Shown here one piece after another: positions 1 to 64,000 of a stretch of 64,000 nucleotides of DNA. Origin of the DNA: an uncultured Planctomycetales bacterium (lineage in GTDB: Bacteria > Omnitrophota > Gorgyraeia > Gygaellales > Profunditerraquicolaceae); the NCBI GenBank assembly GCA_964603585.1, contig CAZRVK010000001.1, positions 438,541-502,540 on the forward strand. Reading direction: 5' to 3'. Within the stretch, counting starts at the first letter, position 1, and every line of letters starts with the position of its first letter. The notes beneath the pieces were generated by a model that made no database searches, was not told the DNA's origin, and was given only the letters and a program-made list of their open reading frames with translations. The position numbers were made by a program, and so were the translations under genes.

Positions 1-378
1 AGCGGAAACTAATTGCCCCGTTTTTAGCCTGCTCGATATCGTCTTTATTCGCCAGGCTCATTAACTCATAAGCAATGACCCCATCCAGTTTTTTTAACTC
101 ATCTGTGATCTCATATACCTTTTTTAAAGTATCTGGGTTAAACACCCCCAAATCATCTTTTTCATTGACCACTCCCAGCACAATATAATCATAAATAGCG
201 AATTCCTTCTTGACCTCGTGGTTAAAAATACGGACAAACTCTTTTTCCGGCAGCATATTCTCCGGATCAGTATCCACCTTGACCCGGATAAATGCCGCAA
301 GAGACGCTAAAATCAGCAATACCGTCACAAAAAATATCAACTTGGGTTTTTTAATGGCAAATAGTATAAGTCTTTCGA

Positions 379-732
379 TCATACCTGTCCTCCTTCAACC
401 AAATCCACGGCTTTTTCAACACACCCTAAACAGGAAAGTTTGCGTTTACTGCGGATTGAGCGGCAGTTAAGAGAGCCTGCGGCTTCAACAAATCCCTGCT
501 CAATTTGAGAGGCTCGAGATGGATATTTTCTTGAAATTAAATAATGAGCGGCATAATATGCCCCGCATCTTCCTTGAGGAGCCCTGCCACCGGCGAACGC
601 AAGAAAAGAATCGATATCATTGTCCGAAACATCGAAGAGATCGGAAAAAACCTTGATTACAGCCTGGGCGCAGTTAAGCTTTACATACCCGGCTTTGCCT
701 AAAAAATGATTTTTTGCTTTTTCTTTACGCAT
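379..732 (-). CDS. C_GCAxxG_C_C family redox-active protein
   Basis: Motifs RCGAYYAAHY (C-GCAxxG) and CLGCVEKA (C-C). The long ORF-track N-terminus is rejected; the start is taken at ATG 732 (MRKEKAK). This ATG overlaps the upstream gene's stop (ATGCGTAA). Confidence 0.6.
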   Translation of the reverse strand: MRKEKAKNHFLGKAGYVKLNCAQAVIKVFSDLFDVSDNDIDSFLAFAGGRAPQGRCGAYYAAHYLISRKYPSRASQIEQGFVEAAGSLNCRSIRSKRKLSCLGCVEKAVDLVEGGQV

Positions 733-1075
733 GAAACATTCCTTTTCCATTTTTCCCTTTGGAAACAGCATATGTCCCGCCTGCAATACGGATCGCCTTG
801 CCGCAAAGGATTGCCTCCGCCACTTTTTTACGGGCAGATTCGATGATATTCCCAAAAGTTTGCCGCGAAACCCGCATTTTTTTCGCCGCATCGGCCTGAT
901 ATAACCCCTGACGGTCGGCAAAACACATCGCCTCGCATTCATCGATAGTTAAAACGATCTCTTCAAGCAGAATATCAGCTATTCCTTGAGGGACAAAATA
1001 CTTTACCTTAGGCTCGGTCCTTACGCACCGGCATTTTCTCGGCCGGCCACGAAGGCTCTTTCTATTTTTTAGCAT
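725..1075 (-). CDS. DUF134 (UPF0251) putative DNA-binding protein
   Basis: RGRPRKCRCV N-terminal Cys pair, a sigma-70 region 4-like HTH core (AAKKMRVSRQTFGNII) and a C-terminal AIRIAGG. Paralog of 59039..59347. The start is taken at MLKNRK; the ORF track extends to 1093. Confidence 0.6.
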   Translation of the reverse strand: MLKNRKSLRGRPRKCRCVRTEPKVKYFVPQGIADILLEEIVLTIDECEAMCFADRQGLYQADAAKKMRVSRQTFGNIIESARKKVAEAILCGKAIRIAGGTYAVSKGKNGKGMFHA

Positions 1076-1085
1076 ATGCCAATAA

Positions 1086-1115
1086 TACAGCAAAGAGGTA
1101 TTTTTGTCAATAAAT
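1086..1115 (-). promoter_or_regulatory. sigma70-like promoter for the DUF134/C_GCAxxG operon
   Basis: Minus strand reads TTGACA, a 17-nt spacer, then TATTAT immediately upstream of the ATG. Confidence 0.4.
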
Positions 1116-1268
1116 TATTGAAGGAATAATCGGCCCAAGAAAAGGAAGGGTATTAAACACACCGTTTTTTATCGGATCTTTGACGGTTTTCGTTCGGATC
1201 AAACCAGGTCCCGGGAAACTGCCTGGATAAAAATATAAGTATTGTGCCCCCGGAGTTACTACTCGGAG

Positions 1269-3842
1269 TTACCCGGACTTAAAACAGACGACTTTTTGCG
1301 AAACTACATCCGACATTATCCGTACTCCCATATGGCTTACATCATAAACCCCGATAACATCTTCGTATTTGACGGCTTCCGGCATAAGACTCGCAAACAA
1401 ATTGTTCGATTGGCCAAACCAGGTATCATCAAATAAACAACCCTTATTTTCAGGGAATAACGCCACATAGAATATATTCGTTTCTACCAGGTCTTGAAAA
1501 AAATGGGTCCCGAAAGATAATTCCGGCATTAGATTGCCGGCAGAAAACGCCACTTCCGCTAAAGCCGCTACATTATTTATCTCTGCAAATTTCACCGGAA
1601 CTCCTAAAGATGGAGTAGTCGTCCCCCACCTCCCCGGCCCCATCAAGAGAGTAGGCAACTCGCCTTTGTCTTTGACCATCCTGTTCAAATTACCTATGAT
1701 CCGGGCAATGTCGTATTTATCCGTCAATATGAGTTTACTGTAGCTTTGAGGATTGACGTAAATAACCCAGTCGATTTTCTGCGAAACATTTCCGCCCAGG
1801 AAATACCCCTGTGACTCAAAAAGTTTTTCCTTTTTATTGATTTTGGCCGGCATAACCACTTTACTCCCCAATCCACGGGTCTGCAGGGGCCGGCATTGCA
1901 GGAGGTTTATTTTAAAGGCATCGGCATGTGTAAAATTTATGGTAAATTCTATCTCAATGGGATAATGATAGCTTTCCTGGAGTAAACCAAGTATCTTCTT
2001 CAATGCCTCCACTAAAGTCTTTTTTTCAAGCATTTTATCAAGCGTCAATATCCAGTGGTCCTTATCCGTCAGGCCCCTCTGGCGACTAAGCTGTTCAGCC
2101 TCATCATCCTTGACCGCAATGCGGTCAATATCCCCGACTAATTTATCATCCACTAATTTCTCGAAGAAAATGGTCTGAAAAACATTTTCTTTTGTATTTA
2201 TAATGTCCACATTGCGCTGTGAATATTTCTTTAAATCGTCGCGCTCCGCATACGGCCGGCGCAAAGGATCACTTAAGGCTACCATCCGCGGATAATCGCC
2301 TTCTACGCGGTTAACAGCCCTTGTCCCCAAACCAAATACCATTCTAAGCATCCCCGAATGAGGATCAATATCTTTGTTCCAAACATAAGTATTATAGGAA
2401 ACTCCTACCCCGGCAAGGTCAGGAAAGAAATAATTCTTATGGTGCGCCCCTGAAACACGCTGCACCAGAAGCGCCATCTGCTCATCAAGTTTATCCAGGC
2501 CTCTTTGCTTCCTGTAAACAAGAGCATCCTCATTCATCGTACTGGCATATATCCTCTTTACTGCCTCTGCGAATTGAATATACCTCTGTTCAGGCCCTCC
2601 CTGGTTCGCTAAAAAAATGCTCTCATATTTACCGGCGAAGGCATTTCCAAAATCATCCTCTAAAAGGGAACTCGAGCGGATGATGATCGGGGATGACCCA
2701 AAATACTCTACAACCTGCTGAAAATGCTCCATAATCTCATCCGGAAAAACCCCATATAGCATTTTTTCCTTAAGTACCTTTGCGATATTAAAATAGCCTT
2801 CCTCGCTCTTCTGCTGCATATGCAGTTTCCACCACCGATTATGAACAATAAACGAATAGAATATATCCGAACCCACGTAGAATGAATCATGCGGTTCAGA
2901 CAATTTATGCCAGCCAGGGAAATTCTTCTCCAGGATCTTTCTTGCTAAAAGCATCCCTACTGCTTTTCCACCTATAAATCCTGTACCGATCAACCTGGAC
3001 TTTATCTCAATCAATTCCTGAAGAGAAAAATTGTTCACCGCCAGTGACAGTATCTTTTTATTTTTGCCGATCATGATATTACAAAGCCGGTTTATCATTT
3101 CTTTCTTTTTACTGACAGGGGCATCTTTCTTGACCAAGGACTCTACCTCAATGAACAAACGGTCCCAGTAATCCAGGTTCCGCTTAGCATTTTCCGCCCC
3201 CTTTTCCCTGATATATGACAATATCTCCACGGCATTTACGCTGTCAGTTATCGGGACAAATGCCTCACCAACCTTTTGATGCGGTAAAAACATGGTCGGG
3301 GAGTAACGATTCCAGACCTTTAGCGGATGGATATAAAAGCTATCCTGGCCATGATAAACATCAAGCAACAACTGGGTAGTTTCTCGGATACGCGCGATAG
3401 ATTTAAAAGAATGGTTGTTCCGTAATATCGAAAAGTAAGTTACTGTCTTCAGCTCATACAGATACGGACAGGTAACCATGAAGAAGTTCCCTATCATAAG
3501 ATCTGTAGCCCAGGCCAAAAGAAGCTCCGACAAACAATCAAATACATAATAGGCGCCTTCGCCTTCCTGGGTAATGATGCTGTTGACTTTGGCGGTAAAA
3601 GATTCGAACCCTGCCTGCGCTTTGAGCTCATACCGCTTTATTTGCGGAGATGGCTTTATCAGCTCCTTATGAGTCGCAAACCTCATATAAACGACTTTCC
3701 GCTTATCTTTTAAGGCCTGGGTAACAAAAGGCTTTACCAGATCAACATAATCATCGATATCATCTATTTGCCAGACGACATTATCGCCAAGCCTTAATCC
3801 TGTAATTATACTATCCAATCCTTTTATACCGGTACTTATCAT
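1269..3842 (-). CDS. PEP/pyruvate-binding (pyruvate phosphate dikinase N-terminal-like) domain protein with a degenerate KaiC/RecA-like N-terminus
   Basis: IIRSSSLLEDDFGNAFAGKYES matches the PPDK_N / PEP synthase ATP-grasp signature (VRSSATAED..SFAGQ). The N-terminal GIKGLDSIITGLRLGDNVVWQ is RecA/KaiC-like but has no Walker A. Confidence 0.5.
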   Translation of the reverse strand: MISTGIKGLDSIITGLRLGDNVVWQIDDIDDYVDLVKPFVTQALKDKRKVVYMRFATHKELIKPSPQIKRYELKAQAGFESFTAKVNSIITQEGEGAYYVFDCLSELLLAWATDLMIGNFFMVTCPYLYELKTVTYFSILRNNHSFKSIARIRETTQLLLDVYHGQDSFYIHPLKVWNRYSPTMFLPHQKVGEAFVPITDSVNAVEILSYIREKGAENAKRNLDYWDRLFIEVESLVKKDAPVSKKKEMINRLCNIMIGKNKKILSLAVNNFSLQELIEIKSRLIGTGFIGGKAVGMLLARKILEKNFPGWHKLSEPHDSFYVGSDIFYSFIVHNRWWKLHMQQKSEEGYFNIAKVLKEKMLYGVFPDEIMEHFQQVVEYFGSSPIIIRSSSLLEDDFGNAFAGKYESIFLANQGGPEQRYIQFAEAVKRIYASTMNEDALVYRKQRGLDKLDEQMALLVQRVSGAHHKNYFFPDLAGVGVSYNTYVWNKDIDPHSGMLRMVFGLGTRAVNRVEGDYPRMVALSDPLRRPYAERDDLKKYSQRNVDIINTKENVFQTIFFEKLVDDKLVGDIDRIAVKDDEAEQLSRQRGLTDKDHWILTLDKMLEKKTLVEALKKILGLLQESYHYPIEIEFTINFTHADAFKINLLQCRPLQTRGLGSKVVMPAKINKKEKLFESQGYFLGGNVSQKIDWVIYVNPQSYSKLILTDKYDIARIIGNLNRMVKDKGELPTLLMGPGRWGTTTPSLGVPVKFAEINNVAALAEVAFSAGNLMPELSFGTHFFQDLVETNIFYVALFPENKGCLFDDTWFGQSNNLFASLMPEAVKYEDVIGVYDVSHMGVRIMSDVVSQKVVCFKSG

Positions 3843-3854
3843 TTTCCCGCTCCT

Positions 3855-5303
3855 TTAAATAATCGGCAACCTGGTTTCCTGCATCAAATATTTATCCATA
3901 AAATGAGCGCAGCGCCTGCCTTCTGAAATAGCCCAAACCACTAATGATTGCCCGCGCCTCATATCCCCCGCAGAGAACACTTTTTCTATATTAGTCATAT
4001 AATTTTCCTGCGTACGCACATTACCCCGCGCATCAAAATCGATTTTCAGATCATTCAGTAACCCTGAATGCTCCGGATGCAAAAATCCTACAGCCAGGAT
4101 CACTAAATCTGCGCTGATCTCAAACTCACTGCCAGGGATCTCCCGCATCACCGGGCAAGGATTCTTATCTGTTTTACTGAACTCCACCTTAACACAAGAA
4201 AGCTTCTTCACCAAACCTTTTTCTCCAATGAAACGCTTGGTCAATACTGCCCAATGCCGCTGCCCCCCCTCAATATGGCTGGAGGATACCTTTAAAAGCA
4301 ACGGATATTTCGGCCAGGGTTGAGACGGCATCCTGCATTCTTCGGGTTTAGGTAAGACTTCAATTTGCACGACACAACTTGCGCCCTGGCGATGAGCAGT
4401 CCCCACGCAATCAGCCCCGCTGTCCCCACCGCCAATAACTACCACCTGCTTATCTTTAGCATCAATTAAATTATCCTGTGCAATAAACTCTTTACTGACA
4501 CGCCTGTTCGACTGTGACAGATAATCCATAGCAAAATATATCCCCTTAAGATCCCTTCCTTCTATTAACAGGTCCCGGGGAATGCGCGATCCTCCAGCCA
4601 AACAGACCGCATCGAAATCTTCCAGAAGCTTACTGGCCGGATAATCAGGCCCGACATTGACGCCCGTCTTAAAAACAACCCCCTCTTCTTTCCAAATATC
4701 AATCCGCCTGTCCAGGATATGTTTCTCAAGCTTGAAATCCGGAATACCATATCTTAATATCCCGCCCACAGAACTATCCCGCTCAAAAACCGTTACATCA
4801 TGCCCGGCTAAATTTAGCTGTGCCGCAGCGGATAAACCGGCTGGCCCTGACCCAATAACCGCTATTTTCTTACCGGTCCGGTATTCTATCTGCCTGGGTT
4901 TTATAAATCCGTTCTTAAAAGCCGTTTCTATAACCGCCAGTTCATTCTCCCGGACAGTGACCGGATCATCATTTAGGCCTAATACACAGGAATATTCACA
5001 CAACGCCGGACAAACCCTGCCGGTTATTTCGGCAAGGTTATTTGTCGCCTCCAGCAATTTAAACGCCTCAACCCAGTTCCCGTGAAAAACAAGATCGTTC
5101 CATTCGGGGATATAATTGCCTATCGGACAACCCCAATGGCAAAACGGGGTTGAACAATCCATACAACGGCTGGCTTGATCAATAGAGTGTTCAGGCAAAC
5201 GTTGTTTATAAACATCTTTGAAATCCCCTATGCGCTCGCAGACCGGCCTATAGTCACCGCCTTTCCGCGCTACTTTCAAAAAACCTCTTTCTTCACCCAT
5301 CAA
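3855..5303 (-). CDS. gltD: glutamate synthase small (beta) subunit, NADPH/FAD oxidoreductase
   Basis: N-terminal 4Fe-4S Cys cluster (CMDCSTPFCHWGCP) and IAVIGSGPAGLSAA dinucleotide fold. Overlaps gltB by 11 bp. Confidence 0.9.
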   Translation of the reverse strand: MMGEERGFLKVARKGGDYRPVCERIGDFKDVYKQRLPEHSIDQASRCMDCSTPFCHWGCPIGNYIPEWNDLVFHGNWVEAFKLLEATNNLAEITGRVCPALCEYSCVLGLNDDPVTVRENELAVIETAFKNGFIKPRQIEYRTGKKIAVIGSGPAGLSAAAQLNLAGHDVTVFERDSSVGGILRYGIPDFKLEKHILDRRIDIWKEEGVVFKTGVNVGPDYPASKLLEDFDAVCLAGGSRIPRDLLIEGRDLKGIYFAMDYLSQSNRRVSKEFIAQDNLIDAKDKQVVVIGGGDSGADCVGTAHRQGASCVVQIEVLPKPEECRMPSQPWPKYPLLLKVSSSHIEGGQRHWAVLTKRFIGEKGLVKKLSCVKVEFSKTDKNPCPVMREIPGSEFEISADLVILAVGFLHPEHSGLLNDLKIDFDARGNVRTQENYMTNIEKVFSAGDMRRGQSLVVWAISEGRRCAHFMDKYLMQETRLPII

Positions 5304-8300
5304 TAGCCTCCGCGATATTAAGCTTTTCCTCCAACTTTGCCCCCTCTAAAATGCGTTTATATTCAAGCGGCATGACTCTGACAAATCTCTTAAGTTCAAC
5401 GTTCAGGGCATCCAGGATTTTCTTGGCTTTTGTACTTCTGGTATATTTGACATGATGGCTAAGCAGATGATATATTGTATCCCGGTCATCTGCTTTAATA
5501 TGCTCCAATTCCACCATATCCAGGTTACACCTTTCTTTAAAACTGGCATCTTCATCATAAACATAAGCTATGCCACCAGACATGCCTGCGGCAAAATTCC
5601 TTCCAGTCCGGCCAAGGATTATTACTCTACCCCCGGTCATATACTCACAGCCATGGTCTCCGACGCCCTCGACTACCGCATATAACCCTGAATTACGAAC
5701 GCAAAACCTTTCTCCTGCGATCCCGTTTATATAGGCCTCGCCGGATATTGCCCCATAAAAGGAGGTGTTACCGGCAATAATGTTGTCGTCGGCTTTATAA
5801 TTTATTCGACTATCCGGATAAACTATGATCTTTCCTCCTGAAATACCTTTTCCGATATAATCATTAGCCAAACCTTCCAATTCAAAAGTTATCCCTTTTG
5901 CCAGAAACGCGCCAAAACTCTGCCCGGCTATGCCTTTAAATTTAAAATACAGGGCATCTTCCAAAAGTACATTATCCCCGCACCTGCGACAAACCTCCCC
6001 GCTCAACAATGCACCGGCAGCCCTATTCGTATTATTGATATTCAATAAAGCCTTGACCGGCTCATTCTTCTGAAGGCAATTCTCCCATATTTGTATAAGT
6101 TTTCGGTCAAGGACATTATCTAAGCCACTATCTTGTTTTTCCTTGCAATAACGCCCGATATGCTCCGGAAGTTTGGGATTATAAAGTATCCGTGAGTAAT
6201 CGACGCCTTTAGCCTTTTCCGGAACGATCTTTCGGTTTAACTCCAACAGATCACATCTGCCGATCATCTCATTTACCGTCCTTAACCCAAGATCAGCCAT
6301 AATCTGGCGCAACTCTTGGGCTATAAAATGGAAGTAATTCACAATATATTCCGGCCTGCCCCGGAACCTTTTCTGTAAAATACTGTCTTGAGTGGCCACT
6401 CCCAGAGAACAATTATTTAAATGGCAGTGCCTTAACATCACGCAACCGATGACAACCAGGACCGCAGAACAAAAACCATACTCTTCTGCTCCAAGCAAGG
6501 CGGCAATTGCCACATCGCGTCCAGTACGCATCCCTCCGTCAGCTTGCAGGCGGACACGGGAGCGTAAATTATTAAGTAAAAGCGTCTGGTGCGTTTCTGC
6601 CAGGCCTAATTCCCAGGGAAGGCCGGCATATCGAATGGAACTTCTGGGTGATGCGCCTGTTCCCCCGTCTCCTCCGGAAATAAGGATCATATCCGCATGC
6701 CCTTTGGCAACTCCAGCGGCAACCGTTCCTACGCCAACTTCAGATACAAGTTTTACACTGACCCTGGCAACAGGATTGGCATTCTTTAGGTCAAATATCA
6801 GCTGTGCCAGGTCCTCGATGGAATATATATCATGGTGCGGAGGAGGAGAGATCAAAGTAACCCCTTGAGTGGTATACCGGGTACGGGCAATTATTTCACT
6901 GACCTTATGCCCAGGCAATTGCCCTCCCTCGCCAGGCTTAGCCCCTTGAGAGATCTTTATTTGTATCTCGTCGGCATTAACCAGATAATTTATCGTTACG
7001 CCAAACCTGCCAGAAGCAACCTGTTTGATCGCGCTCCGGCGGGAATCTCCATTCGGTAAACTGACGAACCTATTGGGATCCTCACCGCCCTCCCCAGTAT
7101 TGGATTTCCCACCAATACGGTTCATCGCAATAGCGATAGTCTCATGTGCGGCGCCGCTTATCGAACCAAAACTCATCGCCCCGGTTACAAAACGTTTTAA
7201 AATGCTGTGCACCGGCTCAACCTCATCGATAGGAACAGGTGTTATCTTCTTGCCGCCAGAGGCTGACCCGGAGAATTCAAGCAGGCTTCTTAAGGTAACT
7301 GGATTACTCGACTGGTCATTAATCAACCGGGCAAACTCCTTATATTTCTCATAATCACCACGGGAAGTAGCCTCTTGTAAAGCAGCAATACTCTCCGGCC
7401 GCCAAAGATGGAACTCCCCATCTTTCTTCCACTGATAAACCCCTCCGCTCGAAAGATAATCTGCGTCCGTGCTTCTTAGGGCATACGCCTGACGATGCCT
7501 TTCTAAAGTCTCTTCTACGATCCCTTCTAAAGATACCCCGCCGATCCTGGAAACCGTGCCGGTAAAATATCTGTCGATAAACTCATTATCTAAGCCCAAA
7601 GCCTCAAAAATCTGTGCGCCGCGATAACTCCTAAGGGTGGAAATACCCATTTTAGAAAGTATCTTCAATATCCCGTCGGTTATCGCCTTAATATAATTCT
7701 TTAAAGCCGTCTTGGGTTCCAGTTTGATTTCTTTTTGCCTGACCAGATATTCCACGGTTTCATAGGCAAGATAAGGATTGATACAATCAGCCCCATAACC
7801 GAAGAGCAGCGCAAAATGATGCACCTCTCTGGGCTCTGCACTCTCCACCACTAAAGCTACCTGTGAACGGACAGTTTTTCTTACTAAATACTGATGAATA
7901 GCACTGACCGCTAAAAGCGCCGGTAAAGCAACATTATCCTTATCTATACCGCGGTCGCTTAAGATTATAAAAGAATACCCTTGTTCAATAGCGTACTCGG
8001 ATTCAAAACAAACCCTATCCAGAGCTTGCACAAATCCTTCTTTACCGCTTAAAGCATCAAAAAAAGTATAGATCGTCTTGGTCTTAAAACTGTTTATACT
8101 GATATCCCGTATTTTTTCAAGGTCAGTATTGGTCAAAATCGGATTCCTTACTCTAAGTTTATGGCTATGCTTAGGGCTCTGTTCCAGGATATTCTTTTCC
8201 GGGCCGATGAAACTTTCTAAACTCATCACCAGTTTTTCTCTAATTGAATCTATGGGAGGATTAGTCACTTGAGCAAAAAGCTGGCGAAAATAACTATAAA

Positions 8301-9870
8301 GAAGTTGCGGCTCTTTTGATAGAAAGGCATAGGCAATATCGCTCCCCATAGAACCTACAGGCTCTTTAGCCTCAACCGCCATAGGTTTAATGATCATTTT
8401 CAGGTCTTCACGGGAATAGCCGAAAGCCTTAAGTTTAGGGAGCAAATCTTGTGATATCCTGTTACTTGTTTCCGAACCAATAAGTTTATCCAGATCAACC
8501 ATACTTTCATCATTCCATTTACCGTACGGAAACCTCCGGGCCACATCCTGCTTTATTTGAGAATCTTCGATTATGCGCCCATTCCGGGTATCGATAAAGA
8601 ACATTTTGCCTGGTTCAAGCCTGCCGGAAACCTTAATATTTGCCGGATCAATATCCAAAACACCGACCTCGGAAGCCATAACCACAAAATCATCATGAGT
8701 CAAAATGTAACGTGCAGGCCGAAGGCCGTTTCTATCCAAAATCGCCCCAATATTATAACCATCCGTAAAGGCAATGGCTGCCGGTCCATCCCAAGGTTCC
8801 ATAAAACAAGCATGGTATTTATAAAAATCCCGAAGTTCCTTGCTTATATGCTTGTCATGTTCCCAAGCCGCAGGGACTAACATCATCATTGCATGTTCAA
8901 GAGTCCGGCCGGACAAGACCAAAAGCTCGAAGAAATTATCCATTGCCGCTGAATCACTCCCCCCCTCAACGATAACCGGCTTGAGCTTCTCGATATCCAT
9001 ACCAAAAAGTTCACTGGTCAGCAACCGCTCCCGGGCTTTAACCCCGTTTACATTGCCCCGTAAAGTATTGATCTCACCATTGTGCGCCAGGAACCTGAAA
9101 GGCTGGGCTAAATTCCAGGTTGGGAAAGTATTGGTGGAATAACGCGAATGCACCAGGCACAAAGCGCTCTTTAAACTTTCATCCCTAAGGTCAAGAAAGA
9201 AATCATCTATTTGCTCGGGCATAAGCAGCCCTTTATAAGAGAAGGTACGGGCTGAAATATTAGTGATATAAAAGTATCCCTTCTGCTTCAGATCAGAGCC
9301 CAGGATGATATTCTCGATCTCTTTTCTAATACAGTACAGCCTTCGTTCAAAAACAAGTTCATCTTCCCCTGGCAGCTCTGTATTTACTCCGCCTGTATGC
9401 TTAGCGCGTTCGGGCACACTCTTTGCGACAAAGACCTGTTCAATTACGGATTGAGTACTTTTTGCGCCTTCGCCGATCACAGAATCATCGATTGGCACCT
9501 GGCGCCATCCCAGCAACACCTGGCCTTGATCTTCGATTACCTTATTGAATACTTCTTTGCAAAACCTGCGTTCCGAAATATCTGGGGGCAGGAATATCAA
9601 TCCACTGCCATAAGATCCTGGAACAGGCAACTCAATATTGATAGCTGCAGCCGCTTTTTTAAAGAAATCATGCGGGGTCTGGATCAAGATCCCTGCGCCG
9701 TCCCCGGTCTTTGGATCAGAACCAACCGCCCCCCGGTGCGCAAGACGATGCAAAACCTCTACCCCTTGTTTAATGATAGCGTTGGAGGAATGACCTTTGA
9801 TATTACAGACAAACCCTACTCCACAGGAATCATGTTCGAATCCCGGATCATATAAGCCTTGTTTTTTCAT
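5293..9870 (-). CDS. gltB: glutamate synthase large subunit
   Basis: 1525 aa. N-terminal CGVGFV Ntn-amidotransferase start, followed by FMN and GXGXG domains. Confidence 0.92.
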   Translation of the reverse strand: MKKQGLYDPGFEHDSCGVGFVCNIKGHSSNAIIKQGVEVLHRLAHRGAVGSDPKTGDGAGILIQTPHDFFKKAAAAINIELPVPGSYGSGLIFLPPDISERRFCKEVFNKVIEDQGQVLLGWRQVPIDDSVIGEGAKSTQSVIEQVFVAKSVPERAKHTGGVNTELPGEDELVFERRLYCIRKEIENIILGSDLKQKGYFYITNISARTFSYKGLLMPEQIDDFFLDLRDESLKSALCLVHSRYSTNTFPTWNLAQPFRFLAHNGEINTLRGNVNGVKARERLLTSELFGMDIEKLKPVIVEGGSDSAAMDNFFELLVLSGRTLEHAMMMLVPAAWEHDKHISKELRDFYKYHACFMEPWDGPAAIAFTDGYNIGAILDRNGLRPARYILTHDDFVVMASEVGVLDIDPANIKVSGRLEPGKMFFIDTRNGRIIEDSQIKQDVARRFPYGKWNDESMVDLDKLIGSETSNRISQDLLPKLKAFGYSREDLKMIIKPMAVEAKEPVGSMGSDIAYAFLSKEPQLLYSYFRQLFAQVTNPPIDSIREKLVMSLESFIGPEKNILEQSPKHSHKLRVRNPILTNTDLEKIRDISINSFKTKTIYTFFDALSGKEGFVQALDRVCFESEYAIEQGYSFIILSDRGIDKDNVALPALLAVSAIHQYLVRKTVRSQVALVVESAEPREVHHFALLFGYGADCINPYLAYETVEYLVRQKEIKLEPKTALKNYIKAITDGILKILSKMGISTLRSYRGAQIFEALGLDNEFIDRYFTGTVSRIGGVSLEGIVEETLERHRQAYALRSTDADYLSSGGVYQWKKDGEFHLWRPESIAALQEATSRGDYEKYKEFARLINDQSSNPVTLRSLLEFSGSASGGKKITPVPIDEVEPVHSILKRFVTGAMSFGSISGAAHETIAIAMNRIGGKSNTGEGGEDPNRFVSLPNGDSRRSAIKQVASGRFGVTINYLVNADEIQIKISQGAKPGEGGQLPGHKVSEIIARTRYTTQGVTLISPPPHHDIYSIEDLAQLIFDLKNANPVARVSVKLVSEVGVGTVAAGVAKGHADMILISGGDGGTGASPRSSIRYAGLPWELGLAETHQTLLLNNLRSRVRLQADGGMRTGRDVAIAALLGAEEYGFCSAVLVVIGCVMLRHCHLNNCSLGVATQDSILQKRFRGRPEYIVNYFHFIAQELRQIMADLGLRTVNEMIGRCDLLELNRKIVPEKAKGVDYSRILYNPKLPEHIGRYCKEKQDSGLDNVLDRKLIQIWENCLQKNEPVKALLNINNTNRAAGALLSGEVCRRCGDNVLLEDALYFKFKGIAGQSFGAFLAKGITFELEGLANDYIGKGISGGKIIVYPDSRINYKADDNIIAGNTSFYGAISGEAYINGIAGERFCVRNSGLYAVVEGVGDHGCEYMTGGRVIILGRTGRNFAAGMSGGIAYVYDEDASFKERCNLDMVELEHIKADDRDTIYHLLSHHVKYTRSTKAKKILDALNVELKRFVRVMPLEYKRILEGAKLEEKLNIAEAIDG

Positions 9871-10115
9871 ATCTTTACCTCATTCACAGAAATACCCAGT
9901 TTCTTTATTTTAGCGCGCAAAGTGTTCCGGTTAATACCCAATAACCTGGCAGCCTTGATCTGATTGCCAAAAGTTATTGCTAATGTATTTTTGATCAATG
10001 ATTTATCCAGCGCATCCAGCATAATATGGTATATTTTGCCTTCCTGCTGTTTAAGAAAAAACCTGTCCAGCTCTGCAAGCGCCTTTTCTATTTCCTTTGC
10101 CTTTTCATCATTCAT
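9867..10115 (-). CDS. Fis-family helix-turn-helix protein (stand-alone)
   Basis: 82 aa. C-terminus AARLLGINRNTLRAKIKKLGI is a Fis-type HTH. Overlaps the gltB start by 4 bp. Confidence 0.6.
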   Translation of the reverse strand: MNDEKAKEIEKALAELDRFFLKQQEGKIYHIMLDALDKSLIKNTLAITFGNQIKAARLLGINRNTLRAKIKKLGISVNEVKI

Positions 10116-10195
10116 TTTTTGTCTAAAAATTAATCACCCGTGTTTAACAAAAAAACTTTACTTGGGGTGCTGATCTCATAAGAACTTATCGCGCC

Positions 10196-12391
10196 TTAAC
10201 TGATAAACAGCATTTCCCTGTACTTAGGCAGGTCCCAGACATTATCCGGAACAACTTCTTCCAATGCATCAACGTGCTTGCGGATATGTTCCATTAACGG
10301 CTTAAGCTCATGAAAATAAAGCTGTGCGCGTTTCTCATTACTAAGAGGCCTGGCGCGCTCAAGCAATTTGACCATCTCTTGCGCATTGCGCCTGACATAA
10401 TAGATCTTTGCTACGATATCGCTCAAATGATATTTCTTATCCTCTAAAGCTGCTTTATCAATCTTAAGGCCGGCGGCATTTTTTAAAGCCACCAATTCAG
10501 AAAGTGAGCCGGCAAGAAGTTTTTCATAAATATATCCGGCCGGAACAACGGAAGCGTTGACCATTTCATTTAAGGTATTAGCTTCGATCTCTAAAGTAAG
10601 GTTATACATATGCACCCAGATATGATTCCGGGCAAGTATTTCTTCCTTAGAATAAACATTATATTTCTCGAATAACGCTATATTCTTTTCGTCTGCCAAA
10701 GCCTCTAACGCCTGGTAAGTTGAAGCGATATTCGGCAATCCTCTTTTCTTGGCCTCTTTAATCCATTCCGGCGAATAATTATTCCCCTCGAAACGAATAT
10801 CCTTGGTTTGTTTGACAATAGTACTAACCACTTTTAAGACCGCAGAATTGAAATCCTTACCCTGGGAACTTGCCATTTTGATCTGACCAGACACATAATC
10901 AAGGCTCTCGGCAATTATCGTATTCAATACCGCGATTGCCGTTGATATATTCTGCGATGAACCTACGGCACGAAATTCAAATTTGGCCCCGGTAAATGCA
11001 AACGGCGAAGTACGGTTCCTATCCGTAGAATCTTTATTGAAACTTGGCAAACGGCTGATACCCAGATCAATAATATCCCGTTTTGATACTTTTGCCTTCA
11101 CCCCAGCCTCCAGCATATTTAAGACCCCGGTTAATTGTTCTCCCAGGAATACACTAATGATCGCCGGAGGAGCTTCATTTGCGCCTAAACGGTGCTCATT
11201 ACCGGCTAAAGCCACTGACGCACGCAAAAGGTCCGCATGCAAATATACCGCCCTTAAAACCGCAGCCAAAACCGTTAAGAATTGCAGATTGTCCTGTGGA
11301 GTTTCCCCCGGATTAAGCAGATTATTCCCTTTATCATCCGACAAAGACCAATTAAGATGTTTACCGCTGCCATTAATACCGGCAAAAGGCTTTTCATGCA
11401 ACAAGCATACCAGATTATGCCGCAAAGCTACTTTTTTAAGCAACTCCATAAGCAGTTGATTGTGGTCCGCGGCAAGATTAGACTCTTCGAATATAGGAGC
11501 AAACTCGTATTGATGCGGAGCAACTTCATTATGGCGGGTCATAAGCGGAATACCCAGTTTATATGCCTCCTCGGCAACCTCAAACATAAAATTAACCACT
11601 CGCTCTTTGATCGTGCCGAAATACTGGTCTTCCAACTGCTGGCCTTTAGGGCTTGGTGCACCGATCAAAGTACGTCCGGTCATCACCAGATCCTGTCGCA
11701 AATTGTAATAATTCTTATCGATCAAAAAATACTCCTGCTCCGGTCCGCAGGTAGAAAAAACCTTTTTAATATCCTTATGCCCAAAAAGCTTAAGTAATCC
11801 CAAAGCGGATTTATTTAAAGCATCATCAGACCGTAAAAGCGGCAGCTTTTTATCTAAAGAAGCGCCATGATATGAAATAAATATGCTCGGGATACAAAGG
11901 GTCTTACCGAGGGTGCTTTCAATGATAAAAGCCGGGCTGGAAGGGTCCCATGCAGTATAACCCCTTGCCTCAAAGGTAGCACGTATCCCTCCGGAAGGAA
12001 AACTTGAGGCATCCGGTTCACCCTGGATTAATTTACTCCCGGAAAATTTCTCGATCACCTTTGCCTGTCCAGCAAAAGAAATGAAACTATCATGCTTCTC
12101 CGCAGTAAGCCCGGTCATCGGCTGGAACCAATGCGTATAATAAGTTGCCCCTTTTGCTATCGCCCAGTCCTTCATGGCATTAGCGATCTCATTAGCCTGG
12201 GTTAGACTTATGTTTTTTCCTTCCAGGATCCAGGACTGAAAAGCCTCAAAGGTATTTTCGGATATATGCTTGCGCATCGCCTCAAGGCTAAAGGTATTCT
12301 CTCCGAAATAAGCAGAAACTTTTTTGGCCGGGCAAGTTTTATCCAACTCGACGCTTTTAATCTTAAACAATGCTTTTTGTCTTATACTCAT
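10196..12391 (-). CDS. glnN: glutamine synthetase type III
   Basis: 731 aa, the GSIII size class, with GS catalytic-domain motifs (GINGSGKHLNWSL). Follows amt-glnK. Confidence 0.85.
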   Translation of the reverse strand: MSIRQKALFKIKSVELDKTCPAKKVSAYFGENTFSLEAMRKHISENTFEAFQSWILEGKNISLTQANEIANAMKDWAIAKGATYYTHWFQPMTGLTAEKHDSFISFAGQAKVIEKFSGSKLIQGEPDASSFPSGGIRATFEARGYTAWDPSSPAFIIESTLGKTLCIPSIFISYHGASLDKKLPLLRSDDALNKSALGLLKLFGHKDIKKVFSTCGPEQEYFLIDKNYYNLRQDLVMTGRTLIGAPSPKGQQLEDQYFGTIKERVVNFMFEVAEEAYKLGIPLMTRHNEVAPHQYEFAPIFEESNLAADHNQLLMELLKKVALRHNLVCLLHEKPFAGINGSGKHLNWSLSDDKGNNLLNPGETPQDNLQFLTVLAAVLRAVYLHADLLRASVALAGNEHRLGANEAPPAIISVFLGEQLTGVLNMLEAGVKAKVSKRDIIDLGISRLPSFNKDSTDRNRTSPFAFTGAKFEFRAVGSSQNISTAIAVLNTIIAESLDYVSGQIKMASSQGKDFNSAVLKVVSTIVKQTKDIRFEGNNYSPEWIKEAKKRGLPNIASTYQALEALADEKNIALFEKYNVYSKEEILARNHIWVHMYNLTLEIEANTLNEMVNASVVPAGYIYEKLLAGSLSELVALKNAAGLKIDKAALEDKKYHLSDIVAKIYYVRRNAQEMVKLLERARPLSNEKRAQLYFHELKPLMEHIRKHVDALEEVVPDNVWDLPKYREMLFIS

Positions 12392-12421
12392 ATAATCCTC
12401 CTCAAAAGTAAAAATAAAATG

Positions 12422-12763
12422 TTATCCTATTGCTACCGGGCCGCGTTCTTCAGTACGTATACGCACGCATTCCAGAAGGTCTAAAACAAAGATCTTGCCA
12501 TCTCCGGTCTCTTGGGTCTTGGCCCCACTCACAACCGCTCGAATCGTCGGCTCTAAAAAACTGTCATTCACTGCGATCTCCAGCCTAATCTTGCGTAAAA
12601 GGTTACCCGTCTCTTTCGCCCCGCGATAGATCTCGGTTACCCCCATCTGCCGGCCATGCCCCAGCACCTCACTCACAGTGATAAGATTCACCTCTGCTTT
12701 ATATAATTCTTCTTTTACCGATTCTAATTTATCCGGTTGAATAATCGCTATAACTAATTTCAT
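12422..12763 (-). CDS. glnK: P-II nitrogen regulatory protein
   Basis: 113 aa. MKLVIAIIQPDKLESVKEEL and a T-loop region GHGRQMG. Lies directly downstream of amt. Confidence 0.85.
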   Translation of the reverse strand: MKLVIAIIQPDKLESVKEELYKAEVNLITVSEVLGHGRQMGVTEIYRGAKETGNLLRKIRLEIAVNDSFLEPTIRAVVSGAKTQETGDGKIFVLDLLECVRIRTEERGPVAIG

Positions 12764-12859
12764 TGAACACCTCCGCTTTTTATCTAATTAAATCATTTAA
12801 ACCAGCCGGAATCAGCAGAAATAACCCAGGATCACCCAAAGAATGTATAGCCTGCCGTA

Positions 12860-14089
12860 TTATTCCAAAACAGTGTATGCCCTTTCGCGATGCTGGGTAA
12901 GGTCCAAACCCATTAACTCGGACTTTTTATCTACCCTGACACCAATAAATAAATCAACTATCTTATATATCACGATCGTGATCACGCTCGTATAAACAAT
13001 GGTTATCCCTACCGCAGCTAACTGCACTAATAATTGTTTTGGATTGCCGAAAAACAGACCGTCCGCACCAGCCGCATTTACTGTTTTGGAGGCAAATAAC
13101 CCGGTTGCGATTGCACCCCAAATCCCGCCAATACAATGGACGCCAAAAGCATCAAGAGAATCATCGTATCCGAATTTAGGCTTAATTACTGTAACCGCAA
13201 TAAAACAAAAAACACTGACCAGCAAACCAATAATGACAGCCGGGACCACACTGACAAAACCTGCGGCAGGAGTGATCGCAACCAAACCGGCAACTGCGCC
13301 TGAACATAAACCGAATATCGTAGGCTTGCCATTATGATACCATTCAATCAATGCCCAGCTTAACCCGGCAGATGCTGCCGCGGTATTAGTAACTACAAAA
13401 GCGTTGACCGCCAACCCGTTTGCCGCAAGCGCACTGCCGGCATTGAAACCAAACCAGCCGAACCACAATAAACCTGTACCCAGGACTACGAAAGGCATAT
13501 TATGCGGAGTAGGCACATTCTTTTCTAAATTAGTCCGTTTGCCTAAAACAACTGCCGTTATAAGTGCGGCGATCCCGGCATTAATATGCACGACTGTGCC
13601 TCCGGCAAAATCTAAAGCCCCCCAATTACGCAGGAACCCTCCGATTGCCCATACCCAATGACAAAGCGGGGCATAAACAAAAGTTGCCCAAAGTAAAGTA
13701 AAAACAAGAAACGCCGAGAATTTCATCCGTTCGGCAAAAGCTCCAATGATCAAGGCCGGGGTGATGATCGCAAACATACATTGAAAGATCATGAACGCCT
13801 GATGCGGAATAGTTCCGGCATAATCCGGGTACGGCTCTAAACCTACCCCGGATAAACCTGCCCATGAAAACCCTCCCCAAAACCCTTTTCCCGGGGCAAA
13901 AGACAGGCTATATCCGATCAAAACCCAATGAATACTTAAGATACACATTACGATAAAACACTGCATCAAAACACTAAGGACGTTTTTTCTCCTGACCATA
14001 CCCCCATAAAAAAAAGCCAAAGCCGGGGTCATAAGCAGAACCAAAGCCGATGAAATTAAGACCCACGCCGTATCCCCTGAATTTATCAT
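12860..14089 (-). CDS. amt: ammonium transporter
   Basis: 409 aa multi-TM protein with Amt/MEP signatures (DFAGGTVVHINAG, GAFAERMKF). Confidence 0.9.
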   Translation of the reverse strand: MINSGDTAWVLISSALVLLMTPALAFFYGGMVRRKNVLSVLMQCFIVMCILSIHWVLIGYSLSFAPGKGFWGGFSWAGLSGVGLEPYPDYAGTIPHQAFMIFQCMFAIITPALIIGAFAERMKFSAFLVFTLLWATFVYAPLCHWVWAIGGFLRNWGALDFAGGTVVHINAGIAALITAVVLGKRTNLEKNVPTPHNMPFVVLGTGLLWFGWFGFNAGSALAANGLAVNAFVVTNTAAASAGLSWALIEWYHNGKPTIFGLCSGAVAGLVAITPAAGFVSVVPAVIIGLLVSVFCFIAVTVIKPKFGYDDSLDAFGVHCIGGIWGAIATGLFASKTVNAAGADGLFFGNPKQLLVQLAAVGITIVYTSVITIVIYKIVDLFIGVRVDKKSELMGLDLTQHRERAYTVLE

Positions 14090-14142
14090 ATCATGCTCCT
14101 TGATTTAACCTTTCCACGGATCCTGTTTTGCTTTTTCATCTC

Positions 14143-14186
14143 AAAAAAAAGAGACGACTTCCCTTTGCCAGGTTGAAGACGTCTCT
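14143..14186 (-). terminator. intrinsic terminator 2 in the amt leader
   Basis: On the minus strand, AGAGACGuCUUC...GAAGuCGUCUCU forms a 12-bp stem with one mismatch, followed by UUUUUUUU. It sits about 50 nt upstream of the amt ATG. Confidence 0.55.
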
Positions 14187-14252
14187 GTCTTTTTGAAAAA
14201 ATAAGGCCCTTCTCAAAGCACTCATTGCTTGAAAAAGGGCATCTTTGTCCCT

Positions 14253-14285
14253 AAAAAAAGAAGCCCCAAAACTATTTGGGGCTTC
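14253..14285 (-). terminator. intrinsic terminator 1 (for the Zn-ribbon gene and/or an amt leader attenuator)
   Basis: On the minus strand, GAAGCCCCAAAUAGUUUUGGGGCUUC is followed by UUUUUUU. Confidence 0.6.
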
Positions 14286-14314
14286 TTTGCCTCTTTGACA
14301 TCGCTGTCAAAGTG

Positions 14315-14342
14315 AGTATATCATTTTCTTTTTTCTTGTCAA
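14315..14342 (-). promoter_or_regulatory. sigma70-like promoter upstream of the amt leader
   Basis: On the minus strand, TTGACA, a 16-nt spacer, then TATACT. It is followed by the palindrome CTTTGACAgcgaTGTCAAAG. Confidence 0.4.
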
Positions 14343-14376
14343 GTATTATTTTTCAGCAGACTCGCTTAAAACATTC

Positions 14377-14580
14377 TTAACGTCCTTCGTTCTTACGCTT
14401 CGAGTAACAATCCTTGCAATATATCGGACGGTCTTCTCTGGGTTTAAACGGGACCTCGCATTCTTTTTTGCACTCCGAACAAACTGCCTTGTGCATTTCT
14501 CTTGGCCCGCCGAATCCACCACCCTGGTATCCCATTGTTTCCTCCTTCGCCTTAGTTAACCCCAATACTGTCTTCATCAT
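14377..14580 (-). CDS. CxxC-x17-CxxC zinc-ribbon protein
   Basis: 67 aa. CSECKKECEVPFKPREDRPIYCKDCYSKRK matches the VPFKP..DRP.YC..C family signature. Confidence 0.5.
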   Translation of the reverse strand: MMKTVLGLTKAKEETMGYQGGGFGGPREMHKAVCSECKKECEVPFKPREDRPIYCKDCYSKRKNEGR

Positions 14581-14654
14581 GGGGGTATTCCTATTAAAAG
14601 GTTCGACCTTCAGCTGTGATTATAGGTCTTTTAAGAAAGAATGCAAGCCTTTCT

Positions 14655-14846
14655 TTATTCTCGAATATCCTGCCCAGAGGAACACCCTTCAGGCCCAATA
14701 TCAGCATCCAGCGTTTTTTTCTCTATTTTCTTCTGTTTCTTTTCCTCGGCTTTTTTCTTACGCGCCAATTCTTTCTGGTACTTCTTAAATGAATAATTAT
14801 CTCTATTCACAATACTCCCCCTTTTGTTAAGTTTTAAACAGTCCAT
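14655..14846 (-). CDS. small lysine-rich basic protein, unknown function
   Basis: 63-aa ORF with a K/E-rich coiled segment and no recognisable motif. Confidence 0.3.
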   Translation of the reverse strand: MDCLKLNKRGSIVNRDNYSFKKYQKELARKKKAEEKKQKKIEKKTLDADIGPEGCSSGQDIRE

Positions 14847-14867
14847 TATTGCAAACCACTCAAACGC

Positions 14868-16325
14868 CTAAAAACATAAACCTTTCAATAACTCCGGCAA
14901 AAGCGTTTTATAAAGAAAGCTTTTCGAATGTTTACGGCAAAGATATTGCAGGAATACCGGGGATTTCCTATTTAAGAATTCCGGATAATCCAAGGGATGC
15001 CTCTTAAAACGGCTCTCCCATTCTACCCAATCTTCCATTATTCTGGATATCCTCACCCCAGCTTTTTCCTTGAAGGCATAGAGTGTTTTCTGAAAAACCT
15101 GGCTATCATAAAGCCGGTCCATAGCATAGGATAACTTCTCTATTTTCTTTACCTGCTCTTCAGTCATAACATCGCTTTTATATGCATAATACGGGGGATG
15201 CGGATCGTATTTTATCCCAAATGCCGCGGCTTTATCCCGTAAAACCGTACCCGGAAGCAATCTTAAACGGAAAATCACTACTTTTGCCGGCTGCAAAGAA
15301 TAAAGCCAATCCAATGCCTCCATCAGATTGTCATAACTCTGATAAGGAAGTATGTCAATAAGCTGTATTTCATAATAAAGCTTGTATTTATTCAAGTGCC
15401 TTATACCCTGTAAGAATCTTTCTTTATTGAAGATGCGATTAACCGCTTTTAAGGTTTTAAGATTTGTGCTCTGGATACCGATCTCGATATTGTAGGCATT
15501 GGCTTTTGATAAAAGATATGCCATCTCTTCATCAACTAATTCTGCTTTTAGCTCTAAATGCAAATTAGATCCCTGATTGTACCTAACAAAGATCTTGAGG
15601 ATATCCTTGGCCCTTTTAGGATCAGAATTGAAAGTAGCATCCATTAAATAAACTTCATGGGGCTTATGGGAAAGAATAAGCTTTAACTCCCTCTCTACCC
15701 TGGCCAGAGGGAACTTTCTGACTACAGGGAAATTCTTATGATAATAACAATAATGACAACTGGAATAACAGCCTCGCATGGTCTCCAAAGGCACATCAAC
15801 GATTTTCTTATCTTCAAGATCCACCAATCCGGATAAATAAGGTGAAGGGATCCTGCCGATATTACGCATAAGCGGCCTATCCGGATTATGAATGATCTGC
15901 TTATTCTTACGAAAAGATACCCCTTTGGTTTTAAATAGGTCTCGGAACAACTCTACAAAACTCTCTTCTGCCTCACCTCTGGCCACAACATCCACCGCTT
16001 TTTCTTGAAACAATATATCTTCTGCCCTGGGGCTTACTTCCGGCCCGCCCAAAATGATCTTTATCCCCGGCTCCCTCTGTTTTAACCGGCGGCAAATACT
16101 CAAGATCTTTTCAATATTCCAGAGGTAACAGGAAAAACCAATTGCCTGCGGCTTAACCTGAAGGATCTTGCGTATGATCTCCCGGATACTTTGATTTTCA
16201 GGAAAAACACCGATAATAACCTCAAAAGAAGGATTAACTTTGAGCATATAAGCTTTTAGATAATAAAGAGCCAGCTGTACATCAGTACCGGTTTCCAGGC
16301 AAATAGAAGAAAGCAATATTTTCAT
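14868..16325 (-). CDS. B12-binding domain radical SAM protein
   Basis: N-terminal B12-binding-like domain, then a radical SAM domain with the CYSSCHYC (Cx3Cx2C) cluster motif. Confidence 0.8.
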   Translation of the reverse strand: MKILLSSICLETGTDVQLALYYLKAYMLKVNPSFEVIIGVFPENQSIREIIRKILQVKPQAIGFSCYLWNIEKILSICRRLKQREPGIKIILGGPEVSPRAEDILFQEKAVDVVARGEAEESFVELFRDLFKTKGVSFRKNKQIIHNPDRPLMRNIGRIPSPYLSGLVDLEDKKIVDVPLETMRGCYSSCHYCYYHKNFPVVRKFPLARVERELKLILSHKPHEVYLMDATFNSDPKRAKDILKIFVRYNQGSNLHLELKAELVDEEMAYLLSKANAYNIEIGIQSTNLKTLKAVNRIFNKERFLQGIRHLNKYKLYYEIQLIDILPYQSYDNLMEALDWLYSLQPAKVVIFRLRLLPGTVLRDKAAAFGIKYDPHPPYYAYKSDVMTEEQVKKIEKLSYAMDRLYDSQVFQKTLYAFKEKAGVRISRIMEDWVEWESRFKRHPLDYPEFLNRKSPVFLQYLCRKHSKSFLYKTLLPELLKGLCF

Positions 16326-16597
16326 TTGACGATAATTAGTGACGTATAGGTTTAATACCGGCCTTACCCCGGTAATGGCAAGGATTTAATTGTACTCCCC
16401 TCTATGCTGACTGTCTATATATATTTAGGATAAAATCAGCCTCAAAGATCATTATTTTAGGGTTGTATCTTGCTTAACTTATTTAATTACAGATACTTAA
16501 GAATAGCAACTTGATCGTCCAATAAAAACCATACATTCTGGCTTACTTGAAATCGATAACTTAGTGTGCTATATTTATATAGGAAATAGAGCTTACT

Positions 16598-16678
16598 GAT
16601 AAAGGCAAACTAGCAGCAATGCTGGGACGCAAAGCTTCCGGCCCAAGGTCTTGGGCAGCGGGGTTACCAAAGAAGCAA
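16598..16678 (+). ncRNA. c-di-GMP-I (GEMM) riboswitch
   Basis: AAAGGCAAAC, then a P2 hairpin AGCA-GCAA-UGCU with a GNRA loop, then GGGACGCAAAGCUUCCGGCC...GGCAGCGGGGUUACCAAAG. This is a near-consensus match to the Vc2-type aptamer. Confidence 0.72.
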
Positions 16679-16688
16679 AAAACCGCTA

Positions 16689-16713
16689 ACCCTAAAGTAA
16701 TTTAGGGTTTTTG
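16689..16713 (+). terminator. riboswitch expression-platform terminator 1
   Basis: ACCCUAAAguaaUUUAGGGU followed by UUUU. Confidence 0.5.
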
Positions 16714-16721
16714 TATTACGT

Positions 16722-16750
16722 GCCCAGCAAAAAATGCTGGGCTTTTTTAT
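16722..16750 (+). terminator. riboswitch expression-platform terminator 2
   Basis: GCCCAGCAaaaaaUGCUGGGC followed by UUUUUUAUU, 12 nt before the ATG. Confidence 0.55.
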
Positions 16751-16762
16751 TGCGGAGCGAAA

Positions 16763-17059
16763 ATGGCTAAGAAAATAAGAGTTTTTACCTTAATTCTGGG
16801 AGCTATATTCCTGCTTACCTACCAATACGCTTGGGCAGGAGACAGCTACTCCATAAAAGTTTCCTGTGTAATACCGGCGATACCCGGATTTAACGCCCCA
16901 ACCATCATTGAGAAAACAGCCGTTAAACCTAAAGCGGAAGAACCTGTATATAAGGAATCTAATAATAAAGGACTGATCCAGAAGGAAACAAAAAAAGAAA
17001 TTATCTCAAGAGGACAGGAACCAACTTTAATAGCCTTACAAACAGTATATGTAAAATAA
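16763..17059 (+). CDS. small secreted protein (signal peptide), unknown function
   Basis: 98 aa. N-terminal hydrophobic signal LILGAIFLLTYQYAWAG. The only plus-strand gene in the area and the riboswitch target. Confidence 0.45.
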   Translation: MAKKIRVFTLILGAIFLLTYQYAWAGDSYSIKVSCVIPAIPGFNAPTIIEKTAVKPKAEEPVYKESNNKGLIQKETKKEIISRGQEPTLIALQTVYVK

Positions 17060-17064
17060 AACCT

Positions 17065-19968
17065 TTAATCCTTTGTGCGTTTAAGCGGGATATTATGCAC
17101 AAAAACCACACCCTCAAAAAGGGTGATTTTTTTTGTAATAGATATCTCCGGCAAATAATAAACCGGCACGGTGCTTAGATCCAGGTTTAAAATATGTTCC
17201 CCGCTGGAAACATGCGGAAAAGAATACCTGCCCCGGTCATCGGTACTACCCCGGAGCCCATTCTCCAAGGTCAGAGAAACCCCTCTTACTCCCACATCAC
17301 CGCTGGAATACCTGCCGTCGCCATCGACATCCTCAAACACAAAACCAGATATTTCAGAGCGGGCAACAAGGCCGAACTCCAACCGGGATGTCTGAAAGTT
17401 CTTTATATAGGTTGACTGTGTAGCAGGGACCGTTAAAACAAAACCTGCCGGAATAGTAGCAGTATCTATTGTTACCGGCACCAGCCGGCCGCTCACTTTC
17501 TTAAACCTGAAATAGCCAAAGATATCGGTTTCTTCCGACCGGTTCTTGCCCAGCCATATTTTTACCCCGGATATAGGCGGCTCATTATTCTCTCGTAAAC
17601 CATCGGCGTTATAATCCTTGAATACATATCCGTCAATATCGCCCTCTGACTGCCAACTTAATCCAGTATTCCAAAGATATCTGACCCCGGAATTGAAACT
17701 GCCTTCAAGGCGTTTTGTAACATTCTGATTATCTGCCCATACATTGCGCACTCTGGCAGAAGCATAAATCTCACTGCCTTCAGCCGGGCGGAAGGATAAC
17801 TCGGAATAACCTTCGATATAATCCTCCCCGGAAAGAAAACTCAAAGGTGAAGCCGTATCCTGCTCGTTACGATACGTAATACGGGTGGCATTATGGAATG
17901 GGCTTTGACCGATCTGTCCTGACCAATCAAGCCCGGTCTCATAAGCGTTGGGAAAAGTCCTGTTTTTGCTAAATCTTTCCCGCAGCCAATTCACCTCGGC
18001 GTTTGCGTAATAAAACAGATTCCGGATCAAATCAAACCTTAATCCCGCATAAATACGGTCGTTGATATAATCAGACATATGGGAGGAGAAATTAGTGTTC
18101 TCCTGATGAAAATAGGTCAAAGAAGTATTTATTTCCCGGATAAATTTAAAGCTTTTTGCCAAACCAATATCGGCATTCTGATATCTATAGCGGGATAAAC
18201 TCCCTAATCGGTTTTGTAGAGTATAGTTCAATTTAAGAGAGGTCTTAGGATCAAACTGGTATAAAAACCGCGAGGTAAAGTCTTCATTCGGGACAATGGA
18301 ATCCGCCTGTGCCGGAAAAAGCCTGTCTCTAAAAACATCCAGGCTGCTTTCAAAACTTAACTTTTCATTAAACCTGTAGTTGAGATGAAACAAACCTCCT
18401 AATTCCCCCTGGCTCCAGCTGCTGCCGGTGATACTTAAGAACTTTTTGTTAATATTCCTTATCTGCGCATCAAAATCCAGATTGGGACGGATATAATGAG
18501 TATCCAATGTATTGGCGAATGTATTGGAATCAAAAGCTACTTCCTGCCTTATTTTCCAGGCGCCTAAATCCCAGCTCCCCATAAGGTCATAGCCATAATT
18601 ATGCAAATTCTCTTCTCTATCCTGCCCCCATCCCCGTACAAAATTAAACCGGTAATTACTTCCGGCAATCGGGGAATAGTCCAAGTTTATCCCCTCAAGG
18701 AATGCATCTTTCTTCGTATTAAGGTTAAATGAAAGGTTGCCATAACTGGTAGGATTTTCTTTTCCGTGGAAAACCGTATATTTCAAATGATTATTAAATG
18801 CCGGAGAAGAAAACATTACCCCGCGTAAAGCAATCCCCGGGAATGAAAGATTAGAAAAGTACGGCGGGATATCAAAGAAATCGAACCCCCGAAGGCTGAA
18901 TCCCTGAAAAGGTCCTAATTGCCCATTAGTTAAACCCAAGGTATAGTGGCTTAATTTAGTCGCCTGGTATTGAAACTGATTAACGGAAATTGTCGAATCA
19001 AGATCGCCATAGGGGGTTTGCCCCCAAAGGCTAAGGTTATGATTATAAAAATAATCTGTCCGGCCCAAGTCCCTGAAACTCCGGCCTTTTTCGAATAATG
19101 ACCAGTCCATGGAATAAAGCACTTTAAAATTTTCCGCTAACTCTTCGGCCTGGCGCATCTGATCCTCTAAAGTGGGACCTTCGACCCTGGCAGGGACGAT
19201 AAGAAACTCCAAAGTCCACCGGCCATTTTCATCCCAAACATGCATATAAGTATAGCCGATCTGCCGGCCCACAACCAAAAGCTCATCAGCACCTTGCTGG
19301 ACAACCTTTAAAATATCAGGCTGAATAACCAGAAATCTTTGTATGGATTTGCCGGAAATAATTACCCCTTTGCCGAGTTCGACTTGCACAGGAGCGGTCC
19401 CTTTGCTTAAAGATTCATCTAAAATGACCATTTCCTCACTGATCTCTGGAGGCTCTTCTTCCATAGTAACAGGGGGATCTATTCCCCCCTCACCAGTAAC
19501 GGCTACTTCCTGGCTCAACATCTGACTGCCTAAGACCTCTGTCTGAATAAGATGCGAAGGATCTGCCGGTTGTTTTAAGACCGGGTTTAGCGAATGGGTT
19601 TCTTTGCCTAAGATCAACTGCTCGATCATGATCAATTCACGATCCACGATCTCTTTTTTCTCCGATAAAGGTATTGATGGCACATCCGCAACCCGAGCCT
19701 TAGCGGCCTCGGACTTGCCAGTTTTTTGTTTGATCGCACGGATCTTCTGAATATAATCTTGAGCCGGCTTATATCCCGGGAATATTATCAATGCCTTTTT
19801 GAATTCATCCAGGGCATAATCATATAAACCTTGTTTGTAAAGCCTGGCTCCTTCCTCACAAAGAAATTCGTGCACTGATGCTGCATGGGCGGGAAATACA
19901 AAAATAAGGGTCAGGACTAAAACTGCAGAACAAAGGAAGGTTTTCTTCATTATGTTACTTAAACTCAC
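17065..19968 (-). CDS. large outer-membrane usher-like protein (TPR-like plus pilus-N-like N-terminal domains, beta-barrel, two C-terminal Cna-B/SdrD-B-like domains)
   Basis: 967 aa with a signal peptide. GKSIQRFLVIQPDILKVVQQGADELLVVGRQIGYTYMHVW resembles a secretin/pilus-N domain. The long middle is aromatic-rich and beta-strand-like. The C-terminus has GYVFKDYNADGLRENNEPPISGVKIWL and GFVFEDVDGDGRYSSGDVGVRGVSLTL. Overlaps the chaperone-like gene by 14 bp. Confidence 0.45.
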   Translation of the reverse strand: MSLSNIMKKTFLCSAVLVLTLIFVFPAHAASVHEFLCEEGARLYKQGLYDYALDEFKKALIIFPGYKPAQDYIQKIRAIKQKTGKSEAAKARVADVPSIPLSEKKEIVDRELIMIEQLILGKETHSLNPVLKQPADPSHLIQTEVLGSQMLSQEVAVTGEGGIDPPVTMEEEPPEISEEMVILDESLSKGTAPVQVELGKGVIISGKSIQRFLVIQPDILKVVQQGADELLVVGRQIGYTYMHVWDENGRWTLEFLIVPARVEGPTLEDQMRQAEELAENFKVLYSMDWSLFEKGRSFRDLGRTDYFYNHNLSLWGQTPYGDLDSTISVNQFQYQATKLSHYTLGLTNGQLGPFQGFSLRGFDFFDIPPYFSNLSFPGIALRGVMFSSPAFNNHLKYTVFHGKENPTSYGNLSFNLNTKKDAFLEGINLDYSPIAGSNYRFNFVRGWGQDREENLHNYGYDLMGSWDLGAWKIRQEVAFDSNTFANTLDTHYIRPNLDFDAQIRNINKKFLSITGSSWSQGELGGLFHLNYRFNEKLSFESSLDVFRDRLFPAQADSIVPNEDFTSRFLYQFDPKTSLKLNYTLQNRLGSLSRYRYQNADIGLAKSFKFIREINTSLTYFHQENTNFSSHMSDYINDRIYAGLRFDLIRNLFYYANAEVNWLRERFSKNRTFPNAYETGLDWSGQIGQSPFHNATRITYRNEQDTASPLSFLSGEDYIEGYSELSFRPAEGSEIYASARVRNVWADNQNVTKRLEGSFNSGVRYLWNTGLSWQSEGDIDGYVFKDYNADGLRENNEPPISGVKIWLGKNRSEETDIFGYFRFKKVSGRLVPVTIDTATIPAGFVLTVPATQSTYIKNFQTSRLEFGLVARSEISGFVFEDVDGDGRYSSGDVGVRGVSLTLENGLRGSTDDRGRYSFPHVSSGEHILNLDLSTVPVYYLPEISITKKITLFEGVVFVHNIPLKRTKD

Positions 19969-20848
19969 CTACTTTTACCGATCCTCCTTCTCCAATCTCC
20001 ATTTCTGCTTCTTTTACTATTACCGGGCCTCTGCCTGTTCCGGCTTCTTCCAATGCTTTGCCTAAATTAAAAGTAAGGATTAAATGATACTTACCCTTTG
20101 GCAAAGCTTCTTTCCACGTAGCAGAAAGAAGCGCACTATCGCCCGGGAATGTATAGATATCTTTAAACTCACCCCTGGCCAATACCATATTTTTCTCATC
20201 CAGAATATTGAAATTCCCTCCGGCAGTAATATCAACGTTGCCGGTATTCTTGAACTTTATTGAGATCAAAAAAGGATCGTCGGAAGTTGTGTGCTCGACA
20301 CTGTAATCACTTAATTGACCTGTCCGGTTCAAGGAACCTTCTGCCTCTATATAAAACAAAGTAGCGACCCTGATAGCAATATTCATGCCGACTTTAAGGC
20401 CACCCTGCTCGGGCCCGGGATTATTGAATACACTCTCAAAAAATAAAACCGCATAGTACCCCCCTTTTGCCTCGGGAGGAACCCTGACAGAATATTTAAG
20501 TTTTTGTTTGCTAAAAGGCTCCAGAGTAAACTCGGCGGGAGAAAAACTTATCCAGGTAGCAGCAGATAAAGGAGTTGTTCCGGCAGGGAGAAATTCCTTT
20601 GTGCCATCGGCAGGCGGCAAATAACGCCAATCCTCAAGATACGCCCGAATGCTCCTGGTCTCCGAAGTAACATTCTCGATATTTATCTCCCCGTAACCAC
20701 TCTCACCGGGAGAAATAGAAAGCCTGATCTTGGACTGATCGATATACGGTAGCTCGATCGCCTGGGCAAATTGATAAAAGCCGATGAAAAGAAAAATAAA
20801 GAATATCCCTGTACTTATGATCTTGTATCCCTTGATTTTTCCTCTCAT
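19955..20848 (-). CDS. periplasmic pilus chaperone-like protein (PapD/CsuC-like fold inferred)
   Basis: 297 aa with a signal peptide. N-terminal IRLSISPGESGYGEINIENVTSETRSIRAYLEDW fits the PapD_N-type pattern. Sits between the pilin and the usher-like gene. Confidence 0.4.
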   Translation of the reverse strand: MRGKIKGYKIISTGIFFIFLFIGFYQFAQAIELPYIDQSKIRLSISPGESGYGEINIENVTSETRSIRAYLEDWRYLPPADGTKEFLPAGTTPLSAATWISFSPAEFTLEPFSKQKLKYSVRVPPEAKGGYYAVLFFESVFNNPGPEQGGLKVGMNIAIRVATLFYIEAEGSLNRTGQLSDYSVEHTTSDDPFLISIKFKNTGNVDITAGGNFNILDEKNMVLARGEFKDIYTFPGDSALLSATWKEALPKGKYHLILTFNLGKALEEAGTGRGPVIVKEAEMEIGEGGSVKVGEFK

Positions 20849-20882
20849 CGGCTTCCCTCGATCAATAATATTGTGTTAATGC

Positions 20883-21479
20883 TTACGGTGAAAGCGTTAA
20901 AGTTACCGTGCCGGTGTATGCACCGATGGCTTTTGTTGAAGTAATCACCGATACACCTGAAGCATCACCGCTTCCTGAAGCCAAGGCATAGTATATCCGT
21001 AATCTGGCACCAGACAGATCAGAACTATTGATAATCTTGCTATTACTGTTTTCATAACTAATATAGCCGTTTGTAAGCTGCGTCTCGGCATTTGTTGAGT
21101 TATCCACCTTGACAAATTTTACATTGGTATGGCCATTCAAGGTTTGTGCCGGAGTAGTCGTGTTGGCGAAATTTGTCCTGGTATGAGTTATAGACCAGCT
21201 GCTATGGTTGGAAACTACCGGGGCATCGACGTAAAAATAGGCATCGGAACGAAAATTATTATCCGCGCCCTTTACCAGTGTCCCAAAATCCATACCGATT
21301 CCGGTTAGATCTGCGATTGGGGTATAAACACTGCCCACGATCTTCATCAGGCTAACATTCATTTGATGCACCTCGCCGATATTGGCGGCGATCTTGATAT
21401 TCGTCGCAGCAAAACCAACAGATGCCAGACAAGTTATCAATAACGATACCACAGTAAACAAAAAGATCTTTTTCCTCAT
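20883..21479 (-). CDS. SCPU (spore coat protein U/Csu)-type pilin subunit
   Basis: 198 aa with a signal peptide. C-terminus GAYTGTVTLTLSP matches the SCPU G-x-Y-x-d-T-v-t-v-t-v signature. An internal DFGTL motif resembles that of CsuA/B. Confidence 0.5.
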   Translation of the reverse strand: MRKKIFLFTVVSLLITCLASVGFAATNIKIAANIGEVHQMNVSLMKIVGSVYTPIADLTGIGMDFGTLVKGADNNFRSDAYFYVDAPVVSNHSSWSITHTRTNFANTTTPAQTLNGHTNVKFVKVDNSTNAETQLTNGYISYENSNSKIINSSDLSGARLRIYYALASGSGDASGVSVITSTKAIGAYTGTVTLTLSP

Positions 21480-21543
21480 TGCCCCCTCCTTATTTTTGTT
21501 AAAACATCTTCTCCGTTTAAAACTTTTTTATCCCTCCTTTTTT

Positions 21544-22953
21544 CTATATTTCTGACAAAGAATACGTGACATTGGTCGAATAATCACCCGCCTTTGCATC
21601 CTTTGGACATTCTAATTCATAAATGATCTTAAACTTATCCGAAGAACCCTGATTGTCAGAGGCAAATAAAACAACATTCCCGGATCTCACTTCCTGCCTT
21701 TTAGGGAACTTTAAAGTCCCTTTTGTCGAGAGGCTTTCCGTCCAGAAGGTAAAATACCGATCCGGTATAATATCACCCTGCTTATTAGTAAGAGCCGAAG
21801 TTATCCCCTGGATCACTTGATAGGGTTTACCGATATTAGTCCGCGTTTCAAAAATAACTGCATTCTGCTTCGGAGGAGTAAGCGGGGTAAGGTTAGAAAA
21901 TTCAATGGCATACTTCTGATTTTCTGGCGCAACGGTAAAATCGAACATCCGCTCATTATTCACTTCAATTTGCAAAGTATCGATCTTCTTCTGGGCAGTG
22001 CGCTCTTCTAAAATGAACTGAACCCTCCCAAGATATTTCCCGGCTTTCTGACTGGATATATCACCCAACTGATAAAGTAAAACAAATTCATTATCATATA
22101 CCCCGGGGGCAGATGATGTATAAATGTCCTGCGGCTGTAAGGTCAACGGCGTAAAACGATTTATCGATACGCCTTTTTGTGCATTTTGGATCATAAAATT
22201 TACTGTCCCGTCATTCAGGCGGCTGCCTTCTGCGGATTCAAGGGACTGCGATAAGGATTGGCTAATACTAAAAGGTTCCTTATAAACCCCTTTTATCCTA
22301 ATTAAAACCTCCGCTTTCTGCACTCCATCTTTCTTTGAATTAAGGACAACCTGCCTTGCTCCTCCCGGAGTGATGATTTCAATAGTAGATTTTGCCGAGG
22401 GATTAATATTAACCATAACATCAAGTATTTTAGTGACTTGCTGTCTATTCGATCCAATAGGATTTAAAATAAAACCGATGCGCCCAGAATAATAGCCTGG
22501 TTCTATGTTCTCGATATTCTTTATCCCGTAAACCAAACTGAAAGTATCCGCCTCTCCTGTGGGAGCCGAGACATAAATCACATCATCGGACCTTACCGGA
22601 TGCTCATTGGACATAAACCGGAGATTCCCGAATTTATTACTGCCTCTTAAAGCATAAACGACAAAATTATCCCGAATAACTATCCCGGGATTCTGGTTAT
22701 TCTCCAATGGTTTAATTATTTTCTGGATAACTTCGTAACGGGTGGAGACATTAGAATTTACCTCTAAATTCAACCCCCGGTAAAGCCGTGATTGGTCAAA
22801 TTCTAAACGGAAACCGCCTTCGGTAAGATTAAAAGACAGATCGAAATTATCACTGGCACTGGCAGACAAGAAAACAAGAAGAGAAAAACAAATGAATGCA
22901 AGAGATCCGATTATTCCCGTGGCTTTTCTCACTATATACACCTTTTTGCACAA
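21544..22953 (-). CDS. three-domain SCPU-like secreted protein (putative tip adhesin)
   Basis: 469 aa with a signal peptide. Three repeats each end in an SCPU-like strand (GYYSGRIGFILNP, GKYLGRVQFILEE, GDYSTNVTYSLSEI). First gene of the cluster. Confidence 0.42.
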   Translation of the reverse strand: MCKKVYIVRKATGIIGSLAFICFSLLVFLSASASDNFDLSFNLTEGGFRLEFDQSRLYRGLNLEVNSNVSTRYEVIQKIIKPLENNQNPGIVIRDNFVVYALRGSNKFGNLRFMSNEHPVRSDDVIYVSAPTGEADTFSLVYGIKNIENIEPGYYSGRIGFILNPIGSNRQQVTKILDVMVNINPSAKSTIEIITPGGARQVVLNSKKDGVQKAEVLIRIKGVYKEPFSISQSLSQSLESAEGSRLNDGTVNFMIQNAQKGVSINRFTPLTLQPQDIYTSSAPGVYDNEFVLLYQLGDISSQKAGKYLGRVQFILEERTAQKKIDTLQIEVNNERMFDFTVAPENQKYAIEFSNLTPLTPPKQNAVIFETRTNIGKPYQVIQGITSALTNKQGDIIPDRYFTFWTESLSTKGTLKFPKRQEVRSGNVVLFASDNQGSSDKFKIIYELECPKDAKAGDYSTNVTYSLSEI

Positions 22954-23189
22954 TCCCTGAACAATAAACCCGTGTTAATGCCTTTTAAGAAGAATAAAGT
23001 ATAGAGAAATGGCTTTAAGGATGATCAATAGATGACTTAGGTATAATTAATAATTTTAACATATAAGTTTAATATGTCAACGAATACTTTATAAAATTGT
23101 TTATAAATTGTTTTATATCTCGATCCTTAAGCAATAAGACATTGCCGCATAAAGGATTACAATTATATGGTTCAGGGGTTAAGAAACAT

Positions 23190-23579
23190 TTAGTTTTGTA
23201 TTCGCGGTTTTATTTCGCCTTTTTGGACCTTATCCAGGAAAGCGTCCAGAAGCTCATCCGCTTCTTCCAGGCTGGCAAGCAAATTATCAGAAAGGATCTT
23301 AACCGATTCAAAAACCAGCTTTATCTGCTCTTGGGGATTAACCAGCATAAACGATCCGCCTTTTTCCTCTACTATTTTCTTCGCCTTAAATAATGTTCTT
23401 AGCCCCATACTACTGATATAGGTGAGATCTTTTAGTTCAAAGATTATTGCGGCAGCAGAAGGAAGGATACGAATAACCTCTTTTTCAAGGATATCGTAAG
23501 TAGTAGTATTAAGCTCTCCCGCCAAGGTAAACAAAAAAACCTTATCTCTTGTTTCTTTAGTCGATATCTCCAGTGGCAT
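23190..23579 (-). CDS. STAS-domain anti-sigma-factor antagonist
   Basis: SpoIIAA-like, with the conserved phosphorylatable Ser region DLTYISSMGLRTL. Confidence 0.7.
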   Translation of the reverse strand: MPLEISTKETRDKVFLFTLAGELNTTTYDILEKEVIRILPSAAAIIFELKDLTYISSMGLRTLFKAKKIVEEKGGSFMLVNPQEQIKLVFESVKILSDNLLASLEEADELLDAFLDKVQKGEIKPRIQN

Positions 23580-23688
23580 GCTCTTTAGTTTTTATATAAC
23601 CCTGTTTTCAGTGAGTGATAAAGCGCATGTATTATAGATATTATACAACTCATTTAAATATTTAGCAATACCTTTAAAGACCGTAATT

Positions 23689-24075
23689 TCATCCACGGTC
23701 CGTTTTCTCTGCCATTTGGATCGCGGTCTTTAATGCAGACTCCGAATCGGTAAATACGCCGGCCTTCGGGATATATGCAAACACCCCGAGGTCCTCGGTC
23801 GCTTCCATAGAGCGCTTGTCAGGGGATGTGGTAAACATGATGACAGGCACTTTTTTATCTATACTGCGCAGATGCTTTAATGTATCAATACCATCCATAC
23901 CCGGCATTAAATAATCCAGGACGATCAACCCTACTTTACTATTAGTAACGGTATCAACCGCATCCTTCCCGCTAAAAACGGAAATTACCTCATACCCCCA
24001 AGAATGTATCTTCCTGGACAAAAGCCCAGAAAAATCCTTATCGTCGTCAACAATCAATATTTTCAGATTATCCAT
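23689..24075 (-). CDS. single-domain response regulator (receiver)
   Basis: ILIVDDD...LIVLDYLMPGMDG and a conserved K signature. No output domain. Confidence 0.8.
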   Translation of the reverse strand: MDNLKILIVDDDKDFSGLLSRKIHSWGYEVISVFSGKDAVDTVTNSKVGLIVLDYLMPGMDGIDTLKHLRSIDKKVPVIMFTTSPDKRSMEATEDLGVFAYIPKAGVFTDSESALKTAIQMAEKTDRG

Positions 24076-24087
24076 AAGTCCCCTCCC

Positions 24088-25356
24088 TCAAGGTATTACA
24101 GGCAACTGAATAGTAAAGGTTGCCCCTTTTCCGATACTACTTTCAACACTTATACTACCCTTGTATTGGTTGATTATCCCGTAAACCATGGCAAGGCCCA
24201 GGCCTAAACCTTCCCCTGCATTCTTTGTAGTAAAAAATACCTCCCCTGCCCTTTTCAGGTCTTCCTGCTTAAAACCAACACCTGTATCCTTAAAAACAAT
24301 TTTTACTACCTCATCTTTTTCCATATATTCTGTACTGATTGTAAGCTTGCCTTGTTTAGGCACCGCATCGATTGAATTCAGGATAAAAGCTAAAAAAACC
24401 TCCTGTAAATCATCACCGCCTGTATTAATAAACGGTAAATGCGGATCAAACACCTTTTCAATTTCTACATTTGAATAACGTAAGATCGGATTTGCCAGGT
24501 CCAAGGCATCATCAATGGCTTTATTTATATTTGTCGGCCTCAAATCATGCCCAGATTCTTTAGAGAATTTTCCCAATCTTTTTACCAAATCGATACTCTT
24601 CTGCTGCATTTTTTCAATTGTCTTTAACATATCGCGCCTGGCACCATCATCGCCGGCCTGCTCTAATAATATCTGTGTGTATCCCTCGGCGTTTGTCAGA
24701 TTATTCAACAAGTCATGCGCCGTATTGCACACAAGATACCCGGTCAAGGTAAGCTTATGTGTGTTACGCAAAGCATCTTCCTGGCGTTTTCTCTGCAGGA
24801 ACCCTATAACTGCAGAAGAGTGGGCGCTGAAATATCCAAAAGCGAATAGGAATGCTATATTACCAATTAGAAGGCTTATAAGCTGCGAAGCAGGCATCCT
24901 ATAACCATATTGGGATGTGGGCGGCAATATCCCAGAATATTCGAATGCTACGATCAAGGAAAAGAAAAATGAAGATGCGATCACTGCGAATAATACGGCG
25001 TGAGTCGTAGAGGCAAACCCCGCCCATAAGATAACAGCATAATAAGCTATACTGATAATGGGGGCATCGATCCCTCCCATGTAATAAATTATCCAGGAAA
25101 TAGAAACAATATCCGTTAACATCTGATAATATTGGAATCTTAAGATATCAACCTTCTTAAGGATAAAAGGATACGGTTGGTTTAGAACCGCTTCGATGAA
25201 GATAAAAGCAAGGAATGCGGCATTTATTTGTGCATATCCGCCAATAAACTTCAGTAACAACAAGAAGGATAACAACAGGGAAAAACTTATGAAGCGGATC
25301 ATCCCTGCCAGCCGGTATTTCTTTATCAACTCATCCTTAAGATCTTTCGCTATCAT
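24088..25356 (-). CDS. membrane sensor histidine kinase
   Basis: Multi-TM N-terminus. H-box region TAHDLLNN. HATPase_c G-boxes (GEGLGLGLAMVYGII, GKGATFTIQLP). Confidence 0.8.
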   Translation of the reverse strand: MIAKDLKDELIKKYRLAGMIRFISFSLLLSFLLLLKFIGGYAQINAAFLAFIFIEAVLNQPYPFILKKVDILRFQYYQMLTDIVSISWIIYYMGGIDAPIISIAYYAVILWAGFASTTHAVLFAVIASSFFFSLIVAFEYSGILPPTSQYGYRMPASQLISLLIGNIAFLFAFGYFSAHSSAVIGFLQRKRQEDALRNTHKLTLTGYLVCNTAHDLLNNLTNAEGYTQILLEQAGDDGARRDMLKTIEKMQQKSIDLVKRLGKFSKESGHDLRPTNINKAIDDALDLANPILRYSNVEIEKVFDPHLPFINTGGDDLQEVFLAFILNSIDAVPKQGKLTISTEYMEKDEVVKIVFKDTGVGFKQEDLKRAGEVFFTTKNAGEGLGLGLAMVYGIINQYKGSISVESSIGKGATFTIQLPVIP

Positions 25357-25507
25357 CGTCAGGCCCCTCTCCGCATTATACTATCTTATATAGTTGAATC
25401 AACAATAATAGTGATCCGCAAGCAATAAGAAAGGCTATAACCGCTTTTAACGATCATAGCCTTTAATTTACATTTACCCGGAGGATGCGAATACAGTTTT
25501 TCTTATA

Positions 25508-25903
25508 TTACGAATGGGATTCGATAACGCTGACAAAATTAGCTATATCCTCCCTGATCCTGTCATCCAGATTAAGGAACGCTATTCCTAAACGATAAGA
25601 ATCCTTATCGAAATTTGTATTGGAAGTTACTTTTCCCAACAGCTCCAGATCCCCATAAAATCCGCCGCTTTTGCCTACAGATTCGAATAAAGAAAACTTT
25701 ACTAAAATATCAGTCCCTACCGAAACATTGATTTTGGTCAATATCGCCATACCGCCTTCGCCAATATCAACCATCTTGGCATCGTTTTCCCCCTTATCAT
25801 CGCGGATGCGCACATCAGGGACATCGTTCTTACGGTAAACAACCGTTACCCCCAGCTTCACCCTCCGATATTTTCTTTTTTCGACTCCAGAATAGTTCGA
25901 CAT
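25508..25903 (-). CDS. PilZ domain c-di-GMP-binding protein
   Basis: RRVKL (RxxxR) and DIGEGGMAI (D-x-S/G-x-GG) motifs. Confidence 0.65.
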   Translation of the reverse strand: MSNYSGVEKRKYRRVKLGVTVVYRKNDVPDVRIRDDKGENDAKMVDIGEGGMAILTKINVSVGTDILVKFSLFESVGKSGGFYGDLELLGKVTSNTNFDKDSYRLGIAFLNLDDRIREDIANFVSVIESHS

Positions 25904-26072
25904 ATACCCCTGCTAATTTTGGGCTATTATTGCCTTTTTATCCTCCCCCATAAAGGCTGCTATTTGCCTTGAATCCGGAGGTATTTCTTTTGTGTTTAAT
26001 TTGCATTATAAGACTTAATGCCGATCTTATCAAGTAAATTTACGATAAAAATATTAAACATAACAACCTTAT

Positions 26073-26783
26073 TCATACTTGCAAACTATCCCCTTCTTTT
26101 ATTCGCATAAATCCCTGTCCAAATAATTTACGCATTGCCTCTGTCGCCCGTTCACCAGTACAATGCATCGGACCAATCTTTCGGATGCCAAGCTTCTGGA
26201 TCTCCTTAATAACACTCATATTAATTTCGTCAGCGTTATCTTTTAAATGAAAACCGCCAATAAGCGAATAAACGCTTGTTTGAAGATTCTCTTTAGTTTG
26301 CCTTACGATATTTACTACTCCCGGGTGTGCACAGCCACAGATTACCGCCAGGCCATAAGTTGTCTTTATTACGACAGACTGCTCATAAATCTTTCTGCCT
26401 TCTGATTCTCCGTAAAGCTGTCCTGTAGAATAGATACTGTCTTTAATCTGCATCATCCCTTCTACTTCGATAAGCTTAACCCCAGTTGAGACAATTTTGT
26501 CTTTTATTCCCTGCTTAAATCCATGGCAAACGTATACCGTAATATATTCCCGATTATCTATCAGGCTCCACAAACCTGCGATATGATCCCAGTCATCGTG
26601 TGATAAAATAATGTGCTTGATTTTTGCGGTATTGATATTAAACTTTTGAATATTATTGAAAAACACACCCGGATCGCCAAAGGCATCAAAAATCAGGTCA
26701 TCTCCAATGAGAAACGAAACACCCCACCTGCGGATAGACCTTTCAAACTTGCTTGAACCTGTAGCGATAACTTTTATTTGCAC
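26073..26783 (-). CDS. MBL-fold metallo-hydrolase
   Basis: HxHxDH-type motif (ILSHDDWDHIAGL) and downstream His/Asp ligands. Confidence 0.7.
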   Translation of the reverse strand: MQIKVIATGSSKFERSIRRWGVSFLIGDDLIFDAFGDPGVFFNNIQKFNINTAKIKHIILSHDDWDHIAGLWSLIDNREYITVYVCHGFKQGIKDKIVSTGVKLIEVEGMMQIKDSIYSTGQLYGESEGRKIYEQSVVIKTTYGLAVICGCAHPGVVNIVRQTKENLQTSVYSLIGGFHLKDNADEINMSVIKEIQKLGIRKIGPMHCTGERATEAMRKLFGQGFMRIKEGDSLQV

Positions 26784-27608
26784 TTAATCCCTCTGAAACT
26801 TCTTTATCTTCTCCACTATTACCATAAACGCCTCTGCGGATTTTGATTTTTCCTGAAAGGAAACAAATGGAGTCCCTTTATCAGCAAAATCGACAAATTC
26901 CGGTTGAAATGGTATACTTCCTAAAAACGGGACCTTCAACTCTTCTGCCGCCTTTTTGCCTCCGCCTTTCTTGAAAATATCTGTCTGGCTATGGCAATGC
27001 GGGCAAATAAACCCGCTCATATTCTCGATTATGCCAACTACCGGTATTTTTATTTCTTTAGCGAACAAAACGCTTTTACGCGCATCAAGTATAGCCACAT
27101 CCTGTGGAGTAGTCACAATAATGATCCCGCTGACACTGGGAATCAATTGGCATACGCTTAAAGGTTCATCGCCTGTTCCTGGAGGAGAATCAACAACAAG
27201 ATAATCCAACCTGCCCCAATTCACATCGCTTAAAAACTGACGAATAACTGCGGTTTTAGCTGGCCCGCGCCAAATTATCGGTTGATCCGGGCTGTACCCA
27301 GAAAGGGCGATACTTACTGCCTTAAGGTTCTTGCTGACTAAAACCGGGTCTATCCCGGATTCAAAAGCAGAAACCGATTGCTTCTCGATACCTAACATTT
27401 TTGCGATATTAGGCCCATGGAGATCAATATCCAAGATCCCGACCGAATTACCGGCGAGTGATAAAGCATACGCTAAATTCACAGCCACCGTAGTCTTACC
27501 TACCCCGCCTTTACCGCTCATAACAATAAAAGAATGTTTTATTAACGACATTTTTTCATTGAATTGCTTCTGTTTCTCGATTAAATCCTGTTCATCCATT
27601 TGAGCCAT
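26784..27608 (-). CDS. apbC: Mrp/NBP35 family Fe-S cluster carrier ATPase
   Basis: Deviant Walker A (SGKGGVGKTT) and a C-terminal CPHC motif. Confidence 0.85.
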   Translation of the reverse strand: MAQMDEQDLIEKQKQFNEKMSLIKHSFIVMSGKGGVGKTTVAVNLAYALSLAGNSVGILDIDLHGPNIAKMLGIEKQSVSAFESGIDPVLVSKNLKAVSIALSGYSPDQPIIWRGPAKTAVIRQFLSDVNWGRLDYLVVDSPPGTGDEPLSVCQLIPSVSGIIIVTTPQDVAILDARKSVLFAKEIKIPVVGIIENMSGFICPHCHSQTDIFKKGGGKKAAEELKVPFLGSIPFQPEFVDFADKGTPFVSFQEKSKSAEAFMVIVEKIKKFQRD

Positions 27609-27622
27609 AAGAACACCCCTTT

Positions 27623-28021
27623 TTATTTCTTAAGTAAATGATCCGCTATCGCCCGATAAAGCGTGCTTACTGCAAGTATGGAACAATGCAAATGATCCTC
27701 TGGCAAACCTTTTAAATTCCTTATTACATCCCCGGCCGAAACCAAAAGGGCGTCTTTAATGGTTTTTCCTTCTACCAACTTTGCCGTCATCGCCGCAGAA
27801 GCCCGTGTCGGGTAACAACCATCAGTATAGTATTTGATACCTGTGATCTTATCATTCTCAATCACCAGATAAAACTCCATTGAATCCCCGCAAGGCCCTT
27901 TTAAATACGAAGAACTTACAGGATCATTCATCCTGCCTAAATACCTGGGGTCATTGATCAGCTCAACTATATCTAATTGATACTCCGTAAGGCTGCCTTT
28001 ATCATCATGTTTCATGCTCAA
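27623..28021 (-). CDS. IscU/NifU N-terminal-like Fe-S scaffold protein
   Basis: GPCGDSMEF...DGCYPTRAS...HCSILAV gives the three Cys ligands of U-type scaffolds. Confidence 0.7.
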   Translation of the reverse strand: MSMKHDDKGSLTEYQLDIVELINDPRYLGRMNDPVSSSYLKGPCGDSMEFYLVIENDKITGIKYYTDGCYPTRASAAMTAKLVEGKTIKDALLVSAGDVIRNLKGLPEDHLHCSILAVSTLYRAIADHLLKK

Positions 28022-28104
28022 CCTCCTGGCATATTAAGAGCTTGCTCAAACAAAACTTTTACTGAATAAAGGAGAGGAAATACCTTAAAACATGTATGTC
28101 CCGC

Positions 28105-28977
28105 TCAACAATATTCACCATGAATTGATCTTCTTAAGATCTCCCAGACCTTTTTGATCTCATCGCCGGCCGCGCAACGGGCATATTCAACGATGGGTTT
28201 CCCCTCAACCAAAGCCTTAACCACTGCTTCATCAAACGCGATCTTTCCAATAACCGGAATGCTCTGTCGACGGCAGAATTCTTCGATCTTTTCAGTAGTA
28301 GTTAAATTTAAATCATATTTATTCACAACCAGCCTGACCGGGATATTGAAATGTCTTGCAACTTCTATAACCCTTTCGGCATCATGCAGGCCTGAAAGCG
28401 TAGGTTCAGTTACGATCAAAGCGCAGTCAACCCCTGACAAAGAAGCAATCACCGGGCATCCTATACCAGGAGGGCCGTCAATGATCACGCAATCAAGTTC
28501 TTGTTTTTCTGCTAATTCTTTAGCAATCTGCCGTATCTTTGCAACTAGCTTGCCGGAATTATCCTCGGCAATCCCTAACTTTGCATGCACAAAATGGCCG
28601 TATTTAGTATCGGAAACAAACCACTCACCGGCCACGTTCTCTTCCATTTGAACTGCCCCACAGGGGCATAGATAGCTGCAAAGAGCACATCCTTGGCAGG
28701 AAAAACGCTCAATCGTATAATCGGCTTTTATTGCCTCGAACCTGCATGCAGATAGGCATTTCCCGCATTTTTTACAAAGTTTCTTATCAATAACCGCGGT
28801 ATGTCCGCTTAGAAATTCATAGCGCTCTTTAATTACGGGATGCAACAGTAAATGCAGATCTGCCGCATCTACATCGCAGTCCACCATAACCTTATTCTTG
28901 GCCAAAGCGGCAAACGAAGCTGTAACAACTGTCTTACCTGTCCCACCTTTACCGCTAATAACTACGATTTGCTTCAT
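28105..28977 (-). CDS. MinD/ParA-superfamily P-loop ATPase with inserted 4Fe-4S ferredoxin domain (COG1149)
   Basis: SGKGGTGKT Walker A and two CxxCxxC(x)C ferredoxin motifs (CKKCGKCLSAC, CQGCALCSYLCPCG). Confidence 0.75.
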   Translation of the reverse strand: MKQIVVISGKGGTGKTVVTASFAALAKNKVMVDCDVDAADLHLLLHPVIKERYEFLSGHTAVIDKKLCKKCGKCLSACRFEAIKADYTIERFSCQGCALCSYLCPCGAVQMEENVAGEWFVSDTKYGHFVHAKLGIAEDNSGKLVAKIRQIAKELAEKQELDCVIIDGPPGIGCPVIASLSGVDCALIVTEPTLSGLHDAERVIEVARHFNIPVRLVVNKYDLNLTTTEKIEEFCRRQSIPVIGKIAFDEAVVKALVEGKPIVEYARCAAGDEIKKVWEILRRSIHGEYC

Positions 28978-29824
28978 TTTTTATCCTGCAAATATTTAAA
29001 AACAATTCCATGAACTTATCTTTATAAGAAACATCATTTTCCACGATAGGCACCCCCTGGGAATAACTAAGCGCTATTTCCCTGCTGAAAGGTATTTTCA
29101 TTAAAACAGGTATATTCTCAAGAGAACAATAATCCTCTGCTTTCTTATCACCGATATCCGAGCGATTAATAACCACTCCAAAAGGGATCCCGATTTTACG
29201 TAATACATCAACGGCCAGGATCAAATCGTTTAATCCAAAAGGAGTCGGTTCTGTAACTAACACGCAAAAATCACTTCCCTTAACTGAAGCAATTACCGGG
29301 CATGACGTTCCCGGAGGGGCATCAACAATCACTATTCTTGTTGAATTGATATACTCCTTTACCTGTCGAATAAGAGGAGGCGACATCGCCTCCCCGATAT
29401 TAAGCCGGCCATGGACAAACTGCATATCGTTATTATCGCCAATTTCGATCACACCGATCTCTTTATTGACTTCTCTTATCGCGCCTTGAGGGCAAAACAT
29501 GCTGCATGCCCCGCATCCATGGCACAAATGCGGGAAGATCAAAACATTGCCCTTTTTATCTGCCGACCCCGGTAATACCGCGATAGCGTGATACGCGCAA
29601 ACCTGGCGGCACTTACCGCAATAAGTGCATTTCAACTCATCCACCTCCGGAACCAGAACACATGCATTCAATTCGTCTTTTATACACGGTTTAATAAACA
29701 AGTGTGCATTTGGCTCTTCGACATCACAATCAAGAAGCTGGACATTATTAAGGGAAAGTGCTAAATTAACCGCGACTGTAGTCTTTCCGGTGCCGCCTTT
29801 TCCGCTGGCTACTGAAATAATCAT
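28955..29824 (-). CDS. MinD/ParA-superfamily P-loop ATPase with inserted 4Fe-4S ferredoxin domain (COG1149), paralog
   Basis: SGKGGTGKTT plus CTYCGKCRQVC and CHGCGACSMFCPQG. Overlaps the previous gene by 23 bp. Confidence 0.75.
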   Translation of the reverse strand: MIISVASGKGGTGKTTVAVNLALSLNNVQLLDCDVEEPNAHLFIKPCIKDELNACVLVPEVDELKCTYCGKCRQVCAYHAIAVLPGSADKKGNVLIFPHLCHGCGACSMFCPQGAIREVNKEIGVIEIGDNNDMQFVHGRLNIGEAMSPPLIRQVKEYINSTRIVIVDAPPGTSCPVIASVKGSDFCVLVTEPTPFGLNDLILAVDVLRKIGIPFGVVINRSDIGDKKAEDYCSLENIPVLMKIPFSREIALSYSQGVPIVENDVSYKDKFMELFLNICRIKNEANRSY

Positions 29825-29825
29825 G

Positions 29826-30452
29826 CTAATTCCTGTCTGCCGGCAGGAAGCAATGGTATGCGATTAATACCTCTTGGAATTTACTGCTGGCCTTATCGGT
29901 CTTAAACCCCTTACTGTTTAAATATTGTTCTATATCAAATAACGTGGTTTCACTAACTTCATGCTTATTTCCTTCGCTGGCATGGACCTTATCCATAAGG
30001 GCGAATCCCTCTTTAGTAAAATCGCTTAAAACGAGCTTTCCTGGACAAGAAAGCACGCGCAAAAGCTCATCAATCACCTTATAGGGATTAGTTAAATGAT
30101 GCAGGGTATTGACGGAAAAAACAACATCAAAGCTTTTATCCTTAAAATTTAATGTTTCTGCGTTTTCAATCCTAAAATCAACCTGCCGGTCAAAGCCGAA
30201 ATAACGCAGAGTTAATTTCGCAAAGGCTTGTTCTGTCTCCGAAATATCGAAGGTAGTAAAGACACACCCCGCTTTTGCAAGCTCAAGCGCAAAATGCCCC
30301 TTACCCGTGCCAGCCTCAAGGATACCGCCGCTAATAGGCTGGGCCTTCTCTAAAATGAAAGCCCGCTCCTTATCAACATCATATCCAAAACTGGCATATA
30401 ACGCTTTACGCTCTAAATAACGTTTGTAGTTTTCTAAAAGCTCTTTTTCCAA
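29826..30452 (-). CDS. class I SAM-dependent methyltransferase
   Basis: Motif I ILEAGTGKGHFALELAK and Rossmann MTase layout. Confidence 0.7.
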   Translation of the reverse strand: MEKELLENYKRYLERKALYASFGYDVDKERAFILEKAQPISGGILEAGTGKGHFALELAKAGCVFTTFDISETEQAFAKLTLRYFGFDRQVDFRIENAETLNFKDKSFDVVFSVNTLHHLTNPYKVIDELLRVLSCPGKLVLSDFTKEGFALMDKVHASEGNKHEVSETTLFDIEQYLNSKGFKTDKASSKFQEVLIAYHCFLPADRN

Positions 30453-30457
30453 TTATA

Positions 30458-30943
30458 CTACTTTCCTGACATGTCATCTAAAATTGATTCCAGGTCCTCT
30501 TCGTGCTCGATTTCATCTGCCATGATCTCTAAAGCGAGATGATAGGTAACGACATCTTTTTCTTTTACCTCTGCAGAAAGCTTATTATAAACCTCAATCG
30601 CACACTGTTCGCCTTTAATATTCTGCTTTAAAATCGCCTTCACCGAAGGATCTTCCGGGGCATCATAACCGCAGTTAGCCTGTTTATACCAATCTTCCGG
30701 CTTTAAAATAGGCGTACCACCCAGCTGTATGATCCTCTCGACAAGCATACCCGCATGTTTCAGCTCTTCACTGGCATGCTGTTCTAATTCAGCGACTACT
30801 GCTCCACGCATCTGTCCACGGGCAACTTTTGCCCCTACCCAATATTGATAATAAGCAAGCCACTCATCGGCAAAGGCCTTATTCAATAATGCGACTATTT
30901 TATTCATATCGGAACCAACCAGCTCTCTTGCTTTTGTCCCCAT
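30458..30943 (-). CDS. ferritin-like diiron protein (bacterioferritin/Dps-like)
   Basis: Four-helix bundle pattern with E..H pairs (EQHASEELKHAG, ADEIEHEED). Confidence 0.6.
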   Translation of the reverse strand: MGTKARELVGSDMNKIVALLNKAFADEWLAYYQYWVGAKVARGQMRGAVVAELEQHASEELKHAGMLVERIIQLGGTPILKPEDWYKQANCGYDAPEDPSVKAILKQNIKGEQCAIEVYNKLSAEVKEKDVVTYHLALEIMADEIEHEEDLESILDDMSGK

Positions 30944-30954
30944 ATTTTCCTCCC

Positions 30955-31323
30955 TTATTTAGCAATCCCGAATTTAGAACTTACACTTGGCCCCTGGGTA
31001 ATTTTCAGTTTTCCGCTTTTATATTCTTCAATCGCCTCTTTGACCGAGCCGGACATATTGGTATATATTTCAATCTTTGCCTTGTTTAAGGTTTCAAACG
31101 CATTCGGCCCAACATTTCCAGTCAAAACAGCCGTAACCCCTTTAGAACTAACTAACTGGGCTGACTGGATCCCCGCACCTCCCTGAAATTGAGCATTAAT
31201 GTTTCCCTGGACCTCGAATTCCCCGGAATCAGTATCAAAGAAAATAAAGTTCTGGCACCTGCCAAAACGAGGGTCGACCTTTGAATCTAAAGTTTTTCCT
31301 TCTGCAGTAATGCATATTTTCAT
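30955..31323 (-). CDS. NifX/NifB-C-terminal-like (dinitrogenase FeMo-cofactor-binding domain) protein
   Basis: MKICITAEG...FGRCQNFIFFD...AVLTGNVGPNAFE is a PF02579-like fold. Confidence 0.75.
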   Translation of the reverse strand: MKICITAEGKTLDSKVDPRFGRCQNFIFFDTDSGEFEVQGNINAQFQGGAGIQSAQLVSSKGVTAVLTGNVGPNAFETLNKAKIEIYTNMSGSVKEAIEEYKSGKLKITQGPSVSSKFGIAK

Positions 31324-31401
31324 AGAAAACCTTCCTTTTTCCCCTGGTGAACCTTAAAGAACTTATATCCCAAAAGGTCACTTCGATATATCCCGGTTAC
31401 T

Positions 31402-31779
31402 TTAATGGCAGCTGGAATCACTGCCATGCTCTTTACAAGCATCAAGCCCACCCAAGGTATTACTCATAAAATCATCAAGCGCTTTCTGCACTTTACCAGA
31501 ATAACCAAAGACCTCAACTCCTGCCTGTGCAAACTTCTGTTGGGCACCCATCCCCATGCCACCGGCAATAACGTGGGTGATTTTGTACTTTAGGAGCTCA
31601 TCGACCGCAACACATCCTCCTCCGCCATGTACCGCGGTATTAGGCACAATCCGCGAACCGGTTATTTTCTTCTTATCCTTATCGATATCAGCTAAAAAAA
31701 AGAACTTACACTGTCCAAAATGCGCACAAACATTGCCATGGACTCCATTTTCATCTTCCAAAACAACCCCAACTCTCAT
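31402..31779 (-). CDS. NifX-like (dinitrogenase FeMo-cofactor-binding domain) protein, paralog
   Basis: MRVGVVLED...HFGQCKFFFLADI...HVIAGGMGMGAQQKF. Confidence 0.75.
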   Translation of the reverse strand: MRVGVVLEDENGVHGNVCAHFGQCKFFFLADIDKDKKKITGSRIVPNTAVHGGGGCVAVDELLKYKITHVIAGGMGMGAQQKFAQAGVEVFGYSGKVQKALDDFMSNTLGGLDACKEHGSDSSCH

Positions 31780-31827
31780 CTTTAATACCTCCCTTTAGAT
31801 AAAAAACTACTTTTTCCATCCCTATTA

Positions 31828-32082
31828 TCACTCTTGCTTATAATCTACACGGCCAAAACCCCCGAACGCCTGCATTCCATTTTTTGCTCTCATCCAGCCG
31901 GGAAGCCCTGTAGCATAAAAACAATTACGCCTGCCTCTACCGCCTCCTCCTGCCCCGGAAATACCTCGCATGGACTGCCTTTTAGCCCCATCAACAGGCA
32001 TAACACAATAACCCCTTCCGCCTCCTGTCATCGATCCCTGTCCTCTCGGCCCTGTTCCGTCAAAACCTGGCATCTCTATCAC
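31828..32082 (-). CDS. DUF5320 glycine-rich small protein
   Basis: MPGFDGTGPRGQGSMTGGGRGYC matches the conserved DUF5320 N-terminus. Confidence 0.6.
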   Translation of the reverse strand: MIEMPGFDGTGPRGQGSMTGGGRGYCVMPVDGAKRQSMRGISGAGGGGRGRRNCFYATGLPGWMRAKNGMQAFGGFGRVDYKQE

Positions 32083-32094
32083 CTACCTTCCTTT

Positions 32095-32113
32095 AATGAA
32101 AATCATTTTCATT
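32095..32113 (-). promoter_or_regulatory. candidate Fur-family operator (perfect 9-1-9 palindrome)
   Basis: AATGAAAATcATTTTCATT is exactly self-complementary. It lies between the Fur-family gene stop and the DUF5320 start. Confidence 0.5.
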
Positions 32114-32135
32114 AATTAGCAAAAAAATATAGCGC

Positions 32136-32609
32136 TCATTTCATTTCCCTGCATTTCTCGCATACACCGTAAAACTGTATAAGATGATTGGTGATCTTAA
32201 ACTTATATTTTTGAGCCAATCCTCTCTCTGTTTGATTAAGCAGCTCAACCTCTTCATCAATAAAGTCAGTATAGTCGATCACCATATTGCATTGTGTACA
32301 AACCAAATGATGGTGATGATGCGCCCCTTTAGGCCCTTCGGCAAATTCATACCTGGACCTGCCATCGCCGAAATCAAGCTTATATACCATACCCAGATTT
32401 GATAATACATCCAGCGTCCGATAAACAGTAGTTAATCCTATGCTGGGATATTTAGAATGTACCTTTATGTATATATCCTCGGCACTCAAGTGTCCTTCGG
32501 CTTTGGATAAGATATCGAGAATTGCTTCACGGCCTAACGTAAGCCTGTACCCGCAACCCCGGAACTTACCATGCCACCATCCCTCTTTCTGGCAATTACC
32601 TCTTTGCAT
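32136..32609 (-). CDS. Fur-family metalloregulator (Fur/Zur/PerR)
   Basis: Winged-helix N-domain. HHHHLVCTQCNMVIDY gives the metal-binding His cluster plus CxxC. The start is taken at MQRGN; the ORF track extends to 32636. Confidence 0.8.
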   Translation of the reverse strand: MQRGNCQKEGWWHGKFRGCGYRLTLGREAILDILSKAEGHLSAEDIYIKVHSKYPSIGLTTVYRTLDVLSNLGMVYKLDFGDGRSRYEFAEGPKGAHHHHHLVCTQCNMVIDYTDFIDEEVELLNQTERGLAQKYKFKITNHLIQFYGVCEKCREMK

Positions 32610-32638
32610 TATATCTTTCCACTTGCAAACATACAAGG

Positions 32639-32664
32639 TTAATGAAAATGGTTTCCATTACTAA
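32639..32664 (-). promoter_or_regulatory. second candidate Fur-family box upstream of the regulator gene
   Basis: TTAATGAAAATGGTTTCCATTACTAA shares the AATGAAAAT half-site and contains the inverted repeat AATGG-ttt-CCATT. Confidence 0.35.
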
Positions 32665-32704
32665 TATATACAAGAAAACCGCATTTGTCAAGAAAAACTT
32701 TATT

Positions 32705-33517
32705 TTAGCTAAATGCTACATCAAGGATCATCATCGCCAAAAAACCAGCGATAGTCCCTGCTGTAGATAGATCCGTATGGCCATTACGTTGCGATTCGGG
32801 GATCACTTCTTCAACCACGACAAAGATCATCGCTCCGGCGGCAAAACCCAATGCATACGGCAACAACGGCCTGGCCCAGAGGACTGCAATCACTCCTAAA
32901 ACAGCAGAAATCGGCTCAACTACTGCCGAAAGCTGTCCATACCAGAAACTTTTAAAACGTGATATTCCCTCCCGGCGCAAAGAAACAGATACCGCAAAGC
33001 CTTCGGGTATATTTTGGATGCCGATTCCTGCTGTCAACGCTATAGCACCGGCTATTGTCGTCTCTGGAAAACCCAAAGCCACTGCACCGATCGCAACCCC
33101 AACTGCCAGCCCTTCCGGGATATTATGCAATGTTATCGCAAGAACCAATAATACACTGCGCTGCCAGGATGTCTTGATCCCTTCTGCATCTTTTGTAGGA
33201 AAACCAAGATGAAGATGCGGTAAAACCTTATCGATCAATCTCAAAAATATAGTCCCCAGAAGAAACCCGGATGCAGCAGGCAGCCATGGCGCCACGCTAA
33301 TGTGATAAGACATTTCGATTGCCGGAGCAAGCAATGACCAGAAACTGGCTGCGATCATAACCCCACCGGCAAAACCCAGCATCGAATCAAACGCCTTCTG
33401 GCTGAATTTATTGGTTACGAACACAAAAGCAGCTCCAACCGCGGTCAAGATCCAGGTAAAGATCCCCGCAAACAATGCCTGCAAAACAGGATTAAGGTGT
33501 TGTATTGTACTGATCAT
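32705..33517 (-). CDS. ZIP-family divalent metal (zinc) transporter
   Basis: 8-TM protein with HNIPEGLAVG and a second NIPEGFAVS motif (ZupT-like). Confidence 0.85.
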   Translation of the reverse strand: MISTIQHLNPVLQALFAGIFTWILTAVGAAFVFVTNKFSQKAFDSMLGFAGGVMIAASFWSLLAPAIEMSYHISVAPWLPAASGFLLGTIFLRLIDKVLPHLHLGFPTKDAEGIKTSWQRSVLLVLAITLHNIPEGLAVGVAIGAVALGFPETTIAGAIALTAGIGIQNIPEGFAVSVSLRREGISRFKSFWYGQLSAVVEPISAVLGVIAVLWARPLLPYALGFAAGAMIFVVVEEVIPESQRNGHTDLSTAGTIAGFLAMMILDVAFS

Positions 33518-33522
33518 ATAAA

Positions 33523-34581
33523 TTAATCTTGTTTTGCCAACTTCCGCTTCAAACTTTCCACTTCATTCTTAAGCGCGATAATCCGCTCTTCTCTGTCCAT
33601 ACTGATCCGATAAAAAATCTCCAATTCATGCAAACGTTTTTTTGCTTCTTCTTCTATTTTCTTGCGTTCAGTAATATCCTCAACCAGTTCAATAAATCCC
33701 GTACAAACACCATTCTTATCATACGTACCCACAGCCCAGATATTAACATAAAAATAACTTCCGTCCTTACGCACACCTTTAGCCTCGATCTTTTCTGTAG
33801 GTTTACCGCGCATAACAATACTACCCGGGCAATGCGCACAAATCCCATCACGATTCTCAAATTCAGAGAAACACAATTTCCCCTCAAAATCCTCTGGAGA
33901 CCTGTTAAACAAACGGCCAATATGGCTATTGACCTTTAAAATCCTGTAATTAGTGTCCATAATGGAAATCCCCATATTAATATTCTCAAAAATACCCATG
34001 AACCGTTCTTGGCTCACACGCAATGCATTTTCCATAACCCTGCGTTCAGTGATATCTTTATCCACGCCGAGATAACCTTTGAAATTCCCACTCTTATCAA
34101 ATATAGGCACACCGTTGGTAAGTAGGCAAATCTTTCTGCCGGTTTTTTGGATATTCCAATTCTCCAAATCCTTGATCGGAGCTTTATTTGCCAGGATCTC
34201 GAAGAAAATAGCTGACACTCTTTTTGCTTCATCCGGCGGCATAAAATCGAATGGGGTTTTTCCTATCATTTCTTCGGGAGAACGCCCAAAGAATTCAGAA
34301 CTCTTATATGAACTATATGTATAAACACCTTTCTCGTCTACCTCCCAAACCCAATCCGCTATACTAAATATCAAATTCTCCAATCTTTGCTCATTATCAT
34401 GTAATACATCTTCGATCTTTTTACACTCCGCTACTTCCTGCCCCGATTCAACCGCCTTAGGATTAACAGACTGATACGATTTAATCTTTCCCGCCCAAAC
34501 AGTAAAAATTGCAAGCAAGTAATTTATAAGGCTTTTCAAGGTTAAACGGCTGTTTTTATTTACGGCTTTTTTATCTACCAT
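33523..34581 (-). CDS. PAS-domain protein without output domain
   Basis: Two PAS folds. C-terminus KRLHELEIFYRISMDREERIIALKNEVESLKRKL. Confidence 0.65.
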   Translation of the reverse strand: MVDKKAVNKNSRLTLKSLINYLLAIFTVWAGKIKSYQSVNPKAVESGQEVAECKKIEDVLHDNEQRLENLIFSIADWVWEVDEKGVYTYSSYKSSEFFGRSPEEMIGKTPFDFMPPDEAKRVSAIFFEILANKAPIKDLENWNIQKTGRKICLLTNGVPIFDKSGNFKGYLGVDKDITERRVMENALRVSQERFMGIFENINMGISIMDTNYRILKVNSHIGRLFNRSPEDFEGKLCFSEFENRDGICAHCPGSIVMRGKPTEKIEAKGVRKDGSYFYVNIWAVGTYDKNGVCTGFIELVEDITERKKIEEEAKKRLHELEIFYRISMDREERIIALKNEVESLKRKLAKQD

Positions 34582-34588
34582 CGTCTGA

Positions 34589-35971
34589 TCAACTCGTATT
34601 TCCCAATTTTTTCTTCAACCTCACGATTTCTTCCTTAAGCTCAATAATACGATCTTCCCGGCCTAAACTCGCCCTATAGAATATTTCCAGTTCCTGCAAA
34701 CGCTTGCGGGACTCTTCCTCCAGGTTCCTGCGTTCAGTAATATCCCGGAAATACCACACCCGGCCGTAATATTTCTTATCCGAATCAAGCATCGGTGCCG
34801 AATAACGCTCAAAGAACCTGCCGTCTTTTAAGGCAACAACATCTGCGCACACTTCATCGCGAACCGCATAAAGATGTTGTACCTTCGCAATGAATTCTTC
34901 AGGATCATCAAGTTTACTCATTACCGATTCCAACGTGTGTTGATCGGATTTTGTTTCGATTACATCAGGGGGGATCCCCCACATATCAACAAACCGCTGA
35001 TTAAAAGACAAAATCTCCCCTTTTTCATTCACAATGAGGATCCCGTCAATAGAAGATTCCTGCTGCGTCCGCAAAATAATATTATTAAATAACAATGCCT
35101 CTTCCGCCTTTTTACGTTCGGTGATATCCTCAAAGATCACGCAGAATTTTTCTTTTGTCTGAAAAGGACGATACACATTACAGTGATAGATCTTTTTGGT
35201 CGGAGAGTGATACAGCTCAAATTCCTGGCTTTTCCCGGTCACTGCCACCTCGCCATACCTTTTGACCCATTCGGGCTCGGTTTCAGGCCAAACCTCATGG
35301 ACAGTTTTGCCACTCACCTCTAAATATTTTACGCCTGTTATAATTTCATATGCGGTATTGATATAGACAAATCGATAGCTGATAAAATTGCCCGCATCAT
35401 CAAACACTGATTCAAAAACCACAAACGCATTTATCATACTCTTGAGCATCGAACTCATTTCCTGTTCCCTTTGCTGCCGCTCTTCCTCGGCTTTTTTTAG
35501 TTCAGTAACATCGTCATAAACAGCGACTATTTCGCCTGAAGGCAGCTTATAAACGTAATTTGCCACCCACTGCGAAACACGTCCATCATGATAAAATGAA
35601 ATCGGGCAATGCTGCGGCTCTCCGGTCTTCCAGACGCGCGAAAATGCCTCAAATAAACCTATTTCTTTCACCCCCGGAAAAACCTCAAGAACACTCTTAC
35701 CGATTATCTGGTCACGGCTTAATTTACTATTTAGCTCACCACTCTTATTTATATCCTTAAAGATAAAATCCCGGCCTTCCTCTTTTGCCTCATAAATAGC
35801 GACACCACTCGTCATATTATCAAAAAGTTCTTTAAAATGCACATTGCTATTGCGCAATGCCTGCTCGGATTCTTTGAGCTTAAGGATATCATTTTTAAGT
35901 TCAATTACCTGCCCTTGCAAAAGTCTTACTTGCTCAAAGAGTTCTTCCCGGCTAATATCTGTCTCTGACAT
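34589..35971 (-). CDS. multi-PAS-domain protein without output domain (paralog)
   Basis: Three PAS folds. C-terminus KRLQELEIFYRASLGREDRIIELKEEIVRLKKKL is nearly identical to that of the neighbouring paralog. Confidence 0.65.
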   Translation of the reverse strand: MSETDISREELFEQVRLLQGQVIELKNDILKLKESEQALRNSNVHFKELFDNMTSGVAIYEAKEEGRDFIFKDINKSGELNSKLSRDQIIGKSVLEVFPGVKEIGLFEAFSRVWKTGEPQHCPISFYHDGRVSQWVANYVYKLPSGEIVAVYDDVTELKKAEEERQQREQEMSSMLKSMINAFVVFESVFDDAGNFISYRFVYINTAYEIITGVKYLEVSGKTVHEVWPETEPEWVKRYGEVAVTGKSQEFELYHSPTKKIYHCNVYRPFQTKEKFCVIFEDITERKKAEEALLFNNIILRTQQESSIDGILIVNEKGEILSFNQRFVDMWGIPPDVIETKSDQHTLESVMSKLDDPEEFIAKVQHLYAVRDEVCADVVALKDGRFFERYSAPMLDSDKKYYGRVWYFRDITERRNLEEESRKRLQELEIFYRASLGREDRIIELKEEIVRLKKKLGNTS

Positions 35972-36319
35972 AATCCCCTGTAATTTCCTAATATTTTAGA
36001 GTGATCTTACCATCATAAAACAACCTTTTCGAATGAACATAGCCTTAATACTTTCTTAAAGCAAAAAACCCAAAGCCTGCATTTTCTTGCAGGGCTTTGG
36101 GTTACTTTATAACAATTGCCCAAACCGGATATCCTTAATTCTCTTTTTACTCTTACTCCCCAAAGATACCTCCTTTTACAGGCATCTTGATCTATACTTT
36201 CATTTTCAGGTTGGCAGTTATATCACAGTAGCATCCCGGGAGCAAGTCATTATCCTGCCCAAAACCTTTTTTTTGATTATACTATCAAAAACCCGCACTG
36301 TAAAGCTAAAGTAAAAAAT

Positions 36320-36390
36320 AAAGGGGACGTTTCTATTTTTCTGGTGATGGTTGCATTTTGGGGCTTCAGAAAAATAGAAACGTCCCCTTT
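36320..36390 (-). terminator. palindromic element copy 1, acting as terminator of the amt2-glnK2 operon
   Basis: 21-bp arms AAAGGGGACGTTTCTATTTTT and AAAAATAGAAACGTCCCCTTT with a 29-nt loop, followed by a T-run on the minus strand. Flanked by CCCTTTATT direct repeats. Confidence 0.6.
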
Positions 36391-36413
36391 ATTCCCTTTA
36401 TTCCCCCTTTATT

Positions 36414-36755
36414 CTATACAGCGATATCGCCTTTTTCTCCGGTGCGGATCCTTATAGCATCATCTACAGGATAAACAAATATCTTGCCATCGCCAATTTC
36501 ACCGGTCCTGGCGGTTTTAGCTATAGAATTTACGACTTTATCGAAATCACTGTCCTTAACAATTATTTCGATTTTTACTTTCGGCAAAAAATTAACTTTG
36601 TATTCCCGGCCGCGGAACTGCTCAACCAAGCCTTTTTGCCGGCCATGCCCTTCAATATGCGTGATCATCATCCCGGGGCAGCAATGCAATGTTTCTAAAG
36701 CCTCGGTAACTCCTTCTAACCTTTCTACCCGAATAACTGCCTCTATTTTCTTCAT
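36414..36755 (-). CDS. glnK: P-II nitrogen regulatory protein (second copy)
   Basis: 113-aa P-II fold (MKKIEAVIRVERLEGV...GDGKIFVYPV). Downstream of amt2. Confidence 0.85.
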   Translation of the reverse strand: MKKIEAVIRVERLEGVTEALETLHCCPGMMITHIEGHGRQKGLVEQFRGREYKVNFLPKVKIEIIVKDSDFDKVVNSIAKTARTGEIGDGKIFVYPVDDAIRIRTGEKGDIAV

Positions 36756-36811
36756 TTTGCTCCTTCCTCCCCTCTGCCTGAAAGCGAAACAAGAAAAATC
36801 AGGTTAATGGG

Positions 36812-38179
36812 TCAATTTTGATTCGTTGTATAAAAATTCGGATAAGCCGGAGTTCCATGTTCAATAACATCCAGCCCTTTTAATTCTTCTTCCGGCGAAA
36901 CTCTGACACCAAAACATTTATCCATCAGCTTAAAGGTAATTAATCCCAGACTAAAAGCCCAAGCCACACAAACGGCCGCTCCAATCACTTGAGCGATTAA
37001 CTGCCCCCAACCTCCCCCGTAGAATAACCCTTTAATTAATGGCGCAGTAGTTGTCCCCAAGCCATATGTTCCGTCAGCAAAAAGCCCCACACTAATAAGG
37101 CCCCAGACACCATTTACAGCATGCACACTGACCGCACCAACCGGATCATCTACCTTCATTGCTTCCCAAAAATATACGCTTACAACTACCAAAACACCGG
37201 CTATCGCACCAATAACCACAGCTGCCCACGCCTCTACCCAGGCACAAGGCGCGGTAACGGCGACCAATCCTGCCAGACAACCGTTTAGCATCATCCCCAG
37301 ATCCCACTTCTTTGTCTTCATAAATACCAAAAGAATAGCAACCGCCGCTCCTGCTGCTGCTGCCAGATTAGTATTCACCGCAATAACCGCAATCCTTAAT
37401 TGATGCGCAGAAAATGTAGAGCCTGGATTAAAACCAAACCATCCAAACCATAATATGAATGTACCCAGTGCCGCAAGGGTTATACTATGCCCGGGGATAG
37501 CCTTTGATTTTCCGTCTTTGCCTATTTTCCCGAACCTCGGACCAAGGACAATAGCACCGGCTAAACCAACAAAACCCCCTATAGTATGCACGACTCCGGA
37601 TCCGGCAAAATCAACATGTCCTGCTCCAAAAGGAAGTTTAGAAAGCCATCCTCCGCCCCAAACCCAGTGACCAAATATAGGATAGATGATCGCCGAAACT
37701 GCAAGGCTATATAAAAAATACGCCTTGAATTTTAATCTTTCTGCAACTGCTCCGGAGACAATCGTTGCCGCGGTTCCGGCAAAAACCATCTGCCAAAAGA
37801 ACACGAGATACTTTCCTACATCATAATTTGCCCCGTGTAAGAACCAACCCGATGTGCCGATTATCCCTTTGTAGTCATTTCCCATCATAAAAGCAAAACC
37901 AACAGCCATAAAAACAAGTGAAGCGACAACGAAATCAATCGTGTTTTTAGCCATAAGGTTAGTCGCATTTTTTGCCCGGCAAAACCCGGCCTCAACCATC
38001 GCAAACCCTGCCTGCATAAAAAAAACCAGGAATCCACAAACCAACACCCATACATAATCAACCGGTGCCTGTGGATTTTGCGCCAGCGTTTCGGCGCCTC
38101 CAGGATCCTGGGCAAAGCAGACCCCGCTAACCCAGGCAATCACTGCAGTAAATAAGAATATGAATATTCTTAGAAACAT
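36812..38179 (-). CDS. amt: ammonium transporter (second copy, with signal peptide)
   Basis: 455 aa. Amt signatures (DFAGSGVVH, GAVAERLKF). Confidence 0.9.
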   Translation of the reverse strand: MFLRIFIFLFTAVIAWVSGVCFAQDPGGAETLAQNPQAPVDYVWVLVCGFLVFFMQAGFAMVEAGFCRAKNATNLMAKNTIDFVVASLVFMAVGFAFMMGNDYKGIIGTSGWFLHGANYDVGKYLVFFWQMVFAGTAATIVSGAVAERLKFKAYFLYSLAVSAIIYPIFGHWVWGGGWLSKLPFGAGHVDFAGSGVVHTIGGFVGLAGAIVLGPRFGKIGKDGKSKAIPGHSITLAALGTFILWFGWFGFNPGSTFSAHQLRIAVIAVNTNLAAAAGAAVAILLVFMKTKKWDLGMMLNGCLAGLVAVTAPCAWVEAWAAVVIGAIAGVLVVVSVYFWEAMKVDDPVGAVSVHAVNGVWGLISVGLFADGTYGLGTTTAPLIKGLFYGGGWGQLIAQVIGAAVCVAWAFSLGLITFKLMDKCFGVRVSPEEELKGLDVIEHGTPAYPNFYTTNQN

Positions 38180-38199
38180 GGTTATTCCTCCTTTCTAAT

Positions 38200-38967
38200 T
38201 TAGAATGCATATACTAATGTACCCCCGCCGTAAAAACGCGATTTTTGATTGGCATGCGACTCGCTGGCTAAATCGCCAAAGGGAATCGAATAATTCAGGT
38301 TAGGGGAAAACTTCAGGTTTTTAGTTAACGGCATAGTCAACCCCACCTTTAAAGCAACATCTCCGCCATCTCCGTCGATGAATTGATTATGATTAAAACC
38401 TACATGGCCCGATAAATCCAAACTAAAATCATAACCTTTCAGCACAAACGGCAAGCTATGAGATGCATTGACTACAGTGTAATTGCCTAAACCTCCTCCA
38501 CTGGAAGGATTGCCATAGTCACGGTAAAAATATACCGAAGGGCTCAAGAACAAATTAGGGAAAGAAACCCCAGCATAGAATTCACGGCTGAATTTATTGG
38601 TGCCGGTGAAATCATAATACGTATGCCCAAAAGATATGCTGAAGTTCTTAAACCCGTAAGTATAATCAATGATATAGTCAAACTCATCCGAGTTTAAATC
38701 ATCGCTATTTTGCAAATCCTCATTGACCCACATACCCAGTTTCAGCTTGCCAAACTTTGTTTCTGGAGTTGATACATAAACTTCCGGCTGTAGTACAGCA
38801 TCCCTGTCCATAATGAACCCTCTCCAGATATACTGGCTAAACACTGATAAACCACCGCTTACTTCGACTTTCAGGTCAGACAACAAACCGGTTTTTTCTT
38901 CCTGTCCAAATACATTTGTCACCACCACCAAAAGAAACATAAATACTCCTATTGCTCTCTTCCACAT
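38200..38967 (-). CDS. TorF/Gcw_chp-family putative outer-membrane porin
   Basis: Signal peptide. FSQYIWRGFIMDRDAVLQPEVYVS matches the Gcw_chp N-terminal pattern. C-terminal aromatic residue. Lies 20 bp upstream of amt2. Confidence 0.6.
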   Translation of the reverse strand: MWKRAIGVFMFLLVVVTNVFGQEEKTGLLSDLKVEVSGGLSVFSQYIWRGFIMDRDAVLQPEVYVSTPETKFGKLKLGMWVNEDLQNSDDLNSDEFDYIIDYTYGFKNFSISFGHTYYDFTGTNKFSREFYAGVSFPNLFLSPSVYFYRDYGNPSSGGGLGNYTVVNASHSLPFVLKGYDFSLDLSGHVGFNHNQFIDGDGGDVALKVGLTMPLTKNLKFSPNLNYSIPFGDLASESHANQKSRFYGGGTLVYAF

Positions 38968-39267
38968 GCTTCCCTCCTTATTTAAAACCGTTTTATACGT
39001 AGTTTTTCCTCATAAATATTGTCAACCTGATACCGCATCCATCTTGGAGCGCCCCTGATCCAACGAGTACTCTTTTGTACTCAAAAACCCAAGGAGAGTG
39101 CCTCCTGTTCTTTTGAGGCACCTATGCCCCAAACACACTACTACAAACAAAAACGCCCTTTCGGCACTCAACATTAGCGCCTTAAGGACGTCTACGCCCT
39201 GCCACTTGCCACTTCTCTGCAGCAAATGAATAAACCAATTTTTAATCGGATATTACATTTTCTCCGG

Positions 39268-40494
39268 TTACTTCTTCATATTACTGGCTAAAATAATTGC
39301 CTCGGCAATCTCACGCATGGGCTTACAGGTATCCATGCTTTTACGGTTGATCAAGCGATAAGCATCATCCTCATTTATCTTTAACTCCTTCATTAAGAAA
39401 CCCTTGGCCCGCTCAACCATCTTTCGCGTCTCTAACGCCTCTTTAACCCGTAATGTCTCTTCCATAAGTTTTGTATTCTCTACCGCCACAGCAGCCTGAT
39501 TTGCCACCATTTGCAATATATCGATTTCCTCCTGCGCGAAAGAATGAAGTTCTTTTGTGTATATATTAATAATACCTATTGCTTTATCTTTTACGACCAT
39601 CGGAACCGATAACATCGACGTAAGATTTTCTTTAATTGCCAAATCACGGTAATGGTATCTTTTTTCATCACGCACATCATAGATTACGATAGGTTTCCTG
39701 GTTTTAACCACCTCTCCGCTTAAGCTGGCATTAACTTTGATATTGGACTTCTTTTTATACTCCTCACTCAAGCTCTGGGTAGCTTTAATAACCAGTTCAT
39801 CCCCTTTTTGGTCCAAAAGCATAATAGAACATATCTTCGAATCAAGCATTTTAGCGGTAACAACCACAATAAGGTTTAAAATCTCATCCAGATACACCTG
39901 CGAAGTAATGGACTGGCTGACCTTGATCAAGCTATCAAACTGCAAAGCCTTCCTTCTTTTGTCCTCATACAACCGGGCGTTTACAATCACCCCTCCGGTT
40001 TGCTTGGCTATAATCGAAATTAAACTAACAGTATTGCCGGCATATTCATGCGGTTTTTTATGCTGGATATTGATAACCCCAATACAATCACCTTTGCAAA
40101 CAATCGGGACAGAAAGAAATGCTTCATATTTATCCTCCAGCAACACATCCAGGTTCTTGAAACGCGGGTCCAGATATGCCTTGTTATTGATAACAACCGG
40201 CTTATTTTCCTTAGCTACCCAGCCGGTAATCCCCTCTCCTATTTTAAGATTTACCCTGCCTAATTCTTTTTGATGCGGCATCTTTGAAGCCATAAGGACT
40301 AAATGCCGCTTTTTCTCATCAAATAAATAGATAAAAACAGAATCCGCATGAGTCATATCATTAACGACCTGAACCATCTCCCCAAGGATCAAGTTTAAAT
40401 CCAATGCGGAATTAGTAATTTCAACAATCCTTCTTAATATCTTGACTTCCTGCAGCGAAGTAATATTCAACGTCTTTCCTTTTGTCTTTTCCAT
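39268..40494 (-). CDS. tandem GAF domain + ANTAR RNA-binding antitermination regulator
   Basis: Two GAF folds. C-terminus RKMVERAKGFLMKELKINEDDAYRLINRKSMDTCKPMREIAEAII is an ANTAR domain. Confidence 0.75.
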   Translation of the reverse strand: MEKTKGKTLNITSLQEVKILRRIVEITNSALDLNLILGEMVQVVNDMTHADSVFIYLFDEKKRHLVLMASKMPHQKELGRVNLKIGEGITGWVAKENKPVVINNKAYLDPRFKNLDVLLEDKYEAFLSVPIVCKGDCIGVINIQHKKPHEYAGNTVSLISIIAKQTGGVIVNARLYEDKRRKALQFDSLIKVSQSITSQVYLDEILNLIVVVTAKMLDSKICSIMLLDQKGDELVIKATQSLSEEYKKKSNIKVNASLSGEVVKTRKPIVIYDVRDEKRYHYRDLAIKENLTSMLSVPMVVKDKAIGIINIYTKELHSFAQEEIDILQMVANQAAVAVENTKLMEETLRVKEALETRKMVERAKGFLMKELKINEDDAYRLINRKSMDTCKPMREIAEAIILASNMKK

Positions 40495-40735
40495 ATACCA
40501 CCTTTAATCAAGCCTTTTACCTTGGATCTACCCCAAAAACAAAAAATCCTCTTTCAAACAAAGCTGTTTGTAAAGAGGACTTCTTCGCCCTTATTGAAAA
40601 GCTCTCGCGGCTTCTGCATTAACTCTGATTTTCATTTAAAGTTTACAGTATGCATCCTAAACTGTCAAGAATTATTTTACGGCCAGAAAAAATGACCGGA
40701 ACAATTTTCTTTTCCTCTACCGGTAAATCGGCGGG

Positions 40736-41503
40736 TTATTTGGGGATTTTCTGCAGGATCTTATTTGTTTCATAATAAATTATACCTGGCAGGCTTATTC
40801 GGCTAAGATATGCTTTTATTTGGGACTCATCAGAAGTAATCTGACATATTTCTTTTTTATCTTTCCAGGGAAGGCTTTTAACATTGATCCCCAAGAATGA
40901 AATCTTTTTTATCAGGCTGTATATCACCGGAATAAGCGAACCAACTCCCTCCCCCGAGAACACAATATTATCTAACCCACCCAATACCGAGATCCCCTCA
41001 CCGACATACTTTAATAATTGCGCCTCGTAAATCTCAAAAGCTGAATTAACCTTGGGATCTTTGCCGTAAAACTTAACCAATTCCTTTAGTTCAAGATCAT
41101 ACCCTGTAAGCCCTAAAAATCCGCTTTCATTCTTTAAAATATCATCGATCTTATAAATTGAAAATTTATGTTCGTTCATTAAATAAAATACTGTTCCTGG
41201 ATCCAGGTCTCCGCAACTTATCCTGGACATCACCCCTTCTAACGGAGTAAATCCAAGGCTAATAGCAAGAGGAAGATTATTTCTTACCGGGCAAACCGTA
41301 GTTTGTTTATCGAGGACTACGGAGATAATATTCCCTTTTTGCGCAAACATGTCTGCATTAGCCTCATGGAATATGCCATGGAATCCCCATTTTTTTATCC
41401 TATTGTTCTTATGAAACTCGTAAGGAATAGCGTAATATTTTTCCTCTATCAAAAGGCAGTTTAAGTCAATAGGGGCCGGAACAAATCCAGCCCCTATCTG
41501 CAA
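40736..41503 (-). pseudogene. acetate kinase C-terminal fragment (N-terminal ~180 aa absent)
   Basis: Matches AckA from the GFHG(T/I)SH motif onward (SLGFTPLEGVMSRISCGDLDPG, NESGFLGLTG). Lacks the N-terminal ATP-binding domain. The ORF begins 15 bp from the upstream gene. Confidence 0.5.
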
Positions 41504-41518
41504 TACACCAAAAAGGCC

Positions 41519-41944
41519 TTACCTGCTTTTATTCATTTTCTTCTGATAATCTTTTACCTCTTTGTTGACTTTTGCCTCTGCTTCTTTTGCCTTCTTCTTG
41601 GTTTTTGTTCCCATTTCCTTTGCTTTATTCTTGGCATCTTCCAGTTGCGCCTTATGCGACTTAGCTGCTTCTTGCACTTTAGCAGCAAGATCCTTGCCCT
41701 TTAATCCTTGAGCTCTGGCCGATTTTGCTGCCTGGGCAACAACACTTTTTGCTTCCGAAGCAGTAACGCCGCTTTCAACAAGACTCTTTACAGACGCGCT
41801 TATAGATGGAACTTCATTAGAAGCGATAACCCCGGATTTTTGCAACTCCGCAGCCACTTGATTGGCTATCTTCGAAGCATCCTCCGCATACGCACATAGC
41901 GCAAACCCCATTACCAATACTGCTGTTAACAATATACTCTTCAT
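41519..41944 (-). CDS. secreted Ala/Lys-rich low-complexity protein
   Basis: Signal peptide followed by AK/KA-rich repeats. Confidence 0.4.
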   Translation of the reverse strand: MKSILLTAVLVMGFALCAYAEDASKIANQVAAELQKSGVIASNEVPSISASVKSLVESGVTASEAKSVVAQAAKSARAQGLKGKDLAAKVQEAAKSHKAQLEDAKNKAKEMGTKTKKKAKEAEAKVNKEVKDYQKKMNKSR

Positions 41945-42118
41945 ACACCCTCCTCTTATTCCTAATGCTATTAACTACCAACTGTCCACAAACAATATGC
42001 TCTGTATAAGCGGTCATACGCAAAAACTTCAGCGCACACCCACCTCCTTTCCATATCTATTTTTTTCTTCACCTCAACAATAAAAGCTTCCCAGAAGCTC
42101 CCTTAGTTAAATCCATAT

Positions 42119-42529
42119 CTACTTGGATAAATATTTATTTAATTCTGCTGATGTCTTCTTGCCAATAATGCCGTCGGTCTTAAGACCTTTTGCTCTTTGG
42201 AATTTAATAATTGCTGCCTTCGTCTTAGGCCCTATATTTCCGTCGATTGATCCATCATAACAACCGGCATTTTTAAGCGCCCGCTGAATTTGTTTCGGGC
42301 TTAACTGTATTCCCTGACCGGTATGAGTTTTCTTTAGAGACTTCTCATAGTTCTCGGATAAACGCGTATCACTATAATCATAATTTTGGTAAGACAACTC
42401 TTGTTGGGATGCTTCTTGGAGTTTTTCGGATACTGCCGGCTGTGATTTAATAACCTGTTTCTTAGAATTTGAAGCGCATCCACCTAAAACAAAAACAAAC
42501 AGCACAAGAAAAATCACTTCTTTAGACAT
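42119..42529 (-). CDS. lipoprotein with peptidoglycan-binding (PG_binding_1) domain
   Basis: LGGCAS lipobox. C-terminus CYDGSIDGNIGPKTKAAIIKFQRAKGLKTDGIIGKKT. Confidence 0.6.
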   Translation of the reverse strand: MSKEVIFLVLFVFVLGGCASNSKKQVIKSQPAVSEKLQEASQQELSYQNYDYSDTRLSENYEKSLKKTHTGQGIQLSPKQIQRALKNAGCYDGSIDGNIGPKTKAAIIKFQRAKGLKTDGIIGKKTSAELNKYLSK

Positions 42530-42557
42530 ACTGGCTCCTCCCGTTTAAAAAGCTAAT

Positions 42558-43505
42558 CTACTCTATAGGGATAATTATTTTCTTTCCCGGCTTAAGCTTA
42601 TTGGGATCCTTAATAATATCCTTATTTAATTCGTATAAATACTTCCAACGATGCGCCGCACCAAGCTGGTCTTTGGCAATTCTTGACAGGCTATCCCCTT
42701 TTTTTATGACGTACTCTCTTGTGCTGGATTTAACTTCAGCTTCAACTATTTCTTTCTTCTCAATCATATACCTGCCCTCTTCTATAGGCAGTGCCTCAGG
42801 TTCCTGCGGGACTCCAGGATACGGAAGCATCACTTCTTCAACTTCAGCCAGCATAAATTGAGCATTTCTATCTTTTTGCATGCCTTCAATATCCGTAACA
42901 TGAGCCACAGCGTCAAGCTTCCCCCGGCTGATAATCTTTATACGTTCCTCATCAATACCGCTTTCAAGCATATAACGCTTAACCGATTCCCCTCGCCGCC
43001 TGCCCAGCTTTTCATTATAAGCCTCTGAACCACGGCGATCGCAATTTCCTGTAATAAGAATACTCGATCCAGGATTGCGTTTTAAGGTTCCAACAGCACC
43101 TTGAAGGATCCTAAGTGCATCATCGCGTAAAATCGATCTATCGTAGTCAAAGTAAATCTTTACGTTTCTTATTATTTTCTTAATAAGCAATGCCGGTCGA
43201 AGCTCTTGCGGTTTTGGCTCCGGGAGTTCTTCTGCCCGATAATCAAAAATTATCTTATACACATACACATATCCCCTATTACCCCATGGACGGGCTTTTC
43301 CGGGCTCTTCCGGCCACCACCAGTACCCGCCGTGTTCGGGATCTTTTACCGGCCCAGGCTTAGCGTCAGTAGGCCACCACTCAAATCGTTTCTGCAATTC
43401 TTTTAATTCTTTTTCCCTCCTTGATTTTCTTTCCGGTTTAAAATCAGCGTAACTTAAATTAGAGAACGCCAGAATAAGAACCAACGCTAAGATTATCTTC
43501 TTCAT
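42558..43505 (-). CDS. OmpA/MotB-domain protein with C-terminal LysM
   Basis: TGNCDRRGSEAYNEKLGRRRGESVKRYM is an OmpA_C signature. C-terminus YVIKKGDSLSRIAKD...KPGKKIIIP is LysM. Confidence 0.75.
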   Translation of the reverse strand: MKKIILALVLILAFSNLSYADFKPERKSRREKELKELQKRFEWWPTDAKPGPVKDPEHGGYWWWPEEPGKARPWGNRGYVYVYKIIFDYRAEELPEPKPQELRPALLIKKIIRNVKIYFDYDRSILRDDALRILQGAVGTLKRNPGSSILITGNCDRRGSEAYNEKLGRRRGESVKRYMLESGIDEERIKIISRGKLDAVAHVTDIEGMQKDRNAQFMLAEVEEVMLPYPGVPQEPEALPIEEGRYMIEKKEIVEAEVKSSTREYVIKKGDSLSRIAKDQLGAAHRWKYLYELNKDIIKDPNKLKPGKKIIIPIE

Positions 43506-43562
43506 AACTACACCTCACTCATTGTATTTTCTTACGGCGCATCCATTAAAATAAATACCTGC

Positions 43563-43904
43563 TTAATAGGCTTTTTCCTCTTGTCTTTCCTGCTGAAAAG
43601 CTTTTAGCTTATCGATCACAATCCCGATTTCATCCCACTTTTTCCTGGGGATATGTCTCTCTAAATCCTTAAGATCAACCTTACTTTCTAATTCCATTAG
43701 CGCCCCTTCGATCTCGTTTAGAATACGGTCTTTATCGGCCTGGATACTATTTAACCGCATCAATTCCTGCTGGAGATATTCAATCTTTTTCCCGCAAAGC
43801 ATAGAACTATCCTGGAGGATGAAAAGTTCTTTTTGTAAATAATAAGCCCTGGTCGCCAATATTACTGCGACCACAACTAATATTGTAAAAATTAACGGTT
43901 TCAT
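43563..43904 (-). CDS. membrane-anchored coiled-coil protein, unknown function
   Basis: N-terminal TM helix, then a coiled-coil region. Confidence 0.3.
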   Translation of the reverse strand: MKPLIFTILVVVAVILATRAYYLQKELFILQDSSMLCGKKIEYLQQELMRLNSIQADKDRILNEIEGALMELESKVDLKDLERHIPRKKWDEIGIVIDKLKAFQQERQEEKAY

Positions 43905-44006
43905 AGTTCAATCAGGCCTTTTGCAAATAAATTTACCGTATTAGACAAGTAAATTAGTATAACTTAAAATCGTCCGCCGAAAGCACTTGGCATGTAAAAA
44001 TCAGAA

Positions 44007-44360
44007 CTACTGATTTACTGCCTCTTTTATCTTGGCCACGAGTATATCTACTCCTTGTGATTTATTATGGTATGCAAAAGCTCCCAAGACGCATTGCACC
44101 TGTTCTTCGATCGGATAGACGCTTGAAACTATAACTTTCATATTCCGGTCATACTCACGAACAACCTCATACATCACTTTCCCATTCACTTCCGGCATAT
44201 TGATATCAAGCAGGACTAAATCGAATTGCTCTCGGATCAAAAGATTAGTTGCCTCTTGCGCGGTTGAAGCATGCTTTGCCTCAAGCCCCTCCTCCAATAA
44301 CAACCTGGAATACAATTCGCCTATTCTCTGCTCATCATCAATAATAAGTATCCTTTGCAT
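44007..44360 (-). CDS. single-domain response regulator (receiver)
   Basis: ILIIDDE...LVLLDINMP and a conserved K. Confidence 0.75.
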   Translation of the reverse strand: MQRILIIDDEQRIGELYSRLLLEEGLEAKHASTAQEATNLLIREQFDLVLLDINMPEVNGKVMYEVVREYDRNMKVIVSSVYPIEEQVQCVLGAFAYHNKSQGVDILVAKIKEAVNQ

Positions 44361-44515
44361 AACCTGGCCCCTTAAAACACCATCCGATTTTATAATTTAA
44401 ACCACCTTAACAGGCAAAACCATTTTCAGGTTATGTTAACAAACCTCTCATGAACAGAAGATTAAAATTAAATTAATTTTTTGTAATCTTTGAATTTGGA
44501 TCCAAGGACTAAAAA

Positions 44516-45970
44516 TCAGGCGTGTAGAATAGGAAGGATTACGATAAATGTTGTGCCTTCGCCAAGATGGGTTTCCACTTCGATGTCTCCATTATGAAAT
44601 TTGGCAATGGACTTGGCAATACTTAAACCTAAACCGATACTACCGTCACTTTCTTTCTGAAATTTTTCTTTATGGAAAAACCGCTGAAAAATCCTGGACA
44701 GATCCTCTTTGTTTATTCCCGGGCCGTTATCCGATATATAGACCTTTACTGCTGGGCCTTGATTAACTACAGATAAACTGATCTTTCCGTTTTTAGGCGT
44801 GAATCTAACTGCATTCTGAATAAGATTAAAGAATAAACGGCTTAAATGCAATTTATTACCCTCCATCATAATTTGGCCTTCAGGGACAACACCTGCCAAG
44901 ACTATTTGCTTCTCTTTCACCAGAGTTTGGACGCGATTGCGTATATCCGTAAAAAATGGTATAAAATCAAAAACTTCTTTCTTTATGTTATCAGGATTGT
45001 AATCAAGCTTTGCCAAAAACACCAAGTCCTCTACAATACGAATCATCCTATTGGCTTCATCAATATTGACGCTTAAAGCTTTTCGATAATCATCGGTTTG
45101 CCTTTCTTTGCGCAGAGCGATTTCCGATTCACCTTTAATAATCGCAAGCGGGGTTTTTAATTCGTGTCCGATACTGGAACTGAATTCTTTTATGTAGTCA
45201 AAAGAATTCTCTAAACGCTCAAGCATCATGTTGATTGATTTAGCCAAACATTCCAACTCCATTTCCAAATTCGCAGTACTCACACGCCCGCTTAGGCTTT
45301 TAAGATTAATATTGCGCGTCGTTACCGCAATATCCTCAACGGCAGAAAGAATCCTCCTTGTCAATAGAACAAACGTTGAGCCCACTAAGACAATTATGAC
45401 CAACGCCGGGACAGCGATTAAAACCATCATCCCGACAATTTTTCTCCCTAAAGAAATCTCGGATTCTTTGATGTTTAATTCGTTGATCCTAATAAACTCC
45501 TCGCACTTCTCATATAGGGATTCGAAGGCTTTCCACATATCCTTAAGGAGTATTCTTTTTGCACTCCGGATCTTGCCTAAATCATAAAGCCGTTTAGCCT
45601 TATAACGTTCGCTTTCATATAAATCATAAAGTTTTTTAATGTCTTTGACAATCTCCTTTTCCCGCGAAGTCAAGGCCGTATCTGAAACTTTGTTCAGCCA
45701 CTCCGAAAAATTAACTTTTTTTTCTTCAAGTTTCTTTATCCAGACTGGATTACCATCCAGAAAATAATTAGATAAAAATCCTTTCTGGCTAAGCAGGGCC
45801 AGCTCTAACTCTTCCGCAGCTTTAATGGCCGCGACATTATCCCGCATAGTGCTCAAAAAGATCTTTTGCATATTACGGGTAGTGATAAAAGCAAATATCA
45901 CCGTAAATACGCATAAAAGCACCATAACCCAAAAACCGGTCATGACTCTCTTACGGAAACTTTTCTGCAT
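44516..45970 (-). CDS. sensor histidine kinase (TM sensor, HAMP, HisKA, HATPase_c)
   Basis: H-box SIGHELKTPL. N-box NLIQNAVRF. G-boxes SDNGPGI and GLGLSIAK. Confidence 0.85.
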   Translation of the reverse strand: MQKSFRKRVMTGFWVMVLLCVFTVIFAFITTRNMQKIFLSTMRDNVAAIKAAEELELALLSQKGFLSNYFLDGNPVWIKKLEEKKVNFSEWLNKVSDTALTSREKEIVKDIKKLYDLYESERYKAKRLYDLGKIRSAKRILLKDMWKAFESLYEKCEEFIRINELNIKESEISLGRKIVGMMVLIAVPALVIIVLVGSTFVLLTRRILSAVEDIAVTTRNINLKSLSGRVSTANLEMELECLAKSINMMLERLENSFDYIKEFSSSIGHELKTPLAIIKGESEIALRKERQTDDYRKALSVNIDEANRMIRIVEDLVFLAKLDYNPDNIKKEVFDFIPFFTDIRNRVQTLVKEKQIVLAGVVPEGQIMMEGNKLHLSRLFFNLIQNAVRFTPKNGKISLSVVNQGPAVKVYISDNGPGINKEDLSRIFQRFFHKEKFQKESDGSIGLGLSIAKSIAKFHNGDIEVETHLGEGTTFIVILPILHA

Positions 45971-45972
45971 CG

Positions 45973-46647
45973 CTATCCTTTGAGGATGTATCCGGTACCA
46001 CGAAGAGAATGGATAAGCTTCTTCTTAAATCCACTGTCTATCTTATTGCGCAGACGATTTATAAAGACATCTATAACATTTGTCAGGCTATCAAAATCTT
46101 CATTCCAGACGTGTTCAGATATATCGGTTCTCGTAACTACATGATTCGCATGCAGCATAAGATATTCGAGCAAATTATACTCTCTGCCCGTCAAGTTAAT
46201 TTCTTTTTGCCCACGAATGGTTTTATGAGTAAGCTGGTTTAATTCCAAGTCCGCTACTTTTAAAATGGGACTTTTATCCAAACGTTTCCGTCGTAAAAGT
46301 GCAGCAATCCTAGCCAGAAGCTCGTCAAAATCAAACGGCTTGCCTAAATAATCATCTGCCCCGGTCTCAAGGCCCAGCACTTTATCTTTAACGTCATCAC
46401 AGGCAGTAAGCATAAGGATAAAGGCATCTATTTTCTTTACCCGCAGATCCTTGCAAATCGCAAATCCATTTGTATCCGGCAGCATAACATCAAGGATAAT
46501 TAAGTCGTAGTGGTTAGTCTCCGCCAAGAAGAACGCATTTTCTCCGTTTGGAGCAACATCAACTACATAGCGCTCCTCTTCAAGCCCGCGCTTGATAAAA
46601 CTCGCCATTCTTCTTTCATCTTCTACTAATAGTATCCGCATTCCCAA
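45973..46647 (-). CDS. OmpR-family DNA-binding response regulator
   Basis: Receiver domain (ILLVEDE, LIILDVMLP) plus a winged-helix C-terminus. The kinase gene follows 2 bp downstream. Confidence 0.9.
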   Translation of the reverse strand: MGMRILLVEDERRMASFIKRGLEEERYVVDVAPNGENAFFLAETNHYDLIILDVMLPDTNGFAICKDLRVKKIDAFILMLTACDDVKDKVLGLETGADDYLGKPFDFDELLARIAALLRRKRLDKSPILKVADLELNQLTHKTIRGQKEINLTGREYNLLEYLMLHANHVVTRTDISEHVWNEDFDSLTNVIDVFINRLRNKIDSGFKKKLIHSLRGTGYILKG

Positions 46648-46814
46648 GAAAATAAAGCATCATCCTGCACCATACAGGATAACACCCACCCTGCTTTCTA
46701 AAGTTTTTTTCGAGAAATCTATCCGCAGCCCATTTATTACGGCTTGTTGCCCGGCATTATATCACGGTAAACTTTCACGGCAAAAGAAACGTCACCCAAC
46801 TTATACCATAACCG

Positions 46815-47510
46815 CTATTTCTCAAGATTAGCTGCTGCAAAATCCCAATTGATCAATTTATCGATCACAACATTTACATAATCGACGCGCCGATTCTGAT
46901 AATCCAGGTAATACGCATGCTCCCAGACATCGATGACCAATAACGGTTTCATCTTTTGAGTCAACGGCGAATCGGCATTCCCGGTTTTGACTACCTTAAG
47001 TTCTTCTCCATCTAATACAAGCCAGGCCCAACCACTGCCAAATTGAGTACTTGCCGCATCCGCCAGGGCCTTTTTGCAGACCTCTACACTCCCAAAAGAA
47101 TCCTCCATCTTTGCCGCAAGAACCTTTGGTATTTCGCCGCCGCCGCCCGGAGTCAAACTGCTCCAGAAAAACGAGTGGTTCCACGCCTGTGAAGCATTGT
47201 TAAAAATTGCGGTTTTATCCGCTTTGCCTGCTGTGGCGATAATAACTTCTTCCAAGGGCAACCCGTAGAACTCCGTACCTGCTACAAGCTTATTTAAATT
47301 ATCTACATATCCTTTATGATGTTTACCGTAATGAAAACTGATTGTGTTCGCAGTTATTATCGGAGCCAGGGCATCTTGCGCGTATGGTAAAGGCGGCAAG
47401 GAAAATACAGCATCCTGCGGATCACCGTTCTCCGCAAATACCCGGGCAGGAACAAAACCCATCATGGCAAAAACGGCAACTCCTACGATCAAATTTATTA
47501 TGTATCTCAT
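46815..47510 (-). CDS. sod: Fe/Mn superoxide dismutase with signal peptide (periplasmic)
   Basis: [15 protein letters not shown] and [15 protein letters not shown] metal-ligand motifs. N-terminal signal sequence. Confidence 0.9.
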
Positions 47511-47564
47511 TTTATCCTTTTTGTTTATGTAACCCCTTGTATATTTCCCAAGAGAAAATGCCCC

Positions 47565-48116
47565 TTAATTCTTCCTGATCATCCTTTTTAACAATTCCTC
47601 AATCATTCCGATATCTTTATCATCAACCTTACCCGAAACATAATACCGTATAACCCCTTTCTTATCTATGATTATCAAATTACTTTCTTCTTTAATGCGG
47701 TAATCCGCAGACATCTTTCCATCCCAATCACCATATATCGTTATCCCTTCTTTCTGCGAATTATCCCGCAGGCCTTCATCCCAAGCTCCTCTAAAAAACA
47801 CCCCCCGGCAATTAATCACTCCTATTCTTATAATATCTTTTTTTATGGGACCAGGCTGGACATCATAGAATGCATTGAGACTGATCTTGAGTTTTCGATT
47901 TTGCTCAACCGCGCTTTTAACTTCATAGAACACTACCGCCACCTTACCTTTGATATCATCTAAAGTCAGCGTTTCTCGACTACCCGATATAACCTTGAAT
48001 GCAGGGGCCAAGTTGTCAATAAGAGGATCACTGGCGCAAATAAAAACAGGCAATAAAAACAAGGCAGCAAGAAATGAAGCGATAAAAACCAAGCGTATTC
48101 TGCAAGTTACCATGGC
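47565..48116 (-). CDS. secreted thioredoxin-fold-like protein lacking CxxC
   Basis: Signal peptide starting at MVTCRIRLVFIAS. GKVAVVFYEV has a redoxin-like beta-alpha pattern. The start overlaps the upstream stop (ATGGTAA). Confidence 0.35.
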   Translation of the reverse strand, partial: AMVTCRIRLVFIASFLAALFLLPVFICASDPLIDNLAPAFKVISGSRETLTLDDIKGKVAVVFYEVKSAVEQNRKLKISLNAFYDVQPGPIKKDIIRIGVINCRGVFFRGAWDEGLRDNSQKEGITIYGDWDGKMSADYRIKEESNLIIIDKKGVIRYYVSGKVDDKDIGMIEELLKRMIRKN

Positions 48117-48529
48117 AGGCACCTGAAATATTCGAGAGCCTTTGCGTTTTTCTCGATAAAAGACCAGACATACTGGCCATAGCCTATTTGACAAAGCACA
48201 TAATTGCCTATGCCAAATTGGCCGATAGCGGTTATCCCTATCGCGAATTGCCCCAGAGCAAATATAAAACCTATGGCAAATTGGGCAACCGCAAACATTC
48301 CTACAGAAAACTGCGCCAGGCCTAATAATAAACCAACCGCGAACTGCCCTATCGCAACCACCCCTATCGCAAACTGGCCTATTGCAATAATGCCTTTTGC
48401 TATAAGAAACTTTCCTGTTTGACGGTTGCGGCCTACAGCAATATGGATAACGGGGAGTCCGAAAATCTCCGCCTTACTCCTCCATTCATAACCGCTATTC
48501 CAAATATTTTTTAGCATTTGACTTTGCAT
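48107..48529 (-). CDS. membrane protein with about nine tandem octapeptide repeats A-[IV]-G-Q-F-A-[IV]-G
   Basis: AIGQFAIGVVAIGQFAVGLLLGLAQFSVGMFAVAQFAIGFIFALGQFAIGITAIGQFGIG. The coding DNA is a corresponding ~24-bp tandem repeat. Confidence 0.35.
   Translation of the reverse strand: MQSQMLKNIWNSGYEWRSKAEIFGLPVIHIAVGRNRQTGKFLIAKGIIAIGQFAIGVVAIGQFAVGLLLGLAQFSVGMFAVAQFAIGFIFALGQFAIGITAIGQFGIGNYVLCQIGYGQYVWSFIEKNAKALEYFRCLPW
48200..48420. repeat. coding tandem repeat (~24-bp unit) underlying the octapeptide repeats
   Basis: Repeated CCTATCGC(A/G)AA(C/T)TGGC-like units are visible on both strands. This is not a CRISPR array: there are no unique spacers and the region is in-frame coding. Confidence 0.6.
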
Positions 48530-48601
48530 TATTTCATCGGTTCTCTTTGATTAATTATACATCCGATATCTTCTTGCATCAACGACATTCAAATAACGGG
48601 A

Positions 48602-51355
48602 TCATGCAGACTTCCGAGACAAAAACCACCTACCGCCCCATTTTTTAGCTTCCATAACGATAAAGATCAATACCCCTATCAGGACAATCCGTAACCAGGC
48701 ATTCAGAGAAATCGGCGCGCTATGAAAAAAACGATTCATGGCGGGAGAATAAGTAAATAGGATCTGCAAGCCTATCATAATCAAGATACCAAAAATCAGC
48801 CAACGGTTCGAAAATACCCCAAGAGCGAACATTGATTTTGACAATGAACGGCAATTAAGAAGATAGAAAAGTTCGCCTATAACCAGAACACCAACGGCAG
48901 CAGTACGTGCCTCTTCAATACTCAAACCATTATTTCTTTCGTAAAAAAACAGCCCAAAAACACCGAGTGCTAAAAGCAAGCCAACAAAAATTGTCTGCAC
49001 AATAAGATCTACGGTCATAATCGGGGTCTTGGGATCACGGGGTGGACGCCGCATCAAATCAGGCTCCTTAGACTCAAAAGCTAACATCATCCCCAAACAT
49101 ACAGCAGTAGTCATATTTATCCAAAGCAATTGCACCGGCGCAACAGGAAGCACCATGCCCGCAAAAATGGCAACCATAATAGCAAGCGCCTCGCCTAAAT
49201 TTGTCGGCAATGTCCAGACAATAAATTTCTTTAAGTTGTCAAAGACACATCGCCCCTCTTCGACTGCGGCTTCAATTGAAACAAAATTATCGTCTGTTAA
49301 AATCATATCCGCCGCCTCTTTTGCAACCTCTGTACCTGTGCGCCCCATAGCTATACCTATGTTAGCTTGTTTAAGCGCCGGAGCATCATTGACGCCGTCT
49401 CCGGTCATTGCCACAATATAGCCTCTTGTCTGAATCGCTTTAACAAGCCGCAACTTTTGTTCCGGGGTCACACGGGCAAAAACACTAACTCGATCAACGG
49501 ATTTCTGTAAATCCTCGTCATTCATAGTTTCCAGTTCGCTTCCGCTTAACGCTATCAAACTTTGAATTGACTCTCCATCCCCAAGACGACTTTTCAGGTT
49601 TAATTGTGCAGCGATGGCTTTGGCCGTCAACACATGGTCTCCGGTTATCATCTTAACCAATATCCCGGCCGAATGACAACGCCGCACAGCCTCGATTGCT
49701 TCTTTTCGCGGAGGATCAATCATTCCCTGTAACCCTAAAAACGTCAGAGACTCGTTAATATCACCATGCTCAATCCTGTCTTTCTTCGGAGAAATACCCC
49801 CACGGGCAAAAGCAAGCACTCTAAGCCCTTTTGCCGCCATAATCTCAACCTGATGCTCGATAATGGCGCGCTCCAAAGGATGCACACCCCCATTTTCATC
49901 AATATAATCAACACATTTGGCTAAAACTTTTTCTACGGAACCTTTTACATAAACAATCCCATCCCCATCAGGCAAAACATGAAAAGTCGCCATATATTGA
50001 TATTCGGATTCAAAGGGAATAGAATCTTTACGCGGCAATCCCGGCATGCCTTCTACAAATAAGCTCTTTGCTTTATGCGCAGATACAATAAGTGCCGCTT
50101 CTGTAGGATCACCTTCCACCCGAAGCAACCCTTCTTTCTCTACGATCCTGCTATCATTGCACAAAAATCCGGCGGTCAAACACTCTTTAAGAGCTATCGA
50201 AGATACGGACTTACGAGAAGTCCCTTGGATAGACCCCTCAAACCCATATCCTACCCCTGAAACATTATATATCTGGCCATCAGCAAATATCTCCTGGACA
50301 GTCATTTGATTTTCGGTAAGTGTTCCGGTTTTATCAGAACAAATAACCCCGGTACTGCCCAACGTCTCTACTGCCGGAAGCTTTCGAATGATAGCACGGC
50401 GCTTAGCCATTCTTGCCACCCCTATTGCCAGTGTTATTGTTACAGCCGCAGGTAATCCTTCAGGAATTGCACCTACCGCAAGCGCAATCGCAGCCATAAA
50501 CATTTCCGCGGCAGACTCACCTCTAATTACCCCCACAACAAAAGTAATGACGGACAAACCAATAATAATGAATAGAAGATACCGGCTAAAGTGGGCGATT
50601 TTAATTGTAAGAGGCGTTTCTAAATCCTCCGCAGTAGTGATTAACTCGGATATTCGTCCGACTTCAGTGGTATCTCCGGTAGAGATAACAATAGCTTTTC
50701 CTCTGCCATAAGTAACAAAAGTGGAGGCATAAAGCATATTCAACCTGTCTGCTAAAACAGTTTTGGCATCGATAGCATCAATTTGCTTCTCAACCGGCAC
50801 AGACTCACCCGTAAGAGGAGACTCATTAACTTGCAGATCCCGAATATGAACAAGGCGCATATCAGCCGTAATCTTATCGCCCGAAGCGATCATAACCACA
50901 TCACCGGGAACCAAATCAATAGATGAAATATGCTGTTCTTTACCATCTCTTAAGACAGAGACAGAAGAAGTCATAGAGCGAGAAAGCGCCTCCAGGGCTT
51001 TTAACGCCTTGGTTTCCTGCAAAAAACCGATAACAGCATTAATAAAGACTACTCCAAAAATCACCGAGGCATCAACCCACTCTTTTAAGAATAGAGTAGT
51101 TACAGCTGCCACCAGAAGAATATATACAAGAGGCTGATTAAACTGCAGTAAAAACCGCAGCCACAGGGGTGTGCCTTTTTTAGGAGTGATTTGATTTAAT
51201 CCAAACTGCTCCTTGCGTTTTGTAACCTCCCCCAAAGGCAGGCCTACCGAAATATCAACCTCAAGCCGTCTGATAACTTCATCTACGGACAACGAATGCC
51301 AGCTTTCTTTAATAACATCCGCGTTTTCCTTACCCATTTCTATCTCCTTTTTCAA
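48602..51355 (-). CDS. P2-type cation-transporting ATPase (Ca2+/Mg2+-type)
   Basis: CSDKTGTLT phosphorylation motif, PEGLP, MTGDGVNDAPALK and 10 TM segments. Confidence 0.9.
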   Translation of the reverse strand: MKKEIEMGKENADVIKESWHSLSVDEVIRRLEVDISVGLPLGEVTKRKEQFGLNQITPKKGTPLWLRFLLQFNQPLVYILLVAAVTTLFLKEWVDASVIFGVVFINAVIGFLQETKALKALEALSRSMTSSVSVLRDGKEQHISSIDLVPGDVVMIASGDKITADMRLVHIRDLQVNESPLTGESVPVEKQIDAIDAKTVLADRLNMLYASTFVTYGRGKAIVISTGDTTEVGRISELITTAEDLETPLTIKIAHFSRYLLFIIIGLSVITFVVGVIRGESAAEMFMAAIALAVGAIPEGLPAAVTITLAIGVARMAKRRAIIRKLPAVETLGSTGVICSDKTGTLTENQMTVQEIFADGQIYNVSGVGYGFEGSIQGTSRKSVSSIALKECLTAGFLCNDSRIVEKEGLLRVEGDPTEAALIVSAHKAKSLFVEGMPGLPRKDSIPFESEYQYMATFHVLPDGDGIVYVKGSVEKVLAKCVDYIDENGGVHPLERAIIEHQVEIMAAKGLRVLAFARGGISPKKDRIEHGDINESLTFLGLQGMIDPPRKEAIEAVRRCHSAGILVKMITGDHVLTAKAIAAQLNLKSRLGDGESIQSLIALSGSELETMNDEDLQKSVDRVSVFARVTPEQKLRLVKAIQTRGYIVAMTGDGVNDAPALKQANIGIAMGRTGTEVAKEAADMILTDDNFVSIEAAVEEGRCVFDNLKKFIVWTLPTNLGEALAIMVAIFAGMVLPVAPVQLLWINMTTAVCLGMMLAFESKEPDLMRRPPRDPKTPIMTVDLIVQTIFVGLLLALGVFGLFFYERNNGLSIEEARTAAVGVLVIGELFYLLNCRSLSKSMFALGVFSNRWLIFGILIMIGLQILFTYSPAMNRFFHSAPISLNAWLRIVLIGVLIFIVMEAKKWGGRWFLSRKSA

Positions 51356-51398
51356 CCTGCTTTTACTGGGTTTATTTTAGAAGGTAATATGCAAGTTT

Positions 51399-52349
51399 TC
51401 AGTTGGTTTTAGATCCGGCATATTTTACTACTTGATCAAAATATTGATAGGCATGCAAAGATACTTTCGCAATAAACTCCTTAGCCTGCGAACTATTCGG
51501 ACTCGCATGTTTGGTTAACACGATAATTACAAAATCTCCATTACGGGTAAAAACTATACCCGCGTCATGGCATACGCCTTTCTCAAGGCCGGTTTTATGC
51601 GCAATATTTATCTCGGGAGGCAAATATTTAGGGATCCGGTCATTCATTCGAGTCAATCTTAACATCCGCAAACACTGGTCCGAAATGTTTTTATTCCCCA
51701 GAGTTTTCCAGTATATCTTCTCTAATAATAAAGACATATCTTCGGCTGTTGTATAATTTTCTATACCTTTGGCCCGTGAATGATAATCGGCAATTTTTCG
51801 CGACAACTCCGTATTCTTCAATCCGAAAGATTTAAACGTATTATTCAGATAATCAATACCGACCAGATTAGTAACGATGTTGGTCGCGGTATTATCGCTG
51901 TCATAAATCATAAGCCCAATGAGCCTTTCAACGCTAAAGATAGTACCAGCAGGCATATCCTTTAATACGCCTGAACCGGTGAGTTTATCTGCTGGCTTTA
52001 AAGCGATATTACGATCAAGCTTAATCCGCCCCTGTTCAGCTGCGAGAAAACATGAAGCCATAAGTGGAACCTTGGCCAAACTCGCAGACGGAAAAAGATT
52101 ATCTTTGTTATACGTAAATTCCCATCCGGTCTGTAAATCTTTGATAATAATCCCGGATTCGCCTTTAAACTGGCTTATTTCGGCATGGACACGTTGCCTT
52201 AACTCTTGCCACCCTGTTTTCCTTGTTTCATATAGAAACTTTTTCTGTCGGGATTCTTGAAAATCCCTATAATAACGCTGGCCGCAATATACTCCAGCAC
52301 CCAAAAAAGAAACAATGATCATAAACAAGAATACTTTTTTTGCTTTCAT
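51399..52349 (-). CDS. class A beta-lactamase family serine hydrolase
   Basis: SASLAK (SxxK), YDSDN (SDN) and HKTG (KTG) motifs, with a signal peptide. Confidence 0.8.
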   Translation of the reverse strand: MKAKKVFLFMIIVSFLGAGVYCGQRYYRDFQESRQKKFLYETRKTGWQELRQRVHAEISQFKGESGIIIKDLQTGWEFTYNKDNLFPSASLAKVPLMASCFLAAEQGRIKLDRNIALKPADKLTGSGVLKDMPAGTIFSVERLIGLMIYDSDNTATNIVTNLVGIDYLNNTFKSFGLKNTELSRKIADYHSRAKGIENYTTAEDMSLLLEKIYWKTLGNKNISDQCLRMLRLTRMNDRIPKYLPPEINIAHKTGLEKGVCHDAGIVFTRNGDFVIIVLTKHASPNSSQAKEFIAKVSLHAYQYFDQVVKYAGSKTN

Positions 52350-52462
52350 TTTCGTTTATTACAGTAAATATCCTCTTAGTTGCTCACCGTGCACAATCCC
52401 GATAGTCTCTTTTTCGCACAACCCCTTATTGTCAGAAGAGTGATCTTTTACTGAATACCCAT

Positions 52463-52497
52463 AAAAAAAACCATCCTGCAGCAAAACTGCAAGATGG
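52463..52497 (-). terminator. intrinsic terminator after the crcB-DUF190 operon
   Basis: On the minus strand, CCAUCUUGCAGuuuuGCUGCAGGAUGG is followed by UUUUUUUU. Confidence 0.6.
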
Positions 52498-52697
52498 CGG
52501 CCCGACCACCTTAACTTTCCTACCTCCAGGAATACCTGCGTATCCCCAGACCACTTATCTGTCGCAACTTAATATACCATAATCGAAGGAAAACGCAAAG
52601 TAATAGTGCTGACTCGCATACGTAGCCCAAAAGTTTCTTGCATGATCATATAAAATCTATAAGATTCCGGCCTTATCAGCCATTTGAATTAAAATAA

Positions 52698-53030
52698 TTA
52701 TTTATGCCGGTATTTAATTACCCGGGCTTTCTCAAGCGTAATCAGCCCCTCTTGCACGGTCTCATCTAAAAAAGGCAGTAGTTTATTCAGATTTTCCTCG
52801 GTATCCACAAGCTCAATAACTACCGGCAAGTCTTCCGAGAGGCGTAAGATCTTGGCTGAATGCATACGGCTGTCAGCCCCGAACCCCATGATCCCGCGGA
52901 GTACTGTCGCTCCGGCGAGGTTAAGCTCTCTGGCTTTAATGACGATCTGCTCGTATAAAGCCTTGCCCTTATATTTATCTGATTCACCCACAAATATTCG
53001 CAGCAGCATTCCCTCTTCCGGCAATTTCAT
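52698..53030 (-). CDS. DUF190 (PII-like fold) protein commonly paired with CrcB
   Basis: 110 aa. LRIFVGESDKYKGKALYEQIV matches DUF190. Lies immediately downstream of crcB. Confidence 0.75.
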   Translation of the reverse strand: MKLPEEGMLLRIFVGESDKYKGKALYEQIVIKARELNLAGATVLRGIMGFGADSRMHSAKILRLSEDLPVVIELVDTEENLNKLLPFLDETVQEGLITLEKARVIKYRHK

Positions 53031-53041
53031 TCCACACCCCC

Positions 53042-53428
53042 TTATTTAAATAAATTCAAAAACATTCTTGAGGCGGCATATCCGGCAAATACAGCACCAA
53101 TACTCAAAACCACTGAAAGAGCCGCGTTAGCGAAGGCAATACGATATTCCCCGTCTCGCATGAGGTTAAACGTTTCGAGACTGAAGGTAGAGAACGTCGT
53201 ATAGCCGCCTAAGATACCGATAAAAATAAAAAGCCTAATATTCGGAGAGATTTCAAACCGGTCGATAATCCCCCAGAGGAAACCGATCACTAAGGATCCC
53301 GTAACATTAACAACCAACGTACTGACAGGGAACGCCCCGTTTGCGAAACGGTAATCAAGCCCGCCCATAATATAACGCAGGATTGTTCCGATCGCGCCGC
53401 CTAATCCTAAAATAAAAAACCTCAACAT
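53042..53428 (-). CDS. crcB: fluoride ion channel CrcB/Fluc
   Basis: MLRFFILGLGGAIGTILRY...GGYTTFSTFS. The start is set at MLRFF because the longer ORF-track N-terminus covers the riboswitch. Confidence 0.85.
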   Translation of the reverse strand: MLRFFILGLGGAIGTILRYIMGGLDYRFANGAFPVSTLVVNVTGSLVIGFLWGIIDRFEISPNIRLFIFIGILGGYTTFSTFSLETFNLMRDGEYRIAFANAALSVVLSIGAVFAGYAASRMFLNLFK

Positions 53429-53449
53429 AAACTGATACCCCCCTTTCTT

Positions 53450-53505
53450 TTGAGTAGGAGTTATCAGCCTGTTGAGGCGGTTATTGGCGAACCCCATCGC
53501 CAGTA
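53450..53505 (-). ncRNA. fluoride riboswitch (crcB motif)
   Basis: The minus-strand RNA reads GGCGAUGGGGUUCGCCAAUAACCGCCUCAACAGGCUGAUAACUCCUAC. This matches the consensus GGCGAUGG..UUCGCC, AAACCGCC and GGCUGAU..CCUAC blocks. Confidence 0.8.
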
Positions 53506-53547
53506 TAAAGATATTGTATCAGATAAAACAAGTTCTTTTAAGTGAAA

Positions 53548-53985
53548 TTATACCTCACTCAACCAATCTTTTATTTTAGCTTCTACCTGGCCCCTAACTT
53601 CTTTTGTCTTTTTCAATTTTTCTTCATGCGATCCCATAAAAACGGAAGGATCCGGAAAACCCCAATGAAGCCGTTCTCCCTTGCCCGGGAATACTGGACA
53701 AGCCCCGGATTGCGATTCGTCGCAAACAGTGATAACGTAATCGTACTGCCTGCCTTGCTTATAAAAATCAAACACACTTTTGGTTTTGTTCTGTGATATA
53801 TCAATATCGACTTCTTTCATCGCCTCAACCACAATAGGATTGAGCTTGCCCGGTTCAAGACCGGCGCTTTCTACCTCGAAACGGTCTCCTCCATATTTCT
53901 TCAAGAACGCTTCCGCCATTTGAGACCGTGCCGAATTGTGAACGCACACAAAAAGGACTCTTTTTTTATCCATGGCTAACCACAA
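53548..53985 (-). CDS. arsC: arsenate reductase, LMW-PTP/thioredoxin-coupled family
   Basis: [20 protein letters not shown]5R P-loop plus downstream Cys residues. Confidence 0.85.
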
Positions 53986-55063
53986 CCTTAAACCAATTTT
54001 GTGTCCTTAAACAAACCTTCACCAGCATAAGCATCACCGGAACCTCAATAAGAACCCCAACGACTGTCGCTAAAGAAGCGCCTGATGAGAGCCCAAACAA
54101 AATAGTTGAAGTAGCAATCGCCACCTCAAAATGATTGCTTGCTCCCACCAATGCCGAAGGCGCCGCATCGCGATAAGGCAGCTTCAGCCACTTTGCTAAG
54201 CCATACGTTATTGCGAAAATAAGGCACGTCTGAATAAAAAGAGGTATCGCAATCAAAAGGATGATCTGGGGCTGATTGATAATCAGCTCTCCTTTAAAAG
54301 AAAATAAAAGAATCAGCGTGAGCAATAATGCGCAAATTGATACCGGCGTCAGGTAATGCAAGAATTTCTCCTCAAACCATCGAAATCCTTTCTTTGCAAT
54401 CAACCACTTTCTCGAGTAATAACCCAAGAGTAGCGGCAAGCCGACATAAATAACGACAGAAAGAACGATTGTCTGCCACGGGATAGGCATTTTATTCACC
54501 CCTAAGAGCCAACCGCCCAACGGCGCATAAAAAAACAACATAGTCAAGGAATTTATAGCGACCATAACCAGCGTGTGGCCGTCATTGCCTTTTGACAAAT
54601 GCCCCCAAATTAAGACCATGGCCGTGCATGGTGCTATGCCAAGCAAGATGCATCCGGCGATATATGACCGAAACAACTCAACCGGTAAGCCGCCTTTTAC
54701 GATCTCGGACCCCGGAAGCCACCCTTTAAACAATACCCCAAGGAAAAGCCATGCAATCGCAAGCATGGTAAACGGCTTTATGCACCAATTCACGATAAGA
54801 GTAAGAATAACCGGCTTAGGCGTCTTGCCCGCTTTAATAACCTCCGCAAAATCAATCTTGACCATGATCGGGTACATCATGAAAAATAGGCAGATTGCGA
54901 TAGGAATAGACACCTGATAAACCGAGATCTGATCCAACGCCACCGCCACTTGAGGAAACAGCTTGCCCAAAGCGATCCCAGTCCCGATACAAAGCACTAC
55001 CCATCCGGTGAGATACTTCTCAAAAAAACTTAATTTCCGTTCCTCATGAACAACGTATTCCAT
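53966..55063 (-). CDS. acr3: arsenite efflux transporter ACR3
   Basis: ACR3/ArsB-bile-acid-symporter fold with 10 TM segments. The start is taken at MEYVV. Confidence 0.85.
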
Positions 55064-55157
55064 CCACCCTCCTCGCCCACAAGGGCACACCGGCCAATCA
55101 GATAAGCCAGAAAGGCAATGGTTTGACTTCCTTTAGCCAAAGCCATATAGCCTATTG

Positions 55158-55844
55158 TTAAAATAACCGCAAGATATAAATCCCTGTATAATAGAGTCCA
55201 ACGAGAATAAAAATCACTCCGGTAATTCTTCGAGTATAAAATTCCAATTTCGTGATCTTATTAAACCAATGACTCATTGAAGTCACGCCCAGCGCAATAG
55301 CGATAGCGAACGCCAATACCGGAAGCCCAGTCCCCACTCCATAGATAAACGGCAACAACGTCCCCGCTTTGCTATTAAGCGCCAAGGGAATAAGACTGCC
55401 AAAAAATAACGCCGCTGAAACCGGGCAAAACGCCAAGGCGAATATAAGGCCCAAAAGAAAAGCACCCGGAGCGCCGGAATCAACAAGTCTATTGTGATGC
55501 TTCTGTGATAGCGCTACTCCGGGAAATTTGAGCGTGATTACCTCAAGTAGAAATAACCCCGTGATTATCAACAAAGGCCCCAATGCCTTGACCATATACT
55601 TTTGCAGAAACTGCGCAACTTGCGGCACGCTTAAAAGAGAGCTGATAATGATCCAGCCGAGAACCGCATAAGCAACCATCCTGCCAAGTGTATATGCTAA
55701 CCCTGAAATCGCCACACGCGCCGGATGAGTGATCTTTTTTGAAAGAAACGACACCGCCGCGATATTTGTAGCTAAAGGGCATGGGCTAATCGAAGTCAAT
55801 ATTCCCAGCCATAACGCAGAGCCAAAAGCAATTAATAATTCCAT
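55158..55844 (-). CDS. CcdA/DsbD-family transmembrane thiol:disulfide electron transporter
   Basis: Two TM Cys-Pro motifs (ISPCPLA and AFCPVSA), typical of CcdA. Confidence 0.6.
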   Translation of the reverse strand: MELLIAFGSALWLGILTSISPCPLATNIAAVSFLSKKITHPARVAISGLAYTLGRMVAYAVLGWIIISSLLSVPQVAQFLQKYMVKALGPLLIITGLFLLEVITLKFPGVALSQKHHNRLVDSGAPGAFLLGLIFALAFCPVSAALFFGSLIPLALNSKAGTLLPFIYGVGTGLPVLAFAIAIALGVTSMSHWFNKITKLEFYTRRITGVIFILVGLYYTGIYILRLF

Positions 55845-56263
55845 TATTGAGCGTCCTTCATAAACGCATTCACTTCGCCGGTCACGTAATCAATAAACTT
55901 CTGCTTGTTGCGAGCAAGTTCCCAGATCTTATCGAGATTCTTCGATTTAACTTCCTTCCCGTCCTTGATCATTGAGAGAATAAGTGATTTGGTATACAGC
56001 TTATAGTCATTCACAAAATGCTCGTTACCCCGATCCTCGACATTAACGACCTTGAACTCAAGATTGCCTGAATCAAGAGCATCTTTGAAATTTAAATCAA
56101 TCGCTTCCATTGAATACTTCTCCATGTTCATGCACGTAGGGCAACGAAATGATCCATGGAAATAATACGCTACGACTTTTGCTGAACTGCTTTCTGCCGC
56201 AAAGGCTATCGGAGCGCTAATTACCGCAACAACCGCCAGAATTACAAGAAGAAGTTTCTTCAC
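55844..56263 (-). CDS. secreted thioredoxin-fold CxxC protein
   Basis: GTG start preceded by AGGAGG. Signal peptide KKLLLVILAVVAVISAPIAFA. Active-site FRCPTC. The long ORF-track N-terminus is rejected because it overlaps the DGC gene. Confidence 0.5.
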   Translation of the reverse strand: MKKLLLVILAVVAVISAPIAFAAESSSAKVVAYYFHGSFRCPTCMNMEKYSMEAIDLNFKDALDSGNLEFKVVNVEDRGNEHFVNDYKLYTKSLILSMIKDGKEVKSKNLDKIWELARNKQKFIDYVTGEVNAFMKDAQ

Positions 56264-56621
56264 TTTTACCTCCTGAAATTTTATTGGCCGCTTTCTCAAT
56301 ATTTTCCTCACTAACTTGAGTCTTACCCTTCTCAAATCCGATTTCTTTAAGATTAAAAGAAATCGGATTAAATCCAGCATGTTCAAGAATCTTTTTCGAA
56401 CATAAAACCTGACATCCATCAATGGCGATAATTTTATTCGCCGCCTTCGCCGACTCGACCATACCCGGGACATGCGCTCCGATACCGGCTAAGCAAAACA
56501 TCTTTGCCTGCCCGCATTTGGCCATCTTGCGCGCCAGGCGATCGGACAATTCTCCCACATCAGACCCGCCGGAGCACGGAAATATCAAAGTACCTGCCTC
56601 TTGACACATACAATTACCCAT
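56217..56621 (-). CDS. DGC-domain protein (putative metal/metalloid chelating)
   Basis: AIDGCQVLC DGC motif and a Cys-rich C-terminus CNSGGCCGN. Confidence 0.65.
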   Translation of the reverse strand: MGNCMCQEAGTLIFPCSGGSDVGELSDRLARKMAKCGQAKMFCLAGIGAHVPGMVESAKAANKIIAIDGCQVLCSKKILEHAGFNPISFNLKEIGFEKGKTQVSEENIEKAANKISGGKSEETSSCNSGGCCGN

Positions 56622-56678
56622 TAATGTCCTCCCTTGCAGTTAGCAAGCACCCGCGCAATTTTTGCATAAACAGGGGTG

Positions 56679-56912
56679 CTATTTCGATAAAATCATTTTA
56701 ATCTCATCTTTACTTAATACCTTTCCTACCGAAATCACTGTTCCGTCGACCGCAAAGCCCGGAGTCATCATGACACCGTACTCGGTGATCTTATCAATAT
56801 CGGTAACCTTACCGATCTCGGCTTGAATGTTCAGCTCTTTAACGGCCGCCTCGGCATTGGCCGTAAGCTGTTTACATTTAGGACAACCGACACCCAAGAT
56901 TTCTATTTTCAT
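56679..56912 (-). CDS. thioredoxin-family small protein (redox-active disulfide protein 2 type)
   Basis: 77 aa with the MKIEILGVGCPKCKQL CxxC motif. Confidence 0.75.
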   Translation of the reverse strand: MKIEILGVGCPKCKQLTANAEAAVKELNIQAEIGKVTDIDKITEYGVMMTPGFAVDGTVISVGKVLSKDEIKMILSK

Positions 56913-56925
56913 TCTCTGCCTCCAT

Positions 56926-57708
56926 CTATTTTTTCACCGCTGAAACTTTTATACTCACGATAGCGTCAGAAGCGACCTCAAGATTGTCAAACATGGCATC
57001 AACCGGATAACTGGCTTGACTTATTACCTTAATATCCTGAAACCCCGCCTGCTCAATAAAACATAAATATTCTTCTTTCTTAATTGCTCCGGCAAGACAT
57101 CCCACATATGCCTCAACAGAATCCCTGATTTCTCGCGGAAGTTCTTTTGCCAACACCAAATCCGAGACCATCAACCTACCTTCTACTTTCAAGGCCCGGT
57201 ACGCCTCTTTAAATACTGTTTCTTTATCAGGTGACAAGTTAATAACGCAATTTGATATGATCACATCGATTGAATTGTCTTCTACCGGAAGTTTTTCGAT
57301 CTCCCCCAGCCGAAAATCCACATTGGCATAGTTACCCTTTTTTGCATTTTCTTGCGCTTTAGCGACCATCTCCGGCGTCATGTCAACGCCGATGACCCTG
57401 CCGGTCTTGCCGACACGTTGGGCCGACAAAAATGCATCGAATCCCGCGCCGCTTCCTAAATCGAGCACAACATCGCCTTCCTTTAATGAAGCAAGGGCTA
57501 CCGGATTCCCGCATCCAAACCCTAAATTTGCCCCTTCAGGAACAGCATTAAGCTCTGCATCACTGTATCCCACTTTTTTACTAATATCTTCCGCCTGCGT
57601 TACACCGCCACAACACGAATTCGAAGAACAGCATGACTTCTTTTTCGACAACGCTTTTGCGTAGCCGTCCCTAACGATCTTTTTGATTTTATCCGCTTCG
57701 TTTTTCAT
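56926..57708 (-). CDS. arsM: arsenite S-adenosylmethionine methyltransferase
   Basis: SAM motif VLDLGSGAGFD plus conserved As-binding cysteines (GCGNP, ISNCVINL). Confidence 0.85.
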   Translation of the reverse strand: MKNEADKIKKIVRDGYAKALSKKKSCCSSNSCCGGVTQAEDISKKVGYSDAELNAVPEGANLGFGCGNPVALASLKEGDVVLDLGSGAGFDAFLSAQRVGKTGRVIGVDMTPEMVAKAQENAKKGNYANVDFRLGEIEKLPVEDNSIDVIISNCVINLSPDKETVFKEAYRALKVEGRLMVSDLVLAKELPREIRDSVEAYVGCLAGAIKKEEYLCFIEQAGFQDIKVISQASYPVDAMFDNLEVASDAIVSIKVSAVKK

Positions 57709-57873
57709 TTATATCCCTTCCCTCTTAAGTTTTGAGACATTCTCTTTATCGATCTGTTTCTTGATTACCTCTCTAACAAAATCCAGTGCCTCATCTTTAT
57801 CCCGATCAAGGACAATCTGTTCAATCCTAAGCAAATCCGCCTCACTAAGATTAATTGTCTTTTTAAACGTCAT
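57709..57873 (-). CDS. cryptic 54-aa ORF, ribbon-helix-helix-like (below the ORF-track size cutoff)
   Basis: MTFKKTINLSEADLLRIEQIVLDRDKDEALDFVREVIKKQIDKENVSKLKREGI. Its ATG overlaps the arsP stop (ATGA). Its TAA is immediately followed by the arsM ATG. Confidence 0.4.
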   Translation of the reverse strand: MTFKKTINLSEADLLRIEQIVLDRDKDEALDFVREVIKKQIDKENVSKLKREGI

Positions 57874-59042
57874 TTGACTATCGTTCCAAAAATCATCCCG
57901 CTTATCGTCGCCATAATGACCACAAGGCCAACATACACAACAGTTTTTTTTGTACCGATAACTTCACGAATAACCAGCATGCTCGGCAAGCTCAAAGCAG
58001 GCCCAGCCAGAAGAAGCGCCAGCGCTGGCCCCTTCCCCATACCAGATCCGATCAAACCCTGTAAAATAGGCACTTCTGTAAGCGTGGCGAAATACATGAA
58101 CGCCGCTACGATCGATGAAAAAAAGTTCGCCCTGAAAGAATTGCCTCCGACCATCGCCTCCACCCAGCTGGAAGGAATAACGCCTTCATGGCCAACCCTA
58201 CCCAAGAGAAACCCTGATATCAAAACCCCACCTAAAAGAAGCGGCAATATCTGTAGGGCGAATCCCCATGAAGCGGATGTCCACTCTTTAAGTTCATCTT
58301 TCTTAAACCAATTAACGAGCGTCAACCCTAAAACTACCAGGAAAAATCCGGTAATCCACCATTTAGATGCATAGATCAAACTCCAAATGCCGGTATCGCC
58401 CTCTATCGGCTTGGCCCAATTAGCAAACACGAGTATTGCTACCATCGAAAAGAAATAAACAATATCTTTCCATAACGGACGGCTTGCCTTAACCTCTCCA
58501 AATTGAACATCTCCGTTAGCGTGGCGGGCACGCTCCTCCTTTAGGAAAATCAAATGCATGAATAACCCTATAACAATACTAAAAATGACTGCCCCAATAG
58601 CCCTGCCTAAGCCTAACTGCCAGCCAAGGATCCGGGCTGTCAGGATAATCGCTAAAACATTGATGGCCGGTCCTGAATATAGGAATGCAATCGCGGGACC
58701 CAGCCCAGCGCCTCTCTTATAAATCCCCGAGAATAACGGCAGAACCGTACATGAACAAACAGCAAGAATAGTCCCGGACACTGAAGCCACGCTGTAAGAA
58801 AGAAACTTGTTTGCCTTGGCTCCAAAATACTTCATCACCGACGCTTGGCTGACGAACACAGATATCGCTCCGGCTATAAAGAACGCCGGAACAAGACACA
58901 AAAGAACATGTTCCCGGGCGTACCATTTAACAAGCGCTAATGCCTCAAAGAGCGCGTTAGTAAACCGCAGATTCTCAATTGGTAAGTAAAAACACGCCAA
59001 GAATACCGCTACAACGTATAATAACTTCTTCCACTCGTTCAT
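57870..59042 (-). CDS. arsP: DUF318 permease, ArsP-like organoarsenical efflux permease
   Basis: Multi-TM protein with the TM Cys motif AVCSCTVLP (compare ArsP TPFCSCSxxP). Embedded in the ars operon. Confidence 0.7.
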   Translation of the reverse strand: MNEWKKLLYVVAVFLACFYLPIENLRFTNALFEALALVKWYAREHVLLCLVPAFFIAGAISVFVSQASVMKYFGAKANKFLSYSVASVSGTILAVCSCTVLPLFSGIYKRGAGLGPAIAFLYSGPAINVLAIILTARILGWQLGLGRAIGAVIFSIVIGLFMHLIFLKEERARHANGDVQFGEVKASRPLWKDIVYFFSMVAILVFANWAKPIEGDTGIWSLIYASKWWITGFFLVVLGLTLVNWFKKDELKEWTSASWGFALQILPLLLGGVLISGFLLGRVGHEGVIPSSWVEAMVGGNSFRANFFSSIVAAFMYFATLTEVPILQGLIGSGMGKGPALALLLAGPALSLPSMLVIREVIGTKKTVVYVGLVVIMATISGMIFGTIVK

Positions 59043-59347
59043 TTCTTAACCATCCTTCCTCCAATAGTACAGCACCCGCCCTCGATACGGATCGCCTTAA
59101 CATTAACCAATGCTTCCGTTACCTTCTTGCAGGCTGAAGCAACTATCCGCGAGAATGTCGGCCGGGATATTTTCATCACCTTTGCGGCATCCTTCTGTTT
59201 CATTCCCTCAAGGCAAGCCAAACGCATCGCTTCAAACTCATCAATGCTTAAAACCACGCCATCAAGTTCATTTAATGGTTTGCACTTAGGGCGAAAACAT
59301 CTCTCACCCGGCAAACATTTAACCCACCTGGTTTTTTTCGGCCTCAT
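59039..59347 (-). CDS. DUF134 (UPF0251) putative DNA-binding protein, first gene of the ars operon
   Basis: WVKCLPGERCFRPKC N-terminal Cys motifs, an HTH core AAKVMKISRPTFSRIV and a C-terminal AIRIEGGCC. Paralog of 725..1075. Overlaps arsP by 4 bp. Confidence 0.6.
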   Translation of the reverse strand: MRPKKTRWVKCLPGERCFRPKCKPLNELDGVVLSIDEFEAMRLACLEGMKQKDAAKVMKISRPTFSRIVASACKKVTEALVNVKAIRIEGGCCTIGGRMVKK

Positions 59348-59384
59348 AGCTACCCCTTTTAGTTATGCACCATTGTTCATAATG

Positions 59385-59412
59385 ATTATATCACGAATTC
59401 GTGCCGGGTCAA
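59385..59412 (-). promoter_or_regulatory. sigma70 promoter of the ars operon with an embedded 12-bp palindrome (candidate operator)
   Basis: On the minus strand, TTGACC, then cgg-CACGAATTCGTG-a as a 16-nt spacer, then TATAAT. The perfect palindrome CACGAATTCGTG (59392..59403) sits between the -35 and -10 elements. Confidence 0.55.
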
Positions 59413-59469
59413 GAAAAACCCCCTATTTTATCAGGCAGTCCTTCTGGAATATTTCGCAAGAATTAAAAA

Positions 59470-59556
59470 CAGGGAAAAAAGGGGGAAAAAAGGGGACGTT
59501 TCGAAAAAAGGGGACGTTTCTATTTTTTTTAGAAAAATAGAAACGTCCCCTTTATT
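59470..59556. repeat. palindromic element copy 2 (same 21-bp arms as 36320..36390) with an extra partial arm and AAAAGGGG direct repeats
   Basis: GGGAAAAAAGGGGGAAAAAAGGGGACGTTTCgAAAAAAGGGGACGTTTCTATTTTTtttagAAAAATAGAAACGTCCCCTTT. The arms are identical to those at locus 1. Confidence 0.7.
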
Positions 59557-59567
59557 GCAGGCACACC

Positions 59568-60016
59568 GGCACAATCTGGATGCTTGCGTTAAAAAGTTGG
59601 ACGCGCTTTTCAATATGCGCTTAAACGAAGAGATCAGCCCAGAGGAATATGCTCGGAAGAAAGACGATCTGACGAAGGCAAAGCAGAAATATGAATGATT
59701 GATCGCGGATACGCAAGACCGCGTTGAAACATGGCTCAAACGGGCTGAAGATATGTTTACATTCGCCCAAACCGCCCAGAAACGGTTCGACACGGGCACT
59801 TTGGAGGACAAGCGGTATGTTCTCTCGTGTCTGGGCACAAAACTCGTCTTACACGGCAAGAAACTGCAATTTGAGCAGGAAAAGTGCCTTGCCATGTTCG
59901 AATGTGTGGCACCTGACGTACAAAGCCTCCACAACAGGTTAGAACCGACGCAACTCGTTGATTCTATGACCAGTTGGGAGGCTTTATATGCTCAAAATAA
60001 AAAATGGGGTGGGTAA
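59568..60016 (+). pseudogene. large serine recombinase C-terminal remnant with in-frame TGA
   Basis: Translation gives LDALFNMRLNEEISPEEYARKKDDLTKAKQKYE, then a stop, then LIADTQDRVETWLKRAE...KRYVLSCLGTKLVLHGKKLQFE. This has the coiled-coil and C-terminal beta-strand pattern of large serine recombinases. There is no catalytic N-domain and an in-frame TGA at 59696..59698. Confidence 0.5.
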
Positions 60017-60082
60017 CGGGGATCGAACCCGCAAACCTTCTGAGCCACAGTCAGACGCTCTAACCAGTTGAGCTATACCCAC
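60004..60082 (-). tRNA. tRNA-His (anticodon GTG)
   Basis: Cloverleaf with G-1:C73 and acceptor GTGGGTA/TACCCAC. D-arm GCUC-AACUGGUUA-GAGC. Anticodon loop CUGUGGC. T-arm GCGGG-UUCGAUC-CCCGU. CCA is encoded. Confidence 0.85.
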
Positions 60083-60138
60083 CATAAGGGGTCAAGTATA
60101 TCTTATGCAAATACGAAAATCAAGAAGATATTGCCAAA

Positions 60139-60753
60139 CTACTTTGCCTGAGGCTTCGGCTTTTCCTTGCCTTTAAATAAGAGTTTCCAGGGATGGCTTT
60201 TAATATCTGCGCTGAATTCCTCAAAATTCTTGGAAGTCGACTCCATATTCTTTACCATCTGATTGATACTGCCCTTATTATCATCTAAGAGACCGTTAAC
60301 TTGCGCCATCATGGCATCCATATCCACATAAGGTTTGCCGACAATCACTGTTTCCTTTGCGATAAAATCCTTGCCTTCTTTGGAAGATATCTGGATATAT
60401 TTCTCACCCATCAAACCCAGGGTTTTTATCGAAATGACCGCGTCATCTCTAATCTTTGCACTTTTATCCAGCCAGAGCTTCATTGCAATTTGAGTCCGAT
60501 CATTCTCATAATGGACAGTTATATCGTCTACTTTTCCTACCTCAAGCCCATTAAGCATGACCGGGGAATTCTTCTGCATCCCGGCAGCATCATTAAAAAT
60601 AACATGGATATTATACCCGTCTTTCTTGAAATTCAGCTTGCCGGTAGAGACGGTCAAATAGAAAAGCCCCGCCAAACAAATAACAATAAACAATCCCACC
60701 TTAAACTCATTAGTATGTTTTCTCATCCTCTTCCCCTTTATTAAATTACGCAA
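60139..60753 (-). CDS. mlaD: MlaD (MCE-domain) periplasmic lipid-transport protein
   Basis: N-terminal TM anchor followed by an MCE domain. Final gene of the mlaEFD run. Confidence 0.8.
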   Translation of the reverse strand: MRNLIKGKRMRKHTNEFKVGLFIVICLAGLFYLTVSTGKLNFKKDGYNIHVIFNDAAGMQKNSPVMLNGLEVGKVDDITVHYENDRTQIAMKLWLDKSAKIRDDAVISIKTLGLMGEKYIQISSKEGKDFIAKETVIVGKPYVDMDAMMAQVNGLLDDNKGSINQMVKNMESTSKNFEEFSADIKSHPWKLLFKGKEKPKPQAK

Positions 60754-61555
60754 ACGAATCTAATAATCCCGCATCCTCTTTAAAGAAATCTATCGGCCCT
60801 TCAGGCCGGCCATTAATGAACTGCTGAATATATTCATTTTTGGAAGACTTTATCTGTTCAGGGGTACCTACCTCAACTATCTCGCCTTTATGCACCATGG
60901 CAATACGATCCCCAATAGAAAAAACACTGTGCATATCATGTGTAACAACCACCGAGGTCATCATTAATTTTATGCTCAAATCCTTGATCAATTTATCGAT
61001 CACACCACCCACGACAGGATCAAGTCCCGAAGTAGGTTCATCATAAAAAACAATATCCGGGTCTAATGCAATAGCGCGCGCCAGCCCCACACGCTTTTTC
61101 ATCCCTCCAGATATCTGTGAAGGCGCGTATTTTTCGTAACCTTTCAAGCCAACCAGGGAAAGCTTCAATTTAATGATTATTTTAATGATCTCATCCGCCA
61201 ATTTAGTGTGTTCCTTAAGAGGTAAGGCCACGTTCTCTTCAACCGTCAGAGAATCTAAAAGTGCGGAATATTGAAAACACATCCCGAAAGTCTTTTTTAC
61301 CTCATCAAGTTCATCGCTGGATACCCGGGAAATATCCTTGCCTTTTATAACGATACTGCCTTCATCCGGTCTGATCGCTCCGGTCATCAAACGAAGTAAA
61401 GTGCTCTTACCTGAACCAGAACACCCCATGATCACAAAGGTTTCACCTGGGAAAATGTCTAAACTGACATTATTGATGGTTTTTTTGCCCTGAAAAACCT
61501 TAGAAACATTCTTCAGGGAAATGATCGGCTCGAGTTTATTCTCTATCTGGCTCAT
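60746..61555 (-). CDS. mlaF: ABC transporter ATP-binding protein MlaF
   Basis: Walker A GCSGSGKST and ABC signature ISGGMKKRV. The start MSQIENK overlaps the mlaE stop (ATGA). Confidence 0.85.
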   Translation of the reverse strand: MSQIENKLEPIISLKNVSKVFQGKKTINNVSLDIFPGETFVIMGCSGSGKSTLLRLMTGAIRPDEGSIVIKGKDISRVSSDELDEVKKTFGMCFQYSALLDSLTVEENVALPLKEHTKLADEIIKIIIKLKLSLVGLKGYEKYAPSQISGGMKKRVGLARAIALDPDIVFYDEPTSGLDPVVGGVIDKLIKDLSIKLMMTSVVVTHDMHSVFSIGDRIAMVHKGEIVEVGTPEQIKSSKNEYIQQFINGRPEGPIDFFKEDAGLLDSFA

Positions 61556-62340
61556 GTTTTCGAAAAATAGAATATCGCGGTAACAACACAATCCGCCACG
61601 ATTATCAAAATAAAGCTTAAAACTACTGACCGGGTAGTAGCACGGCCTACACCTTCTGCCCCGCCTTTAGTATTCATCCCTTCATAACAGCAGACAAGAG
61701 CAATGATTACCGCAAAAACAAAAGATTTTACAAGGCCGGTATAGATATCCTTTAGTTCAAGATATTTAAAAGTCGTCTGCATATAAAGGTCAGGGTTAAT
61801 ATGCAAACTGCCGGTTCCCACAATATATCCGCCCAGTATCCCGGAGATATTCCCTACTATGGTCAGCGCCGGCAGCATTACCAAAAGCGCTAAAAACCTC
61901 GGTACCGCCAAAAAACGCACCGGATTTATCGCCATAGTATCCAGGGCTTCGGTTTGCTCGGTAACTTTCATCGTGCCTAATTCTGCAGCGATCGCAGACC
62001 CTGCACGGCCGGCAATAACAAGTGCCGTCAGTACCGGGCCAAGCTCACGGCATAATGATACCGCTACAAGAGAAGCCACATAAATGACTGCACCCATCTT
62101 TTCCAGTTGATAAGCGGTCTGCATCGCTAAAACCATGCCGGTAAAAATATCCACAAAAAAAACAATAAAGATCGAACGCACACCCACAAAAACCATCTGT
62201 TCAAAGATACCTTCACGATGAGCGGTTTTACCTTTAAACGGGCCGATAAATATCCAGTAAAATATCCCCCAGGAAAGTTTACCTACCCCTTTAATCCAAT
62301 CCAGGTATTCAATAACTATCCTGCCGATCTTAGTTATCAT
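61552..62340 (-). CDS. mlaE: ABC transporter permease MlaE
   Basis: 262 aa with 5-6 TM segments of the MlaE/YrbE family. Confidence 0.85.
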   Translation of the reverse strand: MITKIGRIVIEYLDWIKGVGKLSWGIFYWIFIGPFKGKTAHREGIFEQMVFVGVRSIFIVFFVDIFTGMVLAMQTAYQLEKMGAVIYVASLVAVSLCRELGPVLTALVIAGRAGSAIAAELGTMKVTEQTEALDTMAINPVRFLAVPRFLALLVMLPALTIVGNISGILGGYIVGTGSLHINPDLYMQTTFKYLELKDIYTGLVKSFVFAVIIALVCCYEGMNTKGGAEGVGRATTRSVVLSFILIIVADCVVTAIFYFSKT

Positions 62341-62672
62341 TAGAAATCCTTTAAAGCTGTCTCTTGAGTATCAAAAATCTCAAAAAGCTTGTTCAATTTA
62401 GTAAGCTCAAATACGCTCTTTATCTTTTCTGCCATATTACAAAGGCGCAGTTTCCCACCGATTTTCTTCAGGCGCTGGAACATCTCGATCAAAGTCGCAA
62501 GCCCGGAACTATCAATATAGGAAACCGAAGAAAGATCCAAGAGGACACGCTTTTCATCGCGTTTAATAATCGCATCAAATATCTTTCTAAGCTCCGGGGA
62601 ATTATTGATATTTATCTCCCCCTGCATCAGGCATATCAAAGCCCCGTCTTTCTTTTGTTCTATCATCTGCAC
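62340..62672 (-). CDS. STAS-domain protein (MlaB-like/anti-sigma antagonist-like)
   Basis: 110-aa STAS fold with a conserved Ser region (SYIDSSGLATL). Overlaps the mlaE start. Confidence 0.65.
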   Translation of the reverse strand: MQMIEQKKDGALICLMQGEININNSPELRKIFDAIIKRDEKRVLLDLSSVSYIDSSGLATLIEMFQRLKKIGGKLRLCNMAEKIKSVFELTKLNKLFEIFDTQETALKDF

Positions 62673-63085
62673 GGTTTGCCTCCTTTAATGGATTTTACCA
62701 TTTCTATCCCCCGACCACAATCAAAAAAACTCACCTGATCCATTAATTTCCGGATCAGGAATATCCCCCTGCCGGAATTTCTAATAAGCGCATCCGAACT
62801 GGTAGGGTCAGGGATCTCTTTGGGATCAAATCCTTGCCCCTGGTCATGCACCTTCATGATCAAACGGTCTGCTTCGGACTTTATTTCAATATCCACAAAC
62901 TTATCCGGATCAAACCGGTTCCCATGCTTCATCGCATTAGCTAAGGCTTCACCTAAAGACAGTTTTATGTTAAATAACTCATCTTCATAAAAAGGCAAAG
63001 TCCCAAGCTTATCTATAAATGAAACTATGAATAAAGGGATCAATTCCACTCTGGAAGGGATTTTCTCTAAAATATGCACTTTCAT
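62663..63085 (-). CDS. RsbW/SpoIIAB-like anti-sigma regulatory factor (Ser/Thr kinase, HATPase fold)
   Basis: LSLGEALANAMKHGN N-box and DQGQGFD G1-box. Overlaps the STAS gene by 10 bp. Confidence 0.7.
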   Translation of the reverse strand: MKVHILEKIPSRVELIPLFIVSFIDKLGTLPFYEDELFNIKLSLGEALANAMKHGNRFDPDKFVDIEIKSEADRLIMKVHDQGQGFDPKEIPDPTSSDALIRNSGRGIFLIRKLMDQVSFFDCGRGIEMVKSIKGGKPCR

Positions 63086-63957
63086 GGCAATACCTTTTTT
63101 TCTCTCTTAAAAGCCGCCTGAAAGGTCTTTTTTAATTCTAAACCCAACGCCATTGTCCCATCTACAAATGCAGAAGAAATATCAGTTGCGCCTTTTACGG
63201 TTCCTTCAATGATATGCTTCGGGAACATCACGACATCTTCAACCCCGATCTTATTGCCTTGTAAACCAACAGCCAGCTTATCCTGAAACGCCATTTTTAT
63301 ATCTGCAAAACCTAATTCCGGACGGTCCATCTTGGTACGTACCGTAAAGTCCAGAACAATCTTGCCCTTATCCAAAGCTTTGAATACATCGATAACCGTT
63401 GAAGTGATCCTTTCGGCTTTACCTTCAGATTCTTCCGGAGGGCGTTTTTTACGCACGATATCTGTAAGTTCCAGGTGGCATTGAGCAGTCAAATTATTAT
63501 TTACACCAAGGATATCACTCGTAAAATTAAGTTTTGCTTTTTCGATCTTTGCTTTATCCAAATCCACCCAGGTTGAATAATATGGATGCAAATAAATTCC
63601 ATCGATATCCTGAATATTAACCGTCACTTTCATTTCCCGTTTAAAGAAATTGATCCAGCCGGCAACGTTAACTTTACCTTCTTCTGTTTCCTTTGCCCAA
63701 GGGATCCTTGCGCTAAACGAAAAATCGGTATTCCCCGAATGAGGGATAAGCCGCAGGTTATGTAATTTAAAATTAACATCTTTAAATACTATTTTTATAC
63801 CACTTTCACCTGCAGTATGATCAATAAAATTTATCCGACCATCTTTTATACTTGCATCTTTTAGAACAAGTTTAAGCCGTTTTATCTGCGCTGGAGTTAC
63901 CATTACCTTTGGCCCCAAAGCTACCACCGGAAGACTCTCATGTTTGGGGTCTGCCAC
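63082..63957 (-). CDS. AsmA-like/DUF748-like protein (possibly N-terminally incomplete at the window edge)
   Basis: Periplasmic beta-rich region. LDFTVRTKMDRPELGFADI resembles the AsmA/DUF748 C-terminal pattern. Coupled (ATGA) to the downstream kinase gene. The reading frame may continue beyond position 64000. Confidence 0.35.
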   Translation of the reverse strand: MADPKHESLPVVALGPKVMVTPAQIKRLKLVLKDASIKDGRINFIDHTAGESGIKIVFKDVNFKLHNLRLIPHSGNTDFSFSARIPWAKETEEGKVNVAGWINFFKREMKVTVNIQDIDGIYLHPYYSTWVDLDKAKIEKAKLNFTSDILGVNNNLTAQCHLELTDIVRKKRPPEESEGKAERITSTVIDVFKALDKGKIVLDFTVRTKMDRPELGFADIKMAFQDKLAVGLQGNKIGVEDVVMFPKHIIEGTVKGATDISSAFVDGTMALGLELKKTFQAAFKREKKVLP

Positions 63958-64000
63958 AGCGGATTTCTTTTCCGTAACCGGGAACCTTTCAAAGGTGAAT

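Follow-up and report, generated by a model that had tools for sequence, protein, structure and literature searches.

ANTAR-type antiterminators act on RNA targets that have been defined as two small hairpins (P1 and P2) whose hexaloops start with A and have G as their fourth base (A1/G4). Formation of the second hairpin (P2) excludes that of an intrinsic terminator, and a regulon has several such sites (Ramesh et al. 2012, PMC3369931). The P1-P2 linker of eut leaders spans 5 to 12 nt, and linkers of 3 or 14 nt impaired EutV (PMC3369931). A 2012 study had already predicted that ANTAR proteins control amt, PII, GS and GOGAT genes, and as of that study none of the GAF-ANTAR proteins had been characterised (PMC3369931); no characterised GAF-ANTAR protein is named in those passages of a 2025 review that were searched. 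In Geobacter sulfurreducens, the GnfK/GnfR system acts by antitermination in the nifH, glnK and amtB leaders, and the conserved GnfR site CAGGCAANGGCGCC folds as GGC-AANGGC-GCC (Ueki and Lovley 2010, PMC2995071).

In the current study, we analysed a 64-kb stretch of DNA (hereafter, the window), which carries the following nitrogen-assimilation genes:

3855..14089, minus strand: ammonium-uptake and glutamine/glutamate-synthesis unit amt-glnK-glnN-gltBD (Pfam, NCBIfam)
12860..14089, minus strand: amt
12422..12763, minus strand: glnK (PII)
10196..12391, minus strand: glnN (GS type III)
9867..10115, minus strand: ORF of 82 aa with a Fis-type HTH, within the operon
5293..9870, minus strand: gltB
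3855..5303, minus strand: gltD-like gene
14377..14580: zinc-finger gene upstream of the amt leader

Within the amt-to-gltD-like unit, no intergenic gap exceeds 96 nt, and terminator-like hairpins were not found in any of these gaps. Judging from the sequence, we propose with a probability of roughly 0.7 that the 250-nt leader of this unit is a three-stage ANTAR-type transcription attenuator, for which a GAF-GAF-ANTAR protein encoded in the window is most likely the antiterminator. The proposal is based on the anatomy of the leader, its conservation and covariation, the enrichment of its hairpin design in nitrogen-gene leaders, and gene linkage.

The leader comprises a promoter, three predicted terminators and a start region:

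14315..14342, minus strand: sigma70-type promoter (TTGACA 14342..14337, 16-nt spacer with a TG extension, TATACT 14320..14315)
14253..14288, minus strand: terminator T1, AAAGAAGCCCCAAA-UAGU-UUUGGGGCUUCUUU running into a U-tract (U7), 14-bp stem, -21.6 kcal/mol
14285..14253, minus strand: core arms of T1, GAAGCCCC..GGGGCUUC plus U7
14196..14240, minus strand: terminator T2, between T1 and T3, GCCCUUUUUC..GAGAAGGGC followed by CUUAUUUUUU, -17.4 kcal/mol
14143..14186, minus strand: terminator T3, AGAGACG-U-CUUC..GAAG-U-CGUCUCU plus U8, -17.5 kcal/mol
14087..14101, minus strand: Shine-Dalgarno AAGGAG (14101..14096) and amt start codon (14089..14087)

The TTGACA-16-TATACT promoter reported in a preliminary description of this DNA is present on the minus strand upstream of amt, with a score of 11/12 in the promoter scan, and the sequence scan likewise bore out that no sigma54-like site lies near the leader. 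Downstream of the promoter, folding predicts three terminators of -17 to -22 kcal/mol each, and not two as first described, the hairpin and U-tract of T2 at 14240..14196 having been overlooked. T1 is found as described, with its U7, and extends to a 14-bp stem. For the second terminator of that description, which corresponds to T3, the U8 and the distance of about 50 nt to the start codon are correct (53 nt from the end of the U8 to the ATG at 14089), while the 12-bp stem is not, since its 12 positions comprise 11 pairs and a single U-U mismatch, topped by an apical stem of 3 bp. T1, T2 and T3 are all predicted to be intrinsic (Rho-independent) terminators, each with a stable G+C-containing hairpin and a U-tract, the U-run of T2 beginning 4 nt past the stem. 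Besides, the whole leader folds with a z of -6.05 against 200 dinucleotide shuffles, none of which folds as well. The terminators were identified by folding and with a custom hairpin finder, which replaced a generic terminator scan that detected none of them. T1 was likely missed by that scan because its A-run pairs into the U-tract and consumes the tail that the scan requires, and T2 and T3 likely because of interior mismatches, in T2 also because the stem is set back from the U-run. No Rfam family passed, either for the whole window at gathering thresholds or for the leader at E up to 10, the best match for the leader being the PyrR site with 27.3 bits against a gathering threshold of 54.

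Small hexaloop hairpins, which are candidate ANTAR targets, are distributed along the leader:

14293..14312, minus strand: P1 hairpin, CUUUGAC-AGCGAU-GUCAAAG, 7-bp stem, hexaloop A1/G4
14280..14291, minus strand: P2 mini-hairpin, GGC-AAAGAA-GCC, -2.8 kcal/mol, candidate antiterminator of T1
14237..14251, minus strand: P2' mini-hairpin, GGG(A)C-AAAGAU-GCCC, bulged, hexaloop A1/G4, overlapping the T2 5' arm
14202..14215, minus strand: candidate P1'', UGAG-AAGGGC-CUUA, hexaloop A1/G4, from the T2 3' arm, 0 kcal/mol
14176..14191, minus strand: P2'' mini-hairpin, AAGAC-AGAGAC-GUCUU, -3.2 kcal/mol, inside the T3 5' arm

The loops AGCGAU, AAAGAA, AAAGAU and AGAGAC all follow the A1/G4 pattern. Upstream of T1, P1 and P2 form neighbouring stem-loops as in the dual-hairpin targets of Ramesh et al. 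2012, and the search for such a motif in the leader that had been suggested earlier was therefore positive (P1 AGCGAU, P2 AAAGAA, with P2 overlapping T1). P2 starts one base after P1, and its loop and 3' arm are the T1 5' arm; P2 and T1, P2' and T2, and P2'' and T3 share bases of the respective terminator 5' arm and are thus predicted to be mutually exclusive. The full pair of P1 and P2 is present only at T1, and a single clear mini-hairpin is found at each of T2 (P2', for which the bulge is needed) and T3 (P2''). The perfect palindrome CTTTGACAgcgaTGTCAAAG at 14312..14293, rightly placed downstream of the promoter before, is best read, on sequence grounds, as the P1 of the predicted ANTAR target and not as a separate feature. 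P1'', on the other hand, is a very weak and speculative candidate without predicted stability.

The 5' arm of P1 begins 2 nt past the -10, so that, in a transcript from this promoter, probably no more than some 3 to 5 bp of the stem are retained. The full P1 stem could be supplied by read-through from the upstream zinc-finger gene. Counted between the full stems, the P1-P2 linker measures 1 nt; it lengthens to 3 nt if P1 is shortened to 5 bp, and to 5 nt if it is shortened to 3 bp. In relatives (designated by L numbers) the linker measures 6 nt (L105) or 4 to 5 nt (L001, L107 and L111). The T1 apical loop AUAGUU was also considered as the P1 of the next site and rejected, as the loop has 3 to 5 nt there in L105. 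A loose dual-hexaloop pattern scan of the window gave 43 matches against about 29 in mononucleotide shuffles, which under-represent U-runs, and it was not counted as evidence because of this under-representation and because it is not discriminating alone.

The GAF-GAF-ANTAR gene lies between two further leaders and directly upstream of a second nitrogen unit:

39268..40494, minus strand: GAF-GAF-ANTAR protein of 408 aa, candidate antiterminator (Pfam: two GAF domains and ANTAR)
40541..40668, minus strand: own leader of the ANTAR gene, with a TTGACA-17-TAAACT promoter (40668..40640)
40616..40595, minus strand: P1-like hexaloop hairpin of the own leader
40590..40577, minus strand: P2 of the own leader, GGGC-GAAGAA-GUCC, overlapping a terminator plus U6 (40582..40541)
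39149..39229, minus strand: leader between the ANTAR gene and ORF255-amt2-glnK2
39229..39202, minus strand: P1 of the ORF255 leader, ..UGCUGC-AGAGAA-GUGGCA..
39200..39185, minus strand: P2 of the ORF255 leader, aGGGC-GUAGAC-GUCCu, overlapping a terminator plus U5 (39193..39151)
36414..38967, minus strand: second nitrogen unit ORF255-amt2-glnK2, directly downstream of the ANTAR gene (Pfam)
38200..38967, minus strand: ORF255, secreted porin-like protein
36812..38179, minus strand: amt2
36414..36755, minus strand: glnK2

Pfam confirmed the GAF-GAF-ANTAR ORF of the preliminary description, which is on the minus strand, through its ANTAR domain (PF03861, E = 1.8e-19, 69.7 bits with a cut-off of 27.3), and detected two GAF domains and no receiver domain; no further ANTAR ORF was found in the 64-kb window. 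GAF1 is closest to the GAF domain of PtsP (EI-Ntr; PDB 3ci6, E = 1.8e-21), a domain that binds glutamine (PMC4848567), and GAF2 is closest to the GAF domain of NifA. The two leaders flanking the gene have a design like that of the amt leader. The own leader of the gene is conserved in L081, L082, L083 and L093; its P2 loop has G and not A at position 1, and its P1 loop is without G4 in most sequences. In the ORF255 leader, too, the P2 loop begins with G instead of A. The adjacency of ANTAR, (porin) and amt/PII genes is found as well in L082, L111, L098 and L068, which carry GAF-ANTAR homologues.

The sequence studied here also occurs in the Logan assemblies SRR15237810 and SRR15237811. Conservation of the amt leader could be followed most closely in L105, whose Amt orthologue is 91% identical and which provides the only independent orthologous leader that aligns with that of the window. 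Its promoter hexamers are identical, and P1, P2, P2', P2'' and the three terminators are all kept. The loops of L105 read AGUGAU, AAAGAA, AAAGAU and AGAGGC, with A1 and G4 unchanged and the P1 loop differing from that of the window at position 3. P2 is GGU-AAAGAA-GCC in L105, the P2' block GGACAAAGAUGCCCUUUUU is 100% identical with several differences located 5' of it, and the counterparts of P1'' and P2'' are UAAA-AAGGGC-UUUA and AAGAC-AGAGGC-GUCUU, respectively. T1 is kept with a compensatory change from A-U to G-C, T2 has a fully paired 15-bp stem in which G-U pairs and the mismatch are replaced by A-U pairs, and T3 is kept in both L105 and L115, again with a compensatory replacement of A-U by G-C; just 49 nt of upstream sequence are present in L115, and these are identical to L105. 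In a search for further triple-terminator orthologous leaders, L104 proved to have a porin gene directly 5' of amt, at the contig end. An equivalent design was observed in leaders that cannot be aligned (L001, L003, L106, L107, L109, L110, L111 and the GSIII leader of L108), and tandem pairs of terminators are present in several relatives (L001, L011, L017, L051, L082 and L111). Linkers range from 4 to 20 nt across nine independent P1-linker-P2 seeds, several of which were misaligned by MAFFT because of this variable length. In the alignment of the window with L105, MAFFT also placed the 3' arm of T2 one column off, and the hairpins of the two were compared sequence by sequence.

The hairpin design is enriched in nitrogen-gene leaders. 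Among the terminator-like hairpins collected across 113 sequences, 50 of the 73 terminators in nitrogen-gene leaders have a 5' arm overlapping with a hexaloop mini-hairpin, compared with 56 of the 320 others (Fisher p = 7e-17). When only loops with A at position 1 are considered, the overlap is found in 33/73 nitrogen-leader and 28/320 other terminators (p = 4e-12). The hairpin finder was set to -11 kcal/mol or better and to at most 52 nt, a first, looser version having given many intragenic matches.

As to the binding of the protein, the way in which the system responds and its ligand, we infer the following. By default, RNA polymerase starting from the sigma70-type promoter would halt at T1, T2 or T3. 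Upon induction, an ANTAR antiterminator, most likely the product of 39268..40494, would bind the A..G.. hexaloop hairpins on the nascent RNA and stabilise them. These hairpins are predicted to be intrinsically weak (about 0 to -3 kcal/mol), and P1 with P2 would act on T1, P2' on T2 and P2'' on T3. Since the mini-hairpins occupy bases needed by the terminator 5' arm, the terminators could then not form, and read-through into amt, glnK, GS and GOGAT would result. The GAF-GAF-ANTAR protein would probably also antiterminate its own leader, which would give positive autoregulation, as well as the ORF255-amt2-glnK2 leader. The two GAF domains probably sense nitrogen status directly as the signal, and the resemblance of GAF1 to the glutamine-binding PtsP GAF and of GAF2 to the NifA GAF makes low glutamine and/or high 2-oxoglutarate a likely trigger.

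A more elaborate version, which we regard as doubtful, is that the three attenuators form a relay read by a one-component sensor of glutamine and/or 2-oxoglutarate, via a site composed of P1'' and P2''. Binding to P1 and P2 would defeat T1, and the single conserved hairpin P2' would then defeat T2, freeing the T2 3' arm to form P1''. Together, P1'' and P2'' would constitute a second canonical dual-hexaloop site and defeat T3. As each antitermination event would build the next binding site, the response of the whole ammonium-assimilation operon would be steep and multiplicative and, if the relay is true, reinforced by the positive autoregulation of the regulator gene.

Speaking against the attenuator model are the 1-nt linker between P1 and P2 in the window, compared with the 3-nt linker that impairs EutV induction, as well as the truncated P1 in the transcript, the single hairpins at T2 and T3, the G1 loops of the P2 hairpins flanking the ANTAR gene, and the P1 loops of that gene's own leader, from which G4 is mostly missing. 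As 64 kb of the genome are in view, the true regulator of the ANTAR-type attenuator could be a different ANTAR protein from outside the window, e.g., a REC-ANTAR protein as in Geobacter or Firmicutes, and the GAF-GAF-ANTAR protein would then serve its own operon only. This would agree with the A1 in the amt1 P2 loops and the G1, on a different stem (GGGC..GUCC), in those flanking the GAF-GAF-ANTAR gene. However, the first base of the P2 loop is not fixed among orthologues and can be A or G (AUUGAC in L106, GUUGAC in L107), the amt leader of L003 joins the GGGC..GUCC stem to an A1 loop, a GAF-ANTAR gene lies immediately 5' of the dual-hairpin leader and the amt1 orthologue in L111, and the window holds no second ANTAR ORF; we consider control by an outside protein unlikely. 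It is distinctly less probable that the palindrome, as DNA CTTTGACA-gcga-TGTCAAAG, is an operator for a dimeric repressor over the transcription start, with the hairpins acting as constitutive 'leaky' terminators or insulators and no regulated antitermination taking place. The perfect 8+8 DNA palindrome starts 2 nt past the -10, so that its 5' arm may for the most part remain untranscribed, its complementarity in L105 reaches 10 bp, up to the -10, and the 82-aa Fis-type HTH gene is located within the operon. On the other hand, the outermost pair added in L105 is U-G, which is no DNA palindrome position, and the P1 hairpins of other relatives hold G-U pairs (GGCAC/GUGUC, UGCUGC/GUGGCA), suggesting that selection in this class acts on RNA; an operator would also leave the A1/G4 hexaloops, the mini-hairpins at every terminator and the enrichment unexplained. 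The operator reading and the ANTAR model are compatible and not mutually exclusive. The operators of TnrA and GlnR have the form TGTNA-N7-TNACA, and the palindrome was rejected as an operator of this type, its half-sites being in the opposite order.

Least probable, and in our view very improbable, is that the hairpins are 3' terminators of the upstream zinc-finger gene, with amt having its own promoter downstream, or that a riboswitch or leader-peptide attenuation operates in the leader. T1 is located about 90 nt past the stop codon of the upstream gene, as would be expected of a 3' terminator; against this, the hairpins are preceded by a conserved sigma70 promoter, the 53 nt between T3 and the ATG contain no promoter-like or sigma54-like site, and the same leader stands behind a different gene, encoding an HD-domain protein, in L105. 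For a riboswitch, no Rfam family reaches its threshold (PyrR, the best, 27 bits against 54). A 9-codon ORF (AUG UCA AAG AGG CAA AGA AGC CCC AAA UAG) begins in the P1 loop and would suit a leader peptide. Leader-peptide attenuation was nevertheless rejected, as this mini-ORF is without a ribosome-binding site and has 4 codons in L105, its length not being conserved.

The ANTAR-type attenuator proposed here resembles the EutV/eut system of Enterococcus faecalis and the nitrogen regulons of Ramesh et al. in its A1/G4 hexaloops, in the exclusivity of P2 and terminator, in its multiple sites and, as for those regulons, in its nitrogen-gene targets. Unlike in eut-type leaders, three terminators are stacked within 170 nt of leader, only the first of them with a clear P1 and P2, and the linkers of the window and L105 (1 to 6 nt) are shorter than those of eut (5 to 12 nt). 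The likely regulator is a GAF-GAF-ANTAR protein and not a phosphorylated REC-ANTAR protein, and the host phylum is Omnitrophota. The P2 of the window (GGC-AAAGAA-GCC) has the same GGC..GCC stem as the GnfR site and follows the same A1/G4 loop logic, and terminators in nitrogen-gene leaders, including glnK-amtB, are relieved by an ANTAR protein in Geobacter. The GnfR-like logic suggested in the preliminary description is thus supported by the hexaloop design, conservation, enrichment and gene linkage, but not as to the regulator, which is predicted to be a one-component GAF-GAF-ANTAR protein in place of the two-component GnfK/GnfR. GnfR works with a partner kinase as a response regulator, and the promoters of its targets depend on RpoN/GnfM, whereas the amt leader has a sigma70-like promoter, no sigma54 site and a predicted one-component GAF-GAF regulator, in an unrelated organism; it would function like the Geobacter GnfK/GnfR system without belonging to it, as that system combines a REC-ANTAR protein, a kinase and RpoN.

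In having an ANTAR protein that would be controlled by a ligand and not by phosphorylation, the locus resembles NasR/nasF of Klebsiella, NasT/NasS of Paracoccus, Pseudomonas and Bradyrhizobium, and AmiR/AmiC, which read hexaloop hairpins upstream of leader terminators in nitrogen-assimilation operons. These systems use a NIT domain or partner sensors and respond to nitrate, nitrite or amides, in contrast to the tandem GAF domains and core ammonium-assimilation targets found here. The leader links the GAF-ANTAR architecture to defined candidate RNA targets and, since the GAF domains resemble the glutamine/2-oxoglutarate-sensing ones of PtsP and NifA, the protein is a good candidate for learning how a small-molecule sensor switches an ANTAR domain. 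Our finding also offers a concrete candidate circuit for the regulation of amt, PII, GS type III and GOGAT in Candidatus Omnitrophota, an uncultured phylum of poorly known regulation, and the stacked triple terminator indicates how strongly a default 'off' state can be enforced. As ANTAR antitermination of nitrogen genes is already established, our finding extends existing knowledge and does not change it. Overall, the leader appears to be a good further case of a type of control that had been predicted for many bacteria before.

The leader upstream of amt, read on the minus strand from 14345 down to 14087, contains a promoter, a palindrome and three stacked terminators (T1 to T3, promoter-proximal to amt-proximal). 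The promoter, the palindrome and the two terminators of the preliminary description are borne out, but the terminators number three, T2 having been omitted. For the full leader the predicted fold has -82.9 kcal/mol, with a z-score of -6.05 relative to dinucleotide shuffles. A generic terminator scan missed T1, T2 and T3, in the case of T1 likely because an A-run lying 5' of the stem base-pairs with the U-tract, taking up the tail that the scan requires. Terminator-like hairpins were not found in the short gaps between the genes from amt to the gltD-like gene.

Table. Features of the amt leader, its operon and the candidate regulator (operon genes by Pfam/NCBIfam).
14342..14337, minus: -35 TTGACA (promoter scan)
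14320..14315, minus: -10 TATACT, 16-nt spacer, TG extension (promoter scan score 11/12)
14312..14293, minus: palindrome CTTTGACAgcgaTGTCAAAG (sequence reading)
14288..14253, minus: T1, GAAGCCCC..GGGGCUUC, 14-bp stem via A/U pairing, into U-tract, -21.6 kcal/mol
14251..14237, minus: mini-hairpin P2', GGG(A)C-AAAGAU-GCCC, overlapping the T2 5' arm
14240..14196, minus: T2, GCCCUUUUUC..GAGAAGGGC + CUUAUUUUUU, -17.4 kcal/mol
14191..14176, minus: mini-hairpin P2'', AAGAC-AGAGAC-GUCUU, inside the T3 5' arm
14186..14143, minus: T3, AGAGACG-U-CUUC..GAAG-U-CGUCUCU + U8, -17.5 kcal/mol
14101..14096, minus: Shine-Dalgarno AAGGAG
14089, minus: amt ATG, T3 U-tract ending 53 nt upstream
12860..14089, minus: amt
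12422..12763, minus: PII gene (glnK)
10196..12391, minus: type III glutamine synthetase (GSIII, glnN)
9867..10115, minus: 82-aa ORF with Fis/NtrC-C-terminal-type HTH, located between glnN and gltB, with a 4-nt overlap of the gltB start; possibly acts on nitrogen genes as a DNA-binding co-regulator
5293..9870, minus: glutamate synthase large chain (gltB)
3855..5303, minus: gltD-like subunit
39268..40494, minus: GAF-GAF-ANTAR ORF (Pfam)

The ANTAR recognition element consists of two mini-hairpins with A1/G4 hexaloops, the second (P2) overlapping a terminator (Ramesh et al. 2012, PMC3369931). This dual-hairpin motif, for which a search of the leader had been proposed beforehand, is present. The palindrome folds into CUUUGAC-AGCGAU-GUCAAAG (P1), one base 3' of which lies GGC-AAAGAA-GCC (P2); each loop starts with A and has G as its fourth base, and the P2 loop and 3' arm form the 5' arm of T1. 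At the sequence level, linker length aside, the leader has the features of the ANTAR target family, its palindrome reading as half of a target. The P1-P2 linker is short (1 to 6 nt), and the P1 5' arm begins 2 nt 3' of the -10, as in the related locus L111, so that a transcript from this promoter would retain only GAC-AGCGAU-GUC or slightly more. Since the mini-hairpins (0 to -3 kcal/mol) are far weaker than the terminators (-17 to -22), termination would be the default and a protein would be needed to shift the balance. No convincing P1 partner for T2 or T3 was seen in the leader: the T1 loop was rejected as P1 of the next site, its hexaloop not being conserved, and no stability is predicted for a candidate P1'' from the T2 3' arm (UGAG-AAGGGC-CUUA; in L105, UAAA-AAGGGC-UUUA). 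On the plus strand, a promoter-like site (TTGACA-18-TATCAT, 14295..14324, score 11/12) results from the occurrence of TTGACA in either strand of the P1 palindrome. RNA started there would be antisense to the zinc-finger gene, and the site is probably fortuitous.

Almost all of the nearest Amt proteins (85 to 92% identity) belong to MAGs carrying the name Omnitrophota or Omnitrophica, and the source of the window is Candidatus Omnitrophota. The sole independent orthologue found with an alignable leader, L105 (Amt 91% identical), has identical -35 and -10 hexamers, P1 loop AGUGAU, P2 GGU-AAAGAA-GCC, the same 19-nt block GGACAAAGAUGCCCUUUUU and P2'' AAGAC-AGAGGC-GUCUU. All three of its terminators fold (-17 to -22 kcal/mol), with compensatory A-U to G-C changes relative to the window in T1 and T3 and G-U or mismatched positions repaired to A-U in T2. 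The leaders of distant relatives are non-alignable and follow the same logic, several with two stacked terminators.

Table. Leaders of distant relatives.
L001: sigma70 promoter; AAUAC-AAAGAA-GUAUU; 4-nt linker; GAGAC-AUAGUU-GUCUU overlapping the terminator
L003: ..AUUGAA.. + GGGC-AUUGAA-GUCC
L106: GGCAC-AUAGCA-GUGUC then ac-AUUGAC-gu
L107: AGCAC-AUGGAU-GUGCU then aac-GUUGAC-guu
L109, L110, L111, L108 GSIII leader: same logic, non-alignable

In related Omnitrophota, a conserved tGGTTACCAaa-N10-14-TTTTTACTTGTAt precedes ANTAR-type amt, GSIII and PII leaders in L002, L082, L083, L093, L106-L109 and L112 (e.g., L107 2347..2385, L108 4115..4150), and TTGGTTAAYCAA lies near the ribosome-binding site in L106, L108 and L109. 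This element may represent a novel kind of promoter or bind a transcription factor; the amt leader of the window has a sigma70-type promoter in its place and only GGTTAAATCAA (14110..14100).

Terminator-like hairpins at -11 kcal/mol or better were counted blind in 113 sequences (855 kb) and scored positive when their 5' arm contained the end of an R..G.. hexaloop hairpin with a stem of 3 bp or more. This overlap occurred in 50/73 terminators in leaders of nitrogen genes (amt, PII, GSIII, GOGAT, ANTAR and the porin-like ORF255) vs 56/320 others (Fisher p = 7e-17), and in 33 and 28, respectively, with A only at loop position 1 (p = 4e-12). Eight of the 32 filter-passing hairpins in the window were positive; four are convincing (T1, T3 and both leaders flanking the ANTAR gene), and the others, one within the coding sequence of amt2 and three weak hits elsewhere, are probably chance. 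T2 was not called by the terminator finder in this count.

Pfam confirms the domains of the GAF-GAF-ANTAR protein noted previously. Its second GAF most resembles the NifA GAF, which binds 2-oxoglutarate. The first is most like the GAF of PtsP (EI-Ntr; PDB 3ci6, E = 1.8e-21), which binds glutamine (PMC4848567). Directly 3' of the gene follow a secreted porin-like ORF (ORF255) and a further pair of amt and PII genes (amt2, glnK2). The gene's own leader, kept in four homologous loci, has TTGACA-17-TAAACT, a hexaloop hairpin and GGGC-GAAGAA-GUCC overlapping a strong terminator, and the 300-nt gap 3' of the gene carries UGCUGC-AGAGAA-GUGGCA, then GGGC-GUAGAC-GUCC overlapping another terminator. At position 1 both P2 loops carry G in place of A; since this position varies between A and G in the orthologous L106 and L107 loops, and L003 pairs the GGGC..GUCC stem with an A1 loop, we treat these leaders as the same element class. 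In L111, L082, L098 and L068, too, a GAF-ANTAR gene is directly followed by a dual-hairpin leader and amt or PII genes.

Between the ANTAR gene and ORF255 in the window there is a second hexaloop hairpin, UUUGGGGC-AUAGGU-GCCUCAAA (39112..39133, minus; region on to ~39070), which competes with GGUGCCUC..GAGGCACU and has no U-tract directly after it. In several Omnitrophota, amt genes are preceded by a gene for a protein of ~255 to 267 aa (window 38200..38967, minus; L082 8485..9255; L110 1718..2482; L111 1682..2482; L112 1660..2463); the window copy carries a signal peptide and matches no Pfam family, and the protein is probably an outer-membrane channel working with Amt. Two PAS-only proteins (460 and 352 aa; 33523..35971, minus), without an output domain by Pfam, lie directly 3' of the amt2-glnK2 terminator. 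Elsewhere, a c-di-GMP-I-GGC riboswitch (Rfam; 16595..16672, plus; 63.2 bits, gathering score 59), followed by a terminator (16722..16742) and a 98-aa ORF (16763..17059, plus), is oriented divergently to the radical-SAM gene that lies 5' of the amt leader. A fluoride riboswitch (53448..53510, minus; 61.5 bits) lies ~1 kb from an nhaA-I RNA (52492..52553, minus; 37.3 bits, barely exceeding the threshold of 37).

It is highly improbable that the hairpins simply terminate transcription of the upstream gene, or that the leader is a riboswitch or acts by leader-peptide attenuation, given the promoter position and conservation, the different upstream gene in L105, the lack of an Rfam match for the leader and a mini-ORF that is non-conserved and without a ribosome-binding site. 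That the palindrome is a DNA operator, which would be compatible with ANTAR control, seems improbable, and control of the leader by a different ANTAR protein rather unlikely; ORF 39268..40494 is the only ANTAR ORF within the 64-kb window.

The stacked-terminator leader of amt is real, and its reading as an ANTAR-type attenuator is well supported by sequence evidence, comprising its anatomy, conservation, the enrichment and the gene linkage. With the regulator inactive, transcripts would stop at T1, T2 or T3. We infer that under nitrogen limitation the GAF-GAF-ANTAR protein, responding to a ligand, would bind the emerging hexaloop hairpins and block the three terminators successively, and read-through would allow transcription of amt-glnK-glnN-gltBD and of the regulator's own operon.

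The amt leader would work likewise to the EutV, NasR and GnfR systems, and P2 shares its stem with the conserved GnfR site of Geobacter, CAGGCAANGGCGCC (GGC-AANGGC-GCC; PMC2995071). The suggested GnfR-like logic is supported as regards the target in the leader, but the system does not belong to the GnfK/GnfR cascade of Geobacter: its candidate regulator lacks a receiver domain, its promoter is sigma70-like and not sigma54-dependent, in line with the preliminary description, and the Omnitrophota are unrelated to Geobacter. Already in 2012, ANTAR sites had been described ahead of PII, amt, GS and GOGAT genes, at which time no GAF-ANTAR protein had been characterised (PMC3369931); none is named in the searched passages of a 2025 review. 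New here are the phylum, the stacking of three terminators and the link between a candidate GAF-GAF-ANTAR regulator and defined targets.

Follow-up and report, generated by a model that had tools for sequence, protein, structure and literature searches.

The one dual-terminator GEMM-I riboswitch that has been studied is Bc1 of the Bacillus cereus group, in which c-di-GMP opens the first terminator (T1) and the second (T2) stays closed (PMC11218506). Coexistence of aptamer and terminator is the hallmark of the OFF switch Cd1, whereas in the ON switch pilM each excludes the other (PMC9262584), and in Vc2 c-di-GMP is contacted by G20, A47 and C92 (PMC4744006). Riboswitches of this class, and the logic by which they generally work, are already well known, and the RNA described here is in itself no surprise. 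Here, we report on its setting: in the window, by which we mean the whole 64,000-nucleotide stretch of DNA analysed, a c-di-GMP-I (GEMM-I) aptamer is followed by two terminator-like hairpins and a gene for a 98-aa protein with a signal-peptide-like N-terminus.

The riboswitch leader and its conservation

The aptamer lies at 16595..16672 (+) and was identified by a match to Rfam model RF03167, by a purpose-built covariance model (97.3 bits) and by covariation. Across 11 orthologues, the 21 base pairs of the GEMM-I fold were paired in 99.6% of cells, with changes on both sides at 9 pairs; slid-partner controls on the same orthologues gave 31-46% pairing, and none of 500 shuffles matched the observed pairing, compensatory changes or covariation score. 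Covariation among these orthologues also supports the P1/P1a/P1b three-way junction. The structure used was the Rfam-consistent fold, substituted for the RNAalifold output on the 11 aptamers, which was dropped because it mis-paired GGC with GCC. The P1a loop, GCAA in the window and GYAA or GAAA among its relatives, is a GNRA tetraloop corresponding to the type-1 GEMM tertiary contact, and P1 could be extended by pairing of 16591-16594 with 16673-16676. With this clan match, its covariation and the canonical contact bases discussed below, the GEMM-I aptamer that an earlier note had placed at 16598..16678 is borne out.

Upstream of the aptamer, a consensus scan located a sigma-70-type promoter (TTGAAA, 17-nt spacer, TG-TATATT; 16547..16575, +), and 46 of 56 orthologous loci have the pattern TTGAAA-N16-18-TAnnnT about 17-21 nt 5' of the aptamer. 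Downstream, consensus scan, folding and orthologues delineate two hairpins. T1 (AACCCUAAA-GUAA-UUUAGGGUU then UUUGUAUU; 16688..16717, +) has an AU-rich, 9-bp stem (16688-16709) and an interrupted U-tract, UUUGUAUU, as its tail, while T2 (GCCCAGCA-AAAAA-UGCUGGGC then U6; 16722..16748, +) has an 8-bp stem (16722-16742) with six G-C pairs, followed by U6. T2 is predicted to be a strong intrinsic terminator; T1 is predicted to be the weaker of the two, a weak terminator or pause site, because only three of its nine pairs are G-C and its U-tract is interrupted. A Shine-Dalgarno sequence, GGAG (16754..16757, +), was read from the sequence 5 nt before the ATG. The 1.5-kb region holds 6 terminator-like sites, compared with 1.8 ± 1.4 in shuffles, and T1 and T2 recur jointly, with compensatory changes in their stems, in most of the 59 syntenic loci, consistent with the two stacked intrinsic terminators described earlier. 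The stem sequence of T1 is kept across species. The leader as a whole (16540-16762) is conserved beyond chance, being 98.2% identical to that of its only close relative (L003), a pair with a dS of 0.25 in the adjacent ORF and 62% identity in the upstream spacer.

A single order, namely promoter, aptamer, AU-rich T1, GC-rich T2, small secreted protein and the end of a convergent four-gene operon, is shared by 59 Omnitrophota loci from about 59 species, with the small-protein gene 3' of the aptamer in all 59. An extra small gene lies between T2 and the small-protein gene in some of them; the additional small proteins of other loci ("type B" and "type C") had no Pfam match. Counted from the operon side, about 58 of the 78 loci with an usher-like gene carry the aptamer, which in nearly all of these is convergent and lies 300-900 nt past the stop of that gene.

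Direction of control

Building on the observed aptamer, hairpins and gene and on their conservation and synteny, we infer ligand binding, control in the OFF direction and a pilus role for the small protein. The whole explanation, an OFF riboswitch with a dual terminator before a small pilus-accessory gene, is one that we regard as reasonably probable. The promoter would produce a short monocistronic mRNA with the riboswitch as its 5' leader. Binding of c-di-GMP would lock the three-helix aptamer, so that the weak T1 and the strong T2, each followed by a U-tract, could fold freely and RNA polymerase would terminate ahead of the gene. Without ligand, strands of the aptamer would instead pair with terminator arms: in the window RNA, the aptamer segment UGCUGGGACGC (16620-16630) would pair with the 5' arm of T2; for the majority of relatives, the T1 loop and 3' arm would be bound by the P1 3' tail or by the 5' core UAAAGGCA. 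Part of the transcripts would then be read through, and the 98-aa protein would be made and exported, possibly as a small, largely disordered accessory of the adjoining chaperone-usher-like pilus system of Omnitrophota.

Folding models favour this direction, in which c-di-GMP would promote termination. The minimum-free-energy fold holds aptamer and terminators together, with no overlap between them, as in Cd1. Enforcing the aptamer in partition-function calculations raised the probability of T2 in the window from 0.66 to 0.98; across loci, the mean T1 probability rose from 0.86 to 0.95 and the mean T2 probability from 0.82 to 0.96; at the level of single loci, terminator probability was often raised and in none of 52 lowered. 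In the window, giving up T2 costs only 2.5 kcal/mol relative to the minimum free energy, and the aptamer segment named above is complementary to the T2 5' arm plus the ACGU before it. The T1 loop, in turn, keeps a [G/U]CC in 42 of 51 loci, which its own stem does not need and which lengthens the complementarity to the aptamer 5' core or 3' tail.

The window's own T1 fits the OFF model poorly. Its best duplex with an alternative partner is an unconvincing -1.9 kcal/mol, and its probability is 0.94 with or without the aptamer; by thermodynamics alone, T1 in the window would terminate constitutively. The T1 of Bc1, opened by c-di-GMP, behaves in the opposite way (PMC11218506). Across loci, pairing of T2 arm and aptamer amounted to -16.7 kcal/mol for cognate and -15.9 kcal/mol for non-cognate combinations, with a reversed-arm control at -14.7, and gave no clear covariation signal. 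Pairing of the P1b 3' strand (GGGGUU) with the T1 5' arm (AACCC) was rejected as a general antiterminator, because a large clade (L043) has a different P1b strand while its T1 is unchanged.

High c-di-GMP usually favours adhesins and pili, which speaks for a Bc1-like ON or mixed switch, that is, one in which c-di-GMP opens T1, and T2 is a constitutive attenuator or depends on a further factor. On this view, the small protein would be expressed at a higher or an unchanged level when c-di-GMP is high, and the same "weak then strong" dual terminator is indeed found in Bc1, whose T1 is unfolded by c-di-GMP (PMC11218506). We nevertheless consider such a switch unlikely. Since the arms of T1 and T2 do not overlap the aptamer, the folded aptamer would be unable to sequester them; no locus among the 52 lost terminator probability when the aptamer was enforced; and the complementarities (P1 3' tail or 5' core with the 3' half of T1, P1a 3' strand with the T2 5' arm) all point to antitermination when no ligand is bound.

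The small secreted protein and the convergent operon

The ORF at 16763..17059 (+) is the sole plus-strand ORF in 379-34581 that is neither embedded in nor antisense to a longer minus-strand ORF (stated size cut-off 100 aa), in agreement with its earlier description as the only plus-strand gene of the region. Its 98-aa product comprises a signal peptide, the conserved GDSxSIxVSCxIPxIPGxNAP motif, a linker that is charged and variable, and a conserved C-terminal TxY(S/V)(R/K), and a dN/dS of 0.16 indicates purifying selection. A single-sequence homology search recovered the protein itself and one 90% relative only; the family was instead recovered through synteny and a profile, and comprises 441 clusters at 50% identity. 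The protein is a member of an unannotated Omnitrophota family. It is predicted to be largely disordered, with AlphaFold2 assigning only the signal-peptide helix and residues 51-98 falling below a pLDDT of 50.

The gene converges on a minus-strand operon at a distance of 5 bp, exactly as noted earlier, its stop ending at 17059 and the facing 967-aa ORF at 17065. The consensus scan placed a terminator of the small gene (CACCCUCAAAAAGGGUG, then A, then U8; 17109..17134, +) within the last codons of the 967-aa gene, and 22 of the 59 loci have a similar embedded one. The 967-aa product (17065..19968, -), a putative outer-membrane usher-like protein, is predicted to comprise TPR helices, a beta domain (T2SS-T3SS_pil_N) and a large beta-barrel, followed by two Ig-like (SdrD_B) domains at its C-terminus; the ushers FimD and PapC are its best structural matches, and it has no match to the Usher sequence family. 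Co-conserved with it are three upstream genes (19955..22953, -) for secreted proteins of 297, 198 and 469 aa, putatively a chaperone and pilin-like subunits.

The earlier note had called this a Csu-type pilus operon. "Pilus locus" is a reasonable label because the 967-aa protein is structurally nearest to FimD and PapC; "Csu-type" is unsupported, because no Csu, PapD or Usher sequence family was matched. Specifically, neither the spore-coat-U (SCPU) pilins nor the PapD-like chaperone of Csu-type (archaic) pili were found in Pfam, NCBIfam and PDB searches. The 198-, 297- and 469-aa proteins had no Pfam match at the curated cutoff (at E up to 10, scattered sub-threshold matches included none to SCPU, PapD or Usher), no NCBIfam match and no PDB match by profile or sequence search, and 11 scanned members of the 198-aa family had no family match either. 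The only sequence hint of pilus kinship was a sub-threshold match to a Pam pilin C-domain (E 0.013), which makes an affinity to Pam pili a possible lead. A PilZ-domain protein (25508..25903, -; PF07238, E 2.2e-10) is encoded upstream of the histidine kinase, response regulator and STAS genes that lie ahead of the operon; its presence had been noted correctly, its distance is 8.9 kb rather than 6 kb.

The mature N-terminus of the small protein is conserved and carries alternating hydrophobic residues (S-V-T-I-S-M-S-C-T-I-P), in a stretch similar to the N-terminal strand of the putative 198-aa pilin. With signal peptides removed, hhalign aligned its residues 1-19 with residues 1-19 of the 198-aa protein (P 0.0013; reversed control 0.48). 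It is conceivable, if decidedly unlikely, that the protein is a "donor-strand-only" pseudo-pilin that could cap or terminate the chaperone-usher-like pilus or plug the usher. If so, c-di-GMP, by turning the pseudo-pilin off, would set the length or number of pili in ultra-small Omnitrophota, a new coupling of a second messenger to pilus assembly.

The convergent arrangement also bears on a different reading, in which the riboswitch mainly governs antisense transcription that enters the pilus operon from its 3' end, tuning the operon through interference or an RNA duplex, and the small ORF is secondary. This reading draws on the conserved convergent layout with its 5-bp gap, on the position of the small-gene terminator inside the 967-aa coding region, which makes the 3' ends overlap by about 70 nt, and on a published survey in which c-di-GMP riboswitches had the highest tendency to antisense placement (PMC9943018). 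We judge it very unlikely, however, given the purifying selection on the ORF (dN/dS 0.16), protein motifs conserved in 59 loci within a family of 441 clusters, the strong U8-tailed terminator about 75 nt past the ORF and a locus (L064) whose module is co-directional with the operon, not convergent. It is more improbable still that aptamer, T1 and T2 act mainly as a stand-alone small RNA, a c-di-GMP sponge or trans-acting RNA, with the ORF expressed independently: T1 and T2 are predicted throughout most of the ensemble, which should yield plenty of short terminated transcripts, but there is no space for a separate promoter, because T2 ends 14 nt before the ATG, and promoter, aptamer, T1, T2 and gene are contiguous in 59 loci.

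Ligand pocket and relation to known systems

In a cmscan at gathering threshold, RF03167 (c-di-GMP-I-GGC) was the top Rfam model for the window (63.2 bits, gathering score 59; E 1.5e-12; full-length match), and a second, lower-scoring match from the c-di-GMP-I clan (CL00126) also scored at least its own gathering score. RF03167 was likewise top in 9 orthologues at the same position, with exactly 9 lower same-clan matches, and RF01051 was top in the remaining ones (56-64 bits against a gathering score of 35). Because of this one-to-one pattern, with RF01051 topping the others, the lower match in the window is almost certainly RF01051, above its gathering score. The expected RF01051 assignment therefore holds for the clan, matched above gathering score, and not for the top model, which is RF03167.

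The equivalents of the Vc2 contacts are G20 = 16604, A47 = 16631 and C92 = 16667, seen in the cmscan alignment as the G in AAAG-G-C, the A in ACGC-A-AAGC and the C in UUA-C-C; all three are invariant across the 11 orthologues. At the A47 column, the RF03167 consensus has G (ACGC-G-AAgC), whereas the window and every orthologue have A. We take the altered A47 column, between P1a and P1b, to be the defining position of the c-di-GMP-I-GGC variant, for which Weinberg et al. 2017 (PNAS) is reportedly the defining paper. Since G20, A47 and C92 are canonical and the orthologues alternate between RF03167 and RF01051, we read the RNA as a predicted ordinary c-di-GMP-I sensor, even with RF03167 as best model. 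That it is a true RF03167 member sensing another ligand is hardly credible: the top score of RF03167 favours this, but the window and all orthologues have A at the A47 column, G20 and C92 are canonical, RF01051 is best for orthologues at the same position, and a published analysis notes that the same sequences are picked up by these sister models (PMC9943018). The RNA resembles RF03167 in its highest score, in similar helix lengths and in the G before C92, common to most Omnitrophota relatives, and differs from it in the A at the A47 equivalent. Automatic annotation will call such RNAs "GGC variant" although the ligand pocket is canonical.

Together, these findings point to a phylum-wide c-di-GMP regulon in uncultured Omnitrophota that would join an unannotated small secreted protein to a chaperone-usher-like operon outside the sequence families. 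We know of no cultured members of this phylum, and a single RNA, the 98-aa protein and the four genes of the operon offer a defined experimental handle on its surface appendages.

Compared with chaperone-usher pili (FimD/PapC, Csu-type archaic pili, Pam of CPR bacteria), the operon likewise encodes three secreted proteins of pilin- or chaperone-like size, and the 967-aa protein appears to share with the ushers the order of N-terminal beta domain, barrel and two C-terminal Ig-like domains. It differs from them in its extra TPR segment, in the lack of an Usher, PapD or SCPU family match and in showing no obvious plug domain in its secondary-structure map.

With the RF01051 riboswitches Vc2 of Vibrio cholerae and Cd1 of Clostridioides difficile, the RNA shares the three-helix junction, the GNRA loop of P1a, the bases G20, A47 and C92 and a position as 5' leader ahead of a surface- or motility-related gene; as in the OFF switch Cd1, its terminators are separate from the aptamer and able to coexist with it. 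Unlike in Vc2 and Cd1, P1 is short and interrupted, there are two terminator hairpins instead of one, the host belongs to the uncultured phylum Omnitrophota and the gene under control encodes a small secreted protein (about 100 aa) that has no annotation.

Bc1 and the window both place a single GEMM-I aptamer before an AU-rich weak terminator and a strong one within one expression platform, in RNAs of unrelated sequence and host phylum, with the terminators 12 nt apart in the window and 28 bp apart in Bc1. In Bc1 the ligand unfolds T1 and T2 is unresponsive, whereas our modelling points to both hairpins being favoured. The T1 stem sequence described here is, moreover, conserved across a phylum-level clade, and the locus would represent a second dual-terminator GEMM-I platform, independently evolved and far more widely conserved than Bc1.

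The leader and its aptamer

The plus strand between 16540 and 17140 reads as a compact transcription unit. A consensus scan placed a sigma-70-type promoter at 16547-16575 (+; TTGAAA, 17-nt spacer, TG-TATATT), and a full-length aptamer of the c-di-GMP-I clan follows at 16595-16672 (+), passing the Rfam gathering threshold of RF03167 (c-di-GMP-I-GGC). Next come two terminator-like hairpins, both detected by scan: the AU-rich T1 (16688-16709, +; 9 bp with only three G-C pairs, tail UUUGUAUU) and the GC-rich T2 (16722-16742, +; 8 bp with six G-C pairs, tail U6). A GGAG in Shine-Dalgarno position (16754-16757, +) precedes a 98-aa ORF (+; ATG at 16763, end at 17059) that opens with a signal peptide (MAKKIRVFTLILGAIFLLTYQYAWA, then GDS...) and ends 5 bp short of the convergent 967-aa gene (17065-19968, -; stop at 17065). 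All other ORFs of at least 100 aa between 379 and 34581 that are neither embedded in nor antisense to a longer ORF lie on the minus strand. The earlier note had described this arrangement, with an aptamer ahead of a lone plus-strand gene for a signal-peptide protein, two stacked terminators and a convergent pilus operon 5 bp away, and its observation was correct in every structural respect; its Rfam family, its "Csu-type" label and its PilZ distance need correction, and the riboswitch itself stands.

The small gene's own terminator (17109-17134, +; hairpin, A, U8) falls within the last ~20 codons of the 967-aa gene (...KKITLFEGV...), so that the 3' ends of the two transcription units overlap. 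A terminator embedded in the end of the convergent gene was found in 22 of 59 related loci, sometimes with an identical hairpin. By consensus scan, the 1.5-kb region holds six terminator-like sites versus 1.8 +/- 1.4 in shuffles. A B12-binding radical-SAM gene (14868-16325) is divergent from the riboswitch promoter.

An Rfam scan of the whole 64-kb window at gathering thresholds gave four matches, RF03167 scoring 63.2 bits at the aptamer (gathering score 59, E 1.5e-12) with a weaker same-clan match overlapping it. The cmscan alignment departs from the RF03167 model at two positions, between helices P1a and P1b (model ACGC-G-AAgC, window ACGC-A-AAGC) and at the base preceding the junction C (model U-G-C, window U-A-C). 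In Vc2 riboswitch numbering, these positions correspond to A47 and A91; at those of G20 and C92, the window has G and C. Taking the "GGC" variant to be marked by the bases of the RF03167 model consensus, we assign the RNA to neither the GGC type, because A47 is present, nor the cGAMP type, because G20 is present, and its predicted ligand pocket is not that of the GGC variant. The c-di-GMP-contacting residues G20, A47 and C92 (PMC4744006) are kept in all orthologues. Judged by sequence, the RNA belongs to the c-di-GMP-I class, every testable defining feature of which was found, and we conclude that it is a predicted canonical c-di-GMP sensor.

The family named in the earlier note was RF01051; here the top model is RF03167, whose gathering threshold the aptamer passes. 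Among same-position aptamers in the 15 orthologous loci scanned, nine were RF03167 (59-69.5 bits) and seven RF01051 (36.6-64 bits; gathering score 35). Lower-scoring same-clan matches numbered exactly nine, which implies that RF01051 also passes wherever RF03167 wins, so the window's aptamer is almost certainly above its threshold too. These sister models recognise identical RNAs, according to a published survey (PMC9943018).

Conservation across Omnitrophota and the small secreted protein

Homologues of the 967-aa usher-like protein occur only in Candidatus Omnitrophota metagenome-assembled genomes (32-53% identity), and a profile of the family yielded 78 loci among species-representative genomes. 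In a covariance model built from 11 aptamers with an Rfam-consistent structure, 99.6% of cells were paired and 9 of 21 pairs showed compensatory changes; none of 500 shuffles matched the observed pairing, compensatory changes or covariation score, and slid controls reached 31-46% pairing. Searching with this model revealed the aptamer in ~58 loci, nearly always on the strand opposite the usher-like gene and 300-900 nt past its stop. A homologue of the 98-aa protein lies downstream of the aptamer in 59 loci, and a TTGAAA-N16-18-TAnnnT promoter lies 17-21 nt before the aptamer in 46 of 56.

The window represents a simpler form of this locus. Of the 59 loci, 32 (L028, L048, L060, L022 and L013 among them) have a further cytoplasmic "type B" ORF of ~80 aa (QRVVTFLNRDEVDFLDKLGKDALFSTG...; QRVVTFLNRDEVDFLDKLGKDALFSTGxKLSRAKLIAWLIDF) between the aptamer and the small-protein gene, without counterpart in the window. 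The riboswitch is followed first by this ORF, which gave no Pfam match and may encode a small DNA-binding regulator. A second GEMM-I aptamer occurs in some loci, ahead of the pilus-like operon and reading in the same direction (all +: L073 3986-4094, L013 2285-2418, L014 2286-2423, L005 1411-1540, L033 3692-3791), followed by an unannotated ~110-aa protein (MRDLVFKNLTS...); in L061, an aptamer (323-423, +) directly precedes the homologue of the 469-aa first operon gene. In species with a second aptamer, the operon itself is under predicted riboswitch control. Many loci (for example L048, L030, L024 and L009) also conserve a TTGACAATTAGG(A/T)A motif ~10-25 nt upstream of the aptamer, between it and the -10 box; absent from the window, this motif is a candidate operator or second -35 box, or might belong to the leader as an element similar to the T1 3' arm. 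Two adjacent aptamer matches in L007 (11592-11671 and 11679-11756, -) are a possible tandem riboswitch, and split or truncated model matches in L052, L041 and L011 suggest large insertions inside the aptamer.

The 98-aa protein matched no Pfam or NCBIfam family, and a single-sequence search returned only itself and one 90% relative. Profile searching extended the family to 123 proteins in a clustered database and to 441 clusters at 50% identity, all of 80-130 aa. Members share a signal peptide, an invariant core, (G/A)DSx(S/T)IxVSC(T/S)IPxIPGxNxP, a charged linker of variable length and a conserved C-terminus, TxY(S/T)R (TVYVK in the window). Compared with L003, the window's only close relative, the ORF has a dN/dS of 0.16 (dS 0.25); the leader (16540-16762) is 98.2% identical, versus 62% for the spacer further upstream. 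AlphaFold2, run on a 69-sequence alignment, predicted the signal-peptide helix alone, with pLDDT below 50 for residues 51-98, and the protein is accordingly modelled as small, largely disordered and exported. With signal peptides removed, residues 1-19 align with residues 1-19 of the operon's 198-aa putative pilin, its N-terminal strand (P 0.0013; reversed control, P 0.48), and the aligned segment has an alternating hydrophobic, donor-strand-like pattern. Because of this alignment and pattern, a "strand-only" protein that caps or terminates pilus assembly and is repressed by c-di-GMP is conceivable, if improbable.

The usher-like operon and its surroundings

The operon's four genes, encoding proteins of 469, 198, 297 and 967 aa, are conserved together. 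Sequence families in the operon comprise T2SS-T3SS_pil_N, SdrD_B and TPR only, all within the 967-aa protein; SCPU/Csu, PapD and Usher gave no match even at permissive thresholds, which does not bear out the "Csu-type" pilus of the earlier note. Family-wide and PDB profile searches with the operon proteins were negative, and the 469-aa C-terminus resembled the Pam pilin domain of CPR bacteria at a sub-threshold E of 0.013. In its AlphaFold2 model (pLDDT 80.5), the 967-aa protein has TPR helices, a beta N-domain and a ~24-26-stranded barrel, plus two Ig-like C-domains. Its top 12 Foldseek matches were all FimD and PapC ushers (E 5e-19 to 2e-13), with porins and TonB-dependent receptors at ~1e-8. 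On this modelled structure, "chaperone-usher-like pilus locus" seems a fair description.

Directly upstream of the operon, on the same strand, lie genes for a PilZ protein (25508-25903, -; E 2.2e-10), a histidine kinase (24088-25356, -), a response regulator (23689-24075, -) and a STAS-domain protein (23190-23579, -), a group that hints at another, protein-based input through c-di-GMP and a phosphorelay. The PilZ protein, previously put at 6 kb, is real and lies 8.9 kb away. Elsewhere, the window holds a fluoride riboswitch (53448-53510, -; 61.5 bits, at Rfam gathering level) and, ~900 nt away on the same strand, an nhaA-I (Na+) RNA (52492-52553, -; 37.3 bits, right at the threshold of 37), as well as a tRNA (60008-60082, -; 63.9 bits). 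By ORF and domain content, 1269-14089 (-) is a nitrogen-assimilation cluster with a 482-aa GltD-like protein, a 1525-aa ORF that is probably the glutamate synthase large subunit, a Fis-type HTH protein, type III glutamine synthetase, P-II and an ammonium transporter.

The riboswitch is real, was spotted correctly and belongs to an already known class. New are its host phylum, the rigid phylum-wide synteny, the unannotated small-protein family and an usher-like operon recognised by structure prediction alone; a literature search found no paper linking Omnitrophota, such an operon and a riboswitch. The value lies mainly in the conserved Omnitrophota regulon and its dual-terminator platform.

Expression platform and direction of control

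Most loci have T1 and then T2: a motif search located T1 in 52 of 60, and a strict finder detected T2 in 41 of these 52. T2 is free to vary in sequence and keeps its pairing (for example GCCCAGCA/UGCUGGGC, GCCCCGGC/GCCGGGGC and CCCCCGC/GCGGGGG); the sequence of T1 is conserved (ACCCUAAAG, loop, CUUUAGGGU, then U-tracts). In 42 of 51 loci, the T1 loop carries [G/U]CC just before the 3' arm, which the hairpin does not need and which extends complementarity to the aptamer 5' core (UAAAGGCA with UGCCUUUA, -9 to -12.5 kcal/mol in about half of the loci). In the large clade of L043, the T1 element instead complements the 3' strand and tail of P1 (GCCAAAGGAU with AUCCUUUU). Either pairing would act as the ligand-free antiterminator.

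The window and L003 lack the [G/U]CC element, with a duplex energy of just -1.9 kcal/mol, and here T2 is the modelled switchable hairpin. ACGUGCCCAGCA can pair with aptamer positions 16620-16630 (UGCUGGGACGC) at -17.0 kcal/mol, the non-cognate mean being -11.7; taken across loci, the comparison of cognate and non-cognate pairings for T2 is not significant. Folds without T2 lie just 2.5 kcal/mol above the minimum free energy, and losing T1 costs ~6 kcal/mol. T1 may serve chiefly for pausing or weak termination. Flanks rich in A on the 5' side and in U on the 3' side make it terminator-like on both strands in many loci; because of the A-rich flank, it could be a bidirectional terminator, halting read-through from the convergent operon before the aptamer and promoter.

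Modelling leads us to favour, with moderate confidence, an OFF switch, in which c-di-GMP would promote termination and, without ligand, aptamer strands would pair with terminator arms. We read it this way because the terminators are clear of the aptamer and form alongside it in the minimum-free-energy fold, because every alternative pairing found sets aptamer strands against terminator arms, and because enforcing the aptamer never reduced terminator probability. In partition-function calculations on 52 loci, which are equilibrium models of a kinetic process, this probability rose sharply in a subset, for T1 in L004 (0.47 to 0.96) and L058 (0.01 to 0.92) and for T2 in the window (0.66 to 0.98) and L022 (0.01 to 0.95); the window's T1 stayed at 0.94 with or without the enforced aptamer.

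An ON or mixed switch has a precedent in Bc1, the one dual-terminator GEMM-I riboswitch studied so far, where c-di-GMP opens T1 and T2 stays closed (PMC11218506); against the 52-locus result, it fits less well than an OFF switch. So does antisense control of the operon, which like the ON or mixed switch keeps some plausibility, and likewise a variant ligand, given the canonical A47, G20 and C92 equivalents in the window. A stand-alone small RNA also fits less well.

For the OFF switch Cd1, a terminator that neither overlaps nor excludes the aptamer is the hallmark, its antiterminator being stable only transiently, whereas aptamer and terminator preclude each other in the ON switch pilM (Landgraf et al., PMC9262584). 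The window resembles Cd1 in that its terminators are separate from the aptamer and coexist with it; its T1 looks constitutive in our models.

Follow-up and report, generated by a model that had tools for sequence, protein, structure and literature searches.

The locus considered here, from a 64,000-nt stretch of Omnitrophota DNA (the window), raises the question of whether it encodes a chaperone-usher (CU) pilus and, if so, whether one of the archaic (sigma, Csu-type) kind that an earlier note on this DNA proposed. Such pili are among the best understood of protein-assembly machines, and the classes into which they are divided (alpha, beta, gamma, kappa, pi and sigma) rest almost wholly on Proteobacteria. 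Gram-negative bacteria make surface fibres with them. The analysis reveals a five-gene cluster, conserved in the uncultivated phylum Omnitrophota, that encodes what looks like a new and very divergent chaperone-usher relative, and I think it rather likely that the cluster represents a previously unnamed class, found so far almost only in Omnitrophota.

I will refer to the genes as A through E. The four open reading frames described earlier are as the note gave them, co-directional and encoding proteins of 469 (A), 198 (B), 297 (C) and 967 (D) amino acids, the last two frames overlapping by 14 bp (19955-19968). The count of four is right for these genes, but the note missed that they lie on the minus strand, and it missed a conserved fifth gene, E, on the plus strand (16763..17059; 98 aa, secreted). 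E is convergent with D, the two stops lying 5 nt apart, and it adjoins D in essentially all loci that have downstream sequence. Each of the proteins A, B, C and D begins with an obvious signal peptide, as read from the sequence: a start rich in K and R, a hydrophobic core, and an AxA-like site. About 100 bp upstream of A stands the best sigma-70-like match in the region, TTGACA-16-TAAAAT (23053..23080, minus strand; 11 of 12 positions, with an extended -10 TG), a candidate operon promoter by match to consensus only. Fifty-eight independent loci show this same order of genes, with the identity of D as low as 26%, so the arrangement goes far beyond chance.

B (21479..20883, minus strand) is secreted and, as had been described, is a protein of 198 aa that ends GAYTGTVTLTLSP and contains the DFGTL motif (GMDFGTL, residues 62-68). 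The N-terminal strand of the mature protein, ATNIKIAANIG (within aa 24-46, which nt 21342-21410 cover), has alternating hydrophobic residues and is not strongly conserved; the most conserved part consists of the C-terminal strands (aa 156-198), the last of which occupies nt 20886-20924. The B family comprises 250 clusters at 50% identity, and family-wide scans gave it no name in Pfam or NCBIfam. Some relatives carry a GH26 catalytic (glycosidase) domain fused N-terminally to a complete B domain, and the N-terminal strand of B is there internal.

A (22953..21544, minus strand, TTG start) is also secreted and consists of three tandem B-like domains of ~150 aa, encoded on the minus strand by nt 22438-22848, 21985-22437 and 21547-21984 (repeats 1, 2 and 3, respectively). 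The repeats claimed for it are real. Each domain is closed by a strand of the form G-x-Y-x-G-x-h-x-h-x-L, a sequence scan finds the motif G-x-Y-x-[GST]-x-[VI]-x-h-x-L at residues 153, 305 and 456 of A and residue 186 of B, and hhalign comparison of profiles shows the three segments to be mutually homologous (probability 99.2-99.8%, E 1e-19 to 1e-27). Repeat 1 was related by the same means to the B family (88.7%, E 2.5e-6), while comparison of B and the A repeats to 15 classical E. coli pilins and to EcpA/EcpD matched only signal peptides. B is a candidate for the major subunit and A for a tip or multi-domain fibre subunit.

C (20848..19955, minus strand) is a soluble periplasmic two-domain chaperone of the PapD superfamily. 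It has the tandem Ig-like (PapD-like) domains of a chaperone-usher chaperone in the broad sense, and its two-domain structural matches include FimC, PapD, SafB and YadV. There is no C-terminal membrane anchor: the end is polar (...EIGEGGSVKVGEFK), with beta strands up to the end. A long F1-G1-like hairpin (aa 130-169, nt 20342-20461, minus strand) carries the alternating hydrophobic residues M155/I157/I159/V161, which an HMM alignment sets against the EcpB donors A111/A113/A115/I117, and this putative G1 donor strand is among the most conserved strands of C (3.17 bits). One proline, on strand D1, is invariant in all CU chaperones (CsuC P59 / EcpB P60; PMC4654587), and the HMM alignment pairs EcpB P60 with P104 of C, a residue retained by 90% or more of 50 family members. 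Archaic and alternative chaperones anchor the carboxylate of the subunit by Arg89 on strand F1 (PMC4654587), but this signature is not found in C: by HMM and hhalign alignments, which may be off by one or two residues, the YYR of EcpB falls on Y131-Y132-A133. K40 and R42 on the first strand of C are invariant, and the classical Arg8/Lys112 anchor is not mappable onto the protein. The description of C as PapD/CsuC-like holds as to PapD, but CsuC is not the closest match: it ranks behind CfaA, EcpB, YadV, FimC and SafB, and C has Ala133 at the place of the Arg89 signature.

D (19968..17065, minus strand, GTG start) is the usher-like outer-membrane protein, and its domains are those the earlier note listed. 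Following a signal peptide (aa 1-29) are TPR-like helices (aa 32-87, nt 19708-19875, with a weak TPR match at 34-65), a disordered linker (aa 88-171), a T2SS-T3SS_pil_N beta domain (PF13629; aa 176-258, nt 19195-19443, match at 193-253, E 2e-9), an amphipathic helix (aa 267-279), a long beta region predicted to form a 26-strand barrel without a plug (aa 282-767, nt 17668-19125), and two beta-sandwich domains of the SdrD-B/Cna-B type (aa 775-967, nt 17068-17646, SdrD_B at ~780-930, E 6e-14). A canonical usher is a 24-strand barrel with an Ig-like plug between beta6 and beta7. The earlier note thought D unlike one, and its AlphaFold model (pLDDT 82.8, above 90 in the barrel region) bears this out, with 26 DSSP strands in residues 282-767 and no plug domain; no loop between strands exceeds 18 aa, which leaves no room for a plug of ~75 aa. 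Like an usher, however, the model has a periplasmic domain at the N-terminus, then the barrel, then two periplasmic beta-sandwiches at the C-terminus. By Foldseek, the PF13629 domain takes the position of the usher NTD and the two sandwiches those of CTD1 and CTD2, and the best structural matches in the PDB are classical ushers, with the barrel alone and more so with the full-length protein.

No such relation appears in sequence comparisons. Pfam did not find PF00577 (Usher) in D at E up to 1, a D profile found no usher chain among PDB sequences at E up to 10, and D scored 0.3-0.8% against a profile of seven E. coli ushers (hhalign), equal to a TonB control. EcpC, serving as positive control, reached just 2.6% against the classical ushers, and since it failed too, the failed match of D is no evidence against homology. 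Two other identities for D were rejected. It has only PF13629 in common with the secretins (T2SS/T3SS/Tad), lacking PF00263, the C-terminal domain with which secretins form a multimeric pore, and the rest is a beta-barrel of monomeric type; and it does not show the combination found in LptD, where a beta-jellyroll stands N-terminal to a 26-strand barrel and LptE serves as the plug.

In the fifth protein, E, an N-terminal strand and the motif IPxxPGxNxP (together aa 26-47; nt 16838-16903, plus strand) are conserved; a charged linker that varies comes next, and the C-terminus again has a conserved element, TxY(S)R. Its N-terminus resembles the N-terminal strand of the B family, and it has no Ig body. 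An LptE-like lipoprotein plug was considered and rejected: Cys is not invariant, and the K-V-S-C lies ~10 residues past the signal-peptidase I site and does not fit a lipobox.

Is the system then an archaic one? Such a pilus (Csu/CupE) would be built of SCPU pilins with the help of a CsuC-type chaperone and a sigma usher, here a divergent one. In the Omnitrophota cluster there are neither SCPU subunits nor a sigma usher: by Pfam, PF05229 (SCPU) is absent from A, from B, and from 113 B-family members (50 close and 63 divergent), PF00577 is missing in D, and profile searches of PDB sequences turned up no CsuA/B, CupE or CsuD chain at E up to 10 (single-sequence searches gave nothing useful). With CsuC outranked and Arg89 gone from C, the archaic reading is largely refuted, and I regard a bona fide archaic pilus as scarcely credible. 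The earlier note had looked to profile matches and predicted folds to settle the matter. Searches of Pfam and NCBIfam gave no match to the SCPU, PapD or Usher families in any of the five proteins; family-wide scans were also negative for these, and produced one stray match to DUF4402 in the C family. The matches are indeed missing, yet C is PapD-like and D usher-like in predicted structure, so what survives of the original proposal is a chaperone-usher-like system, shorn of its archaic Csu type.

The alternative CU pili (EcpA-E, CfaA-E) differ as well. Their chaperones carry the Arg89 signature; their ushers have PF00577, a plug, and 24 strands, as compared to the 26 predicted for D, which has neither PF00577 nor plug; they have an usher NTD where D has its TPR and PF13629 N-terminus, and PapC_C-type CTDs where D has SdrD-B-type domains. 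Their subunits show no detectable sequence relation to A or B, and gene E is extra. The classical pili (FimC/FimD, PapD/PapC) provide the best structural matches of D and the two-domain likenesses of C, but at an identity of just ~10-12% and with no HMM or profile signal; moreover, their ushers have the plug that D lacks, and Fim-type pilins have no similarity to the pilins of the cluster. The cyanobacterial CT pilus (PMC12397347), also considered as a relative, was rejected, the notion of an outer-membrane porin platform being the only common ground.

My preferred reading, which I judge to be probably correct, is that the cluster encodes a chaperone-usher-like machine for assembling beta-sandwich subunits on the cell surface or displaying them there. 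It is possible, if rather unlikely, that there is no polymer, and that the genes serve the chaperone-assisted secretion or display at the outer membrane of single beta-sandwich proteins and enzymes: C would keep A, B and the GH26-B fusions export-competent, D would be the translocon, the monomers would stay attached to the surface, and E would tether or gate. The fusion of GH26 catalytic domains to a complete B domain suggests that B serves as a carrier module or an anchor, and the same reading draws on the weak conservation of the N-terminal strand of B and its internal position in the fusions, on the three domains already covalently joined in A, and on the related WxL/WxLIP systems of Firmicutes, which are cell-surface complexes and not pili (PMC10599100). 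The fusions suit a pilus equally well, however, since true CU tip adhesins likewise bear N-terminal cargo on a pilin domain. Furthermore, usher-like architecture and PapD-type chaperones are otherwise known only from fibre assembly, and the mimicry by E of the N-terminal strand of B is most easily explained by strand exchange. That the likeness of D to ushers is convergent, an unrelated large barrel adjoining genes for Ig-like surface proteins (the candidates being a 26-strand barrel like LptD, an exopolysaccharide exporter of TPR plus barrel, or a protein associated with secretins), seems quite improbable.

Even less do I favor a diderm version of WxL/WxLIP or of the Pam system of CPR, in which the chaperone-like protein would be a structural partner rather than a recycling chaperone. 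Pam pili combine PapD-like chaperones with Ig-like pilins joined by donor-strand exchange (bioRxiv 10.64898/2026.03.03.709456) and so, like the Omnitrophota cluster, place such proteins outside Proteobacteria. The Pam pilin C-domain (NF058581, CPR_Pam_pilin_C) matches the A repeats weakly but recurrently, in 14 of 37 A-family members (best E 1e-7; examples at 15.6-16.7 bits, model positions 93-142). All of this lies below curated thresholds, A of the window scoring 15.6 bits against a cut-off of 55, and the Pam matches span just the last ~45 model positions, that is, terminal strands only; the nine-strand NTD, linker strand and CTD of a Pam pilin are not seen in A or B. C lacks the C-terminal TM helix by which WxLIP and PamC/D are anchored (PMC10599100; bioRxiv 10.64898/2026.03.03.709456), and nothing in those systems belongs to the outer membrane, whereas the present cluster never lacks D. 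The WxL/WxLIP complexes (DUF916-DUF3324; PDB 9i1y) are monoderm, with a TM-anchored WxLIP that binds peptidoglycan, no outer-membrane pore, and no known fibres (PMC10599100); neither PF06030 (WxLIP_PGBD) nor PF13731 (WxL) at significant scores, nor a TM-anchored WxLIP, was found in the cluster.

The chaperone-usher-like machine may be pictured as follows. All five proteins would be exported via Sec, judging from their signal peptides. In the periplasm C would capture B and A by inserting its G1-like strand into the subunit, and would hold the subunit's conserved C-terminal strand as well, as the fold and the alignment with EcpB suggest. The chaperone-subunit complexes might dock on the PF13629 N-domain of D and its two C-terminal sandwiches. 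I infer that the subunits would polymerize by strand exchange through the N-terminal strand of B while being threaded outward via the wide 26-strand barrel. Indirect signs of incomplete Ig folds that would polymerize in this manner are the conserved motif of the C-terminal strand, the alternating residues of the N-terminal strand, and the weak likeness to the Pam pilin CTD. A, as the product of the first gene and with its three B-like domains, would be the likeliest distal or tip component, a role that the GH26-B fusion may take over in some relatives. More speculatively, E could use its B-type N-terminal strand to cap the last subunit as terminator or anchor, or else gate the plug-less pore.

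A bolder version, to which I would give at best a modest chance, makes of this an ancient, phylum-restricted CU class, with a plug-less 26-strand pore for which a donor-strand-only E acts in trans as gate or terminator, with enzyme-bearing (GH26) fibres, and with subunits that share ancestry with Pam pilins. Such common ancestry, if true, would provide an evolutionary bridge from systems of the Pam/WxL type, which lack an usher and belong to monoderm-like cells, to the classical CU pili of diderms.

A PapD-type chaperone in company with a plug-less usher-like pore, other periplasmic domains and a strand-mimic E would widen the design space of chaperone-usher systems, and a plug-less pore would raise the question of how it is kept sealed. 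The Omnitrophota, uncultivated and ultra-small, are believed to live as predators or in dependence on hosts. Discussion of the appendages on their surface has been confined to type IV and Tad pili (PMC10066038), and a conserved fibre, adhesive or enzyme-bearing, would be a new candidate for the means by which they attach to hosts.

The cluster lies on the minus strand, where four co-directional genes were recovered at exactly the coordinates given in the earlier note: A (22953..21544; 469 aa), a three-repeat secreted protein; B (21479..20883; 198 aa), the candidate major subunit, which contains GMDFGTL and ends in GAYTGTVTLTLSP; C (20848..19955; 297 aa), a putative chaperone; and D (19968..17065; 967 aa), a usher-like outer-membrane protein whose gene does overlap that of C by the reported 14 bp. 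The count of four overlooked a fifth conserved gene, E (16763-17059, plus strand; about 100 aa), directly after D and convergent with it. The stop codons of D and E are 5 nt apart, so their transcripts must overlap. This tiny-gap arrangement is seen again in other loci. Within the 3' coding end of D, a hairpin (17109-17125) that has T-runs on either strand could act as terminator of E. A typical Sec signal peptide can be read at the start of each of A, B, C and D. Among the promoter-like sites in the region, the best (11/12 match, extended -10) precedes A by about 100 bp and shares its strand. All five families are present as single copies within the window.

Upstream of the cluster, also on the minus strand, lie genes for a STAS-domain protein (23190-23579, directly adjacent), a stand-alone response-regulator receiver (23689-24075), a membrane histidine kinase (24088-25356) and a PilZ-domain protein (25508-25903), and from these neighbours the cluster may be under two-component or c-di-GMP control. 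A histidine kinase and a response regulator are also directly upstream of A in one related locus, L003. The downstream neighbours, a B12-binding radical-SAM enzyme (14868-16325) and an ammonium transporter (12860-14089), both on the minus strand, are not kept beside the cluster in the other loci compared and are therefore probably unrelated to it. All substantial ORFs at 12.8-26 kb are on the minus strand. GC content in the window is 39-47%; GC skew is below zero in all 2-kb bins from 1 to 64000 (-0.10 to -0.29), its cumulative value dropping monotonically to -6.3, which places the whole window on one replichore.

Every named homologue of B, C and D belongs to Candidatus Omnitrophota. When one genome was scanned for each species, 58 loci emerged, and the label is Omnitrophota for nearly all of them, except for a few third-party MAGs labelled generically "Planctomycetales" and one "Margulisiibacteriota"; in one subgroup, identity in D is only 26-27%. 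When HMMs built for each gene were mapped onto all loci, the order A-B-C-D proved to be retained essentially everywhere with sufficient flank, and E was found in essentially all loci having downstream sequence. Independent gene calls gave C-D overlaps of 19 and 17 bp elsewhere. Extra copies occur at times: two B genes (L003/L047, L017, L034, L049), two C genes (L036, L039, L040), or three B and two C genes (L008), a variation reminiscent of the major and minor pilins and dual chaperones (EcpB/EcpE) of known chaperone-usher (CU) operons. Some genomes have another D-like gene, of about 900-930 aa, adjoining the cluster (L001:2098-4881, L011:10932 onward, L041:319 onward), and L001 and L002 share, beyond E on the opposite strand, an 86-87-aa protein and one of about 1080 aa.

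The sole credible PDB match of the C family profile was EcpB (E 0.004). Profiles were made from annotated E. coli K-12 chaperones and compared by hhalign: C aligned with EcpB/EcpE at 68.7% probability (E 4.5e-5, 190 columns across both domains), as against only 8.8% for EcpB/EcpE with six classical chaperones and at most 6% for negative controls. By profile comparison, then, C falls within the spread of divergence among CU chaperones, closest to the alternative class. Defining features of these chaperones include one proline invariant in all, Arg89 as the mark of archaic and alternative chaperones, and, in EcpB, the donor residues A111/A113/A115/I117, which have been verified by experiment (Pakharukova et al. 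2015, PMC4654587). P104 of C, kept in at least 90% of members, aligns with that proline and M155/I157/I159/V161 with the EcpB donors, while Ala133 is at the position of Arg89. Classical chaperones carry Arg8 on the first strand; K40 and R42, invariant on the first strand of C, are candidate counterparts by position.

The three repeats noticed in A are invisible to BLAST, but profile-profile comparison of 41 family members from related loci found the segments of about 150 aa mutually similar (99.2-99.8% probability, E 1e-19 to 1e-27). Repeat 1 matches the C-terminal two-thirds of B (88.7%, E 2.5e-6, 103 columns) and repeat 3 matches B at 35%, so that A is probably three B-like domains in tandem. 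An exhaustive profile search gathered B-like proteins in about 250 clusters at 50% identity, nearly all of them about 200 aa long and matching end to end; none of those scanned had a Pfam or NCBIfam name. Three longer members from a library of 1.84 billion proteins (P0280, P0303, P0304) have a mannanase-type GH26 glycoside-hydrolase domain fused ahead of a complete B domain (E 2.6e-13 to 4.6e-7). A tip adhesin, in which a cargo domain sits on a pilin domain, is built in the same way. Listed with them is a B-like ORF of 487 aa upstream of A (L024:392-1855). The fusions suggest that enzymes are displayed on, or exported by, the cluster machinery.

The domains proposed for D were borne out by HMM search: weak TPR, PF13629 (E 2e-9) and two SdrD_B stretches (E 6e-14). 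A structure model from 49 sequences (pLDDT 82.8 overall, above 90 throughout the barrel) places TPR-like helices at residues 32-87, a disordered linker up to about 171, a small beta domain (PF13629) at 176-258, a helix at 267-279, 26 beta strands from 282 to 767 and two beta-sandwich domains at 775-967. The even-numbered connections between strands are all of 2-5 residues, fitting periplasmic turns, and the odd-numbered ones of 4-18 residues, fitting external loops. The model thus predicts a barrel with all 26 strands in its wall and both flanking domain sets periplasmic, and without a plug, since its longest connection, at 18 residues, has no room for the usher plug domain of about 75.

E begins with a signal peptide, after which come a conserved strand and then IPxxPGxNxP (2.9 bits per position), a charged linker that varies (1.3 bits) and a conserved C-terminal TxY(S)R. 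Its mature N-terminus aligns in register with that of B (E 1.6e-4 to 3.4e-4, 38-51% probability; controls 0.13-0.49); E resembles a B-type N-terminal strand that has no Ig body.

The best-supported reading, and a reasonably probable one, is a chaperone-usher-like pathway. Sec would export all five proteins; C would capture A and B by strand complementation; the complexes would dock on the periplasmic domains of D; and the subunits, joined by strand exchange, would be extruded through it, with A, or in other genomes an enzyme-B fusion, at the distal end. E might be a strand-only terminator or anchor, or might gate the plug-less pore. B is most conserved towards its C-terminal end, where the strands reach 2.4-2.8 bits and the middle only 1.75-2.1; its N-terminal strand, ATNIKIAANIG, has alternating hydrophobic residues and is conserved only slightly above average. 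What the analysis shows is the gene content, its strict linkage, how the families are related and which folds C and D adopt; the whole route of assembly, with the incomplete Ig fold and the strand exchange, is inferred. The main rival, that the machine exports or displays single beta-sandwich proteins and not a polymer, would also accommodate the GH26 fusions; I consider it unlikely, but the foremost of the alternatives. That the resemblance of D to ushers is convergence seems improbable. D differs from ushers in strand count, the missing plug and its families of periplasmic domains, has no PF00577 match, and retrieved no usher in PDB profile searches with its family. By hhalign it scored 0.3-0.8% against seven E. 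coli ushers, the same as a TonB control, but a genuine usher used as positive control, EcpC, likewise reached only 2.6% against the classical usher profile, so sequence neither affirms nor denies deep homology, and D can be said to be usher-like in layout.

Membership of the WxL type (Firmicutes surface-protein loci) or the Pam type (pili of CPR bacteria) is more improbable still. A weak match to the NCBIfam profile for the C-terminal domain of Pam pilins does recur in the A family, in 14 of 37 members (best E 1e-7), over the last 45 or so model positions only and far under the curated cut-off, a lead rather than membership; and PamC/D and WxLIP have a C-terminal membrane anchor, unlike C. The sigma/Csu system of the earlier note is hardly credible. 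The motif G-x-Y-x-[GST]-x-[VI]-x-h-x-L is indeed present, at residues 153, 305 and 456 of A and 186 of B, and the C-terminal strand gives a weak alignment to the terminal strands of CfaE and CfaB, two CFA/I subunits. Yet no protein matched SCPU, PapD_N/C or Usher in Pfam or NCBIfam, nor did 50 C homologues, 50 close B homologues or 63 divergent B-family members scanned one by one, and when the families of A, B and D were used in profile searches of PDB sequences, neither Csu nor CupE nor usher chains were retrieved at E up to 10. The supposed SCPU signature is therefore no such signature but a generic pilin-like motif.

I found no paper tying Omnitrophota or Omnitrophica to an usher, and type IVa and Tad pili are the only pili discussed in the main genomic survey of Omnitrophota (PMC10066038). 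Databases call these proteins "hypothetical", "SdrD B-like domain-containing" or "pilus assembly protein N-terminal domain-containing", and one JGI record names a C homologue PapD chaperone. The interest of the cluster is moderate to high, limited because its support is computational and the subunit fold inferred. The kind of system is a known one, a chaperone with a usher-like pore and Ig-like subunits, in a version that departs from several defining features of every named class.
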